A stretch of 60,574 nucleotides of DNA, filler included, from Hausera hauseri (Eukaryota), in assembly GCA_046269625.1 (NCBI GenBank). It is 11 parts of 11 records of this genome, joined end to end, with 100 filler letters (N's around TTAATTAATTAA, not from the genome) between each part and the next. Parts side by side here need not be neighbours in the genome. Positions count along the whole stretch, not along the records: positions 25,374 to 33,046 come from JBJURY010001014.1; 10 more parts are not named here. One strand, written 5' to 3'. The notes under the pieces are model-generated. The model did no database searches. It was given only the letters and a program-made list of their open reading frames with translations, and was not told the origin of the DNA. The translations under genes were made by a program, and so were the position numbers. Numbering within the stretch: the stretch's first letter is position 1; the number at the start of each line of letters is the position of its first letter. Below are positions 1 to 60,574 of this stretch, piece after piece.

Positions 1-280
1 TGCTCATCTTTACCATATTTATTACATCTTTGTGATGTATGGAAAAGTTCCCAAACGACCTCCATTAGTTTCTGCTGGATGCCCACTGATACAGATATTA
101 ATAAGACCCACACAGTTTTTGCATAGTATCCATTCTTTACAATATATTGCATTGTGTTCAAACTAACCAAAAGTTTGCAAAACTGTGTTATTGCTTATAT
201 AGTTTACTGACTATATCTCACTTCATATAATTTCTCAAGTCAGTCATTTTCTATCTACTATATTATAAAAGTAATTCATA

Positions 281-740
281 CCTTCCCTCCACATATGCCG
301 TTATTGGTAGCGTAGCTGCTCAAGAAGTCATGAAAGCAGCATCCAGTAAATTCACTCCCATTCAACAATGGCTTTATTTTGATGCTTTTGAATGTCTCCA
401 CAGCATGAATGCTAAAGTTTTACAGAACACCGAAGCGGATTGTAGTTCAAATAGCCGATACTGCGGTCAGGCTTCCGTTTTCGGAAATAAATTTCAAGAG
501 AAATTGTCAAATCTCAATTACTTTGTTGTCGGTGCCAGTGCAATTGGCTGTGAACATTTGAAAAATGATTCCATGATGGGAATCGGTAGTCGTACCAAAG
601 GAAAAATTTTCGTGACTGACATTGACAGCATTGAAAAGTCGAATTTGAATAGACAGTTTTTATTCCGCCCTCAGGACATCCAGAAAATGAAATCAGAAGT
701 CGCCGCTAAAACTGTTGAAACTATGAATCCAGAGATCAAT
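281..740 (+). pseudogene. UBA1: Intronless internal fragment of ubiquitin-activating enzyme E1 (UBA1-like)
   Basis: [34 protein letters not shown]...[11 protein letters not shown]...[16 protein letters not shown]...[32 protein letters not shown]...MNP matches UBA1. GAGAIG is changed to GASAIG. Similarity stops abruptly after MNPEIN. Confidence 0.9.
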
Positions 741-805
741 CCTTTTTGGGATTTTCTGGGCGAAAATTATAAAAATTATTCTGGTATAATTACCGCGAAA
801 ATGGG

Positions 806-864
806 TGTAGTGCCTGAAGGGTGGTTGCACTGGAGGGGTTAGTAGATCGGTGAGGAGATTTTCC
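806..864 (+). repeat. Conserved 5' cap of a Gypsy LTR-like segment (copy 1)
   Basis: TGTAGTGCCTGAAGGGTGGTTGCACTGGAGGGGTTAGTAGATCGGT matches the reverse complement of 57443-57488 at 40/46 positions. It starts with TG and lies upstream of gag. Confidence 0.7.
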
Positions 865-1476
865 ATGAAGATTTATCATTACGATCACTGTCAATCTAAT
901 TGGATACACACTGGAAAATATTCAATCATCTGATTGATTTTCTTTTGATTTCAAAACAGACATGCCGTTTCTCAACATTGTCGATCAAGAAACGGAAAGT
1001 TCTACAAGTCTCAATACTTTCGTTACGCAAAAGGATGACAAAAAAATCAAATTCGGAATGTGTGATTGATTCAGAATGTAATGGTTAAAATGTGATATTT
1101 TCCCAAAGCTAACTATGATTATTGGGCAGAGTCTGTTTCTCCAAAAATGAAAGTGTCAGGCATTTGGATACTTTCTATCAAGACTCATTTAGTACAAATA
1201 TGGGAAAGGTTCTTTTATGCAGTAAATTCTAATGAAAATATGAAAATTGACGGTTTTTTTCTTTTATTGGTGTACTTTGCTCATGTATGGCTATTGGATT
1301 TTTCATTGTTCGTAATTTAACCCAGAACCAACAGCCCCATGTATATATTGTAAATAGATAATGATTTAATGATTAATTATAAAAATTTTTTGAATCTGGA
1401 ATAAATTGTTGGAGCTAATTCTCGTCGTTTGGATTTTACTATTCTACGTAATGTCGATGACACACAGGAAACTACA

Positions 1477-1614
1477 ATGGGTACTACTGCTAATGGAGTT
1501 GAAGGAACCCACATTCAAGGTTTTCCTACTTTTGAATACTTCCCTAAAGATTCATATGAAGTTACTGATTACGAAGGCGATATAATTTTAGATGCTTTCA
1601 AAAAGTTCCTTGAC
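1477..1614 (+). pseudogene. C-terminal fragment of a protein disulfide-isomerase thioredoxin domain
   Basis: MGTTANGVEGTHIQGFPTFEYFPKDSYEVTDYEGDIILDAFKKFLD matches the PDI a' end pattern MDxTANEV...I.xFPTL.YFP....DY.G.RTLD.F.KFL. No CGHC is present. Confidence 0.8.
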
Positions 1615-3116
1615 ATGAAAGCAATCGAATTTATCTCAAAAAGGAACGCTTTGGGTCTTACCACACCTGCGGCCGGGTTTACCGATGGAGTTGAACTTGT
1701 CTGGACAATTGGGTGCCGTCGGGGCAGAGCCACATCTTCAGCGACACACTCAACAGCTACAAGACACGAGACAAAATACGTGGGGATACCGCACTACCCA
1801 TCATGTTGCTTATTACCATCATTTTCCATCTACCTTTTTGTAAATAATAAATTGATACATACCGCACATATAACACAATGTATCGACACAACACAATTAT
1901 ATGACCTCATCCATAAAACCACCCTCCTCAATGACTTCTATCTGACTCAATGGATTCATTTTAACTAGCCTCCCACACATTACTTCCTCACAATACTACC
2001 TCTGTATACACATTCACCTTAGAATCCGCGGCGGTATGATATCTTCACCAACCAGTGACATCACAGATAAGGTGACCACAAAACCCAAATTCATTTTCTA
2101 CTATCCAAAATCAAACAATATAACTCCTTAAACCGATCCTGGCTTTTCTTGCAAAACCCCTACAATTACACCCTCACATTGCACCGAATACTTTACAGAC
2201 AATGAAAACTCTAGTAAGACTTGGCTCCACTTCCATCAAATTTGGCTACAGTCCAACGGCATAACAGACTCGTTAACCAAAGCCCATAATCTACTCTATC
2301 TTCTACCAAACTCCATGATGACCTGAATCCATAACTTACTGGACATCTTTCAACACCCTGATTCTTATACGTAATTCTTCAATGCTTTTTAAAACTAACA
2401 GAACCACCAATTGACTCGATAATACAACGATTCTTTAATGAAAACGCAATGGGGATACAAAAACCTAGTGATTTCTTACGCACCTCTTTGGCCCACTTAC
2501 GTACCCTTGGGGCACCAAGGAACACAATCCGGAACTACGTCGCCGTTATTTTCTTAATGCTTTATTCATTCAAATTAGGGCTTTACTGTCGTTGAGGATT
2601 TGACAGCTTTAGATAAACTAGCCGAATTGGCCGATAAAGCACACGAAGTTTTACAAATACAGTCACAGCCAATTATATCAGCCTCAATTACAACCGGCGA
2701 CAATCAACTACATACATCTATAGAGCACCAACTGAACCAGTTACGCGCCGAAAATGCAGCACTACAACATACAATCCATAACATCAATGATAAGCTAAAT
2801 GACCTTTCCTCGCAGCGATATAGTGCTCCCGTTTTTCGTTTCACGAGTTCTGTCTCAAGAAATCGAACACCGTCGCCAGCGCCGGTCGTTTATGTTACTA
2901 TCAACAAATTTAATAACAAAGCTAATAAATGCTGTTTAGGGTGTAGATATTACTCTTCGAATCTACACTCAGATAACATTGTTTGTATCTATCATGCAAA
3001 ATTTGGATCTAATGCTCGGAACTGTATTTCAGGCTGTAACTATAAAACTAACAATAACTACACCATTGATAGACGTTCCAGTTTCTCTAACAATAACCGT
3101 CCTAACTCACCAATCC

Positions 3117-3126
3117 AAAAAACTGA
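3117..3126 (+). promoter_or_regulatory. Putative -1 frameshift slippery site (AAAAAAC + stop) at gag/pol junction
   Basis: AAAAAAC-TGA here; same heptamer plus stop at the gag end at 37355-37364 (+) and 53044-53053 (-). Confidence 0.65.
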
Positions 3127-5294
3127 TTTCGCCGGCAGTATTCATGAGAGTCTGGCAAAGGCATCTTACCTAATTCTTCTTGCCGACACTTTTGCAGTCT
3201 TTGCACTAAAAGCTGTTATCTCTACTACTAGCATTCAATCTATAGACTTTCTCATCGATACCGGTTCAGCTATCTCTTCACTTAAAACAAAACCTTTATA
3301 CACCACCTCCGGTCAACCCCTTCATATTTCCGGAACATGCAAATTATCTTTCACTCCCAAAATTTTACTCATCATTTCATTGGACGTTTACAGTCGTTAA
3401 CGTTCAGACCTCAATACTTGGCTCCGATTTCCTGTCACACTAGAACTTGCTAGTCGATTGTAAACAACGATGCGTGAAATCAAATTCAACTGAAGACTGT
3501 AGCGCAGTAATAGGCAGCATCCTGACGACAGCACAGCCAAGGTAAGTAGGCAATCAATCTTTAAAAAGTTAATACCTCATCCTAATTCTCTTAACTATCA
3601 CGTTTTACCTCTAAGCTTTTAGAGGATAATGTCGATAGTCAGTCGCAGCTCACTGTCGACATTCACGATCTTGTATCTTCAATAAAATCACTAAACAACA
3701 CCACTTCCCCAATAACGTCTTTGACACGACCATTTACATCAGATTCCACTCGATTTCACACCAACAATTAACTAACATTCACTAAGTACTTCTGACATCG
3801 GTTCATCGCCACTTCCAATATTCCGGCAACTACCCGTAAGTTTGCAACAAATCATCAATACTTCTTGTCCTTGTATACTTCAGAAAGATCAGAGTTTTAT
3901 TCCTGTAAACGGCATTTACCATAATATAATTACACGACACCAAAGACCAATTCGTCAAAAGGTTCGTCCATTGTCACCTCGTCAGAGGCAGGCAGTAGAG
4001 GCGGAATTTTTTGAACTCGAACAATCAGGTATTGTTCGTTGATCTAAATCCCCATGGTCTTCGCGTCTCCACGTTGTCCAAAAAAGATGGATCCTTCCGA
4101 CCATGCGGCGATAACAGCCAGCTTAATACTTTAACCATAATGGATGCATGTCCACTACCATTGATCAAAGACATTACATCGGCTTAATTCTACTACAGTT
4201 TATTCAACAATTGATTTAGCCAAAGCATACCACCAAATTCCTGTCGCACTGGAAGACATCGACAAAACTACACTTACCACACCTTTCGGTCTTTATGAGT
4301 ACTTGTACATGCCTTTCGGTCTTCGGAATGCTGCGCAGACTTCAGCGACACGTTGATTCAATCCTTTCAGACTTTCCTTTTGCGCATCCATATATTGACG
4401 ATATCTTGGTTGCTTCTTCTATTAAACAACACGAGGAATATCTACGCTGTATCTTCAAACGACTTAATCAGCGCAATCTACAGATCAATGTAGCAAAATG
4501 TAAGTTCTTTCAAAAACGCGTTAATTTTGTTGGACATATTCTCTCATCAAACGTCCATTCATCTCAGCCTGATCGAGTTGAGACTTAAAAATGTCCAACT
4601 ACCTAGGACAATCACAGAAATGCACATTTTTATTGGTACCTTGCACTTTGTCCACAAATATATTCCATATTGCTCGGAATTCACGGCACCTTTTGCACTC
4701 TTAAGTGGAGGAAAAAACAATAAAATCCAGTGGACACCACAACTGGTTGATAGGTTTGATAGGCTACGCGAAGGACTAAAGACTGTTGAAATACTAGCAT
4801 TTCCTAAGCCTGACGCTGAGCTAATTTTGACTACAGATGCATAAAACATCGCAGTAGGCGCCGTACTACAACAATTGTATAAATGCGAAAACCAGTCTCT
4901 AGAATTCTTTTCTCGAAAAATAATAAAGCCAGAAACTAGTTATTCAACTTTCGATCGGGAACTGCTGGCAATAGTTCTTGCTTTAAGACATTTTTCCCAC
5001 TTACTTACAGCTTGTCATTTTGTTATACAGACTGATCACAAACTGCTGATTAATATAATAGCAATGAAACATTCTTCAAATCGACAAGAACGAAAAATGT
5101 CATATATATCCACATTTAACTTCGACATTAAATACATTGACGGTGTTGACAATCTAGTTGACCATTTCTTATCTAGATCAGTCGGTTCAATCAATTTTTC
5201 ACCAATTTTTATTCAGACAAAACTTCAAGAAAATCAGCTATCTAAAGGTATTCTTAAGTCGTTCAAGTCTCACCACATTGTTGACGGCGTGGCC

Positions 5295-5394
5295 NNNNNN
5301 NNNNNNNNNNNNNNNNNNNNNNNNNNNNNNNNNNNNNNTTAATTAATTAANNNNNNNNNNNNNNNNNNNNNNNNNNNNNNNNNNNNNNNNNNNN
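5295..5394. other. Artificial contig-join spacer
   Basis: N44-TTAATTAATTAA-N44; stops in all six frames. Confidence 0.99.
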
Positions 5395-5900
5395 TATTCA
5401 ACATCAACATCAAAGAGCTGGCTGACGATGGTACCTGACAATATTATATGTCCATATCGTGATCATGGACCGAATTGTGCTTACAAAAATTGCCTACGGC
5501 TTTGTATTTATTATATTTTATGCAAATAAATGTATTTCTTTGTTTCTTCTTTCTTTCTGTAAACATGGTTCGTATTGGTCAGTTAAATAGTTCAAAACTA
5601 GTGTATGTATCATTGTGATATAGACAACATATATCTTTGTTGTGATATGAGAAAATGCTGACAAAGTAAATGTCTATTGTTTACAATGAAAACAAAAGTT
5701 GATATAAATATGGATGTCTTTTCATTTCACTTTGTCCCTAAAATGTCTGCACAACAAACAGCAGCATATACAACAACAACGACAGTTTAATTGTGCCAGG
5801 TTCCAGTAAGTCCATTTCATTTTTACTTTTTGTCCTTAATATGTATTTAGAAAGCAACAGTGAGTCTAAGTAAGGCCCGTAGTCCCTCAGACAGTCCAGA

Positions 5901-6269
5901 GTGTATAACGGGTACAATCTACATTTCCTGCGAACCCCAATTGTAGTGCAATTATCAACGCCGATCAAAATAAACCAGGTAAAATATGGCATGTTGGCAA
6001 AGAAAATAGATGACAGTGAATTTGGTGCATTGGAGGAAACGGCGAAGAAAGTGGACAATGATTTGATGTTGTCCAATGATATTTGGGACACATCCTCGCT
6101 TTTCCTTAAAAGCAAAATGGCGAAAATTGTGCGTGAAAATGGACAAACAGCAGTTTTGCCAACGGAAGGTGTAAAAGGATACCCAAAAATGAAGTTGAAA
6201 GGATATAAGGAACTGTGTGGTATTAAATCGCCAATGTGGAAGTTGGGGAAGTTTACCCTAATGAATTGA
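5901..6269 (+). CDS. Hypothetical protein convergent with pPolB; possible OB-fold ssDNA-binding protein
   Basis: Open frame with beta-strand pattern ending KLKGYK...SPMWKL. Lies tail-to-tail with pPolB. The fold call is an impression only. Confidence 0.3.
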   Translation: MYNGYNLHFLRTPIVVQLSTPIKINQVKYGMLAKKIDDSEFGALEETAKKVDNDLMLSNDIWDTSSLFLKSKMAKIVRENGQTAVLPTEGVKGYPKMKLKGYKELCGIKSPMWKLGKFTLMN

Positions 6270-6570
6270 CTTTAGTTTTGGTGTTTTTAGTTTTTGATTT
6301 GTAATAAAATTTATTTAAGTTTTTGGTGTTGTGTTGTGTTGTGAAAAGTATTTGAGTTTTTGAGTAATATGAGTTTTCTTTCGATAACCCATCTTAAGCC
6401 CTATTTTCTTGTTATAAAACAGAAGACAAAAACTAGTGTACAAATACGTTATTGATCACATGTACAGCAAATAAATGTAAAACAAAGGTCACAAATGTCA
6501 ATGATCTGGCTGGTCTGAATTTTATCTTTGTACTGACGGAACTGTTTTGTTACTGAGTAATGAACGTGTG

Positions 6571-9500
6571 TTATCTCAAACGCCAATGTCCGTACGCCCA
6601 ACTTTTATTTCGCCCCACCCATTTTCTCTTGTCATCGTTGCATGATAAAGCAAACTTTTTATTTGTGATGGTATACAGCTGGTTCTCAATCGATCGAATG
6701 GTTGTTTGAGACAGAACAGCCTTTCCTCCTTCTCTTTCTTCTTCTTCTTCGTGTCCATCATAGACACGGCGATAAGCACCGTGATTTAATTCCGTCTGTA
6801 TCAGCTGGATGCCTTTTGCCCGCAAAAAATCCATTCCCTGTATTGAACCTGGCCTTCACTTTTGTCCTTGAAGCAGCCCACTTTGTTTGTTATCGCGCTA
6901 CTGTACATTGGATGGTTCTGTGGATAGTTGGACGTGTCCAGTACTTCATCTGGCATAATTTGTCGGAGCAGCTGGTCTCTATTAATGTTTTTCAGCTCAA
7001 GAAATAATCTGTCTGTGTCACCGGCAACGATACTGATATCACAGCGCCGCCGCCGCAACCGCCGAACATTTGCTAGTAACGTGCCAAGTCCGATACTGGA
7101 GCTCGTACATTCTCAACTTGCTCAAGTCCAATACCACTTGTCCGATGTTGCTTGGCCGGTCCACTACAACGTCTTCCCGATTTAAAAGCACGGAGACCAA
7201 TCCATCGGCAATGTGCATTGACCGCCTGAACTGAGCCTTGCTGGTGTACGTAATCAGTCGTTTCTCGTTGTTGCACAGGCACACATTGAGCCGCTTCCTC
7301 ATATTTTTCACTGTTTTCCCGTACAATGAATTGTTTTTGAACTTGTAATAGTCCTTTCCAAACTTTGTGCAAGCTGCGGCTCGTTTCCCGGAATTTCCAT
7401 AAATGTACGCCTTGAATATCGGCGCCTGATTGAAGCGGATTGCATGATGCAGCTGTGCGACGCATACACCGAACTGCATTAAAACTACTGCAGACGCCAA
7501 TGAACCACGTAATTCGATTTGGGTTCATGTGTCATAAGCAGTTTCTTTACTTTGAGCCACCGGGTGGATATTGGCTAATTGGTGCGATAGGCAGTTCATA
7601 CAGAAAATCATGCAGCTCATCCGATACCACGAAATCAACTTCCATTAGACAGCCGATTGAGCTACTTTCTCTTGTGTTTGCTGCTGCTGCTAACAGACTG
7701 TCCAGCAATGTATGCAGTTCTTGTTTGTCCATTACCCATTCAAATGAACCGTACGGCAAGGGTTGCGGAAGCGCCCAGCCGGAGAGGTTATGACGTTGTA
7801 TCGTCGTCATCACTGGCTACGTGATGCTTGTTGACAAATGTCATGCCGCCACGAATGCCAACGTCAAATAGTCGATACATTTCCGGATTTTGTAGCAGCT
7901 CTATGTCCCGATCAAGTAACATTAGTGCCAATGCCCAACTTATCCCGGTATTAAGTAAAAGTTGAGCGGTTGAGCTTTAGCCCGAAATGTTTGAAACACA
8001 TCGGCTAATAGGTACACATCGAGCTTTTGATACTGAAGCATGTAGTCCAATATGTTTCTACAACCGAGCTCTGTCCAAGATTTCTGTGCTCTGTGATATT
8101 CATCTTCTGTGATACCTGTCCATCGGGACGGTAATTCCTCTGTTGTCCGGAGTCGCTCATATGACACGGCAAAATCATACGGGAATATGCCTTTGCTGCG
8201 TGCAATATGTTTGGGGAACTGCGTCAGTGTTAGCAGCGCATCCGGCAAGGCATTTACGAGCTTGCCTAGAGACTCATTGAGGAACTGCAATGAATCAAGA
8301 AACCGTACCTGAAATCGGTTTATGCGTGCCGATAGGGACAGGTACTTATCCATCGTTGTTGGGATTATGGATAGCTCCCAGTGCGGAAATACGTTTATGG
8401 CCAATTTCAGAATATGTTGACAGTCATAACCCCTGAAGTTATGAAATATCACTGGCAGGAGTGGCCCCACCCGTCTTGCCAAATTGCATGAGTTGCATGC
8501 TGCTCCCAAGTATCGACCGGTATAATGGTCGTGATCCGGTACGAGCCGTCCCGGTAATATTTTGTGGTACAGGTAACATTCATCGGTAGTTGCAAACGTC
8601 AGGCATTCATCTTCATCTGTCCAAATCAGGAGTTTTGTGCTGTTATTGCGATACTACAGTGCGATTTCCCTTTGTACTATCGTTTTCAAATGCTGCAGGA
8701 AATCACGCACACAGGTCCAGCCGTCAAAGGCGTAATACTGAGGCTGACCGACTGCTTTTATTGGGACAATCATCATACCAACGGCGATTGGAACGTGTTT
8801 TTTATCATACACGTTATACCGTGGTACAATTGCCTCAATAGTGACATATACCACATTTGCTGGACTGTTTATTTTTGACATATCTGTGAACCTGAGTTCC
8901 TTTTTGACGGGAATGATATGCATTGTGGTTCCCGATGAATTTTTTCTGCACAAAGTCTCATGTTTCTCCCGTGATGTTTCCGACCTGAATCCATGCAGAC
9001 ATACAGAACATCATTTACAATTTTTACGCTTTTTGATGAATTGATGGTGATCAATGTTAAGTAGTCTGTCCAATTTGGTTACTGCCACGTAATGAAATTT
9101 ATTTGCTTGCTCCAGTAGCAACAAATTTATTACTGAGTGACCATTTGGATTCCGATTTCGATAGAGTATATCTAAATAAGGGTTTTTGTAAATTTCTTCA
9201 TCCGTCGGTATTTCTACGACTGTGTTGTACCGGAACACGCTGATTGTCAGTGCCGGATTACGCCGTTCAAAAGTCGGAACGAATTTCATTTTTATGGACA
9301 TCCAGCTTTTATCGAAATCCAGTTCGGAAAAATATTTCTGATACTGTCTTTCTACTTCGTCGTATTTCAATACCACCAGAATACTGTAAAGAAAACAGTA
9401 TTCATCGTTGGTATTTTTTACATTCACTACCACCAGAGACTGCTTCAGAGCTACAGGTGTCGGTATGAATTATCGTCCAGACAAATATATCATATCACTC

Positions 9501-9721
9501 GACTTTGTTATGATAAAGCCGAGAGTGGCAATTCGTATAATTCGCCATCCACTACCCTTTTCGGTGTAGTTGGCGATTTTCTCATCGAGCTTTTCGCCTA
9601 TGTCGGCAATAAAATCTTCAGAATACGGTACGGTTTGATGTGAGAGGTACCACTGTTTCCTGTCACCTTCCAAATTTTCAAATTCTGCAAGTGCATAATA
9701 TTGCACTTTGCAGTGGTGTTG
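6571..9721 (-). pseudogene. Polinton/Maverick (adintovirus-like) protein-primed DNA polymerase B, decayed
   Basis: VNVKNTNDEYCFLYSI; endonuclease-VII-like DHDHYTGRYLGAACNSCNL; ExoII FHNFRGYD; FLDSLQFL; KGIFPYD; GIRGG; KFKNNSLYGKT; GDTD; C-terminal KFALSCNDDKR...AYGH. Broken by frameshifts. Confidence 0.92.
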
Positions 9722-9821
9722 NNNNNNNNNNNNNNNNNNNNNNNNNNNNNNNNNNNNNNNNNNNNTTAATTAATTAANNNNNNNNNNNNNNNNNNNNNNN
9801 NNNNNNNNNNNNNNNNNNNNN
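9722..9821. other. Artificial contig-join spacer
   Basis: N44-TTAATTAATTAA-N44. Confidence 0.99.
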
Positions 9822-11166
9822 GGCGAAACCTGTAATCGCAAATCAACTGTCGGAATGGTCCGAATTAGTAACGCAATTAAGCAAATTGGTAGAAGATCTC
9901 AAAACAAAATTTCCCCAAAGCGAGCCAACGGTAAAGAAACAAATAGAAGAAAGTGCGCACAACCTAGGCACGATGTGAATAGAGATAGACATCCGTACTA
10001 AATTCGAAGCGCTACGACGACTAAAATTTATGGAAAAGGAACGAGAAGCATTGATCATGGAGAAAATCTACAGACTGATCGAAGAGACAAACTTTACGGA
10101 AAAACGGAACATGATTTACAATGTAAACTCAAAGTTAAAGATTGTTCAACTCGAAGGAGTACAATACTTAACAGGAAAACCAATCGACGAAATTTCTGCA
10201 CAAAGCATTGAAATCCTGGACATTTGTCCAGAGCATCGAGATAAGTTAATGGTGGCAATAAAGTTTTTACACAAACCTCAAAAATGGATGGCCGGGTCAG
10301 ACCAGAATTTCCATACCAATTTGATAGAAATAGGAAACTACCCACATTCTAGTTTTCAGTAACATAAATTCGTAAAGAAAGTGTCGGATGCAATGGACCC
10401 TGATTCAAAAGTTATAAATGAGGTGTATGAGTTAGCCTATATATTGGTGAAAATGGCAGAAATAAGTGATGAGCAAATAAGGCAATTGATGTCCAAGATA
10501 CAGAAAATAAAAGAAACATGTATTAAGACGAAACAAAGAGCGACAATGTTGGATGAAATAACAAAGAAACTTGAAGTCTATCGAAACAAATATGCTTTTA
10601 CCAAATCAGAGATTAAGAATAAACGCGAATTTGTACAAAGATGTCAAAAGGATGTAATTCTTGAATTGACAGATTATCACCAGAAAGGGCTAGTTTGTCC
10701 GAACGTATTGGGCGAGTTATTGAAAATGATTCAGTATGCATGTGGAAACGGAGTAGGTTTCCGAACTACGCAAATGAAAGAAATACAACTTAGATTAAAG
10801 GAAATTCGGGAAAATATTCAAAGAGCCAATACGGCTTTAGCAGACAACTGACTTCCGTATGCCGGAAACGAACCCGAATGGGATGCAAACTTCGACGAAA
10901 TACTTGCCGGAAAACATATGACTCCAGTACAGCCAAACGAAATAGAAACAGGTTCGCAGGACAGGAGATTCAATGTGTAGATAGTACTGGATTTAGCGCT
11001 AAATGAAAAGGATTTTATTGAATTATTTAACATAAATATTACTGAAAACAAATTAAAACAACTTATTTCAACTTTAACTAAATTGTCCAGTGAGAACACA
11101 ATTTATATCACGGTGCCGAAACTTTTGATAAGGAAATATGTTAAAATTTTAAGGAATAGGCCTGAG

Positions 11167-11391
11167 GTGACGATAAAGGTAATGGTGTTATCCGAATGGA
11201 TAAACGAAAAAGAATGCGAGTTGATTACATATTCCTACGTAAAGAACGTAAGAAAATGGCTAGTAAACAACGGTGGAACGAACGAGTTAAATTACATATT
11301 TTAATTTAGAGGTAGAAGATTCAATGATCTAGAACAACTAATAGACGTAGGGATTATTCCTGACGAAACAAATCGGATAGTGGTCGTGATA
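11167..11391 (+). other. Ubiquitin-like (beta-grasp) domain within family B polyprotein
   Basis: VTIKVMV...ELITYSYVKNVRKWLVNNGG...FRGRRFNDLEQLIDVGIIPDETNRIVVVI aligns by eye with ubiquitin MQIFVKT...[20 protein letters not shown]...[27 protein letters not shown]. Confidence 0.65.
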
Positions 11392-12110
11392 ACTAACGAA
11401 CAAACAAAAGAAGAAGCCACGCGTAAAGCCAAAACAGAACAATGCGTAGGACAAATTATGGGAGTTCAAGACGCTGCAATGTATTTTGAGTATTTACAAA
11501 CAGACGAGGATAAGGAACAATACGACATAAATTTAGTACCAATGAGTAAAATATTTACTAAGGGTCCAAGACCGAAACGCCCAGTAGGTAGTCCTAGAAT
11601 AGTGCGAGAAGAAGTAGATTACAATGGAGAGTTAATTAGAGAATTGAAACAGATGTCGATCCTATCTCTTAGCACAGATAATGAAGAATTAAGCGAGTTA
11701 ATAAAAAATTTAATACGAATTGTAAATTATTCAAGCCTTCGAGGTGATGTATTAGATGATAAAGAAAAGACAATATTCAATGCAGCTAAGATGATGCGAA
11801 GTTCGCGTTTCAAACCATCGAAAAGTAACTTAACCGATGAATCGGTAATCGATAAGATTATGGTAGAAACACCAATGAGGAGTTGAGAAAAGTGTTATTA
11901 TATTTAGCAATCAAGATAAATCCTAATCGAGAGAACGAAATTAATAAGGCTATAAGTTTAGCACGGAAAGCAGCAAGAAGAATGACTTGCAAAGTAAATT
12001 GGACAAGACTGTTTTATAAGGAAGAAAACAAACGAAACAACAACAAACTCGACGACATGTTACGTAACCTGACGACGTCAGCCTTTGGAGGTCGAAAGAA
12101 TGAATCAAAC

Positions 12111-13500
12111 TGGCTGATTAGCTTGCTCACCTTAATCATGCTAATAAAGCACATAGGCGCCGTAACCGTATATGATTGCAATAAGTTTAAATTAAGACAG
12201 AGATATTCTTTAATGGACCTAGAAGTATGCGAGGACGCCAGACCGCACAAATTGGAAACAAGAGAAAAAAGTTACTTCATGCATCAACAGCAAGAATTAG
12301 TATCATTAGACGAAATGGAGTGTATGATGAGACGATCACGTAGCATTTTTCACTGTGGACTAGTACACGGACATTCCTCCATAATCAAGCCAACTACTCC
12401 TCTTATTCCGATGAATGTAGAGCGTCAACATTGCAAACAAGCTAAGGAAACTGGAAGAATACAGTGGGACGGAATGCAATTGGAAATGCAACCCGGAAAA
12501 ATAATCAGAGCGTACAAAGTAGTAGCTGGAAGGCTGGATATGCATAGCGGACATTGTAATGGAGCAGAATACGATACCGGAAAAGGATTAGAATCAAACG
12601 TTGTGGATTTCTACGACTCAGAAATGCGATCACAAAATGTAATGTTCCGTAGTGTCACCAAGTTATACACTGAGAATCAGAAATGCCATTTACAAGACAA
12701 ACCTGTGCTTTTAGAAGTTCGGTTATAATATGGGAACCTCCCTCTGGAAGAAGCTGTAACTTTATCAAAATTAAGTAGTTAAAGTATGATGAAACTACCG
12801 GAAAACAATATGTAGACAAATCGGAGACTAATTCAAGAACACGCGAAGATGTGTCAAAACACCCTATACCTACTCTATTAATCTCGGACCCGCACGGACT
12901 AAAATTTATAAAAAAGAGATGATGACTCGTTGTGATGTAGTAATGTTCGCCACAAACTATGAAGCGTTCTTTGTAGCCGAAATGGAGATAAACGCAAAAA
13001 CCTACAAATTGGAAATGCAGGATGTCCGGATTGAAGATTACCTGAAAAATAGAGATGATTATTTCTACTATAAAGGACAAGTCGGAATAACGGAATTACA
13101 TCGCAAAATGATAATGAATGACTGCAAATTTGATACAAAAATCATGAGAACTAAAATGGCTGTTATATATGCAAACCCAGAACTAGCTTCTCCAATAATT
13201 CCCATAATGGAAGGAATTTTCGGTCGAATTACGGGCGAAGTATTACTTTCCTCTGAATGTGAAAAGAGAGAAGTTCCCATCAACGTAGAGGAAAAACGTT
13301 GTATCCAGGAACTTCATGTTATTTATCAGAATACTCCAAGATTAGCTACACCATTGACGAGAGTGCTGTTGGATAACGCAACACAACCAATCATCTTTAA
13401 GGATTGTAAAGCAAGCTTAGGACAGCCAATGTTTAGACGTAGTGAAACAGACTGGGTTAGTTTACCTAATGGAGGTATTACTGCCGCTCCTAAGAAACGA
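12111..13500 (+). pseudogene. Chuvirus-like (class III, gB-type) envelope glycoprotein ectodomain, TM region deleted
   Basis: Signal-like WLISLLTLIMLIKHIGA then VYDC, SLMDLEVC, FHCGLVHGHSSI, GHCNGAEY, KNRDDYFY, GEVLL..CEKREV...C.QEL.V...LATPLTRVL. This cysteine/motif pattern is typical of chuviral and retroelement-captured glycoproteins. Confidence 0.82.
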
Positions 13501-13789
13501 GATGTTGTATTCACCGAGAGAGCCTAGAAATATTGAAACTAGACCGACAGTTTGGGACAACCCAAAATTACGAACATTCAAACATAATGAACTACATACT
13601 AACAATCGACAGCCGCTAATTAGTACTCACAAAATGGAAGAATTGCACGTAGAAAACAACTAATTATATCCAAACAAAGAGTTAAGACAGTTATCGGAAA
13701 ACATAGTATCCGCCCCAGAAGTAAGAATAAACGGACACAAAATATCAGTGACTAAACATTCGAAAGTAGCATCAAACTGTTTTGGAACC

Positions 13790-14413
13790 GTGATCGAAGG
13801 AAAACCTTTCGCCAAAATCATTATTGAAGATTGGGAAGTTTATGCGCTAACTGATACGGGTTCCGAAATGTCTTACATCAAAAATGATTCAATACCTCAA
13901 ACGCTAAGAGGACAATTATATTCGCCGTCTACGATAGATCCAGTCAGTACCGGAGCTTTTGGCCAAACGTCGAAACCAATGTTTAAATGAAACCCAGAAG
14001 TCCAATTAGCTAGATGAACTGTTCGGCATGAATTTGCAATCATAGAACAATTAACTGATGACATCGTTCTAGGATGCGATTTATTGAAAAGGCTACTAAA
14101 TATAGCAGTCGACTTACAAACAGGAAAACTAAATGAGATTAGACCAAAAAGGGCGTGAAGAACGCTAAGGATAGAAAATTCGGGAAGTGTGGATACCAGT
14201 AGACGAGAACATTCCGCCAAGAACGGAGATAATAATTTACGCACAGATTCAGCAAGATAACTATCAGCCAGTATATTTTGAGCCAAGGGCAACGTTAAAT
14301 CCTTATAAAACACTCAGTAATGTACTACCGAGAGTACACTCCGGTCGTGTACCAATCAGAATAGCTAATAACTCGCTGAGTCCTGTCAAGCTCCATGCTT
14401 ATAATACTTTAGG
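13790..14413 (+). pseudogene. Retropepsin protease and post-protease spacer of family B
   Basis: VYALTDTGSEMSYI, DIVLGCDLL, then IPPRTEIII...GRVPIRIAN. Confidence 0.8.
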
Positions 14414-14513
14414 NNNNNNNNNNNNNNNNNNNNNNNNNNNNNNNNNNNNNNNNNNNNTTAATTAATTAANNNNNNNNNNNNNNNNNNNNNNNNNNNNNNN
14501 NNNNNNNNNNNNN
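14414..14513. other. Artificial contig-join spacer
   Basis: N44-TTAATTAATTAA-N44. Confidence 0.99.
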
Positions 14514-14925
14514 CTTACTTCCACGTTCAACGAGTAAGGACAAGTTGGGCGTAATTTCTTATGTTTTTCTTTGGGTCGATCCTTTATCTGCTCATATTGG
14601 AATTCTCCCTGACAATATATGCATATTATTTGTCCCGTTGAAGTTCGGAATAGTCCGGCATTGGCATATAATTGTGCTAATTCCCCTGGAACAGGTGAAT
14701 TTGGGTATTCTAGGAATGATATTTTTCTGTTCTGTGCATTTCTCATGGAGTTGTCCAATACTGTCATTCTGGAGTAACTTGTCAGTCTCTTAATGAATGC
14801 TGTCGGTCCGAGTTGTCTATTCTGATAATGTAGCAGGTACTGTACTGTATTAGGTTGTGCTGGTCTTGTATATTCGTAGTATCTGGGGGCTTGAAATTTG
14901 ATTTCTCTTATTCTCTGCATTTCAG
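14514..14925 (-). CDS. IAP-like protein with BIR domain, truncated at contig end
   Basis: RKISFLEYP...LAQLYANAGLFRT...CIYC...KHKKLRPTCPY fits the BIR consensus R..SF..WP...LA.AGF...C..C...H....P.C.F. Confidence 0.85.
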
Positions 14926-14962
14926 CTAAAATGTAACCCAATCAAATAAGAACACTTTTTAT

Positions 14963-15270
14963 TCACAAATTTTTTATCGTATAATAGGCATGTTTATATT
15001 GAAATAGTTTATTGTTAGCACGACACACTGGGCATGAGGCTCCAATGGAGAACCATTCCCTCAGACACTGTCTACAAAACTGATGCCTGCAAGGGACCAA
15101 CTCCACTGGGTCTACGGAATATTCGTTTAAACAAATTGTACACTGGGCTCCCACAGGAGTAAAATTCCCACATGGGTTGTATATCGTATATACATTTATT
15201 TCATCTGTCTGGCAAAATGCTGGGAACCCGTGACTCAGTATGGTCGATGAGTTCACAATACGGGGTAAAC
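14963..15270 (-). CDS. RING finger (C3HC4) protein cassette
   Basis: CTICLNEY...LVPCRHQFCRQCLREW...CPVCR. No ATG in frame; starts after TTTTCTTAAG. Confidence 0.88.
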
Positions 15271-15325
15271 CTTAAGAAAATAAAATAAACAATTTGTTAC
15301 ACATAATTTTATTGATAATTTAATT

Positions 15326-15786
15326 TTAATCTATGTCCAATATTGTATAGGGTTGTGGGTTTCTCCATGCTTCCGGCCAGCTGCCGTCGTCCTCATCGAT
15401 CACTAGCACTATAGAGGATTGTCTATTCAAGTTCAAGTATGTGATCAGTCCTTCTGTGATATAAAAGTCCACCGTTTCCAGGCAGTAGGGGCATAATTGA
15501 CAACACGCCAAATATTCAAGGATGCATGACTGGCAAAATACATGCCTACACGATAGGGTGGCCAAGTCCTCAGCTACTAGTTTGGAGCACACCCAACAGA
15601 ATGTGCAATTTCTTCTGCAACAGGGGCAATTGTTATGTTCCCCCAGCCAGATGTTGATACAGGAACTGCAGTAGCTATGCTTGCATGGTAGTGTGGTCCT
15701 TTCCTCCATCATTTCTTCAAGGCAGATGGGGCATTTTTCGGGTTCCATTCTGTCTTCATTTCCACTTCCATTTCTGTTTCCGTTTC
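15326..15786 (-). CDS. Tandem double RING finger protein cassette
   Basis: CPICLEEM...LPCKHSYCSSCI..W...CPCCR followed by CWVC...LSCRHVFCQSCI...CPYC. Confidence 0.9.
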
Positions 15787-15990
15787 CTTAAATGGTAATA
15801 GTTTATTTCAAGTATTTTCTATATTCATTTACTAACAATAATAAGTCCTTCTAATAAAACGACTTCTATATGTTAAAATTTATCATACTATAATCATTCA
15901 CAGATCTACGATTCCACCTGTTAGGGCACATATGGGACACAAAACCAAATTTCGCGAGGTACAATAATCAATTTACTTTCATTACATATT

Positions 15991-16226
15991 TCATAAATTA
16001 ATTAATTTGTCAATTTCTTCCAAGTCATTCCACGATAGGGCGCAGATAGGACATAGTAAACAACAATCCTCATCCATGGTCATTAAACCCAGATTAGTTT
16101 CCTCCCTGCAATGTCCGCACTCAAATGAATCCTCTGGTTGTTTCAATTTCTCCACCAAATAACATAGGGGGCAGAGAATCTCCTCTTCATCCCAAGTTTC
16201 TGGAAATCTCTTGCAGATAATACAAC
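15991..16226 (-). CDS. Small Cys-rich Zn-finger cassette (four CxxC)
   Basis: CIIC, CPLC, CGHC, CPIC; no ATG before the fingers. Confidence 0.65.
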
Positions 16227-16393
16227 CTAAAACCAATATGATTCAATTGACTTAAGCTTCAAATTTTTCTCCTCCTGGTACTCAGTAATTTACAATTTAG
16301 TTATCTATATTGTTATTCTTCTATTTATTCTCATTACTTTATTCCCATTACTTATCATCAACAAACAACCAGAATCAGACGTTTATTATCGAT

Positions 16394-16680
16394 TTAAATA
16401 GGCATGATTATAAGTCCGTTGGGCCCGACTACATATAATGGGGTTGGATCTATTATCCTATCTTCTTGCTCTTCTTCCTCCTCGTCAAAAATCACCACTG
16501 TAGTAACTCCCAGGCAGTTGTAACTGCTCACCTTTCTCCTACAAAAGGGACAGTTTTGTTTCTTCGACAACCATTGATCGGCACACTTGGTACACATAAT
16601 ATGTGTGCACCGGAGTAAAGCGTACCGCAATCCAAGGGCATTGTAGCATATTGCACATTTTGTGGTCCCAGTTCTGACAT
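16394..16680 (-). CDS. RING finger (C3HC4) protein cassette with acidic tail
   Basis: CAICYNAL...LLRCTHIMCTKCADQW...CPFCR, then DEEEEEQED. Confidence 0.88.
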
Positions 16681-18496
16681 CTGATAAAATATAAATAATA
16701 TCCACTTGCTAAGAATAATAATTCTACAAATTACATCAAAACATTTAACCCTCGAGCTTATCCTCACTCGGGGCACCAGTTTATATGTTGGGTGTACAGG
16801 GGCTGTTAACAACCTTAAGCAGTACTCAACATATAAATCGTTTACAAGACAATGATCCATTTGGAAATGATTCGTGCTACCTGAAGGTTAATTTCGTGAG
16901 TTTGTCGATCTTCTCCCTGCTATATCTATTCCGATGTTTGTTACTTTAAGGAGTTCTCATTGTTGCAGTGCTTATTTAGCGTTAGGCAAATTCTGATAAA
17001 GTTCCTAATAATTATAATGTTAGTACCGGTCATCGCCGCTCTAAATTCACCCAGACAATAATTTATCAGTTAAATTCATTTTTTCTAACCCAAAAGACCA
17101 TTCCCAAAATTCGCGCGAGCATGCCCTCACAATCGACTTGATAGGGTTGAATGAACAGCTACCATACTTCAAACCAGCAAAACTACATGGTTAAGTTGAT
17201 ACACAATTAAATTCTATGGGAAGGTAACGATCATTTCAATTATATAGTCACAACCCAATAAAAGGAAAGGAAAGGAAAGGAAACAATCATTGGGAAATCC
17301 TTATTACATCATCATAAAATAGTGAAACTGAATATTAAACAGACGATAATTATTGATCAATAAAACTGAATATTATTCATATAATAAATATACAGACTTG
17401 GTATGTTACCTGTTCGCAGTAGTATTACAATCCTTATTAATCTACGCCAACCCCATTTAATAAAATACCAATCATAAATTATCAATCGATACTGTTTAAT
17501 AACTAATATATTAACTATTGTATTCAAGTTTTAAAAGAAATCAAATGTAAAACTTTTAGAATAGTGTGTGGTATATTTCTCGATTCTAATCAAGGATACG
17601 TATTTATATATATAGTTGTATAATGAAAAATATTATATTTAAATTTTATTTTTCTTGGGACTATATGACGGCACTTATTTATTATTTCTATTTTTTCTTT
17701 TCACGTTAGCTCGACTTCGGCTCGATACTTGAGAGATGATTTCGACTACCTCTTGAGAGACCATATCCGTACTGGAGTTTCCTCTATCCACCATTTCCAC
17801 TGTATGAACCTCCATTATTTCGATAGTCAGTACCGTTAGTAATCTCTAAGCTCAAAGCCATCTACAAAATTGCTCGTATAAATACACCGTACCTCCTAGA
17901 ATTCCAAACCGTATTGTATATATTCATTTCACGACAAATAAACACATATATATGTACTCGAAACAACATTATTCAGTATAATTCACATAGGAGACTACTT
18001 TACTCAAAACACCATTTACCCATCACAACGCAATTTCGATTGGCACCAATGCATCGGAATTTCCACTCGCATCAACTGTAGTTCAATCCACATTTCATCT
18101 ATGCGGTATCGTAATCTTCTTGTTTAGATTTTCAGAGATCGTCCCTTGGACATATTTTCGAATACCGAATACTAAATTCATTTAATCAATACACTCACCG
18201 TTTAACCAACGCCCGGGGATAAAATGTTTCATTCTATTTATCGATGCTAATTTTTATTGTATAACAAATATATATACACAAAACATTCATCATAAAATAA
18301 TAAAATTGCAAATTTATAAATTTAAGTAACATATACCGTGGACTTCAATTTCGTTATCATCAGGTGAATTATCGTAACTGGCCATGAATTTATCGTAGCA
18401 GAATGTATCTAAGGCTAAAACCTTTTTCGAAGTATTACTTGTAAAGTAGTAGAAAAAGTATGGTTATTTCATTTATGACTGATGTGTTTATATACT

Positions 18497-18741
18497 ATTT
18501 GTGCTGATTTCAAATTCTATTTTTAAAATTCACTGACGTCAATCTAGTTTTATTTTGTGTTGATTTCGAAATTGAAAATCATTGACGTCATTCGGTGGTT
18601 TTGTACTACACATTCGTTCAATGTTCAATTTTACAATTTGACCGCATTTTGTGTTGATTTCGAAATTGAAAATCATTGACGTCATTCGGTGGTTTTATAC
18701 TACACAATTGTTCAGTGTTTAATTTATAAAATTTGACCTCA
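18497..18741. repeat. Tandem repeat, 94-bp period (2 copies plus a partial)
   Basis: ATTTTGTGTTGATTTCGAAATTGAAAATCATTGACGTCATTCGGTGGTTTT at 18552 and 18646; degenerate unit at 18497. Confidence 0.85.
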
Positions 18742-19159
18742 TATTACGCATTTTACTTTTAATTATACGTTACTCAAATTCAATATTGCCATCTGTTTTA
18801 TCTTCAGATATGTCTAACAATTCATGGCTAACAATTCATTTACATTTTTCAGAAAATGAAAATGTCCATCATGTGGGACTTAACATTAAACACAAGAATA
18901 AAGTTTATTAAAACTGCAAATTTTTTATAACAAATTGATAACAATTAATTGTCATAAAATATCCACAAATTAGTCAAAGTAAGTAATCAAAATGTTTGTT
19001 ATAATGGATCAAATGAATTATAAAATGTTGTTGTTCGTCGGCGTCGGTACTGTTTGGGAAGTCTGGAAGTCTTCGGTGCTGTTTTGGGTCGACACTGTTC
19101 AGTAGTCTCAAGGCAACACACTGTTCAGGGAGTCTCAACGTCAGCGACTTGATTTAAAT

Positions 19160-19767
19160 CTATCTCGTCGCTGATTCGACAGGATCTCCTTCGTTTCCTT
19201 GTGCACTTTGTAGTAGGCCTTCAGAATACAATCGGTGATCATTCAGGAACACACGATAATCTGGATAACGCTCGGTATTTGGATACCTTTCACGATATAC
19301 TGAGACTGCAGTATTGGCATTATATCTACATTCCCCATAAATGAGATGCATGTTAGCATATTCTTGTGCAGTGTACGTATTCGGCATCGTAATAAAACAC
19401 TAATAAAATGTTTGTATGGGATTGGTTTGAATCTTTGAAACTTTGAATCTAAATTGCGCAAAATACAAAAAGTAGTGTGTTTTTTAAACAGTAGTAAACA
19501 CACTCGAATATTTAAACAAACACATTTTACACAGTCCAATGTGGGCAATCATGCTCCATAAAAACAATAATAAAAATACAAATTATTTAAATCTCTAGTC
19601 ACATTACCGGCGAGGTTCCGTGAGGTTACTGACTTTTTATATTTTTATTAAAATGGATGGTATTTGAGAACCGTAGCTTATAGGACCCTATTTTTTTTCG
19701 TTACGAGGTCGGCATAAGTAGGCCTTTCTCCTATTGTCAGCTTATCGTCACGTTCTGGGACACCTTG
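19160..19767 (-). mobile_element. Tc1/mariner-superfamily remnant (DUF4817-like HTH transposase N-terminus plus one TIR)
   Basis: MPNTYTAQEYANMHLIYGECRYNA..A...YRERYP..RYPDYRVF; terminus TA|CAAGGTGTCCCAGAA at 19767. Confidence 0.75.
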
Positions 19768-19775
19768 TATATATA

Positions 19776-20390
19776 CAGTCATATTTATCTAATCGGGTTT
19801 TTCAGGAACTTTAAAGTCCTTGCCAGATTAGAAAATCCGGATTACGCAATTGTCAGTAAAAAAAAGAGAAAGTTTTGACTAAGTTAATATCAAAGTCATT
19901 AACCTCACCTTTCAATTTATTTTATACAAAGTTACACACATTTCAAACATTAAATTACACAATGTTAAATGACTTACATATGTACAAACAAAAAATTAAG
20001 ACCTATTCTGTTATTCTGTTACAACCGCGAAAAAATCACTTATGTGAGTTTGTATTGGTGCTTTATTCATTTCTGCAATCACACCATTCTGAAGAAGTTT
20101 AATAGCATTGACGTGACTCTCACTGAATCCACTATGATTTTGAAGAATGAAGTATAAAGTAGTCAAAGCTTAAGTGGCTTCCTTGAACGTTGAAACAATT
20201 GGTTTATGTGATCCATCAAGCTCAAAATCAGTGTCAATTTCTACATATGCTGACCAAACGCATACAAAATTTCATTATTTGAAACACCTGGTAAAGTGGA
20301 TAATGCTTCTATGTAGTTCTGAAAGGTGATATCTTATGGAACTTGTAAAAAGACATGAAGTCGGTCAAAATGTTTACAACGTTATCATTC
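19776..20390 (-). mobile_element. pogo/Tigger transposon 3' remnant
   Basis: Minus frame STFKEAT*ALTTL...IKLLQNGVIAEMNKAPIQTHISDFF has the C-terminal PIP-box typical of pogo transposases; TA|CAGT terminus at 19776. Confidence 0.6.
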
Positions 20391-20717
20391 GCCTAGAATT
20401 GAACTACTGGCGGGTCTTGAGATTGTACAGTGAAACAGTAGATAGATAGGAGTACATGAGGCCAACCCACTTGATGTGGTTCAGGGATGAGTAATGGGTG
20501 AGAGAAAATGATGCACACATGAACTGTTAATAGGGTAGAGATTGGAGACATACAGTTACGAAAGTGATACACACAAGCACATGTAATATGGGGATCCAAA
20601 ATGCTTTTAAAAATTTTAATTTTGCGCCAAAAATTTTTGTCTAAATTTGGCGATAAATTTTTTGTTTAAATGTCATGAAAACGCATTACTGGAATTCTTG
20701 AAATTATATGCATTTAC

Positions 20718-20817
20718 NNNNNNNNNNNNNNNNNNNNNNNNNNNNNNNNNNNNNNNNNNNNTTAATTAATTAANNNNNNNNNNNNNNNNNNNNNNNNNNN
20801 NNNNNNNNNNNNNNNNN
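20718..20817. other. Artificial contig-join spacer
   Basis: N44-TTAATTAATTAA-N44. Confidence 0.99.
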
Positions 20818-22093
20818 CAACAGCAAAACTATTCATTGAAATTGAATTAATTTTTTCAAAATTCTCGTGTCATGAAATGATGGTGAAAAGCTGATACATG
20901 AGAAATTATAGTCATGCTGAAGGTCTGTGTATAATTCCTCCCTTCCAGAATGTGTATGTATAAATTTTAATAAAATTGCATATTTGAAACAAAATTGGTC
21001 ATTATTCTTAACACTAATGCATGTATTTTTACTCTCAATCCAATCAGGAAGTGTAAAGTAAGAACTTCCTCTCCATGAGGAATACTTATGTACTCGAATA
21101 ATTACATTTTAATCAACAAAAGTGTCCAACCACTGCTTTTTAACTTTCTTCTTTTTCATGTATAAGATGTCTGAACTCATTTTTCAAAAATTCGTTAATA
21201 TTATTTTGTTCCAGAATTAACTTGTTTTTTTTTTAAATGCTCTTTTTTCATCCTCACCATCTATGTTATAAATTAATATAATATCTGCACTAAATAGATC
21301 GCAGATATGATATAATAAAATAGACGGTTATAATCCGCAAACAGACTCTCGAGATTTACAATAAAGATGTCTAAAATGGAGGATTTTCGATTCACAAATA
21401 TATTAAACAATATTCAATAAGACCAACAGTAAATTGTCTAAACCAGAAATCAAAATAATAAATGATTAAATACTTGAAAAACAAAATGTCCGTAAAATCA
21501 ATTTATTTTGCATGACTGTACAAAAGTAAATAATCTATACAATATTAAAACAAAATACAATATTTATATGATGATATTGTCAAATTCGTGGAATTTCTGG
21601 CACATATATTTTCAGCAATTGAAATGTCTATAATAATTTTCTATAAAACCCATGAATAAAAAGAATCGAAATTTAGGAGAATAATATAGGCAAAGTAAAA
21701 ACTGTGATAAAATATTTATAGCCAACTAATCGCACTTAACCCTAATTAGCACAATCAAAACACATTTAGCGACAATATGGGAAATCATCTAAAATAAAAA
21801 GAAAATCAAACACGATAACGAACATAGAGATGAGTAAAACGAATTCGTATTTAAATATGAATTGCGGTACAAATTTTGATTGGACTGATTTGAACATTGA
21901 TACTGACTCATTGTGAGTGCTTATTGTTGATTTTGCATGACGTTGACTGGTGATTGGTTAAGAACTTGATTTTTATCGACAGAATATGACTGCAGTTTCT
22001 GGTTAACGTAATACCGTGGAGTAGGTGATTGCGATACTCGATTCAAATCATCGACGTATGGAATATTGGTATCAACACTCGGTGACTGCATGA

Positions 22094-22838
22094 TCATCTA
22101 ATACTGACTTCTGCATATCGGTGAATGATATTGAGAATGAAATTGGTTTTCCAAAACAGTATTTGATTGAACAACAAACGAATTGTCGACAAATGATACA
22201 CTTCTTCTGATAGATCTGCAATCCCGTGCATTGATGGATTGTCTTCTGGAAATTTTGTTGAAGTACCAAAATTATCAATTTCTTCATTCGGCTGAGGAGA
22301 ATTTGTTGCTGTTTGGAAGCATGCATATGCCGACAGATCGCTGATCAAACTTTCAGATTTATATCTAATTTTAGTTCCAGTTAGTGGAGATTCTGATTTA
22401 TTTACCGAACGACTAATTGCGTCTTGAATATTCGACATTTCTGCATTAAGGGTGCATAAATCTGTAACTTGAGATAAACATATTTTGTCGCCAGATGAAT
22501 GCGAAACCTCATTCGACGATGGCACTTCTGACAGAATTGTTAACGTTTTCCGTTCATCAGCATTTGAAATACTTTCGGCATAAATTTTCAATTTCATCTG
22601 TTTTCTGCTTACTCCTCAGCATTAAATGGGAATTCAGAGATTCTTGACAACTTCTTAATGCCCGTGTTTTACCCGCTTTACTAGGACATAATTCAGCATT
22701 TCCTGATTGGCATATAGGTTCTTGTACAATCGAGTCAGAATAAGATATTTCTACAATATGATTCGGTAAATCTTCTTTCGAACTTTGGTAAGTCGACTTC
22801 ATAATTTTCAGAGATCTGTAAAAAAAGAACCACTTCAT
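22094..22838 (-). pseudogene. Ser-rich coding-like segment of unknown identity
   Basis: Two overlapping minus ORFs (93 and 167 aa) with disordered composition; no motif recognised. Confidence 0.25.
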
Positions 22839-24516
22839 AATATTCGAGACTGCAAGAGGGTATCTGGTGTTTCGTTACGAGTAACTGTTGGAGATGTTGA
22901 ACAATTAACAATATAATATAGAGGCATCCTTTCTATTTATTCATTCCAGTTTTCAAGGCAGAAAATCGGGATCTGTCTATGCGTCCGTCGCGCCGGTAGC
23001 GGAAAACCCGGCCGTAACCAACCGAATGGGTCGGAGGGCGACGATCGACGCGGGCACCATATGCCTTGCTTACCTATCTCCTATCTCCTTACCTACTACC
23101 TCTCCAATACCTTTCCTTTTTGAAGTGTTATGTTCGTGCTCTACATATAAATCCATATGTATGGACGCCTCCCTCCGTTACATTACTGCCAAATATCCTT
23201 CTGTTTTTACAATACCTAATAGATATAAAGGTAAAAAGTTAACAAGATCGCTGCACATTAATTACCTATTGGTCTCATACTAATGGACCTCAACCATTGA
23301 AACAAATTATTGAGCAACAGTTATGTACACCAAACTTTCCATCTCAACCTAAAGATATGTTAATAACTGTTGCTCAAGGATCAATTTGTATAGACATTTC
23401 TAAAATGCCATCACCCGCATTTAAACTTCACGTATCACCCTATAAATCAGTCTTATTAACAGCCGATATTTGGAAATAAAAAACCTTTAGCATTCGAATT
23501 AGAGAAGCAACACTTTTATGCCTACAATAAGAATATGTAGATATTCCATCTTGGAAAATCCATTTTGAAGCCTCACCTAATGGCAAAATATCACTACAAG
23601 AATTAGACTGGCTTCCTCAACCTCTAAATCATCTGATTCAATCATATGTACGAACTCCTCATTCCTATTCAAACGACACACTTATATTTGCGGGCTATGC
23701 TCTAGCTTTTTCTGGAAACCTCCCTCTATTTATTCAAGTTGTCTTGGCGGAATTGACTACTGACCCCACTGAAACTCTTCAAATAACATACAAAAGGATA
23801 TTCAACCAATGGAAAAAGTAGATAACATAGATAAGTATTGCCATGGAGTGTCTCTGGATGATTTAACCCATACTCCAGATTTTGCCCTTTGCAGGAGCCA
23901 TATTCAACGCGCTATATATGGCAGGATATCAGTCACTTTTGACCCACAATTTTTTTAAATCTTTGGCACTTACCTAATTCGCTACTCCTTGGCCATATCA
24001 ATCTTAACTATAGCCACAATGGATTTAAATCATTTTCATCAATACTCAAATCTATAGAATATTTTCTACCAGGAAAATCAGATGCAGAATACATGGCGTT
24101 TATTGCCCATGATATTTATAAGGAAAGGCGTTTCTCGAGTCAAGTCCTTACTCCATGGCGTCCTAAGTTATTGCCCAATTTAATAACTAAATGACCCCAT
24201 AATCCACTCTCTTCAATACCGCATTGATCCTGGTCGCATTTCTCCTTTTTGGAACACACGCCATTAGATACCCCTATATGCCCTTGTACCATACTGACTG
24301 ACTCTGATAGTTTACTTATGGATAGCCTACCACTTAATAAATTCCATGCAGATGCGTCGATGGCAAAGTATCCAGTACTACCAGAAGTAACCCCAAAACA
24401 TTCACATCAATCATTAGACTTTGACGATTATTCTACATGGACAGATCAGATTATAATGAATTCTCCGTGATTTGGGTTTACGTCAGTGGAAGACGATATA
24501 CTCAACCCCCCCCTTA

Positions 24517-24998
24517 TGTTGTGAGAACATATTATTGAAAATCTTACATGCCCACATGTCACAGAAGTTATTCTTGTATAAACAGTATTATAGACTGAAC
24601 ATTTTTTATTGATGATAATGTTGTGAGAACATAGTTATTTATCGTAACAGCTTGGCAATTTCCCAACCTAATCGTGTACACTCGCTGAAGATATAATTCA
24701 CAATAATGTGATGAAGGTAATCAAGGTGTTGACTGCTTTTCTTTATGATTACAATGTAATTGTTATTCTAGTGAATACAGAGTAATTTCCTGTAATTGTC
24801 ATATCATTTTTTAGATCACTAATATTATATAATGTTGTGATAGTAAGACTTAGTCAAAAAAAGGAAATAAGAATTTCATTTTTCGTTCTCATCTTCGTCG
24901 TATGTTTTTGGAGAGAGTGAATCAAGAAGAAAAGTTGTACTATATTGAATAAAGTTCGTCATTACTTTTGGGTTTCTACTTTTCAAAGAAAGTTAACA
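24517..24998 (+). repeat. Candidate LTR
   Basis: TGTT...AACA termini, AATAAA near 24948, follows a decayed ORF region. No second copy is available to confirm. Confidence 0.4.
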
Positions 24999-25273
24999 TA
25001 ATTGTCCAGGAAGGGTGAAGGATCAAATATTACGTGGGTCTATCTATTTATTTATTTATTTATTTTTGAATTTTTGTAAGAAGAGCTTTAATTGTCGTAA
25101 AATATTTAATATCCTTCGTGGGGTATTAGAAACCTTTATTTTATTTGATTGGGCTCTAAAAACAATTGTGTGATAAATAGATTTGAATGCTTCAAAGTCA
25201 TTTGCGGACTATTCGTTGAATTGCCTTAGTGATTTGAATCCTTTTAAATAATTGGGTCAAAACCCTGGTGATA

Positions 25274-25373
25274 NNNNNNNNNNNNNNNNNNNNNNNNNNN
25301 NNNNNNNNNNNNNNNNNTTAATTAATTAANNNNNNNNNNNNNNNNNNNNNNNNNNNNNNNNNNNNNNNNNNNN
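25274..25373. other. Artificial contig-join spacer
   Basis: N44-TTAATTAATTAA-N44. Confidence 0.99.
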
Positions 25374-25707
25374 AATAATTCGCATTTTGTTAAAGTGAAA
25401 TTGTAAAGTGTGTCTGTATGAAAGTGACTATAATTCAATAACATGTATCGTATGTCACTCGAGTGGTCCACATTACATTAAATGGATATGTGCAAAAAGT
25501 TTGTAAATTTTCCCACCCGTCATTATGAGTGTTCATAACCATGTTCATGAAAACCGCGAGTCATGACTTGTTTAATGTCCGCTAATTTGAAGCTTTCGTT
25601 CTAATTAATTAATAAAGAGAACAAATGCAACTTATGTGTTATATATATTTTAGGGATGTATTCCGTGGGAATGAGACTGAGATTCTTACCTAAAACTTGG
25701 TAGGTGA

Positions 25708-26308
25708 TGTGTACCGGGTCGGTTATTATTTTTATATTAGTTACTACGGTTTAATATATTACCGGATTATTTATTATTACTTGGGCGGTCGTCAGGTAGT
25801 TTTGACCTGGTCGACCAACGATCCGATTTAATATACTCTTAGTTAGTTATTTACTTTAGTGATTCAAAAATAGACTGAACTTGAAAAATATAATCTGTGT
25901 AATGGAAATATAAAAACAAAATTTAACAAACAATCTAAAATTACAATAACGTACACTTACGTGAAGTCATAACACAAGGTTAACAATGTTCAAGGTTCAA
26001 CGTTAAATGTTTCAAACTACTGAGTATAATACTGCTTATATAGTCATTTTATCGTAGTGGCTTTAACAATAAAATTCACAGTATCCACACCAAAATAAAA
26101 CAAACGGTAAAAATAATGACAATGAATCATAAATAAATCATAAGTAACACATGAACAACGAAGCTGTCAAATAAGAGTTGAAATTTACGAGTACTAAAAA
26201 TCAGCCATTAAATAATTAATACGTTCCACTGATTACTAATGAATAGTTTATTGATTCCACAGTTCACAGAGACTAATAGTGAATAATTAATCAATTCCAT
26301 AGTTCACA
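25708..26308 (-). repeat. Candidate 3' LTR of Gypsy family C
   Basis: Minus strand TGTGAAC...GTACACA (6/7 inverted termini), TATATAAG near 26040, directly downstream of the last ORF. Confidence 0.6.
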
Positions 26309-26477
26309 GACTCGACGGGGGCTGGAAGAAATTGACCCAAATTTGTCAATTGTTCAGGAGGGGCATGTGAATGAATTTATCTATTGTTCGTGATTTGTAG
26401 CGGATGGATGCAGGTTCGAATACTTTATCGTCAACAGTGGTAGTTTCATCTAGTTGCAGATGCCTTTTCCTGCCACA

Positions 26478-27007
26478 TTAAAATATGGTTGGTGCTGTTC
26501 GCACCTCCTCGGAAGCCGAATTTTGAGTTATCAATTCATCGACCCATTTCACTTGTTTATAGATGGATTGGTAGCATTGCACCAAGGCAGTGCTACAAAG
26601 AGGAAAACCTTTAGTGTCATAAAATTTTCTTGCTAACTCTTTGAAAGTTCCAGTCAGTAATTGGTACTGGCGAATTACTTCTTCATGATATAAAATGTCG
26701 CGGATTCCGGCCAACCGCCGATTGGGCATTTGAAATGGTTTACTACCATTTCAATAACCTCGGCTCCGATTACCACTTTGTCCGTTAGTATTTCTGCCAT
26801 TTTTCGGTAGAAATTCGGTGTATCCATCTGGTTATTGATATTGGCTTCAGTTGGACCCGTTATATGCGTATCAAAGTTATTGATACGCTGTCTTGGGGTG
26901 ATTATTTCATACAAGAGTGTGTCCCCGTGCAGAGTCATGATTGATGCTTCGATGGGTTGGAGCTGGTTCCATTGGTCGTAGGCCAAGTTTACGACTGCTA
27001 TGACCAT
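26478..27007 (-). pseudogene. DEDDh 3'-5' exonuclease-like domain (REX4/ISG20 type), catalytic residues absent
   Basis: EASIMTLHGDTLLYEIITPRQRINNFDTHITG...AEILTDKVVIG...IRD...FKELA parallels REX4 RVSIVN.HG.VLYD.YVKP...VTDYRT.VSG...AELLKGRILVG...IRDT...LKKLA. One frameshift near 26730. Confidence 0.75.
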
Positions 27008-27124
27008 ATCGCTATCTTTTATTTTATCAATTCTTCGAAGGGGGATACTTTTATATTTAATGTAGTCTGGTTCCGGAAGATTGAAGCATTTTCCTTCAGG
27101 GAGGCTCGGACAGAATTTTTCGTT

Positions 27125-27574
27125 CTTTATCACTTCCATTGATAATATTATTCGGTTGGTGCCAGAACGAATTTTAAATGTATTTGTATTAAGAAACGTA
27201 TGATCGAAAGCGAGACCGTGTTCTGCGCCCAAATTGATCAAATCTCCTTTTACAGCTGTTTTCTTATTGGAAGTTTTGACTTGCAGTTGACCAGTAACAC
27301 AATAAAGATTCATGGAATAAAAACGTTCTGGTAAGATCAATATGTCCGACAGATAGAAGGAAATAGCTTTCGAGATTTGCAGAAGGGCGAGCGAACGATT
27401 CACCATACCGTAGCCTTTCCAGTTATTTGGAATTTGTTGTGCCTGTGGATAATTTAGACTAGTCATGGTATTATTGTGGACTATATGATATTGATTGGAT
27501 TGATTTGCTTTTATAACGTGGTTCTTAGCATTGTTATACCAATGCTTTGATCGATTAATTGTCTGGATTTGATA
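27125..27574 (-). other. AlkB/2OG-Fe(II) dioxygenase-like (DSBH) domain, probably inactive
   Basis: VNRSLAL...ISFYLSD...FYSMNL...KGDLINL...FDHTF...RIILSME parallels AlkB FNSCLVN...IGWHxD...IASLSL...GDLLVM...WxHxV...RINLTFR. Confidence 0.4.
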
Positions 27575-27775
27575 GAACGTTGACGAAGATACTGCAAGAA
27601 ACAAAGTCAATGTGATTCTATACACGATATTTAAATTCAACACAACGGTTATCATACACATCACTAAGGTAATCGTTGTGGTTATTGGGGAATGAATTCG
27701 ACTATAAGTAACTAGATGTTGTTTGGCTATCTTTTTTCTTAGGGTTGCTTTGATAGCAATCCCTGTGACTAATTG

Positions 27776-29161
27776 TCAGCTGGGATTGTCTGTATCTAAC
27801 GGATTTGTTAGATCACGCATGTTAATTCTAACCCAGCTTCTACTCTGTTTACATTGCAAGTGTAGGATTTTGATTACTATTATCGATATGACTATCAACG
27901 TTAAAGGAACTAAGGATCCGATTAATATTACCTCCAAACGAGAATATTTATACGAGGCTCGAGAGGGTTTGCTAGTTACTTGATTACTAACTGGATTTAT
28001 CTTATAAATTAGTTCCTTTTTATGACTCTTCTTTGTAAATGCCGACATTACCTTGGTAGAAGTTATCTTATCATTATCATCTATTAACTACAGGATAACC
28101 GTATACCTTGTATTAGGGTCTAAGGCTGCGCATGGTACTATCAAATCATCCGGCGTTAGTACTCCCTTCGCTACTACTGTATCTTGTTTCTTACATGTGA
28201 ATCTAATTTTCAATAAATCTAAATCTGGCCTAACGGATATAATTAGAGCAGTAGGGGCTGCTATAAAAGTTACGTTATCCCATATAGAGCGCTTTTAACG
28301 ATAATAAAACGCGTAAGGTCTAATCAAAATAGTCATTTCTTTTTTATCGGTCAAGAAGTTCATAGCTGGTGTCGTAATCTTTTCCTGTATGTCATCGTAT
28401 TCTTTTTGATTGTTATATCGTATAAACATCGTTGGTCCGGTTCGCTCTAATGGGTATCCAAATTTATTATTTCTTCTCCGAAATAGGAGATATTGAATAT
28501 GATATATTTTCCCCCGTGTAACCATACAACAGACTCGTTGTTGTGTACCATTTAGTCTGCAGACTCTAACCTTCGGCCTCACTGTTTCTACTAGTTTTAT
28601 TGTTATTCGTCGACTATCTTACAGTTATATCATTGTTATTATCTAAATTCAACTTCTTCCGCTTTTAAGTCCCATTGATCTTGATATTATCTGATTAAGT
28701 ATTACTTCGTTTAATTGAGTCTCGTTCATCTGTTGTCTTGTAGTGATTACTATTAATCTATAAAATTTTGTTTTCTGGCTTTTTTAGTGATCTCCCTGTC
28801 TTTTTATGAGTGTAACGTATATGTAATGGACACCTGAACCTTGTAAAATAGACAGTGTCTGATTGGTGTCTGAGTGGAATAATCAGTTATATTGTCGCTC
28901 ATTTGGGTCTCTTGTATTATCATACCACGGTATTATTTGTATCCCCATTATATATGTTGGGGGCAGTTGTTCTGGCATATTCCAGTTCATCACTTTTTGA
29001 CCTTTTTCTGAGTATGTTATTCTATACCGTAGACGTTTCATTAACAAGTCTTCTTTTATGACTATTGTATGTAGTATTTTTGCTCTTTCGATCTCTTGAT
29101 TCGTCAGCCGTCCGATCGCTCTGGGGAATGATAAGATGATGCTTAATAACAAACACTGCAT
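27776..29161 (-). pseudogene. Env-position membrane protein: signal peptide, FN3-like, furin-like site, FN3-like, TM
   Basis: MQCLLLSIILSFPRAIG; VMNWNMP..IMGIQI...HYIYVTL; YYR*KR|SIW; CAALDPNTRYTVIL...SAFT; TM VILIGSLVPLTLIVISIIVIKIL. Interrupted by point stops. Confidence 0.6.
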
Positions 29162-32100
29162 TAACCAATGAGATCCATTGGTTGGATCTACCCTGTTTGA
29201 TTTTTCATTACTACTTACTACTTCTTTTTAGCCTTTTCTTAACTCACTTCCCTTGGCCGCTGGTTTACATCTATTAAGGCGAACCTTCACAGATGTATTC
29301 TTCTTCTTCAAACAAATATTAGGTAGATCCACTCTCTCTACTTCTTAAGGCCCTTTATATGGCCTATCCAATTTTGATGTTTTACCCTTTTTAGTGGGCC
29401 GTGAATATAACATTACCTGGTCACCTATTTTAATTTTTGGCTGTTTGGCCTTTTGTCATAATACTTTTTCATTTTAATTTATAGTCTTTCTGGTTATCAC
29501 CAATTGTTTTATATGATAGATGGAGGCGTTCCTACATTAACTGCTTATAATCTCCTACCTCCATTAGACGCGAAACAGGTTTCAGTCGGTAATCTTTCAT
29601 CCCGTAAATACATCAAGTAAAAGGGTGTCTCTTTAGTAGCCTCGTGGACCAATGTCCGATTTACAAAAATACATGCATTGATATATTCATCCCAATTGTC
29701 TTGTCTAGTGTTTACTACCATTTGTTATTTCCCTTTTAGATCTCTAATATATCTGTCGATCATTCAGTTATTTTCTGGGTGTCCCGGTGTGGATCGTAGT
29801 TTTAATATCTTCAAAATGTCATATATTGACTGAATTACGGTTCCTGTTAAATTTGACGCTTGATCGGTTAAAAGAATTCTTGGAGCTCCATAACTAAATA
29901 CTATATTTTCCACAAATTACTCAGCGATTATATCTGCCTTCATATCAGCCATTAGTAGGGCCACAACCCATCTAGTAAAGTAATCAGTAAAGACTAGGAT
30001 ATATCGGTTTCCATTTCGGGTTAATGTTAGTGGCCCCGTTATGTCCATTGCAGTAAATTCAAATGGTGCTGGGGTTGTCCCATATCTTTAATGGTGCTTT
30101 GAATTTTGATCCCATGTTTTTTCGGGTGGTACATAGTTTACAACTGTCGCACCAGTCCTGTACATCTTTCGATATCGATGGCCAAAAGAATTTTCTTTTC
30201 AACTTTTTAAGCGTTTTATTTACTGACTGGTGTCTACAAAGGAGTCCATCATGGTATTGAGTTAACAGAACTGTTCTGTTTTTCTTGGGAATTACTAAAG
30301 TAGGTCCATTTTGATGAACAAAGTATAAAAGTCCTTCTTTTTTCTCATAAGCTTCACTGAATCGGGCCAAATGGCGAGTTAATCCTTTATCAGCTGGTAT
30401 GGTTTTGTCCTTTATGCATCTTCTAATGGCCCTTATTTTACTTCTTTTGTTTTGATTTGCCTTAATTTTTTCTACTGATCCATCCATGCTCCATAAGGCT
30501 GCGACTACTGCTTTTTCCCTTTCTGATTTACTGGGTATTCTGGATAGATAATATGCGTTTGCGTTACGTGATCCCGGTTTATATTGGAAATTCAATGTAT
30601 AGGGCTGTAACTTTAAAGCCCATCGTAGTAGTCTGCTGTTAGGATTTTCATGTTGTTTTAACCATCGGAGCGGTTTATGACCTGTATAAACTATGAGAGG
30701 TTTATTTTCACTAATATAGGGCGAAAACACCTCCAAGGCAAATATGACTGCGAATAGTTCTTTTTTAATTACCGCATATTTCCTCTAATGTTTATTGAGT
30801 TTTCGTGAAGCGTAGGTTACTGGGTATTCCTTCCCATCTTCACCCTTTTGTAAAAACACTGCTACTATCCCATAGTCGCTTGCGTCCGTTGCCAAAATGA
30901 ATAGTTTGGTCATATCCGGATAGAATAAATAGGAGCAGTTAACAGCCTATCCTTTAGATATTCGAATGCTTTTTGGCATTTGTTTGTCCAAATGACTTTG
31001 TCTAGGTCTTTGCGTAATAGTTCATACAAAGGTTTTACAATTTTGTTAAAATCCTTTATAAATCTTCGGTAATAGTTTGCCAGATCTAAAAACTGACGTA
31101 ACTATTTGACTGTACCTGGCTTTGGGAAGTCTCTTATTTTTCCCAGAAGCTTGTCTTGAGGTTTTACGCCATGACTATCTACTCTATATCCGAGGAAATC
31201 TACCTCTGCTTGAGCAAACGAGCATTTCTTTGGGTTTATCTTTAGGCCCATTATTTCGCATCTATCAAAGAGATCTTGTAGATCACTTAGATGTTGTTGA
31301 AAATTTGGCGATGCTATTATTACATCATCAATATATACCATGGCATGTGGAGCGTCTAGCAGCAAAAGTTCTGTTCCTCTCTGAAACGTTGGCAGTTTAT
31401 TCTTTAATCCAAATAGCATCCTATTAAATTCCCATAAACCTTCTCCGATTGCAAAGGCTGTCTTTGGTTTATCCTCTTCTTTCATTTCCACTTTCCAGTA
31501 ACCTTTTTGTAAATCTATTGTTGAGAATATTGTTGACCATGTAGTTTACTAATATTTCGTCAATTTTTGATAACGGATATGTATCCGTTTCCGTTATTTC
31601 GTTTAATGCCCAATAGTCTATACAAAATCTCATAGTCCCATCCTTTTCTTGACCATCACTTCTAGAGACGTCCATGGTAAACAAATTGGTCAAATTATCT
31701 CGTTTTCCCTTAGTTCTTTTATTATTTTTTGTGCTTCTTGATTTTTATCATATGCTAGTCGATAAGGTCTTTTCTTTATGGGTTTGTATTGTTTCTCCTT
31801 CAACTTAATGACATGTTGCATTATATTCATTGTACCAAATCATAATTATTTTGTGCAAATCGATTATTATTCTTTTTTAATAGTTCGATCAGTGTCCTCT
31901 TCTCTTCCTTAGTTAAAATCTCGCATTTCTGTAGCTTCTCATGCCAATTGATACTGCTTATTTTATTTCTTTCTCTATCTTCATTTGGTTCCTTCTTTAA
32001 TTTCTTTGTTATTAATTTTTCTATTCTATCTACGTTTGAAATGGTCGAATATATATTTTGTTTTATTATTTCCTCACTGGTCGTTATTTCTCCTAATCTC

Positions 32101-33046
32101 ACATTCTTACGCAGTCGCCTTTCTTTACTTGCCGTATTACAAATCCGCAAATGAATCTTACCATCCCTCACTCTATATACATGGGGGCGATTAGAATCTC
32201 GTACTTCTCCATAACTTGTGCAGATGGTTAAAAGTAAATAACCTTAGGTAATGCTTGACTTTCTATTTCTCCGGGTACTACTACCTCGGATCGCGGTTGG
32301 ATTGTCATATCTTTTATTAATGTGACCATTTCTTTGTCTTCACCGAAAGTCTTCAGTTGAAATGTTTACAAATCTATATAAACATTTCCCAATTGGTTTA
32401 GTATATCACATCCAATTAAAATTCCGTTAGTCAGATTATCGGCTATCCTTATAGTATGTTCTACAATCTGTTCACCGATCCTAATTTTGGCATTTAAGAC
32501 CATCTTGATTTCTTCTTCTGTGCCGAAAGATCCTACATTTATTAAGGTAGTTGTTGGTCATCGTAATTTCCTTTTTAACTCCTTTGGTAATTGGCTCCTT
32601 CCCATTATCGTCGTTGTGGATCCAGTGTCCAGCAAAGCCGTCATTGGGTATTTATTAACCTCTATCTCTATTTCTGGCCTTATAGGTAGTTGTCCATTTT
32701 TATCATCAGTTTTGTATCTAGATTCACGTTTATATGGTGTTACATTTTCGTCAAGATTTCGTTGTATCTGTTGTATTTGATGCACTGGGTATGTTAGGAT
32801 CTCTTGGTTACCCAAAAATCTAAATTTAAAAAAATTGGAAAAACGATAAGAATCCCAAACTGAACTTTTTGAATTTGAAACCTGTGAGAGAAATAACCAT
32901 TTCCCCAATCAACAAAAATCCCAAAAAGTAAAAGTCAAAAACGAGCCTGAAGAGCAAGAATCCAGCTACACAAATTCGAAAACCGCATTAAAAAATAACA
33001 ATCCAAACCGAAACAGTTCAAAAAACAAGTCAAAAAGCCACAGAAC

Positions 33047-33146
33047 NNNNNNNNNNNNNNNNNNNNNNNNNNNNNNNNNNNNNNNNNNNNTTAATTAATT
33101 AANNNNNNNNNNNNNNNNNNNNNNNNNNNNNNNNNNNNNNNNNNNN
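33047..33146. other. Artificial contig-join spacer
   Basis: N44-TTAATTAATTAA-N44. Confidence 0.99.
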
Positions 33147-34700
33147 GATTGGTGTTAACCCACGTCTGATAAACAGATATATAAACGAGTTGAAAAGTGA
33201 AAAACACACCGAAACGCGCAAAAAAAATTGTTCTTTATTACAGACTGTTACGGCAAAGATTGTCACACTTACCGATTGGTAAGTTGGTTCAGTTTAGCTT
33301 TTATTAAGGATTGTGGCGATTAACCTGATAGCATAAAGAGTTAAGAGCTTGGTCAGACCTTATATCGGTATTCGTAATTAGTAGTAGAAAAATAAAACAT
33401 GGATTCACGTCAAGCTACTAGAACAGAAATATCGGACGACACGCATGGTAATCACATTTATGAAATCATGTTTTACAATAAATTTGAAACTAAGAAATGG
33501 TAAAATTATGTAATTAAACAAGCTATTGTTGATTTTTGTACATTATTGTACTTTAATACATATTTCTATACGAATTGACCGTACTTAGCGGTGGATTGTT
33601 CACCCTAACTGTGACATGATCACCGTCTGACGAATGTTTGTTACAACCATATGATTTTAACCATCTTCGATTTTGTGAGTTGCAGTAGAAAACGTAGGTT
33701 GAAAACCGTAATGAATAAATGTTTAGTGATTCAGAGAGTTGGGGAGGTCGATGCATTGAGACTAATCCTGTCATGCGAACTTCATTATCATCCTACAAGA
33801 TCAGAGATTCTAGACGCGATTAGTTGTGGATAATGTATATTGGTTAGCTGTTCAGTGGATATTAAATAATGGTTATGTTTATGCATAAGTGTAATCCCGA
33901 ATTGGCGGAGAATTAGTTATTTCGCGTTTTGAGGGTCAACGAGAAAGCAAAGTTAAAATAGCAAGTCAATGAAAGAGTATAGTAATAAGAACAATTGGGC
34001 AATCACAACCACATGATCATATACCTTCAGTGACATTTATACTAGAGAAATATGTATGGAACTTGCTTTCCAAAGAAGCGGGTGGTAAAGAGAGGCATAA
34101 TTATTACGGTCACAGAAGGATTTTCGTTATTGTTCGTTTAGTAATTTTGATAATTGTTTGTTTTATAATATTATTATTGCTGACAACCTGAATGTTGGGA
34201 TAACCCTCTGATGCAAAGTTGTCTAAAGCTCGGCGAGAATGATGATAGATCATCTATCAGATCTATTATATACTCGTATGCCGCATAATTGATCGGTGGA
34301 AGGATTAAGTCTGATAGAAGTTATAATGATTCAAATCTTGACTATCTTTCTTGTTGTATATATTAAAAGAGTTCTGTATTTCTTTATAGAGATTAACCGT
34401 GACCAAGGCAAAAACGATATTTTAATAAGAAGAATTCGACATCATATTAACTATGAGTAACTTCAATTTTAGGATAAGTGTTTAATACCATACAAATTTT
34501 AATGATTTCATTACCCTGGGAGGAGAAGTTGTACGATTAGCAATAAATGGACTTGGATTGTGTATTGAGGAAATAACCACAACGTCACTTCACCATATAT
34601 AACCAAGGGTTGGATGAAACATGGTCAATATGTTAGTAATGAACATATGTAAAGGGTATTTTAGTCGTGTAAGGTTCCACCTTACAAAAGAGAAAAAGTT
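33147..34700 (-). mobile_element. Heavily decayed Gypsy-like gag/protease remnant
   Basis: Only scattered residual gag- and protease-like words (e.g. SDVG.TPI at the contig edge); no intact ORF. Confidence 0.3.
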
Positions 34701-36439
34701 AACTAAAACACTTTCAAAATTAGTCAGCACAAAAATCTGAATTTACAAACCAAAAATAGAGAAGCACGTAAATAAATTAAAATTCAATACTTAAAATAAA
34801 AATCAGAAAAATAGATAGCACGAATCAAAATAAAAGTTATCAAAAATAACCAATAATCACGGATTCATGTACAGAAAAAACAAGACAAACAAATTAAAAA
34901 TTTTCAAAAATTAAAATTAATTTTGTTTATATAAAAAATTTTAATAACAGTTGAAAATCTTCAAAAAAATCCATCAGCAAAAAAGAACAGCAATTCCGAA
35001 GCCAAAAATATTCAAACAGAAAACTGTCACAAAAGCGAAAATTATTCTTGTTTCAAAGAAATTCACTTTTATTAAAAAGAAACTTTAAAAGGAAAGTAAA
35101 ACAAAAATTAAGATGTCGGGAAGCTAAAAAACAAATCAGCCAAACAGCATATGCAACAAAATGCTTTCTACAACCAGCCGATGCGACGTGAAACAATCAT
35201 GCTCGACCAAGGCACCGAAATCGGGAGAACCCGTCTCTACGGAAGACGCGAAGGTCATATCAGGCAGCGCCACCGACAGAAAGACAGAACTCGGATCACG
35301 TTCCGGCCAACACTAGCAAGCAAGAACAGCCGTGCCCAACCCAGCGAGGCGCAGCCTCCCGCGGGAAACGCCGTCGCGACACAGACAAGCAAGTCCCGTA
35401 CCGGTCCTACTCGGACTATCTGACGGTACGGTAGCTTCTGCAACGGAGCCGCTTTGTACGACATTTGGTCGGGCTGGAGTGAGAGGATCTTTACTGTCTA
35501 CTGGCAGGAACGCTTCATCGGTTCTATGAGGACGGGGAAACCGACGTGTTTTAGACTCGTCAGTTTTCCTGCCGGTGTTCCTGAGACTGATGGCTGCAAC
35601 CGATCGCCTTTATGAATCCATGGCCCCCCTCGGAGAGCAGGTTAATTCCAACGCGTCCAAGGACTTTGAGTTCTGAGATTCCGTCAAAGCCACGGCACAG
35701 ATTCCGACTGAATACGACATCCAGAAAACCATCGCTGCTTGACTGGAGTTCGGACGACACTCCAATTTGCGTACGTCGAAACTTCCGAGCCAGCAAGTAG
35801 CTGTCCTCCACGGACGTATAATACGCCTCAGTAGATTCTGTGGGTGATGATGTTAATAACAATAAACGTTGTGCCAATTATTCAACCTTCTTCATGCACT
35901 ATTTGGTGTTCGTTTTTGTTTACTGTTTTATCGCCATGACGTCGGGGGTCGGTATAAAGGTTTTCCATAGGGCAAAAACATCTAAAATTGTGGTAGCGAA
36001 TACCGCACACACGTCCCTTTCACACAGAACCGAACATATTGATTCTGACATTTCGACAAACGCGGCCGTCGAAAACAATCCGGCCACAAATATCCACATC
36101 ACTAAACGTGATGACACGCGACCCGCCAACCATACGAACGATATCGAACAAATGGTAAACTATACTAGCACCAAAATACACGATAATAACGCTAACTCGG
36201 CGCACAAATCCGGAAAAGCAACAATCCCGCGGGAAATCCAGTTTCTTCTGCGTGGCCTACACAACACGAGGGCACATCGTTTCTCGTCTAATACATCCAT
36301 AAAGGCGATGCTACAACAGCTCGCGAGCTCATATCCGGACCACACCTTTTCATATAATGCAAACATTGTGCGTCCATGGGATAATCTCATTTAGGACTAT
36401 TACGCCACACACAGCGCAACAATGTTAGCCATTCCCGAT

Positions 36440-37709
36440 TAAAAGGAGGTGTTGACAACCTTACACCTGACAAAAAAGCAGAAACTGCTTCAGCAACACA
36501 GGCCAAACCACACAAATTAGCATGTCCCACTTTATTCATAGGTTCGGATGGAACTCCATTGAAGTGGTTCGATGTGTTTGAAACATGGGCTACTCAATGC
36601 AGCATCACCGGCCAACTAAACAAGGTCTTAACATTAATTCAGTACCTGCAGCCAACAACGCTCGCAGCCATAACGGATCTGGACACACTATTGCCAGATG
36701 AAAAACCGTTTGACAAAATCAAAGGAGCCATATGCAAAGCATACCTGCCATCCCAACAGGATTAGTTCAACCTGGTTTTCACCAAGCGACAGACAGGAAA
36801 TATGAAACCTTCTGCCTTGCTTCAAAGGTTACGCTCAGACTTGAGCAGTGCTGAGTTGGACCTCCACACCAACCAGCACATACTACGGCGCTACTTCCTG
36901 AGTAGCCTGTCCAACCAGATCCAACCCGCACTTGTACTATTACCGCCCTATACTACGTTGGACGATATGGTATCAAAAGCCGACAAAATACATGAGTGAC
37001 TAAAGGCACCGTAAAATCCGCACAAACAAAAAACATCCACTCCGTCACGATGATCCAGCAAAATCAGCTAGACATCATTATCGCCGCATTTCAGGCACTT
37101 GTAGCGCACAAGAATCTGCCAGCCAGGGATGAACCGTCATCTGGGCGCCAATCTCCCAAAAGAAAGAAAGGCAAAGTTTCCAAAATTTGCTATTTCCACA
37201 CACGATTCGGCGAATCCACCTATAAATGGTACCATGGCCGTCAATTTGACAAGCCATCCGCAAACATAAAAGTGCAAGACACTTGCATTTATCAAAACCA
37301 TTTCGGTCCAGATGCAAAAATCTGTCGACCCGGCTGCAAATTTTACAAGCCATCAAAAAACTAGATGGGCCCAGACGACCAACAACACGTCGACTGGAAA
37401 CCCAATCACCACAACTGCCGTATACAAATAGCGAACACATTGTCGACGCTATTTTCACTCTCGAGGCAAAACCACTACACTCTGACATCTCGAAACAACT
37501 CGATTTTCTAATCAACACTAGTGCAGCTTTATCGTTGATACATAGCACATATGCTAGACCTATGCTGGTTTCGCATGCATCACTCAAAGCTGCCAATGGC
37601 ACGCGCATAGAAACTACAGTACACTGTACCTGCAATTTCACCTACAAAGCCGACCATACGCTTGGTCATTCATATTGGCCGATGTCATGCAACCAATCCT
37701 TGGTTCTGA
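36440..37709 (+). mobile_element. Gypsy element related to family A, gag-protease portion
   Basis: KWFDVFETWA..., MKPSALLQRLRS...LRRYFLSSL, doubled C-x-x-H-x-x-FG motif, AAAAAAC-TAG, protease FLINTSA, ADV..PILGSD. Confidence 0.85.
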
Positions 37710-37809
37710 NNNNNNNNNNNNNNNNNNNNNNNNNNNNNNNNNNNNNNNNNNNNTTAATTAATTAANNNNNNNNNNNNNNNNNNNNNNNNNNNNNNNNNNN
37801 NNNNNNNNN
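37710..37809. other. Artificial contig-join spacer
   Basis: N44-TTAATTAATTAA-N44. Confidence 0.99.
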
Positions 37810-40800
37810 AATACATTATCTGACAAACAAGTTATATCTGGTTCAACAATAGTAGTTAAAGGTCTACCAACGAGAAAATGAGCGGGCGAAAGCGCTTCTA
37901 AATCATTTGCATCATTAGACAAGGGACTAATAGGTCGCGAATTTAAGATACCCTCAACTTCAACTGTAATAGTAAGAAATTCTTCATATGTGAGTTTTAG
38001 ATTACCAATTGCTCTTTTAAGGTGAAATTTAAATGATTTAACTCCAGCTTCCCAGAGTCCACCAAAATGTGGAGCTCTAGGGGGAATAAATTTCCAACGA
38101 ATTGTCTCTGAAGTGAGGTAATTTGCCAGTACTTCATCAGGGTATTTTACTAAATTGTGCAGATGTTTTAATTCACGGCTGGCGCCTATAAAATTGCTTC
38201 CATTATCCGAAAATATAGTGGTACATTTTCCACGTCTAGATATAAATCTTTTCAAAGAAGCAATAAATGAATCTGTAGTTAAGTCCGAAACTAATTCCAA
38301 ATGGATAGAACGTGTAGCTAAGCATATGAAAATTGCGACATAGATTTTATTCAATGTACCCTTACGTTGATTCCTATATTTAACGAAGAACGGACCACAA
38401 AAATCAATGCCAACATTAGTAAATGGAGGACTAGGCGTTACTCGTTCAGTGGGTAAGTTACCCATAATCTGATCTGAAACCTTTGGTTTATTCCTGAAGC
38501 ATACTATACATTCGTGAACTATTTTTCTGGCAATGTTTCTACCTCCCAAAGGCCAGAATTCCTGCCTTACCAAGTAAAGGAGGGTTTGTGCACCAACATG
38601 CAAATACTTACAGTGAAAATATCTCATTATAATCACTGTAAATCTATGACCCCTAGGAAGTAGGATTGGGAATTTTCGATCATATGATAGACTTGAATTC
38701 AGTAATCTACCTCCAACGCGAATAATTTCTAGTTTATCTAAGAAGGGATGCAAGGAACTCACATGAATATTTTTTACCTTGTTTTCGTTTTTAAGGGCTT
38801 TCAATTCATTAGAAAAAGCCGTTACCTGAATCAATTTTATTAACCTAATTTTTGAATCCTGCAACTCCTCATTTGTTAGAGGTCCTACTTTTCTATTGGC
38901 CTTAGCAGTTCTTGAGTTGTGAAGAAACCTGCAAAGAAAACTAAATACACGAATTAATTTTGAGTAACTATTACTTAATTCTAAAAAGTACTCAACAAAG
39001 AAAGTATTGCTTGTAGAAGATAAACTAATTTCTGATTGTCCTTTAAGTTCGGATAAATAAAGATCATCTGAAATGACCGCAGTATCAGGTATAATACTGG
39101 AATCTTCAGCCGAGTCCGGTGTACACTCAGGTCCATACCACCATAAGTCCGCTGCTTCAAGTTCTTGAGGGTTTAAGCCTCTAGATATGATATCTGCAGG
39201 GTTAAGATGCGACGGAATATGCTTCCACTGGTAATTTTCGGTTAAAGTCTGTATTTTCGACACTCTATTGCCGATGAAGGTTTTCAGTCTATGTGGAGGG
39301 GTGTTTATCCAGGCCAATGCGATTGTTGAGTCTGTATAACAAATGATTTCGCAAATATTCATTTGAAGAGAAAGACGAATTCTTTCCACCAGTTGTGACA
39401 GAAGGAGACACGCTGACAACTCCAAACGAGGAATCGAAATGACTTTGACTGGGGCTACTCTAGACTTACTCGCTATAAGCTTATTGACAGCTGTGTCATT
39501 TCCCAATTTACATTGCATGTAAACAGCAGCACCATATGCTGATTCAGAACTATCTGCATACCCTAACATACTAATTCTTTCAAAAGACTCTGTCAGGATA
39601 TATCATGGGATTTTTATATTTTCTATGAGTTTCAAAGAAGTCACAAATTTTGACCATTCCTGTTCGATTGACTGTGGTAGAGTATCTTCCCAGTTTAACT
39701 TTTGAAGCCATAATTTTTGCAAGAAAATCTTAGCCTTTGTAATAACTGGACCAAGGAGGCCCAATGGATCATAAAGTCGAGCAATAACCGACAAAACACC
39801 TCTCTTAGTGTAGAAAGGCTCAACCCTTAAGTCTACTTTAAAAAAGAAATAATCCTCTTTAGGATGCCAATTCATACCCAAAGCCTTGACTGTAGAATGC
39901 TTATCGACAAAAAAAGGTTCTTCGTCATGTGGATCTATACTACTATTTAAAAGTTCAGATGAATTCGAAGTCCATTTGTGAAGTTGCATTCCAGCCTTTT
40001 GAAAAAGTAATGTCAATTGTGTTTGAAGTTCCTGTGCTGATTCCAGATCAGCAGCGCCACTGACAACATCATCCATATAGACATCACGCAAAACTATTTT
40101 TGAAGCTATGGAAAAGGTATGTGCTTCGTCCATAGCAAGTTGCTTGAGAGTTCTTATAGCTAAAAATGGCGCGCAGGCAGTCCCATATGTTACTGTATTC
40201 AAACGATATATAATGGGATTTTCATTTATGTCTGTCGTCCATACGATTCGAAGGAAGTCTCTTTGAGATGGCTCAATTAAAATTTGACGAAACATTTGTT
40301 TAATGTCCGCAGTAAATGCATATTTATGTGTTCGAAATCTAGTCATTATATCAAAGATATCTTCAGTAACCTCGCCCTTCAACAAAAAATCGTTAAGAGA
40401 TTGACCAGAAGGTGCAGGTGATGACGCATTGAAGACCACACGAAGTTTAGTTGTTGGTTTATCTGGTCGATATACGCCATGGTGTGGAAGATAATAGCAA
40501 TTATCAGGCCAGTGTTTATTGTCTATCCTTTCCATATGACCCAAATTTTCATATTCCAACATGAAATTTCTATAAAGTTCTTGCATTGGTGGGTTTCTTG
40601 ACAATCTTCGATTTAACTGCCTCAACCGTAATTCAGCAATGCATTTGGAATCACCCAAGAAATCAACTTCCTCTCTCATTGGCATCGTGACAATGTAACG
40701 ACCAGTTTCATCACGCCTATGAGTACGCTTAAAATGCTCTTCACAATATTTAGTCTCCTCACTCATAATTGTCTGACTCAAATCAACTTCTTCTAATTTC

Positions 40801-42725
40801 CAAAATTTTTCTAAACAACTATCAATATCAGAAATCCGAGAAAGACCACAATAACCATATGTTTGCCGTGTCGTTTCAACTAGACCACTGGCTATATACC
40901 CAAATACAGTATTTTGAAATATAAGAGACTTCAAAGAAGTGCGAACATGATTACCCTTAACAATGTCAAAAGATATATCTGCTCCGAATAAAATATCAAC
41001 CTTTGATGGTGCCATAAATTTAGGATCCGCCAAGGTCGAATAATGTGGAATTTCTATGCCATCGATGGTCAAATAATTTGCAGGAACCATATCCGTAATC
41101 TTAGCAACCACCAGAAAATTCAATGATGTCGAAAATGAACCATTGAAATTTGAAATTCGTGTGAAAACACTATATTTCACATTAACTATGTTTTCACTTA
41201 ATCCAGAAATTGCGACGTTTACCTTTTGATTACTTAAACCAAGTTCAGTAGCAAATTTTGACGTAATCAAATTACTTTGGCTTCCGTTATCCAGAAGCAC
41301 TCTTCCCCGTATATAGCTATTCTTCTGGGGTGACCATACCCAAATAAGAGCCGTTGAAAGCAAAACAGTTTTATTCGATGAATTCTGCATAGCAGAAAAA
41401 TTATGAACAGTTTGATTACTTTTATTCAATTGATTTATTTCAGTGGAAGCATCAGTAGACATTGGCAGTTTAACTGCAGAATTTCCTTCAGAAGAGGGTG
41501 CTGAAATTAATTCTTTAGTAGAAGCATTTGTTTCACTCGAGGACTTATTCTGATTTCTGCATAAAAGATAATTATGCTTTTCCGAACATATTCGACAACA
41601 ATAACTTGAGTTACATGTAGCTAATTTATGAGAATCAGACAAGCAATTTAAACAGAGGTTATGCTTTTTTACAAACTTAAATCTCTCAACAGGGGTCAAA
41701 TTTAAGAACAAGGTACATCTATATATGACATGTGGCTTTTTACACATAACACATAAATTACTGTTCTTATTAACCACAAAGCTTTTTCTTTTATTTGAAC
41801 TAACTTTTGGTTTCAGTAAAGGTAACTGAACCCCTTGTAAATTCTCTAACACTTGAGAACGCTTTTCTAGGAATTCAATAAATTTGTCCCATTTAGGTAA
41901 CTCAGTCGACGTTAAACTCATCTCAAACAGCTTACGTGTATCTTTATCTAATTTTTGCACAATAATATTTATTAAAATTTGTTGTGCTAGTTCAGTAAGT
42001 TCGAGCTTCATCAATTTTAAACCTCTCAAATTTTTATTTATTACATCGACAAGATTTCTTAAATGTGTAGACGATTCTACGTTAAGCCTTTCTGTATTCA
42101 AAATATTTAAGATGTGCGTATTTACAATTAAACGCTTATTTTCAAATCTTTCCATTAATACATTCATCAATGAATGAAAAGTATCTTCCGGCGTTTCAAT
42201 TTGTTTGACATCCCCTTTTAACGCCGAACGTAAATAAAATAATCTCTGTATATCGTTTAAAGCAGAGTTATTAGTAATTAGACTATCAAATTGCGATTTA
42301 AAATTGTTCCAATTATCAACTTGTCCATCAAATTCAGGTAGCTTAATATCAGGAAGTTTTACAGAACTAACATTAACTTTATTGTCAATACCAGACTGTA
42401 AACATTCACCAAGTTCAAATAAAGTTTTTTGCAAGCCTACCTTCGCTTCCTCCAAGTCTTCTTCCATAGCATCGAACTGCGAATCCATTTCCGGAAGTTG
42501 CTCGTCTTCTAAAAGTTCGTAATATTTCTGTTTCAACGCCTTTAATTCAATAGTAATTTCAGCAACACCTTCTATTTTACTTCTTATTTTGTACCTATTA
42601 GCCGACGCAACCTTTTCCTTCAAAAATGTTTGCAACTTCGTAATTCTAGCCCTATAGTTGCCTTTATTACGATTTAAAGTTTTTAGCCTTTCTTCAATGG
42701 CGGCTTTCTGTTCAGGAGTCGACAT
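37810..42725 (-). CDS. BEL/Pao Gag-Pol polyprotein with one premature TGA at 39603-39605; continues at 43546-43246 across the circular join
   Basis: The 1108-aa and 603-aa ORFs are in the same frame; KIP*YIL replaces the usual IPR (CGA>TGA). Confidence 0.9.
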
Positions 42726-42798
42726 TTTGCAGCAAAACGAATTGGTCTCAAACGAAGAAGTAAACATATAATTTTCAAATTTTAACCTTTCACAGTTT

Positions 42799-42818
42799 AC
42801 TCCGGCTACCAAGGACCA
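42799..42818 (-). promoter_or_regulatory. Primer binding site (tRNA-Tyr-like)
   Basis: TGGTCCTTGGTAGCCGGAGT, 6 nt after the LTR end; resembles TGGTCCTTCGAGCCGGA. Confidence 0.7.
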
Positions 42819-42824
42819 AAAATA

Positions 42825-43235
42825 TGTTGTGTTCTTTTTGTGGACTGTAAATTTCGAGTTAAAAATAACAACTAAAAAATCCAGACAATATTTTATTTTC
42901 AATTTAAGATGCCGACTACATCCTTTCAACTTAATAGCGAACTAACCACACGAGCAACAACTCACGATCGAGTCGCGCCCTTTTGGGGTTACTATTTTTG
43001 GCAGAGCGTCAAGCCTGACTTGGCGCCCGTTACCGAGGAAACGGATGCGCCAACATCCCGCCCGACGCTGCAGTGTCACACGACACACAAGAATTTAAGT
43101 TGACAAACAAATGCAACAATTGAATACTAACAAAATTTTAAAAATGTTAAAATTAAATGCAATACAAAAGAATTAAAATATAAATGACATAAGTGATTTA
43201 AAAATTTCAATATTTACAATAAAATGACATAAACA
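42825..43235 (-). repeat. BEL/Pao LTR (~411 bp)
   Basis: TGTT...AACA between the pol stop (43246) and the PBS. The 5' boundary is less certain because the PPT is weak. Confidence 0.7.
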
Positions 43236-43623
43236 TCCTTTACAATTAATCAGTTCTTATTGGCAAAATTGCCAATTTAGCAATGGGGCGTTTCAAGAGG
43301 CCCGACTTAGTTTTAACAAGACAAACTCTTGCCCTTTTATCTTTACCCAATATGACCTCTACTATTCTGCCCAACAGCCAAGTTGTACAAGGCAAGTTGT
43401 CTTCCTTTATGAGCACCATTGCCCCTGGAACAACATTATCCTTATCAAATTGCCATTTTGATCTTTGCTGGCAGTGATTCAAGTAATCACGTTGCCATCG
43501 CTTCCAAAGATATTGCGTAATTTTTGTAGTACGCTGCCATCGCTTCAATACATTATCTGACAAACAAGTTATATCTGGTTCAACAATAGTAGTTAAAGGT
43601 CTACCAACGAGAAAATGAGCGGG

Positions 43624-43723
43624 NNNNNNNNNNNNNNNNNNNNNNNNNNNNNNNNNNNNNNNNNNNNTTAATTAATTAANNNNNNNNNNNNNNNNNNNNN
43701 NNNNNNNNNNNNNNNNNNNNNNN
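43624..43723. other. Artificial contig-join spacer
   Basis: N44-TTAATTAATTAA-N44. Confidence 0.99.
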
Positions 43724-44585
43724 CTGGGTTCCATTTAAACATTGGTTTTGACATTTGGCCAAAAGCTCCTGTACTACCCGGAACTTTCGTGGACAGCGGA
43801 TATACCTGTCCTCTTAACGTCTGAGGTTTTGAATAATTTTTGATGTACGACATCTCGGAACCCGTATCGATTAACGCATAAACTTCCCAATCTTCAATAA
43901 CGATTTTGGCAAAAGGTATTCCTTCGATCACTGTTCCGAAACAGTTTGATGATACTTTCGAACGTTTAGTCGCTGATATTTTGTGTCCGTTTATTCTTAC
44001 TTCAGGGGCGGATACTATGTTTTCCGATATCTGTCTTAATTATTCGTTTGGATATATTTCGTTGTTTTCTACGTGCATTTCTTCCATTTCATGAGTGCTA
44101 TTTAGCGGCTCCCCATTGTTAGTATGTAGTTTAGTATGTTGGAAGGTTTTTAATCTTGGGTTGTCCCAAACCGTCGATCTACTTTCGATATTCTTAGGTT
44201 CTCTCGGTGAATGCAATATTTTGGGATCAACTGCGGATTGCCGCTAACACATTTTCCGTAAAATCCCATATAGTTTTGTTCCATCATAAGGATTTTCTAC
44301 ATTAATTGTTCTTTTATAGATTTCCGTTTTATATGAGCTCATGGATCGTTTGTCACAATCTTCGTAAAATAGAGCGGTAGGGAGTAACATGGGTAATGGC
44401 GCTTTAACTACAGAGTACACCTTGTGTCTATTTATCCCTGAGAATGCTTCTCCTCTTTTAGGCTCGTCATCATCTGAATTATTTCTTCGTATAATAGGTT
44501 TTGTAGACTTCCGCTTCCGTAGGAATAACGGTCTCCCTCTTCGTTTACAATTATAGTAATCGACATGACGTTCTACGTCCGCTTT

Positions 44586-46325
44586 CTATCTACTCTTTTC
44601 GTATGCTTTTAAAAATTTTCCAAAAGGCGTTATAATTGCAGTCAGAATTTTATATGAAAATCCGGTTAGTGTAAATATTTCGTATTCGTTTATCACGGCT
44701 TGGATAACTGCCTTAATCATTTGTATCAAAAAATATATCTCTAAAAATCCTGATGCGGCTTGTCCAAAATTTAAAAATCTTCCCCAGATTTTGTAGAGTA
44801 TTTCGGTTGTCACTCTCTGATAGTGGATTACGCCTAGTAATGATTCTCATTTAGCCTGATATCGTGTGTCGTCTACTACAGATGACATCGCTCGATTTAG
44901 CTCATGCTTTCGTTGTCGTAGGAAGGCGAGAAATTGTCTGAAGGCCTCAATTTCCGTCGGTATGTATATACCTTTTGACGAGGTGTCTTGAAATTTACCG
45001 TCTGTGATACCCTTCGCGATATTCGTCCCTGCTAGCTTGTTACGAACATCAGTGATACCTCCATTAGGTAAACTAACCCAGTCTGTTTCGTTATGTCTAA
45101 ACATTGGCTCTCCTAAGCTTGCTTTACAATCCTTAAGAATGGTCGGTTGTGTCGCGTTATCCAACAACACTCTCGTCAATGGCGTAGCTAATCTCGGAGT
45201 ATTCTGATAAATAACAGGAAGTTCTTGGATGCAACGTTTTTCTTCTACGTTGATGGGAACTTCTCTCTTTTCACATTAATAGGTTAGTAATACTTCGCCA
45301 ATTTGCAGTCATTTATTATCATTTTATGATATAACTCCGTTATTCTGACTTGTCTTTATAGTAAAAATAATCATCCCCATTTTTCAGGTAGTCCTCAATC
45401 CAAACATCTTGCGTTTCCAATTTGTAGGTCCTCGCATTTATCTCCGTTTCGGCTACAAAGAATGCTTCATAGTTCGTGGCGAACATTACTACATCGCAAC
45501 GAGTCATCATTTCTGTTTTATAAATTTTAATCCACGCGGGTCTGAGATTAATATAGTCGGTGTAGGGTGTTCCGATACATCTTCGCATGTTCTCGTCTTA
45601 GTCTCCGATTTGTCTACATATCGTTTTGCGGTAGTTTCATTAAATTTTAACTCTTTAATTTTGATAAAGTTACAGCTTCTTTCAGAGGGAGATTACCATA
45701 TTATGACCGAACTTCTAAAATCACAGGTCCCGTCTTGTAAATGGCATTTCTGATTCTCTGTGTATAACTATGTGACACTATGGAACATTACCTTTTGTGA
45801 TCGCATTTCTGATTCGTAGAAATCCACAACTACCACGTTTGGTTCTAATCCCTTTCTGTTATCGTATTCTGCTCCATTACAATGTCCGGTATGATTATTC
45901 AGCCTTCCAGCTACTACTTTGTATGCTCTGATTATCTTTCCTGGTTCATTTCTAATTGCATACTGTCCCATTGTACCCTTCCATTCTCTTTGGCTTGTTT
46001 GCCATGTTGACGTTCTAAATTCATTGGAATTATCGGAGTAGTTGGCTTAATTATGGAGGAATGTCCGTGCATTAGGCCACAGTGGAAAATGCTACGGGAT
46101 CGCCTCAACATGCATTCCATTCCGTATAACGATATCAGTTTTTGTTGTTGATACAGGAAGTAACTTTTCCCTCTTGTTTCTAGTTTGTGCGGTCTGGCAT
46201 CCTCGCATACTTCTAGATCAATTAAGGAATATCTCTGTCCTAATTTAAACTTATCGCAATCATAGACGGCTACCGCACTTATATGCTTTATTAACATCAG
46301 TAAGGTAAGCAATCTAATTAGCCAA
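44586..46325 (-). pseudogene. Chuvirus-like envelope glycoprotein with C-terminal membrane segments
   Basis: AVYDC...FHCGLMHGHSSI...KGIY...WGRFLNFGQAASGFLEIYFLIQMIKAVIQAVIN..EIFTLTGFSYKILTAII. Confidence 0.85.
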
Positions 46326-47043
46326 TTTGATTCATTTTTCCGACCTCCAACGTCTGACGTCGTCAGACTACGTAACATATCGTCGAGTTTATTGTTGTTT
46401 CGTTTGTCTTCTTCCTTGTCAAGTAGTCTCGTCCAATTTACTTCGCAAGGCATTCTTCTTGCTGCTCTTCGTGCTAAGCTTATAGCCCGATTGATTTCAT
46501 TCTATCGATTAGGATTTATTTTGATAGCTATGTATAGCAATACTTTTCTCAATTCTTCATTCGTGTTTTCTGCCATGATCTTTTCAATTACCGATTCATC
46601 AGTTAAATTGCTTTTCGATAGTTTAAAACGCGAACTTCGCATCATTTGGGTGCATCGAAATTTATCTTTTCTTTATCATTTAACATATCTCCTCGAAAAC
46701 TAGAATAATTCATAATTCGTATTAAATTTTTCCTTAACCTGCTTAATTCCTCATTCTCGGTGTTAAGGGTTGGAATCGACATCTGCCTCAATTCTCTAAT
46801 TGACTCTCCATTGTAATCCACCTCTTCTCGCACTTTTCTAGGTATGCTTACTGGGCGTTTCGGTCTTGGACCCTTAGTGGTTGCTTTGCTTAGTGGTACT
46901 AAATTTATGTCGTATTGTTCTTTATCTTCGTCCATTTGCAAATACTCAAAATGTAGTGCAGCGTCTCGGACTCCCATGATCTATCCTACGCATTGTTCTG
47001 TTTTGGCTCTACGTGTAGCTTCTTCTTTTGTCTCTTCCTTAGC

Positions 47044-47268
47044 TATTACTACCACTATCCGATATGTTTCGTCAGGAATAATCCCGACATCTATTAATTG
47101 TTCCAAGTCATCTAGTATTCTACCTCTACAATAAAATCTGTAGTTTAACTCGTTCGTTCCACCATTGTTTACCGGCCATTCTCTTACGTCCTTTACGTAG
47201 GAATGTGAAGTCAACTCGCACTCTTTTTCATCCATCCATTCGGATGACACCATTACTTTTATTGTCAC
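47044..47268 (-). other. Ubiquitin-like domain (family B copy 2)
   Basis: VTIKVMVSSEWMDEKECELTSHSYVKDVREW..NNGGTNELNYRFYCRGRILDDLEQLIDVGIIPDETYRIVVVI. Confidence 0.68.
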
Positions 47269-49051
47269 TTCGGGGCTAGCCCTCAAGATTTTAGCGTACT
47301 TCCTTATCAAAAGTTTCGGCACCGTACTATAAATCGTGTTTTCGCTAGACAATTTAGTTAAAGTTGGGATGCGTTGTCGTAATTTATTCTCGGTAATATT
47401 TTCATTAATTAATTCAATCAAATCCTTTTCAGTTAGCGCTGAATCTAGTAGCATCTCTACATTGAACCTCCTGTCCTGCGGACATGTTTCTGTTTCGTTT
47501 AGTTGTACTGGAGTCGTAGATTTTCCGGTAAGTATTTCGTCGAAATATGCATCCCATTCGGGTTCGTTTCAGGCATCCGGAAGTCGATAGTCCACTAAAG
47601 CTGTATTGGCTCTTTGAATGTTTTCCCGAATTTCCTTTAATCTAGGTTGTATTTCTTTCATTTGCGTAGTTAGGTAACCTACTCCATTTCCACGGGCATA
47701 CAGAATCATTTTCAGTAATTTGCCCAATTCGTTCGGGCCAACCAGCCCTTTCTCGTGATAATCTGTCAATTCGGGAATCATATCTTTTTGCCATCTTTGT
47801 ACAAATTCTCCGATTCGGTAAAAGCATATTTATTTCGATAGACTCCAAGCTCTTTTGTTATATCATCTAACCTTTTCTCTGTTTGTTTTGTCTTGATACA
47901 TGTTTCTTCTACTTCCTGTATCTTGAGCATCAACCGCATCATCTGCTCATCACTGATTTCTGCCATTTCCACTAATAAATAGGCTAGCTCATACAGCTTA
48001 TTTATAACCTTTTAATCAGGGTCCATTGCATACGACAATTTCTTTACAAACTTGTATTCCTGAAAGCTGTAATGTGGGTCTTTTGGATTTCTATCAACTT
48101 TGTATGTAAATTCTGGTCTGATCCGACCATCCATTCTTCAGGTTTGTGTAAAAACCTTATTGCGTCCATTAACGTATCTCGGCATCCTGGACAAATGTCC
48201 AAGATTTCAATGTCTAGTACAGAAATTTCGTCGATTGGTTTCCCGGTTAAATATTGAATCCCTTCTAGCCGGATATTTCTTAACTTTGAATATGCATCGG
48301 AAATCATATTCCGTTTTTCCTTAAAGTTTGTCTCTTCGATCAATTTGTATATTTCCTCCATCGTCGACGCTTCCCGTTCCTTTTTCATAAATTTTAGTCG
48401 TCGTAGCACTTCAAATTGATTACGGATGTCTATTTCTATCCGCAACGTAGCTAAATCGTGTGCACTTTACTCTAATTGCTTCTTCACCGTTGGCTCGCTT
48501 TGAGGAAATTCTGTTTTACGATCTTCTATCAATTTGGTTAGTAGCGTTACTAACTCGGACTATTCCGACAATTGATTTGCGATTACAGGTTTCGCCATTA
48601 TGGCTTTATTTAGGATCTTATAGGCATCTTCTAACTCATCGTCTGGTACTTTTAGGAATTTCATAACTCGACCGACATAACTAAACTCGTCCCTATACTC
48701 GTCCAATTCTACGATACAAGCCTTTATTGCATATTAAGTATCCTCGTTGTTTGGGAACATAATTAAATTTCTCAAACTATAGATCTGTGCTCCTATTTCA
48801 TTTTCGATTTTAATACGACTCTCTAAATTCGTATATCGTCTATGTACGGCAAACGTGAGTTTAATCATCTCCATTAAGGGAAGAATATCTACTAGGTCTA
48901 TACCCAATATTTCTAAGTCGATATTACTTCGATGGTTAACCGGTTTTTCCATAAGTCGTTTAGTCATTGCGTATCGAATTTCGTCCATCATACGTTCTAA
49001 ATTACGGACTACTCTCTTCAATTTTGGGTTTTCCTCCAAAGTCGATAATAG

Positions 49052-49151
49052 NNNNNNNNNNNNNNNNNNNNNNNNNNNNNNNNNNNNNNNNNNNNTTAAT
49101 TAATTAANNNNNNNNNNNNNNNNNNNNNNNNNNNNNNNNNNNNNNNNNNNN
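49052..49151. other. Artificial contig-join spacer
   Basis: N44-TTAATTAATTAA-N44. Confidence 0.99.
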
Positions 49152-52100
49152 TGAAGACGGATGGTTAAAGGTATTCAAGAGATTGTTAGAAGACGAAGGA
49201 ATGATAAAATGTGTAGTGGCGATGAAGGAAGAGAGTTGAATATTGCAGTAGAAGTTGGAATTGTATTAGGCGAAAGAGTGGAAGTGGAAGATGAAACAGG
49301 GGTTGCGGTAGAGAGAGGAAAAGAGATAGGGATAGAAGTAAAGAGAAGAGGAAGTTGCAAAGCGGAAATGAAAGGGGTAGAAGACGATGTATGAGGAGAA
49401 AGGGAGAAAGAAACCTCCGAAGATGAAGAAGGTGTGAAAGGAGAAAGAGAGAGAGAAGACGGCGAAAAGGGACAAATCGAAAAAAAGCAAGAAGATGGAG
49501 AAGGCAAAGGAAAGTAGTTGGAAGGTGGTACGATGAAAGGGGTAGATGCAGAAATTGGTGAACTTGAAGTGGTGTTTGGTGGAGGAGGTCTTGTAAAAGG
49601 AGAAAGCAGGTTGTCACCAGGGGATGAAGTAGGTGTGAAAAGGCTTGCAGGTGCAAAATCGGATGGGGAAAAAGAGACTGACGTGTCAGAAAAAATTGAA
49701 GTGAAAATCTTGGACGAAAGCGTAGGTAAAGTGGGTTAAGAAATTGAGCGGAGATGGAAGGTAAATTGTTGAATTGTTGCGCGTATGGTAAAGATGTTGT
49801 TGGAGAAGTGGTTTCGATGGGAGACGTACTGTCAATGAAGAAAGCCGGCTTAGCGTTGTTGATGTGGACTTTTACTTCTTTTTCGTCCTTGAGAATGATG
49901 ATGTTGTAAGAGTGTAAACGGATTACTTTGTAATGGCCAAGATACTGAGTTTGAAAACCACACGGCGTCTGATTCTTCAACCATACAAATTTGGCAGTAT
50001 ATAAATCGTCGGATATGTAAGGTTTATTTCCGTGTAATAGTCTACAAAATGAGTCTTTGCTGATCGCAATGAAATGTCTCTGAACCGCTTGTATGGTTTT
50101 GTCTGTAGGAATATTATCCAGCTCAGCCAGCTCGAATAATGGTCTGATAGAAGTACCAAATAATGCTTCTGCAGGTGAAAAGCCTTTCGACGTAGATGAT
50201 GTGTTTTGCCAGCCAAGCAGAACGTACGGACGGAATGTAATGCAAGTGCGATTGGACTCAGCAAGGATTTTGAGAGACGTTTTCAACGTTCGGTGAAAGC
50301 GTTCGAGCAGGCCATTCAATTGAGTATGATATGGTGACGTGTGAATGTGGTTAATTCCCAATCGATTGACAAGAGCTTTAAACAGGTTGGATTCCAACTG
50401 TGGGCCTTGGTCCAAAATGATGTGGCGAGGTGATCCAAACCTGCTGATCCAAGTGCGGATGAAAACGTCTGCGATTGTTTCTGTATTGGTGCTCCGAAGC
50501 GAGACAGCCTCTAGCCATCGCGGGGAACGGTCCATCATTGTGAGGATGAGATGATGGCCGTTGTCTAAGGGTAGTGGGCTTACAAGGTCAATGTGAACAG
50601 ATTCAAAACGAGACGTGCAGGAAAAATGATACAGTGGTGGCTTTAGGTGCTTAGTAACTTTGTATTTTGGCATGCCACACACTGCCTAACTCATGCCTGC
50701 ACGTCAGAGAGCATCAACGGCCATACTACTTGGCATTGTAAAAGTCGAAAAGTGGCCTTGGCACCAGAATGATGCAACGAATGGATGTTTTTGAATGCTT
50801 CTTTTTGGAGTGATTTAGAAGGTATGACTTTAGGATTATTAGGTTTGGATGTGTCAAAGGCTACACCGTCGATGGTTTTGCACGATTTAAAAGATTTAAG
50901 GATGTCAGAAGGTGGCTGGTTTTGTTGAAGTTTGGACTGAGGGAAAATTGGTGTAAAATCAATCGAGCTGACCGATCGGGACAAAAAGTCAACTACTAAA
51001 TTTTCGACTCCGTTTAGATGCTTAATTTCAAAATTAAATGTGGACAAATACGATATTTGCCTCTCCTGACGCGGAGAAGGCAATTTCATGGTGAGAATTT
51101 TAAGCTATGGCTTGTGCTTCGTTTGTACTCTAAAGGTTCGTGCGGTTAGCAAACGCTTAGTGTTTTACGGCAAGGACATTGCAAGCAACTGTCTGTCAAA
51201 GGTGGAATATCTTTGCTCTTGTGCCGTGAATTTTCGAGAAAATAATTCTAATGACTCATGGGATCCATTTTTGACTTGATGGAGGAAAGCACCTGCAGCT
51301 GTTCTGGATGCATCCGTGGTTAAGAAGAGTTCTGCATGGGAGTCGGGATAGACCAGGATTTCGACGGTTTTTAGATTATCTTTGAGGTGATCGAAAGCGT
51401 TGACTAGCTGGGCGGTCCATTGAATAGGCTGTTTTTCTTGCCAGAGCTTAATAATGCAAATGGAGCGGTTAGAGTGGAACAGTGTGGAATATACTTATAA
51501 ATAAAGTGCAAAGTTCCGAGGAAAGAACGCATCTCTGTTGATGTACGTGGTAGCTGTATGTTTTTTAGCTGTGTAATGAGCTCTGGCTGAGGTGAATGTC
51601 CGGAGGAGCTAATAATATGTCCTAGGAAGTTGACCTTATGTTGGAAAAAGAGCATTTGGTGAAATTAATTTGCAAATTGTTTTGGTGCAAGCGCTGGAAG
51701 ATTAAACGCAAGTGCTTGGAGTGTTGTTTCGAGGAAGATTATGCAATTAGTATATCATCGATATAGGGAAAGACAAAGTCTAAACCTGAGAGGACTGTAT
51801 CAATATGCCTTTGGGAGGTCTGAGAAGCGCTACGGAGTCTAAAAGGCATGAAAAGGTATTTGAAAAGGCCAAAATGTGTAATGACAGCCGTTTTCTGAAT
51901 GTCTGCTGGTGCTACCGGAATTTGGTGGTATGCTTTGTGCAAATCAATGCAAGAAAAAATGGTCGAACCATGGAGATTGTGAAGGATGTCGTTGATTAAT
52001 GGAAAAGCGTAGGCATCCATTGTTGTTATGATGTTGAGTTGGCGGTAATCACCGCATGGGCGAAAGGTACCATCCTTTTTGGAACCACATGTAGAGGTGA

Positions 52101-54304
52101 AGACCAGGGGATTTCGATCTTCTGATTATTCCTGATTTTTCCAGTTCGAGAAACTTAGCCTCCACTGCCTGTCTGCGGCTAGGCGATAGCGGGCGGACCT
52201 TTTGACGTATTGGTCTTTGATGTACTGTTACTATGTGGTGGAAGGTGGATTTAGGTAGTACGAATGATTTGTCCTTTTGCAACAGACATGTGTAGGAAGA
52301 CGAAATATATTGCTGTAAGTCAGAGGGCAACGATTAAAAATTTTCAGATGGTGCCGATGCATCGTGACTGGATGCAGTTGAGGTATAAGTTGTAGACGAG
52401 GTGTTGTGACTAGGTGGTATTAGGTGCAGGATGTTCGTGTTGAAGATGGTGTTGGCTGCTGTATTATCATTAATAGGTGCCACGCAGTTGGCAAAATTGT
52501 ATTTGTTGCCGTAATAAAAATTTCTATATAATAAATGATTATAAAAATAATTTAAATCGGAAGTCGTTTTCTTTAGTATTGATTTGCTAGAAACGATCGC
52601 CCGGGTGGTCACCAAAATGCTGATAGTTTGGTTAAAATGATTTCCGCTTTTTAAGGATCATCGTTTGCAGTCTACAAGTAAATTGTACTGGGACAGAAAG
52701 TCTGAACCCAATATAGGTGTGGATACATTGGCTACTGTAAATTTCAAAGTGAATGTGCTTAGGAAATTTGGAAGTTTAAAAGTTAATTTAGTAACACCAA
52801 AAGTTTGTAAAGGTAAACCGGACGCAGTGAACAGTTGCTTTTTTGAAGTGAAATTGTTTTGGATGTGCTATGTTGGTGGTAGTAAAGAGATTGCTGTGCC
52901 AGTGTCAATGAGAAAATGAATGTTTTGCTTTGTTGAAGTGACGACTGCTGCTTCCAACGTGAATACAGCAAAAGAAATGTGTCGGCTATCTTTTTGTGGG
53001 TTGTTGCTTTTGCTAGAACTTGCCGTGTATCCTAGCGCTGGAATCAGTTTTTTGTAGTTGGTAAGTTTGGTCTGCTATTTTGTGTGAGTTTTGTAGTGTT
53101 GATTTTATTGTACGTATTGTAGTTACAGCCAGGTAAGCATTTTTGTGCTTTTATGCCAAATTTGGAGTGATAGATGCAAACAATGTTGCTTGTATTAAAA
53201 TGGGGTAGTAAAATTTACAACCGATGCAGCATTTCTGAGCATTGTTACCAAATTTGTTGTGATAGTAGCAAATAGACGAAGGCGCGGGCATAGGCGACCG
53301 TCTTTGTCGTTGAAGCAGCCCTATAAAAATCTCGTCAAGGCAGCGTTAATTCATTTAGTTTCCCGTTTATGTTATTAATTTTTTTTGCAAATTTTCGTTG
53401 TCTGCGTAATTGCATAATTTGTTTCTGCAGCAGTGCATTTTGTTGTTGGTGGTTTGTTGTTAATGCCGCAGAGACAGTTGGTGCTGTGTGTGAGTGCAAC
53501 TCTTCATAAGCTTTGTCCGCCAGTTTGTCTAACTTTTCCAGTGCCGTGGAGTCTTCGACGACAGTGAGCAAAGCTCTTATTTGAAGGGGCAATGCGTTTA
53601 AAAAGTAACGACGAAGAAGTTCTGGACTATGCTCAGATGTTACGCCAAGGGTATTGATGTGAGACAAAGATGTGCGCAAGAATTCAGAAGGTTTCTGAAG
53701 GTCCATGGCGTTGTCGTTGAAGAACCTTTGAATGATTGAATCTATTGACGGCTCAGTAAGCTTAAGAATGGCATTGTAAAGTTGAGAATATGGATCGGTG
53801 TGGTGAAAGATTTCGATGATGTGGGTAATTTTCGTTTTGGTAGAAGTAGTTAAGTGGAAAAACAGGTTGTTGGCTTTAGATAAGGGGTCGACGACGTTTT
53901 GTGATTGGAGCCAGAGTCGATGCAATTTTAACCACGTTTGGATATAATTTGGACTGTCGAGGAAGTATTCTGTGCAGGGTGAATAAATGGGGAGTGTGTG
54001 ATGTGTCGGAGTGTTTGAAGCACTTTTTTTTGGTAGTAAGTGATGGAGGTTGGTGGTTTGGTGGCTTTGTCCGTGGTATCTATGATGGGGAGGAAATCAT
54101 GCCATTACGTACATGGGGGTAAACGTGAATAATGAAAGAAGATTGTGTTGAAGAAATGAAATCGGCAAGAGTGGAGAGGATGAGGCCGTGATGACTGAGG
54201 AAAAAGTCGTTTAAGTGTGTTGTAGTGCGGATATGATTGTACAATTGGATTATTGTAGTGTGTTGTGTTATTCCGTATGTTGTGGCTTGTTCATTGTTTA
54301 GAAA
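49152..54304 (-). mobile_element. Decayed Ty3/Gypsy (family A, copy 2): gag-pro-RT-RH-INT plus low-complexity tail
   Basis: Gag 53925-53044, FLIDTG, IDLHKAYHQIP, PYIDD, LTTDAS, VHIDLV.PLP, DQGPQ, NGLLERFHRTLK. Confidence 0.93.
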
Positions 54305-54404
54305 NNNNNNNNNNNNNNNNNNNNNNNNNNNNNNNNNNNNNNNNNNNNTTAATTAATTAANNNNNNNNNNNNNNNNNNNNNNNNNNNNNNNNNNNNNNNN
54401 NNNN
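54305..54404. other. Artificial contig-join spacer
   Basis: N44-TTAATTAATTAA-N44. Confidence 0.99.
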
Positions 54405-56447
54405 TGAAGATGATGACAGAGATGGACGTGAGATGGAAGATGACGATTGAGCGTGACAGAAAAGTGATTGCTGCAACGGCGCAAACATGGTAGATGGTCT
54501 TGGTGTAAGATGGTAGCTGTGAGATGAGAGATTAAGGAGTTTGTATGGGCCAACATATTGAGGTCTAAAACCCGAAGGCGATTGATTCTTCAGCCACACA
54601 AACTTGGTGGAGTATAAATTCTTCGGAATGTACGATTTGTTATTGAAGAGACGGCAGAACGAGTCTAAGCTGACCTCGACGAAATTAGATTGTGCTGCAA
54701 AAATATTTTCGTCTGTGAGGTTGTCGTCGAGATCGGAAAGTTCAAATAAAGCCCGAATTGGAGCCCCAAAAAGTGCCTCGGCTGGAGCACAACCGGTGGT
54801 GGTGGAGGGTGCGTTGCGCCACCCTAGTAGAACGAATAGTAGAATGGACGTCCAATTACGATGATTGTCAGCCAAGAGTTTTAAAGAAATTTTCATTGTT
54901 CGATGGAACCTTTCAAGGAGGCCATTCGCTTGAGGATATGGTGTGTTATGGAAATGGGATATCCGCACGCGTTTAGCAAGTGATGTGAAGAGTTCCCATT
55001 CAAATTGCGGACCTTGATCCGTTATTATATAAAGTGGGGAACCAAAACGACTGATCCAGAATTTTATAAAGGCGTCAACTACTGAATCAGTGTTCGTTGA
55101 GCGAAGAGGAATGGCTTCAGGCCAGCGAGAAGCACGATCCATCATAGTAAGGATATATTGATATTTGTTGTCAGAAGGCAAGGGGCCAATGAGATCAAGA
55201 TAAACGATATGAATACGTAATGTACAGGGGAAATGGTAAAGCGGTGGTTTAAGATGTTTGCTGATTTTGTATTTTTGACAGGCTACGCATTCCTTGACCC
55301 AACCCTGTACATATTTGCGCATTGATGGCCAAACTACATGACGTTGAAGCAGGCGAAAGGTTTTTTTCGAACCCGGATGATGGAGTGAATGCGTATGAAG
55401 GAAGGCTGGCTTTTGGAAAGATGGAGTTAGAATGATCTTTTTATTACCGGAATTAGACGTATCAAAATCAATGCCATCTACAATTTCGAAGGATTCTAAA
55501 GAGCTAAGGAAGTCAGCAGACAGTTGATTGGCCTTTAAGACTTCGGGTGAGAAAATCGGCTCAACTGTAATGGAGCCAACGGACCTCGATAGAAAATCTG
55601 CTACTAAATTATCTGTGCCTGAAATGTATTTTAAAACAAAACTGAATTTAAATACGTATGATATACGTCGTTCTTACCTCGGCGATGGCTGTTTTAACGA
55701 TATAATATGCAGGAGACGCTTGTGGTCTGTTTGAATTACGAATATACGAGAGAGAAGTAGGTGTCTGAAATGTTTTACTGCCAGAACTATGGCGAGTAAC
55801 TCACGGTCAAATGTTAAGTAACGGCTTTCGGATTCTGCGAGTTTTCGAGAGTAAAACTCTAATGGTTCGTCGACGCAGTTAGAAATATGATGTAGTACTG
55901 CACCAGTAGCTGTGGTAGAGGCATCGGTGGTAAGTATAAGATCTGCGTTGGGCTTTGGATAGACTAGTATTTCGACGGTTTTAGGCCTTCGCGTAGGTGA
56001 TCAAATTTGGTGACTAAATCAGGAGTCCAGTGGATTAACTGCCTCTTTTTCGGATGGTAGATGTGCAAAAAGTGCTGTAGGCTCAGAACAATGCGGTACG
56101 TATTTGTGGGTGAAGTGGACCATGCCTACGAAACTCCTCATATCCGTGGTAATCGTTGGTAGCGTTATGTTTTTCAATTCTTGTAGTCTATCCGGTTGTG
56201 GAGAGTGGCTGTGAGGAGTGATGATGCGGCCTAGGAAATTAACACGCTTTTGAAAGAAATGACAGTTGGAGAAATTGACTTGCAAATTTTTGTGATGTAG
56301 TCTGTGAAAGATAATTCTGAGGTGTTCTTAATGTTGTTTAACAGATGTGGAGGCAACCAATATAACATCAATGTATGGATGAGCAAAGTCAAGCCCTGAG
56401 AGAACGGTATCAGTGTGCCGTTGAAAAGTTTGGAAAGCACTACGTAA
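54405..56447 (-). mobile_element. Decayed Ty3/Gypsy (family A, copy 3): RT C-half, RH, INT
   Basis: HPYID, TTDAS, LDLIGPLP, TDQGPQFE, ANGLLERFHRTMK, YVGPY. RT similarity ends abruptly at ~56447. Confidence 0.92.
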
Positions 56448-57430
56448 GCACTATGTTTTATGAACCTTTTTAATGTCAAAATTATAACTTTTTATCAATA
56501 ACAGCAGAATATATTTTTTAATCATGTCATTGAATTTTTGGGCAGTTTCAGTCATTTTCGTTTGATTTGTTTGTCAAGAGTGACTGTTCCACATGTAGAG
56601 AATTAAACCCAAATGTTGTAAATAAATGCAATGAGCAAGGCTAAATTCCGATGAGAATATACAGCAGAAATACGACTATAATTTCTAAATTTTATTTTTC
56701 AACTATCACCAGGAATCAATAATCAATTTTATACATAATATACATCATATTCTGTTTCCAAGATAATGTTTCCCACTGCCGTTTATTGCACTTAAATTTC
56801 CTAATCATCAACCGAATTTTAAATACAAACCATAAAATTGAAATGATCATTGGTTACATTCACAAGTAGAACATGTTCTATTTCTGAAAATATGTGTGCG
56901 TGCACATTTCTTTTACAATTTGTGGGGAAAAATGTTGGTATAGCCACAAGAATCGTTGGATTGTCCACGAGTATCACAAATGAGATATTTCTAAATACAA
57001 TCCGCATAAATCATATTCAACATTTTGTACGCTTTTTCCAAAAAATTTGTAAACTTAAACTGAGAATCTTTAATGGTTCAACGAAATTGATTGAAGAAAA
57101 ACTGTTTGATGTTTTCTCCATAAAGTTCGAACAAATGGATGTCGAAGATTTCACGATTTTCTCGCAACACAATGAATTTCATTAATTCCAACTTTTTCTA
57201 TTGATCACAAGTCAAAGATAAATGCTCGATTATTTCGTCTCAATGATAAGGTGATCACTAAGATAATGCGTAATTACTATATTCATCCATTCAGAGATAT
57301 TTGCTCCACCAGCGCTAACTCCATTTAACAGCAAACTGATTTCAATACAATTTTGATATTTCATCTCATTTCCATATGACAACGCTACACTTGGTATTCT
57401 GAGATTACACTTGATATTTACATGGTGAAC

Positions 57431-57488
57431 GGAAATCCTCCAACCGATCCGCTAACCCCTCCAGTGCGACCACGCTTTAAGCACTACA
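57431..57488 (-). repeat. Conserved 5' cap of LTR-like segment (copy 2), at the 3' LTR position
   Basis: TGTAGTGCTTAAAGCGTGGTCGCACTGGAGGGGTTAGCGGATCGG, immediately after the 3' UTR of copy 4; homologous to 806-864. Confidence 0.7.
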
Positions 57489-59660
57489 TCAGCCTCCGTG
57501 GCAAGATGAAGACTATGAAGAAAAAAAATAAATAAATGGAAATTATAGTAGGAAAAGGAAAACTTGTATCTATTCGGTTTTGGTACGTGTTAGACGTTGG
57601 ACTCCATCTATGAACTTCTCCCTGCTGTATGTACTAAATATCACTTTGCGTGACCTGTTAGATGTTAATGATGCTTGTGGAGTTGTTTAAGGGAGAGATA
57701 ATGTGGATTTTGTGGTGCTTTGGGAGGATGCTTCATGAACATATGAAAGTGGAGAAGCTGAAAAAGGAAAAGGATCACTCGAAGACGAGACTGTAGATGG
57801 CAGCGAATCGTGCGATGAAGGTGAAATGAGTAGTGGATGTGCAGGCAATAACGGAAAAGCAAATGGTGAAGGAGCAGTGGATGATGACGAAAGTAAAGAG
57901 AACTGATTGTAACGCGAGGGTGAATGCTGCGAAGGATTAAAATCATCAAGGAAATTAGATGATGGATCGAGGGTAGAGAAGTTTGAGTTGAGATTTGAAA
58001 CAATGCTGTTATCATGCTCATCGTCAACGAAGAAGGCTGGCTTAAAATGTGAGATGTGTACGTTGTGAGGTCTGTCCTTGCGTAAAATAGTGGAGGTATG
58101 CGAAGAAAGGTTCACTAGTTTGTAAGGGTCAACCTAATGGGGCCGAAAACCAGAAGGTGACGGATCCTTCAGCCATACAAACTTGACTGAGTATAAGTCC
58201 TCTGGAATATAGGATTTATCTTTATTTATGAGGCGGAAAAATGCGTTTGAGTTGATATCTACAAAGCATGGCTGTGCCGCACGAATAACTTCATCTGACG
58301 GGCTTTCATCGGAATTGGAGAGCTCAAATATGGCGCGAATTGGTGTCAAAAGAGAGCTTCAGCTGGAGCATAGCCGGTGATGGTGGATGGCGTGTTGCGC
58401 CAACAGAGTAGGACAAGAGGAAGAATTGAGGCCCACTTATGATTGTTGTTAGCCAGGATTTTTAAGGAAATCTTCATGGTACGATGAAATCTCTCGAGAA
58501 GACCATTTGCTTGGGAATGATACGGTGTCGTATGGAGATGGGCTATCCCCAAGTGTTTTACAAGAGATTTGGAAAGATCAGCTTCAAATTGCGGACCTTG
58601 CTCCGTTATGATGTGACGTGGTAAGCCAAAACGGCTGACCCATATCTTGATAAATGCATCAGCTACAGAGTCAGTGTTGGTTGATCGAAGCGGAACGGCT
58701 ACCGGCCAGCGAGAAGCGCGATCCATCATGGATAAGATGTACTGATAACCATTGTCGGAAGGTAGAGGACCCACAAGATCCAAATGCACGGTTTCAAAAC
58801 GAGAAATGCAAGTGAAGTGGTAAAGTGGTGGTTTGAGGTGTTTGTGGACCTTGTATTGCTGGTGTGCTGCACATCCCTTAACCCAGATTTGTACATCTGT
58901 ATGCATAGTTGGCCATACAACGTGGCGTTGCATTATACGAAATGTGGCTTTTGAACACGGATGATAAAGAGAGTGAAAATGAGTGAAAGCTGTCTTTTGT
59001 AGCAATGGAGCCAGAATGATTTTTTATTAGTCGAGTTGGATGTGTCTTAGGCGATGCCACTGATGATCTCAACCGATTTAAAGACATGGAGAATATCAGA
59101 TGATGGCTGATTATTTCTCAGGACTTCAGAGGCGAAAACTGGCTGAACTGTAATTGAGTTGATCGACCGCAACAGTAAATCTGCTACTACGTTTTCGGTG
59201 CCAGAAATATATTTCATGGAAAAACAAAATGTCGACAGATATGATATCTGACGTTCTTGCCTGGGTGATGGCTGTTTTAACGTCATGATATGAAGTAGAC
59301 GTTTATAGCCGATTTGGACGACGAATTGACGTGATAGGAGCAAATGCTTAAAACGCTTTATCGCTAGAACTACAGCCAGGAGTTCACGATCGAATGTTGA
59401 ATATCGGCTTTCCGGTTGCGTGAGCTTTCGGGAATAGAATTCCAATGGTTCGTCAACATCATTGTATATTTGGTGCAATATCGCACCAGTGGCTGTGGTT
59501 GAGGCATCGGTAGTTAATATTAGTTCCGCGTTCGGTTTTGGAAAAGGCAGGATTTCAAAGGATTTCAGACCATCACGAAGACGGTCAAATTGATTAATTA
59601 GATCGGGAGTCCAACGGATTAGTTGTCTTTTCTTCCCGGATGAGGTGTGCAAAAGGTGCC

Positions 59661-60433
59661 TTTGATCTGATAGAGAATAAATCCATTTAACGAACAACGG
59701 AGGATAACAAAAAAAAATAAAAGACTAGAGAAACCTTGTAATTTTCACAATTTTAAATCAATTATGTAGTCAATATTTTATCTAAATTAGCATCATCATT
59801 ATCGTAAGTCATATGTTTAAAAATTTCTGGTTCACGAACAAACTCCATGGCTCGAAATAAAACGGCGACTGGTATTTCGCTTTTCGTCATTGAAACGTTT
59901 ACTTCAATTTTTGGATACACATTCAAATTGATATTATTCATCATCAATATTATAACTCAAATAAATGACGAAACCCACTTCAACACTTCTGTTTTATGTA
60001 AATTGATAATAATCTTTGACAAACTTTCGTAATATTGCACAAGAGTGATCGGAATCAATTTGGTAAAAAAGACAACCGTAAAGATGATGGGTATTTTGAA
60101 AATTGTAAAACAAATTATAAAATGGAATATCAAAATAACCGTAATCTACAGATAATAGTTTTTATCCAGATACTCTACACTACGTCGGATCGAGTTCAAA
60201 CAGTGATTTATTATTTTGAAATGTTCACGAAGATAAACGGAATTTGTCTTTAGTACTTGCCATTAAAGCACGTAATGCAACGTAAAAAATTATTTTGAAA
60301 AATCCAACATCCAAAATAAATGATCCAATAGAGACCATTAGATTTAACGTTCCATCTGATTTATTTGGACATTGAAATTTGAATTCCTCGATCCCGGCGA
60401 GTAAAAGAGCGCGCCCACGGCTCCGGCACCACA
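59661..60433 (-). mobile_element. 773-bp insertion with 5-bp target-site duplication (solo-LTR-like)
   Basis: GTGCC at 59656-59660 and 60434-60438. The homologous empty site in copy 1 (~4683) has a single GGCAC. The insert begins TGTGGTGCC. Confidence 0.75.
59765..59908 (-). pseudogene. Fragment of RNA polymerase II second-largest subunit (RPB2-like)
   Basis: KSEIPVAVLFRAMEFVREPEIFKHMTYDNDD resembles the RPB2 segment KQ.IPI.I.FRALG...D.EILEHI.YD..D. Confidence 0.65.
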
Positions 60434-60574
60434 GTGCCGTTAGTTCGGAGCAATGTGGCTCGTACATGTGTACGAAGTGCAGTGTCCCTAGAAAACTCCT
60501 CATGTCGGTAGTGGTAATTGGTAATGTCACATTTTTCAATTGTTGTAAGCGATCAGGCTAAGGCGAATGACCTT

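Follow-up and report, generated by a model that had tools for sequence, protein, structure and literature searches.

Results

The cassette array

The array lies on the minus strand of a single 6.2-kb contig (JBJURY010126428.1, positions 14,514–20,717) of the window, by which we mean the whole 60,574-nt stretch of Hausera hauseri DNA (GCA_046269625.1) that was analysed, consisting of 11 separate contigs with N linkers between them. It is made up of five cassettes in the order RING, 4×CxxC, double RING, RING and BIR (IAP), each of which is a single-exon open reading frame (ORF). An earlier sequence-only reading had counted six finger cassettes. Five of these hold, and the one placed first, behind an AG at 16881 (16528–16881, minus strand), is rejected: its ORF has neither a finger nor a Pfam match, and the open frame runs across the end of a presumed LTR and a primer-binding site (PBS; see below). 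A contig of data set X1 (depth 28.7) jumps from 16840 to 17003 and hence lacks the AG at 16881. The real cassettes number five, and we refer to them as cassettes 1–5, corresponding to 2–6 of the earlier count.

Cassette 1 (16394–16681, candidate acceptor at 16681, 94 codons) encodes a C3HC4 RING followed by an acidic tail with a SIM-like motif. Cassette 2 (15991–16227, acceptor 16227, 77 codons) has four CxxC pairs and is double zinc-ribbon-like; cassette 3 (15326–15787, acceptor 15787, 152 codons) has a tandem double RING and a SIM-like acidic tail; cassette 4 (14963–15271, acceptor 15271, 101 codons) has a C-terminal C3HC4 RING; and cassette 5 (14514–14926, acceptor 14926) is an IAP-type ORF with a BIR, truncated by the contig end at 14514. 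Pfam confirms the RING, double RING, RING and BIR of cassettes 1, 3, 4 and 5, with PF00653 (BIR) and PF13639/PF00097 (RING) scoring above the Pfam cut-off. The four RING domains, found in three ORFs, each have eight zinc ligands at RING spacing. Zinc ligands are complete and frames intact in all five ORFs, four of which terminate at stops and the fifth of which begins downstream of one. Cassettes 1 and 3 are paralogues sharing a tail, and it is in this common tail, and in these two cassettes only, that a SIM-plus-acidic pattern, composed of short motifs, is matched; RNF4 and an equine herpesvirus RING were among the generic RING matches. We predict that cassettes 1 and 3 encode putative SUMO-targeted E3 ligases, with a RING and a SIM-like acidic tail.

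Cassette 2 has no Pfam family despite its four CxxC pairs and no match in PHROGs; its Atlas matches are unnamed, with recognition below threshold, and its single-sequence structure model (pLDDT 47.6) was too poor as a structure-search query. The BIR of cassette 5 is intact (CxxC-x16-H-x6-C), and phmmer gave 293 hits for this ORF, four of them spanning the N-terminal part. Its relatives are stand-alone BIR...RING proteins of 370–400 amino acids, and the cassette 5 IAP belongs to a distinct single-ORF family; a C-terminal RING was found in the relatives P0001 and P0005, and that of cassette 5 itself would lie beyond the contig. Neither the BIR ORF nor the double-RING ORF had a relative in word-based protein searches.

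The sequence-only reading was correct in that three cassettes, those at 16681, 16227 and 15271, have no in-frame ATG before their fingers. In cassette 1 the first Met is codon 28 and the first CxxC begins at codon 8; in cassette 2 these are codons 48 and 1, respectively; cassette 4 has no in-frame Met at all. A Met of its own is present in two of the five, at codon 13 of cassette 3 and codon 2 of cassette 5. Ordinary ORF calling misses the three ORFs because a start is absent before the finger, which may be why the RING cassette used as a query had no database relatives.

Acceptors, phase and spacers

All six AG motifs described earlier are present at their minus-strand positions, and behind each of the six the longest open frame begins two bases after the AG (phase 1), as had been claimed. 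Each of the five cassette ORFs opens two bases after the best usable AG (5/5). Splice-site scoring, which had been proposed as a check, upheld the choice of acceptors but gave them only moderate strength (ranks 10, 14, 27, 6 and 49 among the 323 AGs of the contig), and a simple branch-point motif precedes just one of the five. These scores come from our own approximate matrix, and both the matrix and the spacer limits were drawn after seeing the data. Of 20,000 spacer shuffles, 94 reproduced the same phase and 37 gave a score sum at least as high; none did both.

AATAAA signals occur in all four spacers (14958–16387, minus strand), at 16387, 16343 and 16329 in the first and at 15807, 15313 and 14963 in the others, which includes the four positions named previously; 4/4 was reached in five of 20,000 shuffles. 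The last three signals lie 20–42 nt ahead of the next acceptor. The two short spacers, put at about 35–55 nt by the sequence-only reading, measure 57 and 39 nt with the stop codon counted.

Differences between copies point to constraint on the ORFs. Among the listed differences inside ORFs, 12 in all out of a subset of 694 and 128 rows and none of them from cassettes 3 and 4, ten fall at third codon positions (p = 5e-4); upstream of the first Met the figure is seven of the eight listed. Since the Met-less 5' parts show this third-position bias, their start must come from elsewhere. Two metagenomic IAP relatives have a conserved T-rich AG immediately before the IAP, and L003 has, in addition, an upstream ORF and an AATAAA ahead of its IAP. 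The metagenomic loci L003 and L004 use a different acceptor phase, with an ATG only a few codons further on; phase is thus not conserved across the IAP family.

The region upstream of the array

The presumed 3' end of a 5' LTR lies at 16786–16796 (minus strand), ending in CA at 16787–16786. Other copies diverge just upstream of this CA end, with loose ends at 16796 and 16808; a 5' inverted end matching it was not found upstream. A PBS-like 19-mer (16760–16778, minus strand), 7 nt past the CA, is the complement of the tRNA-Met 3' terminus, CCA included. It is identical over 16/17 nt to the tRNA-Met PBS given in Table 2 of PMC1084362 and has one mismatch to each of two Met_CAU 12-mers, with a chance expectation of ~2e-4; 17 matches to the PBS pattern in prokaryote genomes were taken as chance. 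From the PBS it is 80 nt downstream to the first real cassette, and joints and contigs of both X1 and X2 connect the PBS to the RING of that cassette. The summed depth spikes to 19,346 at the PBS, confined to 16743–16803. The sequence-only reading had suggested an invertebrate DNA virus or Polinton as the home of the array; the tRNA-Met PBS behind a CA end points instead to an LTR retrotransposon, with Ty3/gypsy and BEL/Pao as the groups considered. On the 6.2-kb contig, which ends inside the IAP, there is no gag, env, pol or second LTR, and a 3' LTR would lie beyond it; ARAGORN found no tRNA genes and Rfam gave a sub-threshold snoRNA match only.

Two candidate donors are of interest, that at 18198 being the strongest and that at 16749 the closest. 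The latter is a weak phase-1 GT with a poor consensus match, nearest to the array in an AT-rich leader or intron (16682–16759, minus strand); 69 nt separate it from the first acceptor. Ahead of this GT a start codon is absent from the window copy and present in most other copies seen. Farther upstream, two 80-nt direct repeats at 94-nt spacing (18552–18725, minus strand), each with TGACGTCA, a motif that we take to be CRE-like, may represent a U3 enhancer/promoter, and are followed by a TATA-like box near 18494. Two candidate leader exons come next on this strand. Exon A (18337–18385), proposed with low confidence, has an ATG with 16 codons plus one base and a weak phase-1 donor at 18336, then a 90-nt intron to an AG at 18247. 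Exon B (18199–18246; 48 nt) is open, has its own ATG at 18232 (11 codons plus one base) and ends at the phase-1 donor 18198, which ranks first of 357 in the contig and has an ATG-open frame in phase 1 only. As about three of the 14 best upstream donors share a phase-1 ATG frame, this property is weak by itself. Donor 18198 also sits 1.4 kb upstream of the PBS in low-depth DNA (summed depth ~8–20 in X1, against 1,500–8,000 over the downstream cassettes, values that are not copy numbers) and so, as it stands here, cannot supply the leader in most copies; one paralogous contig retains 18183–18359. A short unstranded segment at 17500–17675, with a TATA-like run near 17607 and a summed depth of up to 7,800 in X1, may be the conserved core of the LTR or else a small repeat of its own.

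Copies and searches

The element is present as many diverged copies: 3,096 contigs of X1 and 396 of X2 align to the array contig, the majority being 85–99% alike. Cassette content varies between copies, and depth drops from the IAP toward the PBS. Joints among the X1 and X2 contigs are not splice-like and are uninformative on expression, both sets being contigs. Scans of viral contigs gave no relevant locus (L001 is a 25-aa RING match and L002 a phage tail region), a first metagenome scan and a protein scan of genome contigs were empty, and no longer relative was found among the viral, metagenome and genome contigs scanned. Blastn showed no similarity between the array contig and the other ten contigs of the window. 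One of these, unlinked to the array, encodes a protein-primed DNA polymerase B. Two others encode gag, glycoprotein and protease and are A-rich like the IAP (A 0.39 each); there is zero sequence link, and we do not claim them as part of the array element.

Discussion

We favour, with moderate confidence, the explanation that the array is the 5' accessory-gene region of a large LTR retrotransposon, probably cis-spliced from one phase-1 leader. The upstream region would then be the LTR, and gag-pol would be expected downstream of the IAP. A shared first exon spliced to alternative terminal exons, the core of the sequence-only reading, fits the phase, the polyA signals, the constraint and the donor; what does not carry over is the DNA virus or Polinton, an LTR retrotransposon being the likely home of the array. 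The LTR promoter would give a transcript with one short phase-1 coding leader, which would be cis-spliced onto whichever cassette acceptor is chosen, and the polyA signal of the chosen cassette would terminate the mRNA. As the distance from a polyA signal to the next acceptor is only 20–42 nt in three cases, cleavage after one cassette would compete with splicing into the next. The role of genome would be left to unspliced read-through RNA alone. The element would thereby make host-manipulating E3 ligases and an apoptosis inhibitor, with the two predicted SUMO-targeted ligases plausibly aimed at SUMO-dependent silencing.

The same LTR element might do without a shared coding leader, its cassettes being expressed by leaky scanning, non-AUG starts or weak internal promoters from RNAs that are unspliced or truncated by polyadenylation, with the AGs incidental or in non-coding leaders. 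MDG1-group RNAs, with two upstream sORFs, are reported as unspliced with one internal polyA site (PMC11952523), two of the five cassettes have their own Met and an ATG directly follows the acceptor in L003 and L004. Such expression is nevertheless hard to square with third-position bias in three cassettes that lack a Met before the finger, promoters would have little space in spacers of just 39 and 57 nt, and the identical phase in 5/5 stays unexplained; we regard it as unlikely. Short spacers with an AATAAA just before a T-rich AG also resemble operons resolved by spliced-leader (SL) trans-splicing at each AG, coupled to upstream polyadenylation, and flatworm SLs are reported to terminate in an ATG usable as a start (PMC12582326). 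That terminal ATG would read the frame starting at the AG, which is the wrong one: the AG-start frames run for 50, 27, 25, 5 and 5 codons, and none is the finger frame. An SL without the ATG could not start the three Met-less cassettes, and the operon accordingly seems highly improbable to us.

A DNA-virus home along the lines of the sequence-only reading, in which an endogenous virus such as a Polinton or adintovirus makes several products from one spliced unit, draws on the polymerase B contig of the window and on adintoviruses, in which homologues of IAP occur together with small CXXC 'Oncoid' ORFs (PMC8502044). We accord it very little probability: several copies have the first RING linked to a PBS that follows a CA end, the partial 6.2-kb contig has no pPolB, integrase, capsid genes or terminal inverted repeats, and neither the blastn comparison with the other ten contigs nor the viral-contig scans lend it a relative. 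Captured RING and IAP pieces behind an LTR end, in a non-autonomous or host-derived repeat in which the AGs are left-over exon boundaries, would account for the variable cassette content and for the fall in depth from IAP to PBS. Five intact ORFs with complete zinc ligands, copy differences that are mostly synonymous, the paralogy and common tail of cassettes 1 and 3 and the placement of the IAP in a single-ORF family of its own make this origin very unlikely. The leader-spliced LTR retrotransposon remains our preferred explanation.

A more far-reaching and quite tentative proposal, which we rate as doubtful, is that of an expandable 5' panel in which a leader is spliced onto at least five cassettes, the two SUMO-targeted ligases dismantle transposon silencing and the IAP keeps the host cell alive. 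New E3 ligases could then be added just behind the PBS with neither a promoter nor a start codon.

IAP and RING cargo of LTR elements is already known from Burro. The usual picture of an LTR retrotransposon is gag-pol(-env) and no more than one spliced product. If true, a panel of five splice choices ahead of gag, with polyA signals inside it, would amount to complex-virus-grade expression in a transposon, and would raise the question of how the full-length genomic RNA avoids being spliced and polyadenylated at the sites that it contains. The panel would also yield candidate counter-defence proteins of transposon origin (RING plus SIM-like motif) and add a second IAP-carrying lineage beside Burro1.

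Comparison with known systems

In the literature covered, which included few subscription papers, we found no account of an LTR retrotransposon with several cassettes served by a common leader. One leader with many alternative 3' splice sites is familiar from complex retroviruses and adenovirus early units. Retroviral accessory mRNAs use a common 3' LTR polyA site, in contrast to the polyA signal per cassette here. Viral SUMO-targeted ligases, e.g. herpesvirus ICP0, and cellular RNF4 combine a RING with a short hydrophobic-acidic motif; a likeness of our RING and SIM-like acidic motif to these is predicted from sequence.

Small CXXC ORFs and an IAP as mobile-element cargo are shared with adintoviruses and Polintons (PMC8502044), which are DNA elements without a PBS, unlike the array element; the term 'splic' does not occur in the main text of that adintovirus paper. 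Burro/GYPSM1 are giant Ty3/gypsy elements of planarians (PMC6431247; PMC13465017), and the B-IAP of Burro reportedly keeps stem cells from undergoing apoptosis (PMC13465017). The array resembles Burro as an LTR element with RING, BIR and other ubiquitin/apoptosis modules, and in having accessory ORFs placed ahead of the main one (PMC6431247; PMC13465017). Most cargo domains of Burro are described as lying within a ~4,900-aa polyprotein, whereas here there are five separate short ORFs, none of them a giant gag-env-pol polyprotein housing cargo, with their own candidate acceptors and polyA signals; the comparison is one of described organization.

The MDG1 group (412, Mdg1, Stalker) likewise has small accessory ORFs between the PBS and gag and an internal polyA site giving a short transcript (PMC11952523). 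It differs in having two ORFs with their own starts and unspliced long reads, and its products are reported as a nuclear protein and a FAST-like fusogen rather than RING or BIR proteins (PMC11952523); in place of the transmembrane FAST-like features of sORF2, the post-PBS ORFs here have RING, CxxC and BIR. The env of ZAM/Beagle subclade errantiviruses is similar: a short peptide exon located ahead of gag is reported to be spliced to the env ORF and to provide its start (bioRxiv 10.1101/2023.08.03.551782). That env has one acceptor and one product, located downstream of pol and ending in the 3' LTR (bioRxiv 10.1101/2023.08.03.551782), in contrast to the five upstream candidate acceptors and internal polyA signals of the present array.

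The cassettes and their candidate splice acceptors

The array is a real feature of the minus strand of one contig (14514–20717), which stops within the last ORF. Domain searches placed a RING behind the candidate acceptor AG at 16681 (cassette 1), a double RING behind 15787 (cassette 3), a RING behind 15271 (cassette 4) and the BIR of an inhibitor of apoptosis (IAP) behind 14926 (cassette 5); the ORF behind 16227 (cassette 2) carries four CxxC pairs and was assigned to no family. The sequence-only reading had described six finger cassettes sharing one acceptor phase. Its six AG positions were all recovered and the longest frame opens two bases past the AG in every case, but only five of the ORFs are finger cassettes. 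The sixth frame, at 16881, was rejected: it has no finger, and its AG is absent from a copy of higher abundance, in which 16840 is joined to 17003.

Scored with our own approximate matrix, the chosen AG is the top usable one ahead of the finger in 5/5 cassettes, although the five stand no higher than ranks 10, 14, 27, 6 and 49 among 323 AGs. Of 20 000 shuffles of the spacers, 94 gave a single phase, 37 matched the score sum and none did both; shuffling the spacers plus the 5′ exon (n = 20 000) gave 82, 4 and 0, respectively. AATAAA was present in all four spacers in 5/20 000 shuffles; these tests of phase, score and AATAAA were devised post hoc on data already seen. Three of the polyadenylation signals sit 20–42 nt ahead of the following acceptor, so splicing and polyadenylation would compete.

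Cassette 3 is a paralogue of cassette 1 (26% identity over 93 residues, tail included; E = 1e-9), and their tails share a hydrophobic-then-acidic motif that we take to be of the SUMO-interacting type. Immediately after the RING of cassette 1 lies a strong phase-0 donor (16531, minus strand; rank 3/357); its use would remove this tail, although the downstream acceptors are in phase 1.

Coding constraint across copies

Contigs from two public runs, X1 and X2, aligned to the array contig (3096 and 396, respectively). Among the listed differences (40 of 694 rows plus 40 of 128 rows), 12 distinct places lie within the five ORFs; 10 of them are third codon positions (binomial p = 5e-4), and cassettes 3 and 4 contain none. 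Eight of the 12 precede the first in-frame Met, and 7/8 are at third positions; cassettes 1 and 2 thus behave as coding in their Met-less 5′ parts and need a start from elsewhere. One X2 contig (joint 16779 to 15065) links the side of the primer-binding site described below, via 30 other letters, to cassette 4, which suggests that in another organism the cassettes are reordered or an insertion is nested among them.

A probable primer-binding site upstream of the array

Summed depth reaches 19 346 in bin 16743–16803, versus 75 and 122 in the adjacent bins. This bin holds a CA followed 7 nt later by a 19-mer starting TGG (16778–16760), which matches the tRNA-Met primer-binding site (PBS) of PMC1084362 Table 2 at 16/17 nt (chance expectation about 2e-4) and is one base off each of two Met_CAU 12-mers (PMC13524379 supplement 1). 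Upstream of the CA, other copies depart from this sequence after 10–20 nt; X1 and X2 both have joints and contigs that connect the site with the first RING. In our reading an LTR retrotransposon has its 5′ LTR end and its PBS here, and the array would be the accessory region on its 5′ side; beyond the IAP, off the contig, one would expect gag and pol. A search upstream on the array contig found no LTR 5′ end matching the presumed LTR. Depth, which when summed is not copy number, is about 170 at the first RING and climbs to about 8000 at the IAP, a pattern that suggests a common IAP end with subfamily-specific cassettes towards the PBS.

Further upstream, a short segment (17500–17675) has a summed depth close to the IAP's (7800 versus 8278, X1) and is either an LTR core or an independent small repeat. 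A 56-codon frame with a basic C-terminus (17678–17845, minus strand), followed by two AATAAA (17683, 17650), may represent one more cassette, in decay, or a piece of the LTR. A DUF4817 helix–turn–helix transposon relic occupies 19068–19895, on the upstream side of the presumed LTR.

Candidate leaders and alternative explanations

We consider it probable, the use of the sites and the donor being inferred, that a transcript starting at the LTR promoter would have one short phase-1 coding leader cis-spliced onto any one of the five acceptors, with polyadenylation after the chosen cassette; unspliced read-through RNA would serve as the genome. The products would be putative RING E3 ligases, two of them possibly SUMO-targeted, a zinc finger of unassigned type and an IAP.

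Among the 357 GTs on the contig the best-scoring donor is 18198; its frame is ATG-open in phase 1 alone, and it could close the second exon of a two-exon leader (minus strand; first exon 18385–18337, 90 nt intron, 48 nt open exon) behind a tandem repeat and a TATA box. Its position counts against it (1.4 kb upstream of the PBS, where depth is low), as does the fact that about three of the 14 best upstream donors have a phase-1 ATG frame in any case; in one paralogous contig, moreover, 1 nt is inserted in the 48 nt exon, upstream of its ATG. The other phase-1 candidates are 17409, with an open frame lacking ATG, and the weak GT at 16749. Copies giving 128/164 (X1) and 21/25 (X2) of the depth have a start codon between the PBS and GT 16749; the window copy has none.

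Unspliced expression of the cassettes is unlikely given the start that the Met-less 5′ parts need, even with the precedent of MDG1 elements, for which PMC11952523 describes unspliced small ORFs and an internal polyadenylation site upstream of gag. A stack of captured gene pieces, set beside the third-position bias, seems improbable. Trans-splicing that adds a spliced leader could also bring a start, and flatworm leaders end in ATG (PMC12582326), but such an ATG would read frames of 50, 27, 25, 5 and 5 codons rather than the fingers, and we give this explanation little credence. Equally little falls to a DNA virus or Polinton, even though adintoviruses carry IAP and CXXC ORFs (PMC8502044); the array has a probable PBS at its upstream side.

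Relatives of the IAP

The IAP is a member of an unnamed single-ORF family, in which P0001 (403 residues; BIR plus C-terminal RING) is 42% identical to it over residues 2–136. Two metagenomic relatives, L003 and L004, have a T-rich AG directly ahead of the IAP, and L003, with a membrane-protein-like ORF and AATAAA upstream, repeats the ORF–polyA–acceptor–IAP layout of the array. In both the acceptor differs in phase from those of the array and is followed by an ATG, which counts against conservation of the phase. The L003 ORF (1–1845, plus strand) is decayed and of type I membrane-protein character (weak fn3 hit, Thr-rich stalk, transmembrane helix); its end is also present in L004.

Neighbouring contigs

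The window joins 11 separate contigs by N linkers, and blastn found no similarity between the array contig and any other. Most of the others hold fragments of animal-type transposons, namely Ty3/gypsy, BEL/Pao, one pPolB and a pair of gag–glycoprotein–protease elements; judged by this content, the host is probably an invertebrate. The two gag–glycoprotein–protease elements (9822–14413, plus; 43724–49051, minus) are decayed retroelement copies, about 85% alike, in which a coiled-coil ORF is followed by a Monjiviricetes-type fusion glycoprotein (PF24664) and lastly a protease. Elsewhere, a ThiF/E1-like fragment (231–842, plus) upstream of a Ty3/gypsy gag–protease region is either a host gene relic or ubiquitin-pathway cargo, and 7039–9469 (minus) holds a fragmented, Polinton-like protein-primed DNA polymerase B that includes an endonuclease VII-like domain.

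Comparison with known systems

The env-before-pol order of the two retroelement copies resembles that of Burro and GAG-ENV-POL errantiviruses. In Burro elements RING and BIR occur together with accessory ORFs placed upstream, largely within a polyprotein (PMC6431247); the array lacks this defining polyprotein feature, and its assignment to Burro is not established. PMC13465017, citing the primary paper, reports that B-IAP protects stem cells. In ZAM and Beagle, splicing joins env to a short peptide upstream (bioRxiv 2023.08.03.551782). Among the titles and abstract openings, and the papers cited here, that our literature search covered, no five-way common-leader unit was described in an LTR element; the array would work like the accessory unit of a complex virus.

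Follow-up and report, generated by a model that had tools for sequence, protein, structure and literature searches.

The window, meaning the whole stretch of 60,574 nt of Hausera hauseri DNA that was analysed, is made up of 11 short contigs with N spacers between them. One of these contigs (25374-33046) carries on its minus strand a decayed pol in which the Ty3/Gypsy order PR-RT-RH-IN is present, with Pfam matches to RVP (E 3.6e-6), RVT_1 (1e-21), RT_RNaseH (1.9e-15), Integrase_H2C2 (1.6e-18) and rve (4.8e-10). After pol, a single frame interrupted by 9 stops runs from 29161 to 26678, and two accessory genes can be distinguished in this region, ORF3 and, directly downstream of pol and ORF3 on the same strand, ORF4 (Table 1). 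ORF3 contains one strong transmembrane-like hydrophobic helix at 27928-27872 and has, by eye only, a fibronectin-III-like look, and a scan of its four open pieces gave no family match.

The sequence-only reading had placed the two domains of ORF4 at the end of what it called the family C accessory frame. ORF4 is most likely a gene of its own that follows the stop at 27778-27776, because its open relative P0003 (447 aa, 55% identical) starts at a Met that matches 27655, and residues 1-442 of P0003 align over 27655-26361 in two frames by tblastn. The two sequences are 53-60% identical without a gap over both domains. ORF4 also extends about 130 nt beyond position 26478, at which that reading had ended it; the segment past the premature stop has its homologue in the end of P0003, where a basic KKRR stretch lies. 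The present copy of ORF4 is a pseudogene.

Table 1. Features of the accessory region and of pol on contig 25374-33046 (positions in the window)
Feature	Position	Strand	Remarks
Decayed Ty3/Gypsy pol	29300..32749	-	protease, RT, RNase H, integrase in this order; many stops and frameshifts; six-frame translation
ORF3 remnant, env position	27776..29161	-	461 codons, 8 internal stops
Polypyrimidine tract and CAG, 3' splice-site-like	29121..29137	-	inside the apparent signal peptide of ORF3; putative splice site
ORF4 accessory gene	26346..27655	-	about 440 codons; frameshift near 26720 and stop at 26480-26478 in the present copy
Polypyrimidine tract and CAG, 3' splice-site-like	27592..27612	-	overlaps the hydrophobic leader of ORF4; putative splice site
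Domain 1 of ORF4	27083..27556	-	beta-rich, family-conserved, IPNxLK motif, net basic; likely cupin-type barrel
Domain 2 of ORF4	26540..27007	-	DEDDh exonuclease homologue, all five catalytic residues replaced; alignment and profile matches
C-terminal remnant of ORF4	26346..26477	-	past the premature stop

The element that bears ORF4 is high-copy: run X1 has 2931 contigs that fall on the 3.1 kb from 26300 to 29400, and run X2 has 206, most of them less than 95% alike. Within the window the accessory region with ORF3 and ORF4 is found on no other contig. It is conceivable, if improbable, that ORF3 and ORF4 form a separate repeated unit, such as a nested or adjacent mobile element or a viral fragment, rather than part of a Gypsy element. 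The 7.7-kb contig contains no long direct repeat and shows no LTR pair (it starts just before the protease), none of the contigs listed spans 26300-29400 as a whole, and the relatives of ORF4 are stand-alone ORFs. However, ORF3 and ORF4 lie on the same strand as pol, ORF3 starts about 140 nt past the integrase tail, the multi-copy cover is unbroken across 26300-29400, and one 1936-nt contig of run X2 combines pieces of both ORF3 and ORF4. The spacer between the ORF3 stop and the ORF4 start (27683-27770) varies strongly among copies, with loose ends and joints in the contigs, as would a spacer or an intron.

The exonuclease domain and its relatives

On profile and alignment evidence, domain 2 of ORF4 is homologous to the DEDDh exonucleases (PF00929) across ExoI-ExoIII, and the exonuclease fold pattern recognised by the sequence-only reading is thereby borne out at the level of sequence. 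P0003 matches ISG20L2 (7yw5) at E 0.0026, with ISG20 (1wlj) and a PolC exonuclease next at E 0.14, RNase_T clusters rank first in the ESM Atlas (0.90), and against a bacterial DnaQ-like profile the hhalign score is reached by 0/40 column shuffles and the HMM score by 1/500. Assignment to PF00929 is based on the PDB match and the family alignment, Pfam and NCBIfam scans of the ORF4 piece and of P0003 themselves being blank. AlphaFold models, for which the input alignments had 1 and 3 rows, reached pLDDT 30 and 33, and fold searches on such models returned nothing significant.

Word-based protein searches retrieved P0003 as the sole relative, and locus searches of viral and metagenome contigs yielded none. 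A profile search of 1.84 billion representatives at E<=0.001 returned 46 proteins, namely P0003, five stand-alone proteins that we take to be REXO4-like from a reading of their motifs, and 40 others; the profiles leave out the locus of an unpublished genome (G229). Pfam RNase_T is present in 21 of the 45 new matches. The 40 relatives stand at about 20% identity (16-22% to P0003), and none of the 21 clusters that were looked up has an informative name.

The register of the catalytic columns is set by a 47-row alignment that includes catalytically intact relatives. Where D, E, D/E, H and D are expected, ORF4 has V, N, M, L and L and P0003 has A, N, T, L and L. The D-x-E of ExoI, the Asp/Glu of ExoII and the His and Asp of ExoIII are thus absent from both, as had been read from the sequence for DxE, the middle D and HxxxxD. 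In ExoII both proteins have an acidic residue one position earlier, and a one-residue shift is possible there. Among the relatives, 30 of 40 cover all five columns, and the census is confined to these, with the 10 partial ones left out: 19 have the full catalytic set, 11 retain one residue of it or none, and no relative lies in between. The intact relatives have H-x4-D and are hence of the DEDDh type. By this alignment ORF4 and P0003 are members of an unnamed two-domain family in which predicted intact and dead nucleases are both present. The claim that the catalytic residues are lost therefore holds for the close relative P0003, dead at the same five sites, but not for the family at large, in which 19 of the 30 distant relatives retain them all.

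In a FastTree tree of 36 rows, from which the catalytic columns, the 10 partial family members and P0037 were removed, ORF4 and P0003 pair with support 1.0, and four of the REXO4-like proteins form a separate clade (0.998). Dead members occur at several places in this tree, implying 3 label changes, and the free tree is 18 log-likelihood units better than one in which the dead members are monophyletic, but the backbone is weak. It is possible, then, that catalysis was lost repeatedly and independently across the family. One dead member, P0017, ends in a RING finger and may be a fusion with an E3 ligase, which would agree with a part in counter-defence. An argument based on Arg53 of ISG20 (PMC9157404, as far as its available text goes), which is replaced by Asp, was dropped, the column being Arg in none of the 19 intact relatives.

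The predicted loss of catalysis is older than the decay of the present copy, because all five positions are also replaced in P0003, with which it shares only 55% identity. In run X1 about 99% of the contig depth at the first ExoI position, and in run X2 all of it, differs from the present copy and gives the non-acidic residue of P0003. The earlier proposal of a pseudo-exonuclease agrees with these data, and the inactivation, being common to P0003 and, at this first position, to the copies listed, is not a matter of decay. Differences between ORF4 copies are mostly synonymous, and the dead exonuclease is kept conserved: of the 40 differences listed over 26560-27010, out of 85 difference rows, 29 affect the third position of a codon (p 5e-7), 30 leave the residue unchanged, and none lies at a catalytic codon. 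Another set of 15 difference rows in the ORF4 frame comprises 12 non-synonymous and 3 synonymous ones; 6 of the 12 match P0003 and many are near-fixed. We read this 12:3 excess as private decay of the present copy, though it points against selection.

The same excess, together with the frameshift and the stop in the present copy, is what could be expected if ORF4 had once encoded an active exonuclease and were now a relic without function, decayed along with its element. We consider this very improbable, since P0003 is open over 447 codons while dead at the same sites and keeps its gap-free identity over both domains, since synonymous differences predominate between copies, and since the loss of nuclease residues in the family is all-or-none.

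The basic beta-rich domain

Domain 1 is conserved in the family: an HMM built from 30 other members scores the domain of ORF4 at 32.6 bits, shuffles reaching 8.6 at most. Its net charge is +8/+9, that of the exonuclease domain of P0003 being 0. One His column is conserved in 26 of 32 rows and is Tyr in ORF4 and P0003; the residue is retained in 16 of 17 members with an intact nuclease and in 7 of 12 with a dead one (p 0.056), which is suggestive only. No HxD/E...H iron triad is conserved across the 32 rows, even beside intact nucleases; an HxD/E string after residue 40 occurs in 7 of 32, and there is no second His column.

Cupins and AlkB proteins are both double-stranded beta-helices. Over 53 columns domain 1 matches Cupin_2 (PF07883; 30 sequences) with an hhalign score of 21.0 (E 0.004, probability 8%, reversed 12.3), a value reached by 0/60 and 0/30 column shuffles and 0/40 block shuffles. 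The match, which includes the hydrophobic-strand-Gly motif, is modest. PDB and Pfam scans return no cupin, and the domain differs from Cupin_2 by an N-terminal extension with the IPNxLK motif, by its fusion to a nuclease and by the two-His metal-binding motifs, which are not conserved. From the profile comparison, a cupin-type barrel is the likely identity of domain 1, with modest support. A weak lead comes from the ESM Atlas, where domain 1 alone scores 0.81-0.82 to nuclease clusters, with no AlkB row. PDB matches to kallistatin and PfCyRPA were taken as chance.

The sequence-only reading had described this domain as AlkB-like with the His of HxD lost, and on that description ORF4 would encode a fusion of two dead enzymes, an AlkB demethylase and an exonuclease, acting as an RNA-modification reader or an anti-silencing module. 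The last strands do have AlkB-like spacing in the register drawn by eye, which hhalign recovers at a probability of 0.16%, and one short-AlkB profile scores 13.5, above 30/30 column shuffles, a result that the shared barrel class could explain. There is also a precedent for AlkB in Gypsy elements: an ORF of Phalaenopsis orchid elements, with a recognisable PF13532, is described as having m6A demethylase activity in vitro (PMC9289625, in the text available). Like ORF4 it is an additional ORF of a Gypsy element, and its product may share the broad double-stranded beta-helix class with domain 1, but domain 1 shows neither AlkB homology nor the metal triad. Compared with four home-built AlkB profiles (56 sequences, bacterial only), the 32-sequence profile of domain 1 gives hhalign scores of 7.9-13.5 at probabilities of at most 0.29%, reversed controls giving 11.4-13.5, against the value of 21.0 for Cupin_2. 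A two-sequence query does not rise above shuffles against these profiles, and none of the 21 members scanned has an AlkB match in Pfam at E<=1. A glocal PSSM test had no power, its exonuclease positive control reaching a z of only 1.0. With a single His column and no conserved HxD/E in the family, a dead AlkB demethylase is improbable in our view. The fold class may have been recognised correctly, cupins and AlkB sharing it, but the identification as AlkB is not upheld.

Nor do the two domains stand as tandem pseudo-enzymes. Only domain 2 is traced by homology to an enzyme, and nothing shows that domain 1 ever was one, because it has a single conserved His and lacks the iron triad even where the adjoining nuclease is intact.

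A hydrophobic leader or an intron end

The sequence-only reading had further taken the protein to be membrane-anchored. A hydrophobic stretch does exist at the start of ORF4, with a core of 9-13 residues and a 19-residue hydropathy of about 1.85. It overlaps the 3' splice-site-like tract at 27592, which is tied for second in pyrimidine count among the 216 YAG sites on the minus strand of the contig, the top one being the site at 29121 in ORF3. In the family a hydrophobic leader is found in 3 of the 29 relatives with N-terminal cover and is missing from the other 26. After the hydrophobic runs P0003 reads ...Q-M and P0022 ...Q-K-M, the pattern expected of an acceptor with a start codon behind it, and P0008, the sister of the leader-bearing P0022, starts at the downstream Met. 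Membrane anchoring is doubtful because the leader is confined to these three relatives and overlaps an acceptor-like tract; the apparent anchor is probably the end of an intron read as protein. The acceptor signal is not decisive, because T-rich hydrophobic codons give pyrimidine tracts anyway, and the tract alone is compatible with a true signal peptide.

Were the leader real, the dead protein would be membrane-tethered or secreted, and it could serve at a membrane, either as a particle or envelope accessory beside ORF3 or, at sites of small-RNA processing, as a decoy. The position of the ATG and the hydrophobic core are common to ORF4 and P0003, as is one N-glycosylation sequon right after the leader, and all three leader-bearing members are catalytically dead. 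However, the core is short and coincides with the acceptor-like tract, and most of the family, P0008 included, does without it. We regard a real leader as unlikely, while rating it above the relic, AlkB and separate-unit alternatives. In insects the gypsy env is reported to be spliced onto a short upstream exon (PMC12992720, in the part available). The case is a warning that what looks like a hydrophobic leader on an ORF behind pol may be the end of an intron.

Proposed role and related systems

We favour, with a probability of about one half, a scenario in which ORF4 encodes a two-domain accessory protein, probably soluble and made from a spliced RNA, that binds nucleic acid or a partner rather than cutting. 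Its ancestor would have been an active 3'-5' exonuclease of the same family, whose catalysis was lost while the fold was kept under selection for the benefit of the element. Expression could proceed from a subgenomic spliced RNA, as for the insect gypsy env, and the protein may bind the RNA or the cDNA ends of the element, or else the partners of host exonucleases, thereby shielding the nucleic acid of the element from 3'-end trimming or decay by the host. Of the two domains, domain 1 would be the likelier to contact nucleic acid because it is basic and the exonuclease domain is net neutral. A binding role for the dead exonuclease, already suggested in the earlier reading, is a reasonable proposal.

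Precedents exist for both halves of this scenario. Bdelloid rotifer Vesta/Juno LTR retrotransposons carry ORF3s that encode DEDDy exonucleases with intact catalytic residues (PMC5408684), and rotifer LTR elements with DEDDy ORF3s appear also in PMC5718144, PMC6431247 and PMC6338049, as far as the available texts of these papers go. Vesta/Juno ORF3 resembles ORF4 in that an additional ORF, lying behind the pol of a Ty3/Gypsy-type element, encodes a DEDD-family exonuclease. The rotifer protein is, however, RNase D-like, of the DEDDy type and intact, and the text available from PMC5408684 describes it as having no TM or coiled-coil domains, whereas ORF4 is a DEDDh (ISG20/REXO4-like) homologue that is dead, lies behind a beta-barrel domain and is the second of two accessory ORFs. 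In the same text the rotifer authors offer a role in RNA 3'-end processing or in silencing, with activity not shown (PMC5408684). The precedent in LTR elements that had been claimed for rotifers is accordingly found there; the one claimed for nematodes is not among the literature matches listed, in the portions of text available. The solved structures matched best, 7yw5 and 1wlj, belong to the DEDDh exonucleases of the ISG20/ISG20L2/REXO4 type (PF00929). From these ORF4 departs by the replacement of all catalytic residues, by the domain added at its N-terminus and by a GIRDL-type motif specific to the family.

DEDD-fold proteins that have given up catalysis are likewise known. The PXL of PML is described as a pseudo-exonuclease domain that binds nucleic acid (PMC13659232), and Maelstrom and EXD1 as host proteins of the DEDD fold that lack catalysis, bind nucleic acid and take part in piRNA biogenesis (PMC5408684), in the passages available from both papers. 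The ORF4 product is like these in having lost catalysis and in its likely mode of action, binding, and differs in being encoded by the element rather than the host. Taken from sequence comparison, it likely works as a pseudo-exonuclease does, as a homologue and not an active member of the DEDDh group, and it is likely not an AlkB.

A broader version of this proposal would be that a widespread, undescribed family of mobile-element accessory proteins, composed of a cupin-like barrel and a DEDDh nuclease, has lost its catalysis in several independent events. The dead versions would then have been kept as decoys that counter silencing or the trimming of RNA ends by the host, and their expression from a second subgenomic RNA made by splicing would give a Gypsy element an accessory layout reminiscent of complex retroviruses. 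This version is speculative, and we put it far behind the main reading and barely ahead of a real leader. In the literature searched, which comprised main texts and few subscription papers, no family that combines a cupin-like domain with a DEDDh nuclease is described, and the main text of PMC13524379 contains none of the words 'exonuclease', 'AlkB' and 'DEDD'.

On the question of why LTR retrotransposons capture exonucleases, this family offers a single architecture that occurs in nature both active and dead, the dead form being under purifying selection in a high-copy element. This makes catalysis and binding directly testable against each other, and could reveal an element-encoded counter-defence.

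The other contigs of the window hold a variety of mobile-element and viral-type genes. Two copies of one element, about 85% alike, lie at 9822-14413 (+) and 43724-49051 (-); in this element the ORF of a Monjiviricetes-type fusion glycoprotein (11856-13527) comes ahead of a protease motif of retroviral type (13844; 43877), such that env precedes pol. A BEL/Pao polyprotein at 37758-42941 (-) is nearly intact, with one in-frame stop between pieces of 1112 and 614 codons, and an identical 77-nt repeat at both ends of its contig (37810-37886 and 43547-43623) represents either the ends of LTRs or the place where the assembly of a circular or tandem unit overlaps itself. A Polinton-like segment with a protein-primed DNA polymerase B and an endonuclease VII-like part is found at 7940-8653 (-), and a fragment of a ubiquitin-activating enzyme E1 at 231-842 (+; NCBIfam Ube1, E 5.5e-58), on a contig that also holds a Gypsy remnant. 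A tight cluster of short ORFs at 14513-16708 (-), in which three ORFs have RING fingers, one of them two, and which includes a BIR domain, looks like a viral or Polinton-type array of IAP/E3-ligase genes.

Follow-up and report, generated by a model that had tools for sequence, protein, structure and literature searches.

Does the contig at 43724..49051 hold a viral-type fusion glycoprotein (Env) inside a retroelement polyprotein, ahead of the protease, and would such an order be new? The window (the whole stretch analysed; 60,574 nt of Hausera hauseri DNA, filler included) was built of 11 joined contigs, and 43724..49051 coincides exactly with one of them, bounded by N44-TTAATTAATTAA-N44 spacers; a 121-nt repeat family (D1) proved to be this contig spacer. 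The contig quite probably represents a piece of a Burro-like Ty3/Gypsy element in which a gB-type Env stands in frame before the protease, within one Gag-Env-Pol polyprotein.

Modules of the two copies

Two copies were compared, and the modules of copy 2 were assigned as follows:

43724..49051, minus strand: copy 2; occupies the whole contig; interior piece of a decayed, probably Burro-like Ty3/Gypsy element, both element ends off-contig
9822..14413, plus strand: copy 1; 85-90% identical to copy 2, without the Env C-terminus and the linker start
47430..49051, minus strand: N-terminal region, largely helical-looking; purifying selection, dN/dS about 0.25
47047..47382, minus strand: helix and putative ubiquitin-like module (beta-grasp part about 47047-47268), common to P0154, P0009, P0044 and P0002
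46345..46645, minus strand: segment before the Env signal; dN/dS 0.11
46268..46327, minus strand: internal signal-sequence-like hydrophobic segment, ending A-V-A right before the conserved YDC of Env
44790..46267, minus strand: gB/chuvirus-type fusion glycoprotein ectodomain (PF24664), with stops, frameshifts and a 103-nt loss
44589..44789, minus strand: WGxF motif, transmembrane helix, then amphipathic stretch of Env
44586..44588, minus strand: stop codon, 66 residues past WGxF
43932..44585, minus strand: 218-codon in-frame coding linker, with two further stops
43724..43931, minus strand: aspartic protease, N-terminal part; D-T-G at 43868, ends at the contig edge

The order is ubiquitin-like module, hydrophobic signal segment, PF24664 ectodomain, membrane anchor, coding linker and aspartic protease. 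PF24664 (Monjiviricetes_fusion) matched the glycoprotein in its N-part (E 1.2e-10, profile 5-128) and in its C-part (E 1.1e-25, profile 383-609); the longer protease piece of copy 1 was matched by RVP (E 3e-5), and the truncated piece of copy 2 gave no Pfam match of its own. The signal-like segment was judged by hydropathy and sequence. The N-terminal region is interrupted by frameshifts near 48079 and 47806; no Pfam family, CCHC knuckle or match in the relatives was found for it, and about 550 upstream codons match nothing. A Gag knuckle had been reported as absent upstream, and no CCHC was seen in five pieces scanned (~900 upstream codons); the frame continues off the contig.

The module upstream of Env also occurs in four relatives (E 5.8e-5 to P0154). 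With a 4-sequence profile, ubiquitin-fold chains were obtained in 60 of the 60 PDB rows listed (of 99), and the module was found upstream of Env in two proteins outside the profile (iE 1.9e-8 and 3.6e-6); atlas leads, PF11976 included, stood at 0.85-0.87. No Pfam match was obtained, and the single piece gave 0 matches by phmmer against the PDB. AlphaFold gave pLDDT 40 for the single sequence 46984-47568 and 51 (poor) for the four-sequence module, with beta-beta-alpha-beta-alpha-beta order; Foldseek with the pLDDT-51 model returned no ubiquitin fold and no significant match. A ubiquitin/SUMO-like domain upstream of Env is thus present as judged by sequence profile, the fold search not confirming it.

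The segment 46345..46645 lies where Burro, P0001 and P0010 have their BCL2-like motif. PF00452 matches are weak in the relatives (P0010, E 1e-3; P0001, E 7e-3); the pre-signal segment was aligned to the BCL2-like part of P0001 solely by prolonging the Env match, and 46361-46645 on its own showed no significant BCL2 likeness (77/500 shuffles scored as high). Copy 1 reaches on through the protease and a stretch in the dUTPase position (14175-14411), which is weakly similar to the post-protease stretch of relatives (iE 0.002-0.05) and gave no Pfam match.

Reading frame and selection

According to the original prediction, the two copies combine into one frame, and this was found: upstream breaks in either copy are bridged by the other. 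In copy 2, IEKIMAENTNEELRKVLLY is in frame with the signal segment, and the 1-nt deletion postulated for copy 1 before the signal peptide is present, near 11867; copy 2 has a 1-nt loss of its own slightly upstream of the signal, near 46645, where copy 1 is intact. From the transmembrane helix of copy 2, one frame leads through the linker into the protease, as had been proposed, and is kept down to D-T-G (43868). The three point stops announced for this frame were located at 44586-8, 44244-6 and 44040-2; the last is, as stated, a sense codon in copy 1, and the other two fall, again as stated, within ~817 nt absent from copy 1, these linker stops being covered by one copy only (copy 2). Damage additional to that described earlier comprises a fourth in-frame stop, inside the Env of copy 2 (44847-9), which more than 99% of the depth in contig-mapping run X1 does not share, as well as further frameshifts and the 103-nt loss in the ectodomain of copy 2.

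Linker stops numbered 3 in 219 codons in the inferred frame, the two alternative frames having 12 and 22; dN/dS between the copies was 0.06-0.50 in the inferred frame (10/10 segments) versus 0.43-6.0 in the other frames. Because stops are few and in-frame dN/dS is low, the in-frame linker is more than chance; the weakest dN/dS signal comes from the linker part common to both copies (0.50; third-position p 0.52). Purifying selection continues across the module junctions. The location of Env inside the polyprotein, upstream of the protease, was confirmed by the PF24664 matches, the frame and the selection.

Relatives, other origins and the stop at 44586

A HMMER search with Env gave 160 matches, and eight of the nine best are polyproteins of 801-2855 aa with Env and then protease. 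Neither word-seeded searches of proteins with the C-half of Env nor DNA collection scans gave a match, and an atlas search with the Env N-part gave no usable match; these blanks weigh little, since the full HMMER search gave 160 matches. Among the top 19 relatives, 18 extend to the membrane anchor; the protease motif lies in the same ORF in 11 of these 18, and 7/18 end without protease; at ranks 20-150, it was found in 3/126. Several relatives run on into RT, RNase H and integrase, or start with Gag: RT-RNase H-integrase follows the protease in P0002, P0005, P0151 and P0154, RT and RNase H in P0007, and an N-terminal Gag with CCHC knuckles is present in P0002, P0006, P0009 and P0013. Relatives have 129-389 aa between WGxF and the protease; copy 2 has about 304. 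Env identity to the nearest relatives is about 30%, and the Ty3/Gypsy placement rests on these ~30%-identical proteins because RT, Gag and LTRs lie off-contig. In the Env tree, a 98/90 split joins copy 2 (long branch, 1.71) to 12 rows holding 9/9 protease-fused proteins, with 26 rows without protease on the other side. The single N-terminal/Env/Pol polyprotein put forward by the original prediction is supported by these intact natural relatives, as is the module anatomy.

It is extremely improbable that the element is a BEL/Pao (Anakin-type) one with a captured chuvirus glycoprotein. The glycoprotein family would be the same, and a BEL-type arrangement (DUF5641 then PF24664) occurs among the weaker matches (P0057); P0057, however, stands on the opposite side of the 98/90 split, the protease of the present element comes after Env, and the domains found in the fused relatives are RT_RNaseH, Integrase_H2C2 and Retrotrans_gag, with DUF1759, Peptidase_A17 and DUF5641 all absent. 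Anakin-type features (Env after integrase; DUF1759, Peptidase_A17, DUF5641) were not found in the present element.

The contigs holding the copies are short (4.6-5.3 kb) and the assembly is repeat-rich, PF24664 is a family of chuvirus glycoproteins, and none among the contigs listed in run X1 spans the full stretch; a chuvirus-derived glycoprotein inserted independently, or a chimera of the assembly, could look like this if it stood ahead of the protease by chance. Such an origin is nevertheless very improbable and already largely refuted: the same order is found in two independent contigs (copies 1 and 2), the junctions are under purifying selection, the nearest homologues are Env-protease polyproteins and not free-standing glycoproteins, and run X1 shows no coverage deficit over the Env bins (depth does not measure copy number). 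In that run, 14,542 contigs map onto the copy 2 stretch, with 30/30 bins covered; the element is likely a many-copy family. A free-standing chuvirus-type EVE (~650-700 aa, with a signal peptide start, ending soon after the anchor) was rejected because ~900 selected codons lie upstream and a coding linker and protease downstream. An ENV-GAG-POL order, with the linker as a short Gag, was dropped; the linker is without Gag family or knuckle, and the Gag of relatives precedes Env.

The stop at 44586-8 directly follows the anchor and the amphipathic stretch, as would be expected if it were a family trait, Gag-Env ending after a short Env tail and Pol being made via read-through, splicing or an internal start (first Met at 44390). 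In the available part of PMC13524379, GAG, ENV and POL are three ORFs, with gaps up to 2000 nt allowed. When run X1 was applied to 44225-44615, 27 majority differences from copy 2 were obtained in 44265-44582 and none at 44586-8; third-position excess was strong in 44265-44457 (13/20, p 0.004) and absent in 44491-44582 (1/7). This comparison is, however, edge-limited: 44586-8 lies 28-30 nt from the stretch end, no listed row is closer than 34 to an end, and a difference at 44230 in the full-stretch comparison disappeared near the other edge of 44225-44615; the run is undecided on the 44586 and 44244 stops since both are near edges. Against a family trait, none of the 18 top relatives reaching the anchor ends at or before the 44586 position, 11 continuing into the protease, and, without read-through of the stop, a separate ORF would have no need of one frame kept over 218 codons. 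CARYYA is a read-through context after a stop, and the bases after the 44586 stop do not match it. Copy 2 has four stops in 517 codons, and one at 44586 is therefore expected from decay. A family-wide stop is accordingly unlikely, and decay is the likely cause. A leaky stop after the Env tail, by which Gag-accessory-Env would be abundant, a small fraction would be Gag-Env-Pol, and Pol would be packaged via the fusogen tail, is judged rather improbable; it would place the control point between Env and Pol, where retroviruses have it between Gag and Pol.

For the single Gag-Env-Pol polyprotein, we infer signal-peptidase processing and Pol tethering. Gag upstream and RT-RNase H-integrase downstream would lie off-contig, as in P0002, P0006, P0009 and P0013. 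The internal signal would direct the ectodomain into the ER lumen, and host signal peptidase would cut before YDC, freeing Env; the N-terminal part would stay in the cytosol, anchored via the signal remnant. The anchor would stop transfer, leaving linker-protease-Pol on the cytosolic side and tethered to the Env tail, and Pol would be released by the element's own protease. A single membrane would then carry Gag, Env and Pol in a 1:1:1 ratio, with no need for a frameshift or for splicing. The stops of copy 2, 44586 included, would represent post-insertion decay.

Comparison with known systems

In the part of Arkhipova and Yushenova (2019, PMC6431247) consulted, the giant planarian Ty3/Gypsy elements Burro/GYPSM1 have Gag-(ubiquitin-like)-(BCL2)-Env-protease in one ORF, with env in frame between gag and pol, mononegavirus-like glycoprotein matches and a ubiquitin/SUMO-like domain upstream. 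The present element resembles it in an Env of the mononegavirus fusion glycoprotein type (PF24664) placed in frame between N-terminal region and protease, a candidate ubiquitin/SUMO-like module upstream of Env (by profile), a conserved slot between this module and Env, occupied by BCL2 in Burro, and many diverged copies; after the protease, copy 1 has a stretch in the position of a putative dUTPase. Unlike Burro/GYPSM1, it lacks MATH, BIR and ankyrin motifs within the contig part, as well as a demonstrable BCL2 motif; its ~550-codon upstream region is without matches, and its copies are decayed. The likeness is to the published description of Burro, and any giant size or long LTRs of the Burro kind would extend beyond the 4.6-5.3 kb contigs. 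A UBA1 fragment was 54-70% identical to proteins of many eukaryotes, without a close match among named ones; kinship to Burro at most suggests a flatworm host. BURRO1 is expressed after piwi knockdown, according to the part of PMC8532177 consulted; neither that paper nor PMC12440569, as far as consulted, bears on the gene order.

The GAG-ENV-POL order is described in nematodes, bryozoans and flatworms for HSV/gB-type errantiviruses (Chary and Hayashi, PMC13524379, passages found), with which the present element shares the gene order and a gB-type Env between a signal/TM segment and a TM, upstream of Pol; Env domains I-II resemble S. mediterranea rows of supplementary file 2 (by eye, unaligned). 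GAG, ENV and POL are spoken of as three ORFs in the passages found, which do not address in-frame fusion, and 'polyprotein', 'fused' and 'ubiquitin' have 0 occurrences in PMC13524379. Anakin-type BEL/Pao elements and chuvirus glycoprotein EVEs (Dezordi et al. 2020, as described in the same passages) share the PF24664 family but are of another retroelement superfamily, without protease after Env, and fall across the split of the Env tree from copy 2. Non-canonical nematode ERVs also have Env before Pol, as cited there. Unlike the present element, they form a nematode clade. A continuous gag-env-pro-pol ORF was reportedly found in nematode ERVs by Sacco et al. 2022 (J Gen Virol).

The novelty implied by the original prediction for an Env-before-protease order did not stand, that order being already published (PMC6431247; PMC13524379, three phyla; both as far as consulted). 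No treatment of the cutting and packaging of such polyproteins was found in the literature searched; the intact relatives, rather than the decayed copies 1 and 2, make this question testable. Added here are a divergent family and a set of intact natural polyproteins (P0001-P0013, P0151, P0154). The latter show three traits to be clade-wide: Env placed within the polyprotein, an internal signal ahead of YDC and the putative ubiquitin-like module. Since gene order and in-frame fusion are both published, the architecture is not newly discovered, and because the layout is already known from Burro, the element probably adds a new member to a known group.

Reading frame and selection in the two copies

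Features of the two decayed copies (positions, strand, feature)
43724-49051, minus, copy 2, one entire contig
9822-14413, plus, copy 1, a second contig, aligning to copy 2
44847-9, 44586-8, 44244-6 and 44040-2, minus, in-frame stops of copy 2, the first inside Env

Copy 1 and copy 2 were 84.7% (3317 nt), 90.1% (263 nt) and 87.5% (496 nt) identical; the spacers between the 11 contigs read N44-TTAATTAATTAA-N44. The fusion glycoprotein (Env) matched PF24664 (Monjiviricetes fusion) in its N-part (E 1.2e-10) and C-part (E 1.1e-25), and the copy-1 protease piece matched RVP (E 3e-5). As originally noted for the part beyond the TM, copy 2 stays in one frame, interrupted by stops only; this frame begins in the ectodomain and reaches the D-T-G of the protease (43868). 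The 219-codon linker between Env anchor and protease contained 3 stops in the inferred frame vs 12 and 22 in the other frames. The three linker-side stops were found as described: 44040-2 is a sense codon in copy 1, and 44586-8 and 44244-6 fall, with 44847-9, in a gap of ~817 nt absent from copy 1. Upstream of Env, 1-nt losses were located near 48079, 47806 and 46645 in copy 2 and near 11867 in copy 1, the last being the expected deletion ahead of the signal, intact in copy 2; the sites differ, and each loss is thus bridged by the other copy.

Copy-to-copy dN/dS in the inferred frame: upstream region 0.25-0.26; just ahead of the signal 0.11; Env 0.06-0.39; shared part of the linker 0.50; protease 0.22; other frames 0.43-6.0. 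Only two hydrophobic segments were clear (~46321 and ~44747), a third at 48901 being marginal. No CCHC knuckle was seen in the five pieces scanned, in agreement with the noted lack of a Gag knuckle upstream. The placement of Env ahead of protease is real and had been spotted correctly.

Protein relatives, upstream modules and other elements

Word-seeded searches for relatives gave no matches; a full HMMER search, with the C-terminal half of Env plus linker and protease as query, found 160, 19 of them with E up to 1e-10. Nearly all relatives (with handles such as P0001) are ENA predicted proteins. Pfam was run on 16 matches picked mainly by length and 5 cluster members: Env followed by at least one protease in the same ORF was found in P0001-P0007, P0009, P0013, P0151, P0154 and P0156; RT-RNase H-integrase after the protease in P0002, P0005, P0151 and P0154, with RT and RNase H noted in P0007. 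Ahead of Env, P0002, P0006, P0009 and P0013 carried a Gag domain or knuckles. In an unselected count of the top 19 matches the anchor was reached in 18, with a protease motif in the same ORF in 11 of these 18; among ranks 20-150 the motif occurred in 3 of 126. The distance from WGxF, the motif before the anchor, to the first protease motif was 129-389 aa in relatives vs ~304 in copy 2; the linker sequence matched none of the relatives. An ML tree was built on the Env C-half from 39 rows, namely copy 2 plus the 38 longer ones among 150 matches; in it a 98/90 split set copy 2, a long branch, and 12 rows including all 9 protease-fused proteins against 26 protease-less rows.

P0002 (HBK71150.1), a full knuckle-Env-protease-RT-integrase polyprotein, is filed as a Flavobacteriaceae MAG hypothetical protein, probably through contamination of a bacterial bin with animal DNA. 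Several protease-like domains (2-6 per ORF) were present in P0151, P0009, P0001 and P0005; P0151 (4844 aa, ankyrin and C2H2 motifs) is near Burro ORF size.

Module upstream of Env (positions, strand, feature)
47047-47382, minus, helix and ubiquitin-like stretch, matching P0154

The match to P0154 had E 5.8e-5 (among 156 proteins), and likeness to P0009 was noted by eye. With an E limit of 10, a four-sequence profile of the ubiquitin-like module matched 99 PDB sequences, the best 60 all being ubiquitin, ISG15, NEDD8, SUMO or similar, each weak (best single-domain E ~0.004-0.02); the same profile also located the module ahead of Env in two proteins outside its four sequences, P0044 and P0002. 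An atlas search gave ubiquitin/SUMO-like leads (scores <0.9); Pfam gave no match, and the low-confidence structure model had none in Foldseek. No di-glycine end was seen in the module, which is therefore likely an integral domain rather than a conjugated tag. Ahead of the Env signal, P0010 and P0001 have a segment that is BCL2-like by weak Pfam matches; the window segment is well conserved between the copies, and its likeness to the BCL2-like part was not significant (77 of 500 shuffles scored as high).

Related pol in the window (positions, strand, feature)
25374-33046, minus, decayed Gypsy pol; RT, RNase H and integrase homologous to Env-fused relatives

Compared with Env-fused relatives, the principal blocks of this pol (RT, RNase H and integrase) scored 36-48%, with E 1e-149 to 1e-173 to four full-length relatives; the other Gypsy contigs were far more distant, at 1e-62 or weaker. 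Past the integrase follow a signal-like segment (~29170), repeats rich in beta structure, which resemble FN3 by eye and had no Pfam match, a TM (~27930) and a 366-codon open tail; hydrophobic segments past the integrase occur likewise in P0002, P0005 and P0154. This contig probably represents the Pol part of a sister family.

The remaining contigs are mostly Gypsy, BEL/Pao or PolB-type element pieces, and the window is for that reason taken as the repeat fraction of a eukaryote, probably an animal: 14516-16708 (minus), short-ORF cluster, several RING fingers and one BIR domain, IAP-like; 37810-43623 (minus), near-intact BEL/Pao polyprotein (1112 + 597 codons, one intervening stop), an identical 77-nt repeat at both contig ends being likely assembly overlap; 5395-9721 (minus), decayed PolB (DNA_pol_B_2) with endonuclease VII, presumably Polinton/TATE-like; 231-842 (plus), UBA1 (E1) fragment, ~150 codons uninterrupted, residues apparently lost, 54-70% identity to many eukaryotes, Gypsy remnant downstream, which may be a captured retrocopy; 49152-60574 and 2500-5294 (three contigs), related Gypsy pol fragments; 54405-60574, two tandem units bearing integrase, spacing 3583 nt.

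The stop after the Env tail

In X1, a public sequencing run from a single study that shared 0.19 of the sampled words and may be the source organism or a relative, 14,542 contigs matched the stretch at 80% likeness and 30 of 30 bins were covered, Env bins not below upstream bins (depth is not copy number). The in-Env stop 44847-9 was not common to >99% of summed depth. The difference listing comprised the best 40 of 1141 rows, depth again not being copy number. On 44225-44615, 27 majority differences were listed; 44586-8 and 44244-6 were not among them, both lying within 30 nt of an end. No listed difference came closer than 34 nt to an end, and a 44230 difference of the wider comparison vanished. 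Third codon positions held 14 of the 27 vs copy 2 (p 0.036): 13 of 20 in 44265-44457 vs 1 of 7 in 44491-44582, a split picked after data inspection.

The main rival takes the stop after the Env tail as genuine, Pol being reached by read-through or from a separate start. Seven of the 18 anchor-reaching top relatives stop 2-88 residues beyond the copy-2 stop place and none before it; P0010, which lies in the fused clade, ends there with an aberrant-looking tail. We consider this rival unlikely, and likewise the boldest reading, in which a leaky stop is programmed to separate Env from Pol; a continuous Env-protease frame stays the likely reading.

Within the linker, 44449-44490 (a 40-nt stretch encoding N-S-D-D-D-E-P) had 10-50x the flank summed depth in run X1, with many loose contig ends on either side; it is a short motif retained across diverged subfamilies.

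Proposed working and known systems

The gene order, the shared frame, the selection and the unbroken fused relatives are observed; the processing steps are drawn from what is generally known of how polyproteins are made. The hydrophobic segment inside the polyprotein ends A-V-A just before YDC, conserved in Env, and has a counterpart in relatives; it would act as signal, with a signal peptidase cut before YDC. In the lumen the Env ectodomain would adopt a class III fusogen fold, and the anchor would serve as stop-transfer, leaving linker, protease and Pol cytosolic and joined to the Env tail, from which the aspartic protease would free all three. Gag and the accessory region would be held on the same membrane by the signal remnant. 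A search of openly accessible papers found no study of how a Gag-Env-Pol polyprotein is processed.

In PMC13524379, gB-type GAG-ENV-POL elements are described from nematodes, bryozoans and flatworms, six of them in S. mediterranea, with Sacco 2022 cited there for nematodes. The present Env-in-polyprotein family is a further member of an already described layout. It is probably a member of the broad Burro clade and is predicted to work like a Burro-type polyprotein, the likeness to Burro/GYPSM1, giant planarian Ty3/Gypsy elements (PMC6431247), being in the proposed Gag-Env-Pol polyprotein design.

Follow-up and report, generated by a model that had tools for sequence, protein, structure and literature searches.

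Nematodes, bryozoans and flatworms are known to carry Ty3/gypsy elements in which a gB-type env precedes pol (Chary and Hayashi, eLife 2026, PMC13524379; this and the other articles are cited for their excerpted text). Chuvirus-type glycoproteins also lie inside LTR retroelements of the BEL/Pao group, as in Anakin (PMC7642597, PMC10084718). Host domains have entered retrotransposons as well, a methyl-CpG-binding domain having been captured by the arthropod Copia retrotransposon CopiaMBD (PMC6673714), and pestivirus polyproteins carry ubiquitin and ubiquitin-like insertions (PMC13517609). For Drosophila errantiviruses, the mode of budding and the use of ESCRT are stated as open (PMC3383448). 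Against this background of env-before-pol retroelements and host-domain capture, the locus described here, with a putative ubiquitin-like segment in an element of this kind, is likely a new combination.

The window is a 60,574-nucleotide stretch of Hausera hauseri DNA, composed of short contigs with 100-base spacers and rich in decayed gypsy, BEL/Pao and Polinton-like pieces, a make-up that points to an animal, probably an invertebrate, as host. Two of its contigs hold copies of one element that are 85% identical over 3.3 kb, with the following features.

9822..14413, plus strand: the element's copy 1, which takes up the whole contig, with the upstream frame, the domain, the envelope and a retropepsin at 13799-14095.
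11173..11388, plus strand: putative ubiquitin-like segment of copy 1, with an in-frame stop at 11302-11304.
43724-49051, minus strand: contig of copy 2, with the segment, the envelope and the start of the retropepsin.
47263..49051, minus strand: upstream part of the segment's frame, charged, running for about 596 codons as far as the contig end, with several stops and frameshifts.
47047..47262, minus strand: putative ubiquitin-like segment of copy 2, 72 codons, open.
46322..47046, minus strand: region from the domain to the envelope signal, about 245-249 codons.
46265..46321, minus strand: hydrophobic stretch, likely the internal signal sequence of the envelope, mapped from copy 1.
44577..46321, minus strand: chuvirus/herpes-gB-type fusion glycoprotein (PF24664, E 8e-11 and 4e-26), broken by stops and frameshifts.
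about 44691-44747, minus strand: hydrophobic membrane anchor, in copy 2 only.
43724..43922, minus strand: beginning of the retropepsin, truncated where the contig ends, in frame with the C-terminal half of the envelope.

The first-pass annotation had placed a 75-residue ubiquitin-like segment in both copies, embedded in a polyprotein. A 75-residue stop-free frame containing the letters it quoted is present at 47044-47268 on the minus strand, and the wider counterpart in copy 1 spans 11167-11391 on the plus strand, within the 3.3-kb block. Frame, letters and location were therefore correct, but the stop at 11302-11304 in copy 1 had gone unmentioned. The embedding was supported. None of the 11 comparable stops (5 in copy 1, 6 in copy 2) is common to both copies, which also differ in where their frameshifts lie, suggesting that the upstream region through the envelope most likely formed one continuous frame originally.

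Both copies share the gene order upstream region, segment, signal-like stretch, gB-type envelope, protease and contig end. The signal-like stretch of copy 1 lies at 12114-12170, with a hydropathy peak of 2.07. PF24664 scored above its cut-off in five pieces, as did the copy 1 retropepsin downstream of the envelope (PF00077, E 1.8e-5), and about 250 codons separate the envelope anchor from the retropepsin. In copy 2, envelope and protease lie in one frame with 4 stops. Three of these 4 fall within 812 nt of the envelope region (45031-44220) that are absent from copy 1, and env may thus have ended at a true stop.

The carrier is a multi-copy retroelement, and both copies are decayed. It likely belongs to the GAG-ENV-POL errantivirus type of Ty3/gypsy, an assignment held at this strength because no RT, integrase, LTR or Gag can be seen in the contigs, both of which end within or just past the protease. 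No long repeats were found in the two contigs. Like the GAG-ENV-POL errantiviruses (PMC13524379), the element is multi-copy and has a gB/chuvirus-type envelope ahead of the protease; the ectodomains of those elements lie between two transmembrane stretches, and here signal-like and anchor-like hydrophobic stretches are present. Unlike them, it has at least 845 codons without assignment, including the ubiquitin-like segment, before the envelope. A chuvirus-type glycoprotein inside an LTR retroelement is also what Anakin BEL/Pao carries (PMC7642597, PMC10084718), but the protease here matches that of the window's other gypsy element (E 2e-15), and the window's other Gag pieces, including the Gag part of its BEL element, gave no match to the element. 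Troyka membership was rejected, since no Troyka encodes an envelope according to the excerpted text of PMC12440569.

The upstream part of the frame (47263..49051) holds the Gag position, yet it had no family match and no Gag was identified in it. Gag profiles and the ESM Atlas gave no match to the sequenced part ahead of env, the sequenced part contains no CCHC knuckle, and the 5' end of the element lies beyond the contigs. The region between domain and envelope signal (46322..47046) had neither a family match nor a usable Atlas match. Within it, the stretch just before the envelope signal (46420-46650, minus strand; 11790-12010, plus strand, in copy 1) gained no profile or Atlas support; only by eye does it resemble the C-terminal domain of gypsy Gag.

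The segment holds up as a genuine coding sequence that is conserved. Between copy 1 and copy 2 its dN/dS was 0.22 (74 codons, 95% CI 0.09-0.51), compared with 0.92 and 1.24 in the two other frames, and the segment is therefore under purifying selection. The upstream frame gave 0.28 (659 codons), and, with overlapping CIs, purifying selection does not act more strongly on the segment than on the flanking parts. In a public sequencing run (X1; share of words 0.16), 14,497 contigs were spread over all 30 bins of copy 2, a contig depth that does not equal copy number; no RNA data set was listed as sharing the sequence. On the segment itself lay 706 contigs, mostly of 80-95% likeness, and no indel occurred among the matches listed. 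Third codon positions accounted for 26 of the 37 variable places (P 5e-6; 40 of 51 rows listed). Among 15 joints listed, two single contigs skip the segment wholly or partly. The element family is clearly large, and the segment is retained across it.

The resemblance to ubiquitin was assessed against 121 ubiquitin loci from viral contigs, which yielded 97 distinct units, 93 of them used. The near-gapless alignment claimed in the first-pass annotation held in that the segment (47262-47047) aligned without a gap over 72 residues, but the similarity is weak, with 14 of 72 residues (19%) identical to one ubiquitin, and structure prediction did not confirm a beta-grasp. Positions always hydrophobic in ubiquitin were hydrophobic at 19 of 23 sites in copy 2 and 18 of 23 in copy 1. 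With an ungapped ubiquitin profile, the copies scored 24.1 and 22.5 and ranked first and second of 20,867 windows, the third scoring 1.8, and neighbouring registers on the segment gave -41 to -87. Only 1 in 100,000 shuffles attained the segment's score, and the two halves each contributed (P 0.007 and 0.0001). Column-shuffled profiles did equally well in 61 of 2000 trials when the entire window was scanned, in 71 of 5000 when the scan was limited to recognised coding frames, and in 22 of 5000 when it was limited to the element. After search correction, the match had a P of 0.004-0.03. A BLOSUM62 shuffle test of the segment against ubiquitin gave a local P of 0.03 and a global P of 0.002, and hhalign aligned 49 columns without a gap (P 0.018, probability 2.6%).

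Database searches gave a mixed picture. A two-copy profile matched IQUB, a PDB entry with a ubiquitin-like domain in its name, weakly (E 0.6), and single-segment queries of NCBIfam and PDB sequences found no match. Local hmmsearch with a ubiquitin profile returned nothing significant across the window, and Pfam at E up to 10 assigned the segment to no ubiquitin family (PF00240, PF11976, PF14560). The same three families (ubiquitin or Rad60-SUMO-like) were the family-bearing sets among the ESM Atlas matches listed, at 0.91-0.93, on a scale where shuffled proteins score 0.9 in 4-10 of 100 cases. For this query (recognition 2991), 24 of the 30 matches were unnamed clusters, the best at 0.94, and one set shared 186 features with the segment and was 97% PF00240.

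A predicted structure other than a beta-grasp had been named in advance as the result that would count against a ubiquitin-like domain. The two AlphaFold models obtained lacked the beta-grasp helix, and both were of low confidence (pLDDT 53.8 and pTM 0.41 from the single sequence; pLDDT 45.2 and pTM 0.34 from the two-copy alignment). A ubiquitin alignment was kept out of the folding input, as the result would be circular. A VIA fold search with the first model (pLDDT 54) found its best matches in methyl-CpG-binding domains, with a top Z of 3.1. Among the 14 matches listed, 9 were MBD-type or methyl-CpG-reader chains and none had a ubiquitin fold, at Z values of 3.1 or less that the tool calls meaningless.

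These values bear on a chance resemblance, in which the segment would belong to an orphan retroelement protein as a common alpha/beta piece whose fold is a different one, such as a sheet like that of methyl-CpG-binding domains. The 19% identity, the corrected P of up to 0.03, the missing Pfam match, the low-confidence models that are not beta-grasp and the weak MBD-type fold matches speak for such a reading, and the capture of an MBD by a retrotransposon has precedent (PMC6673714). However, the fold matches are too low to carry meaning, the segment is acidic (14 D/E vs 8 K/R), neither Pfam nor the Atlas matches listed contain an MBD, and ubiquitin is matched in the exact length of the gapless alignment and in the strands at either end. 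We regard chance as fairly unlikely. The first-pass term "ubiquitin-like domain" is backed by the gapless register and the language-model neighbours but was confirmed by neither Pfam, HMMER nor structure prediction. On the former two grounds, we consider it quite probable that the segment is a ubiquitin-like (beta-grasp) domain.

The C-terminus is informative about what such a domain could do. A charged stretch without di-glycine directly follows the segment in copies 1 and 2, and no C-terminal GG, LRGG or xGG is present in either segment. Pestivirus ubiquitin inserts act as cleavage signals, and recognition by deubiquitinases (DUBs) needs the GG tail. Processing by host deubiquitinases in the pestivirus manner has its model in the ubiquitin and ubiquitin-like insertions of those polyproteins (PMC13517609), and the likeness extends to a ubiquitin-fold unit, here putative, within a viral-type polyprotein. 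Pestivirus inserts, in contrast, are recent and direct copies of host mRNA, whereas the segment is very divergent at 19% identity, has no GG and is kept across the family. Such a processing signal is extremely improbable here, in agreement with the doubt already voiced in the first-pass annotation.

Our preferred reading, to which we give a probability of roughly 0.55, is that this conserved 72-residue segment likely has a ubiquitin fold, was likely captured from a host long ago, and would act, on the cytosolic portion of the precursor, as a docking module that cannot be cleaved. A host gene would have been the ancient source, and the segment would sit within one long retroelement protein. Because it lies ahead of the envelope's internal signal sequence, the domain would, by standard topology, stay cytosolic on the precursor. 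The missing di-glycine implies that the segment is neither conjugated nor cut like ubiquitin; with both of these ruled out, the role that remains would be that of an integral, non-covalent docking module. UBL domains of the RAD23/DDI1 type are integral, non-conjugated interaction modules of cellular proteins. About 1,000 codons and an envelope lie between domain and retropepsin, so the architecture is not that of DDI1. The coronavirus nsp3 Ubl beside PLpro (PMC4584293) is likewise a non-conjugated beta-grasp interaction module in a larger protein, as is proposed here, but the carriers of nsp3 Ubl and RAD23/DDI1-type UBL domains differ from the present retroelement. CopiaMBD (PMC6673714) is comparable as a small, putatively host-derived domain retained in a retrotransposon protein, and differs in domain, superfamily and proposed role.

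Candidate partners of the docking module, at a guess, would be proteins of the element itself or host proteins that handle ubiquitin, such as ESCRT ubiquitin receptors and adaptors of the proteasome or of p97. In the Leu8-Ile44-Val70 patch of ubiquitin, Glu replaces Leu8 in both copies, copy 2 has a residue other than Ile at the Ile44 position, and Val70 is kept. These changes make a specialised partner likelier than plain ubiquitin mimicry. They also bear on a special case of the docking module, a true ubiquitin mimic that would recruit ESCRT ubiquitin receptors and replace a late domain for budding, close to the ESCRT or budding module suggested by the first-pass annotation. For this special case speak the absence of PTAP/PSAP and PPxY from the ten sequenced frames of both copies, the enveloped nature of the element, the probably cytosolic position of the domain, and the ability of ubiquitin fused to foamy-virus or EIAV Gag to drive budding (PMC2958808). 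Budding by Gag-fused ubiquitin depends on Leu8 and Ile44, however (PMC2958808), and of the patch Val70 alone is kept here. The acidity of the segment also counts against a mimic, the missing 5' part of the element could carry late domains, and a YPxnL motif, a possible ALIX site, ahead of the copy 1 protease offers an ordinary alternative. We therefore judge the ESCRT mimic, weakened by the changed Leu8 and Ile44 positions, to be distinctly unlikely. The YPxnL motif itself lies at 13667-13684 on the plus strand, where retroviral late domains are often found; copy 2 is broken there.

An enveloped env-before-pol Ty3/gypsy element might encode, in the Gag position, a ubiquitin-fold domain that takes the place of ubiquitylation and brings in host machinery for membrane scission or proteostasis. 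This broader proposal is speculative and we hold it to be unlikely; if true, the stand-in would be a natural version of engineered Gag-ubiquitin fusions. Should the retained ubiquitin-fold domain prove true, it would represent a novel type of accessory domain, offer a tangible way into the question of how enveloped retroelements of invertebrates bud, and join the few host domains known to have been captured by retrotransposons. Without confirmation of the fold, the element would be a decayed example of a gene order already described, set apart by the unusual length of the orphan region before env.

Relatives of the element were found in none of the collections searched beyond sequencing run X1. 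A word-index search with the 195-aa open frame, the 687-aa upstream frame and the 75-aa segment (E up to 10) returned no homologue, nor did phmmer among 1.84 billion representatives or searches of viral and metagenome contigs, in collections that contain little eukaryotic repeat sequence. Phage records gave 4 chance matches only (E 3-7). In the literature covered, no ubiquitin-like domain was found reported in an LTR retroelement; the nematode env-before-pol elements reportedly treated by Sacco et al. in 2022 fell outside it. The word "ubiquitin" is absent from the excerpted text and 7 supplements of PMC13524379, which do not annotate accessory domains of Gag, the element sequences lying outside this scope, and likewise from the excerpted text of PMC7642597, PMC6338049, PMC5408684 and PMC12440569.

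Several other elements were observed in the window. A second decayed Ty3/gypsy element at 26481-32908 (minus strand) encodes protease, RT, RNase H as well as integrase. It has extra 3' frames at 28886-29227, 27779-28618 (with a hydrophobic stretch) and 26678-27775 (366 aa), which matched no Pfam family and are possibly an unrecognised envelope or cargo. At 14516-15787 (minus strand), one contig combines a BIR domain with a double RING finger in an IAP-like manner and could be viral or transposon cargo. A Polinton-like stretch at 7042-9469 (minus strand) holds decayed pieces of a protein-primed family B DNA polymerase (PF03175, E 1e-11) and an endonuclease VII-like finger. On a different contig from the segment, positions 231-839 (plus strand) contain part of a ubiquitin-activating E1-like gene (ThiF, E 4e-29) that is free of interruptions and is possibly a processed pseudogene. 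Finally, a nearly intact BEL/Pao polyprotein occupies 37761-42941 (minus strand), where two long frames, of 1112 and 614 codons, are separated by a single in-frame stop.
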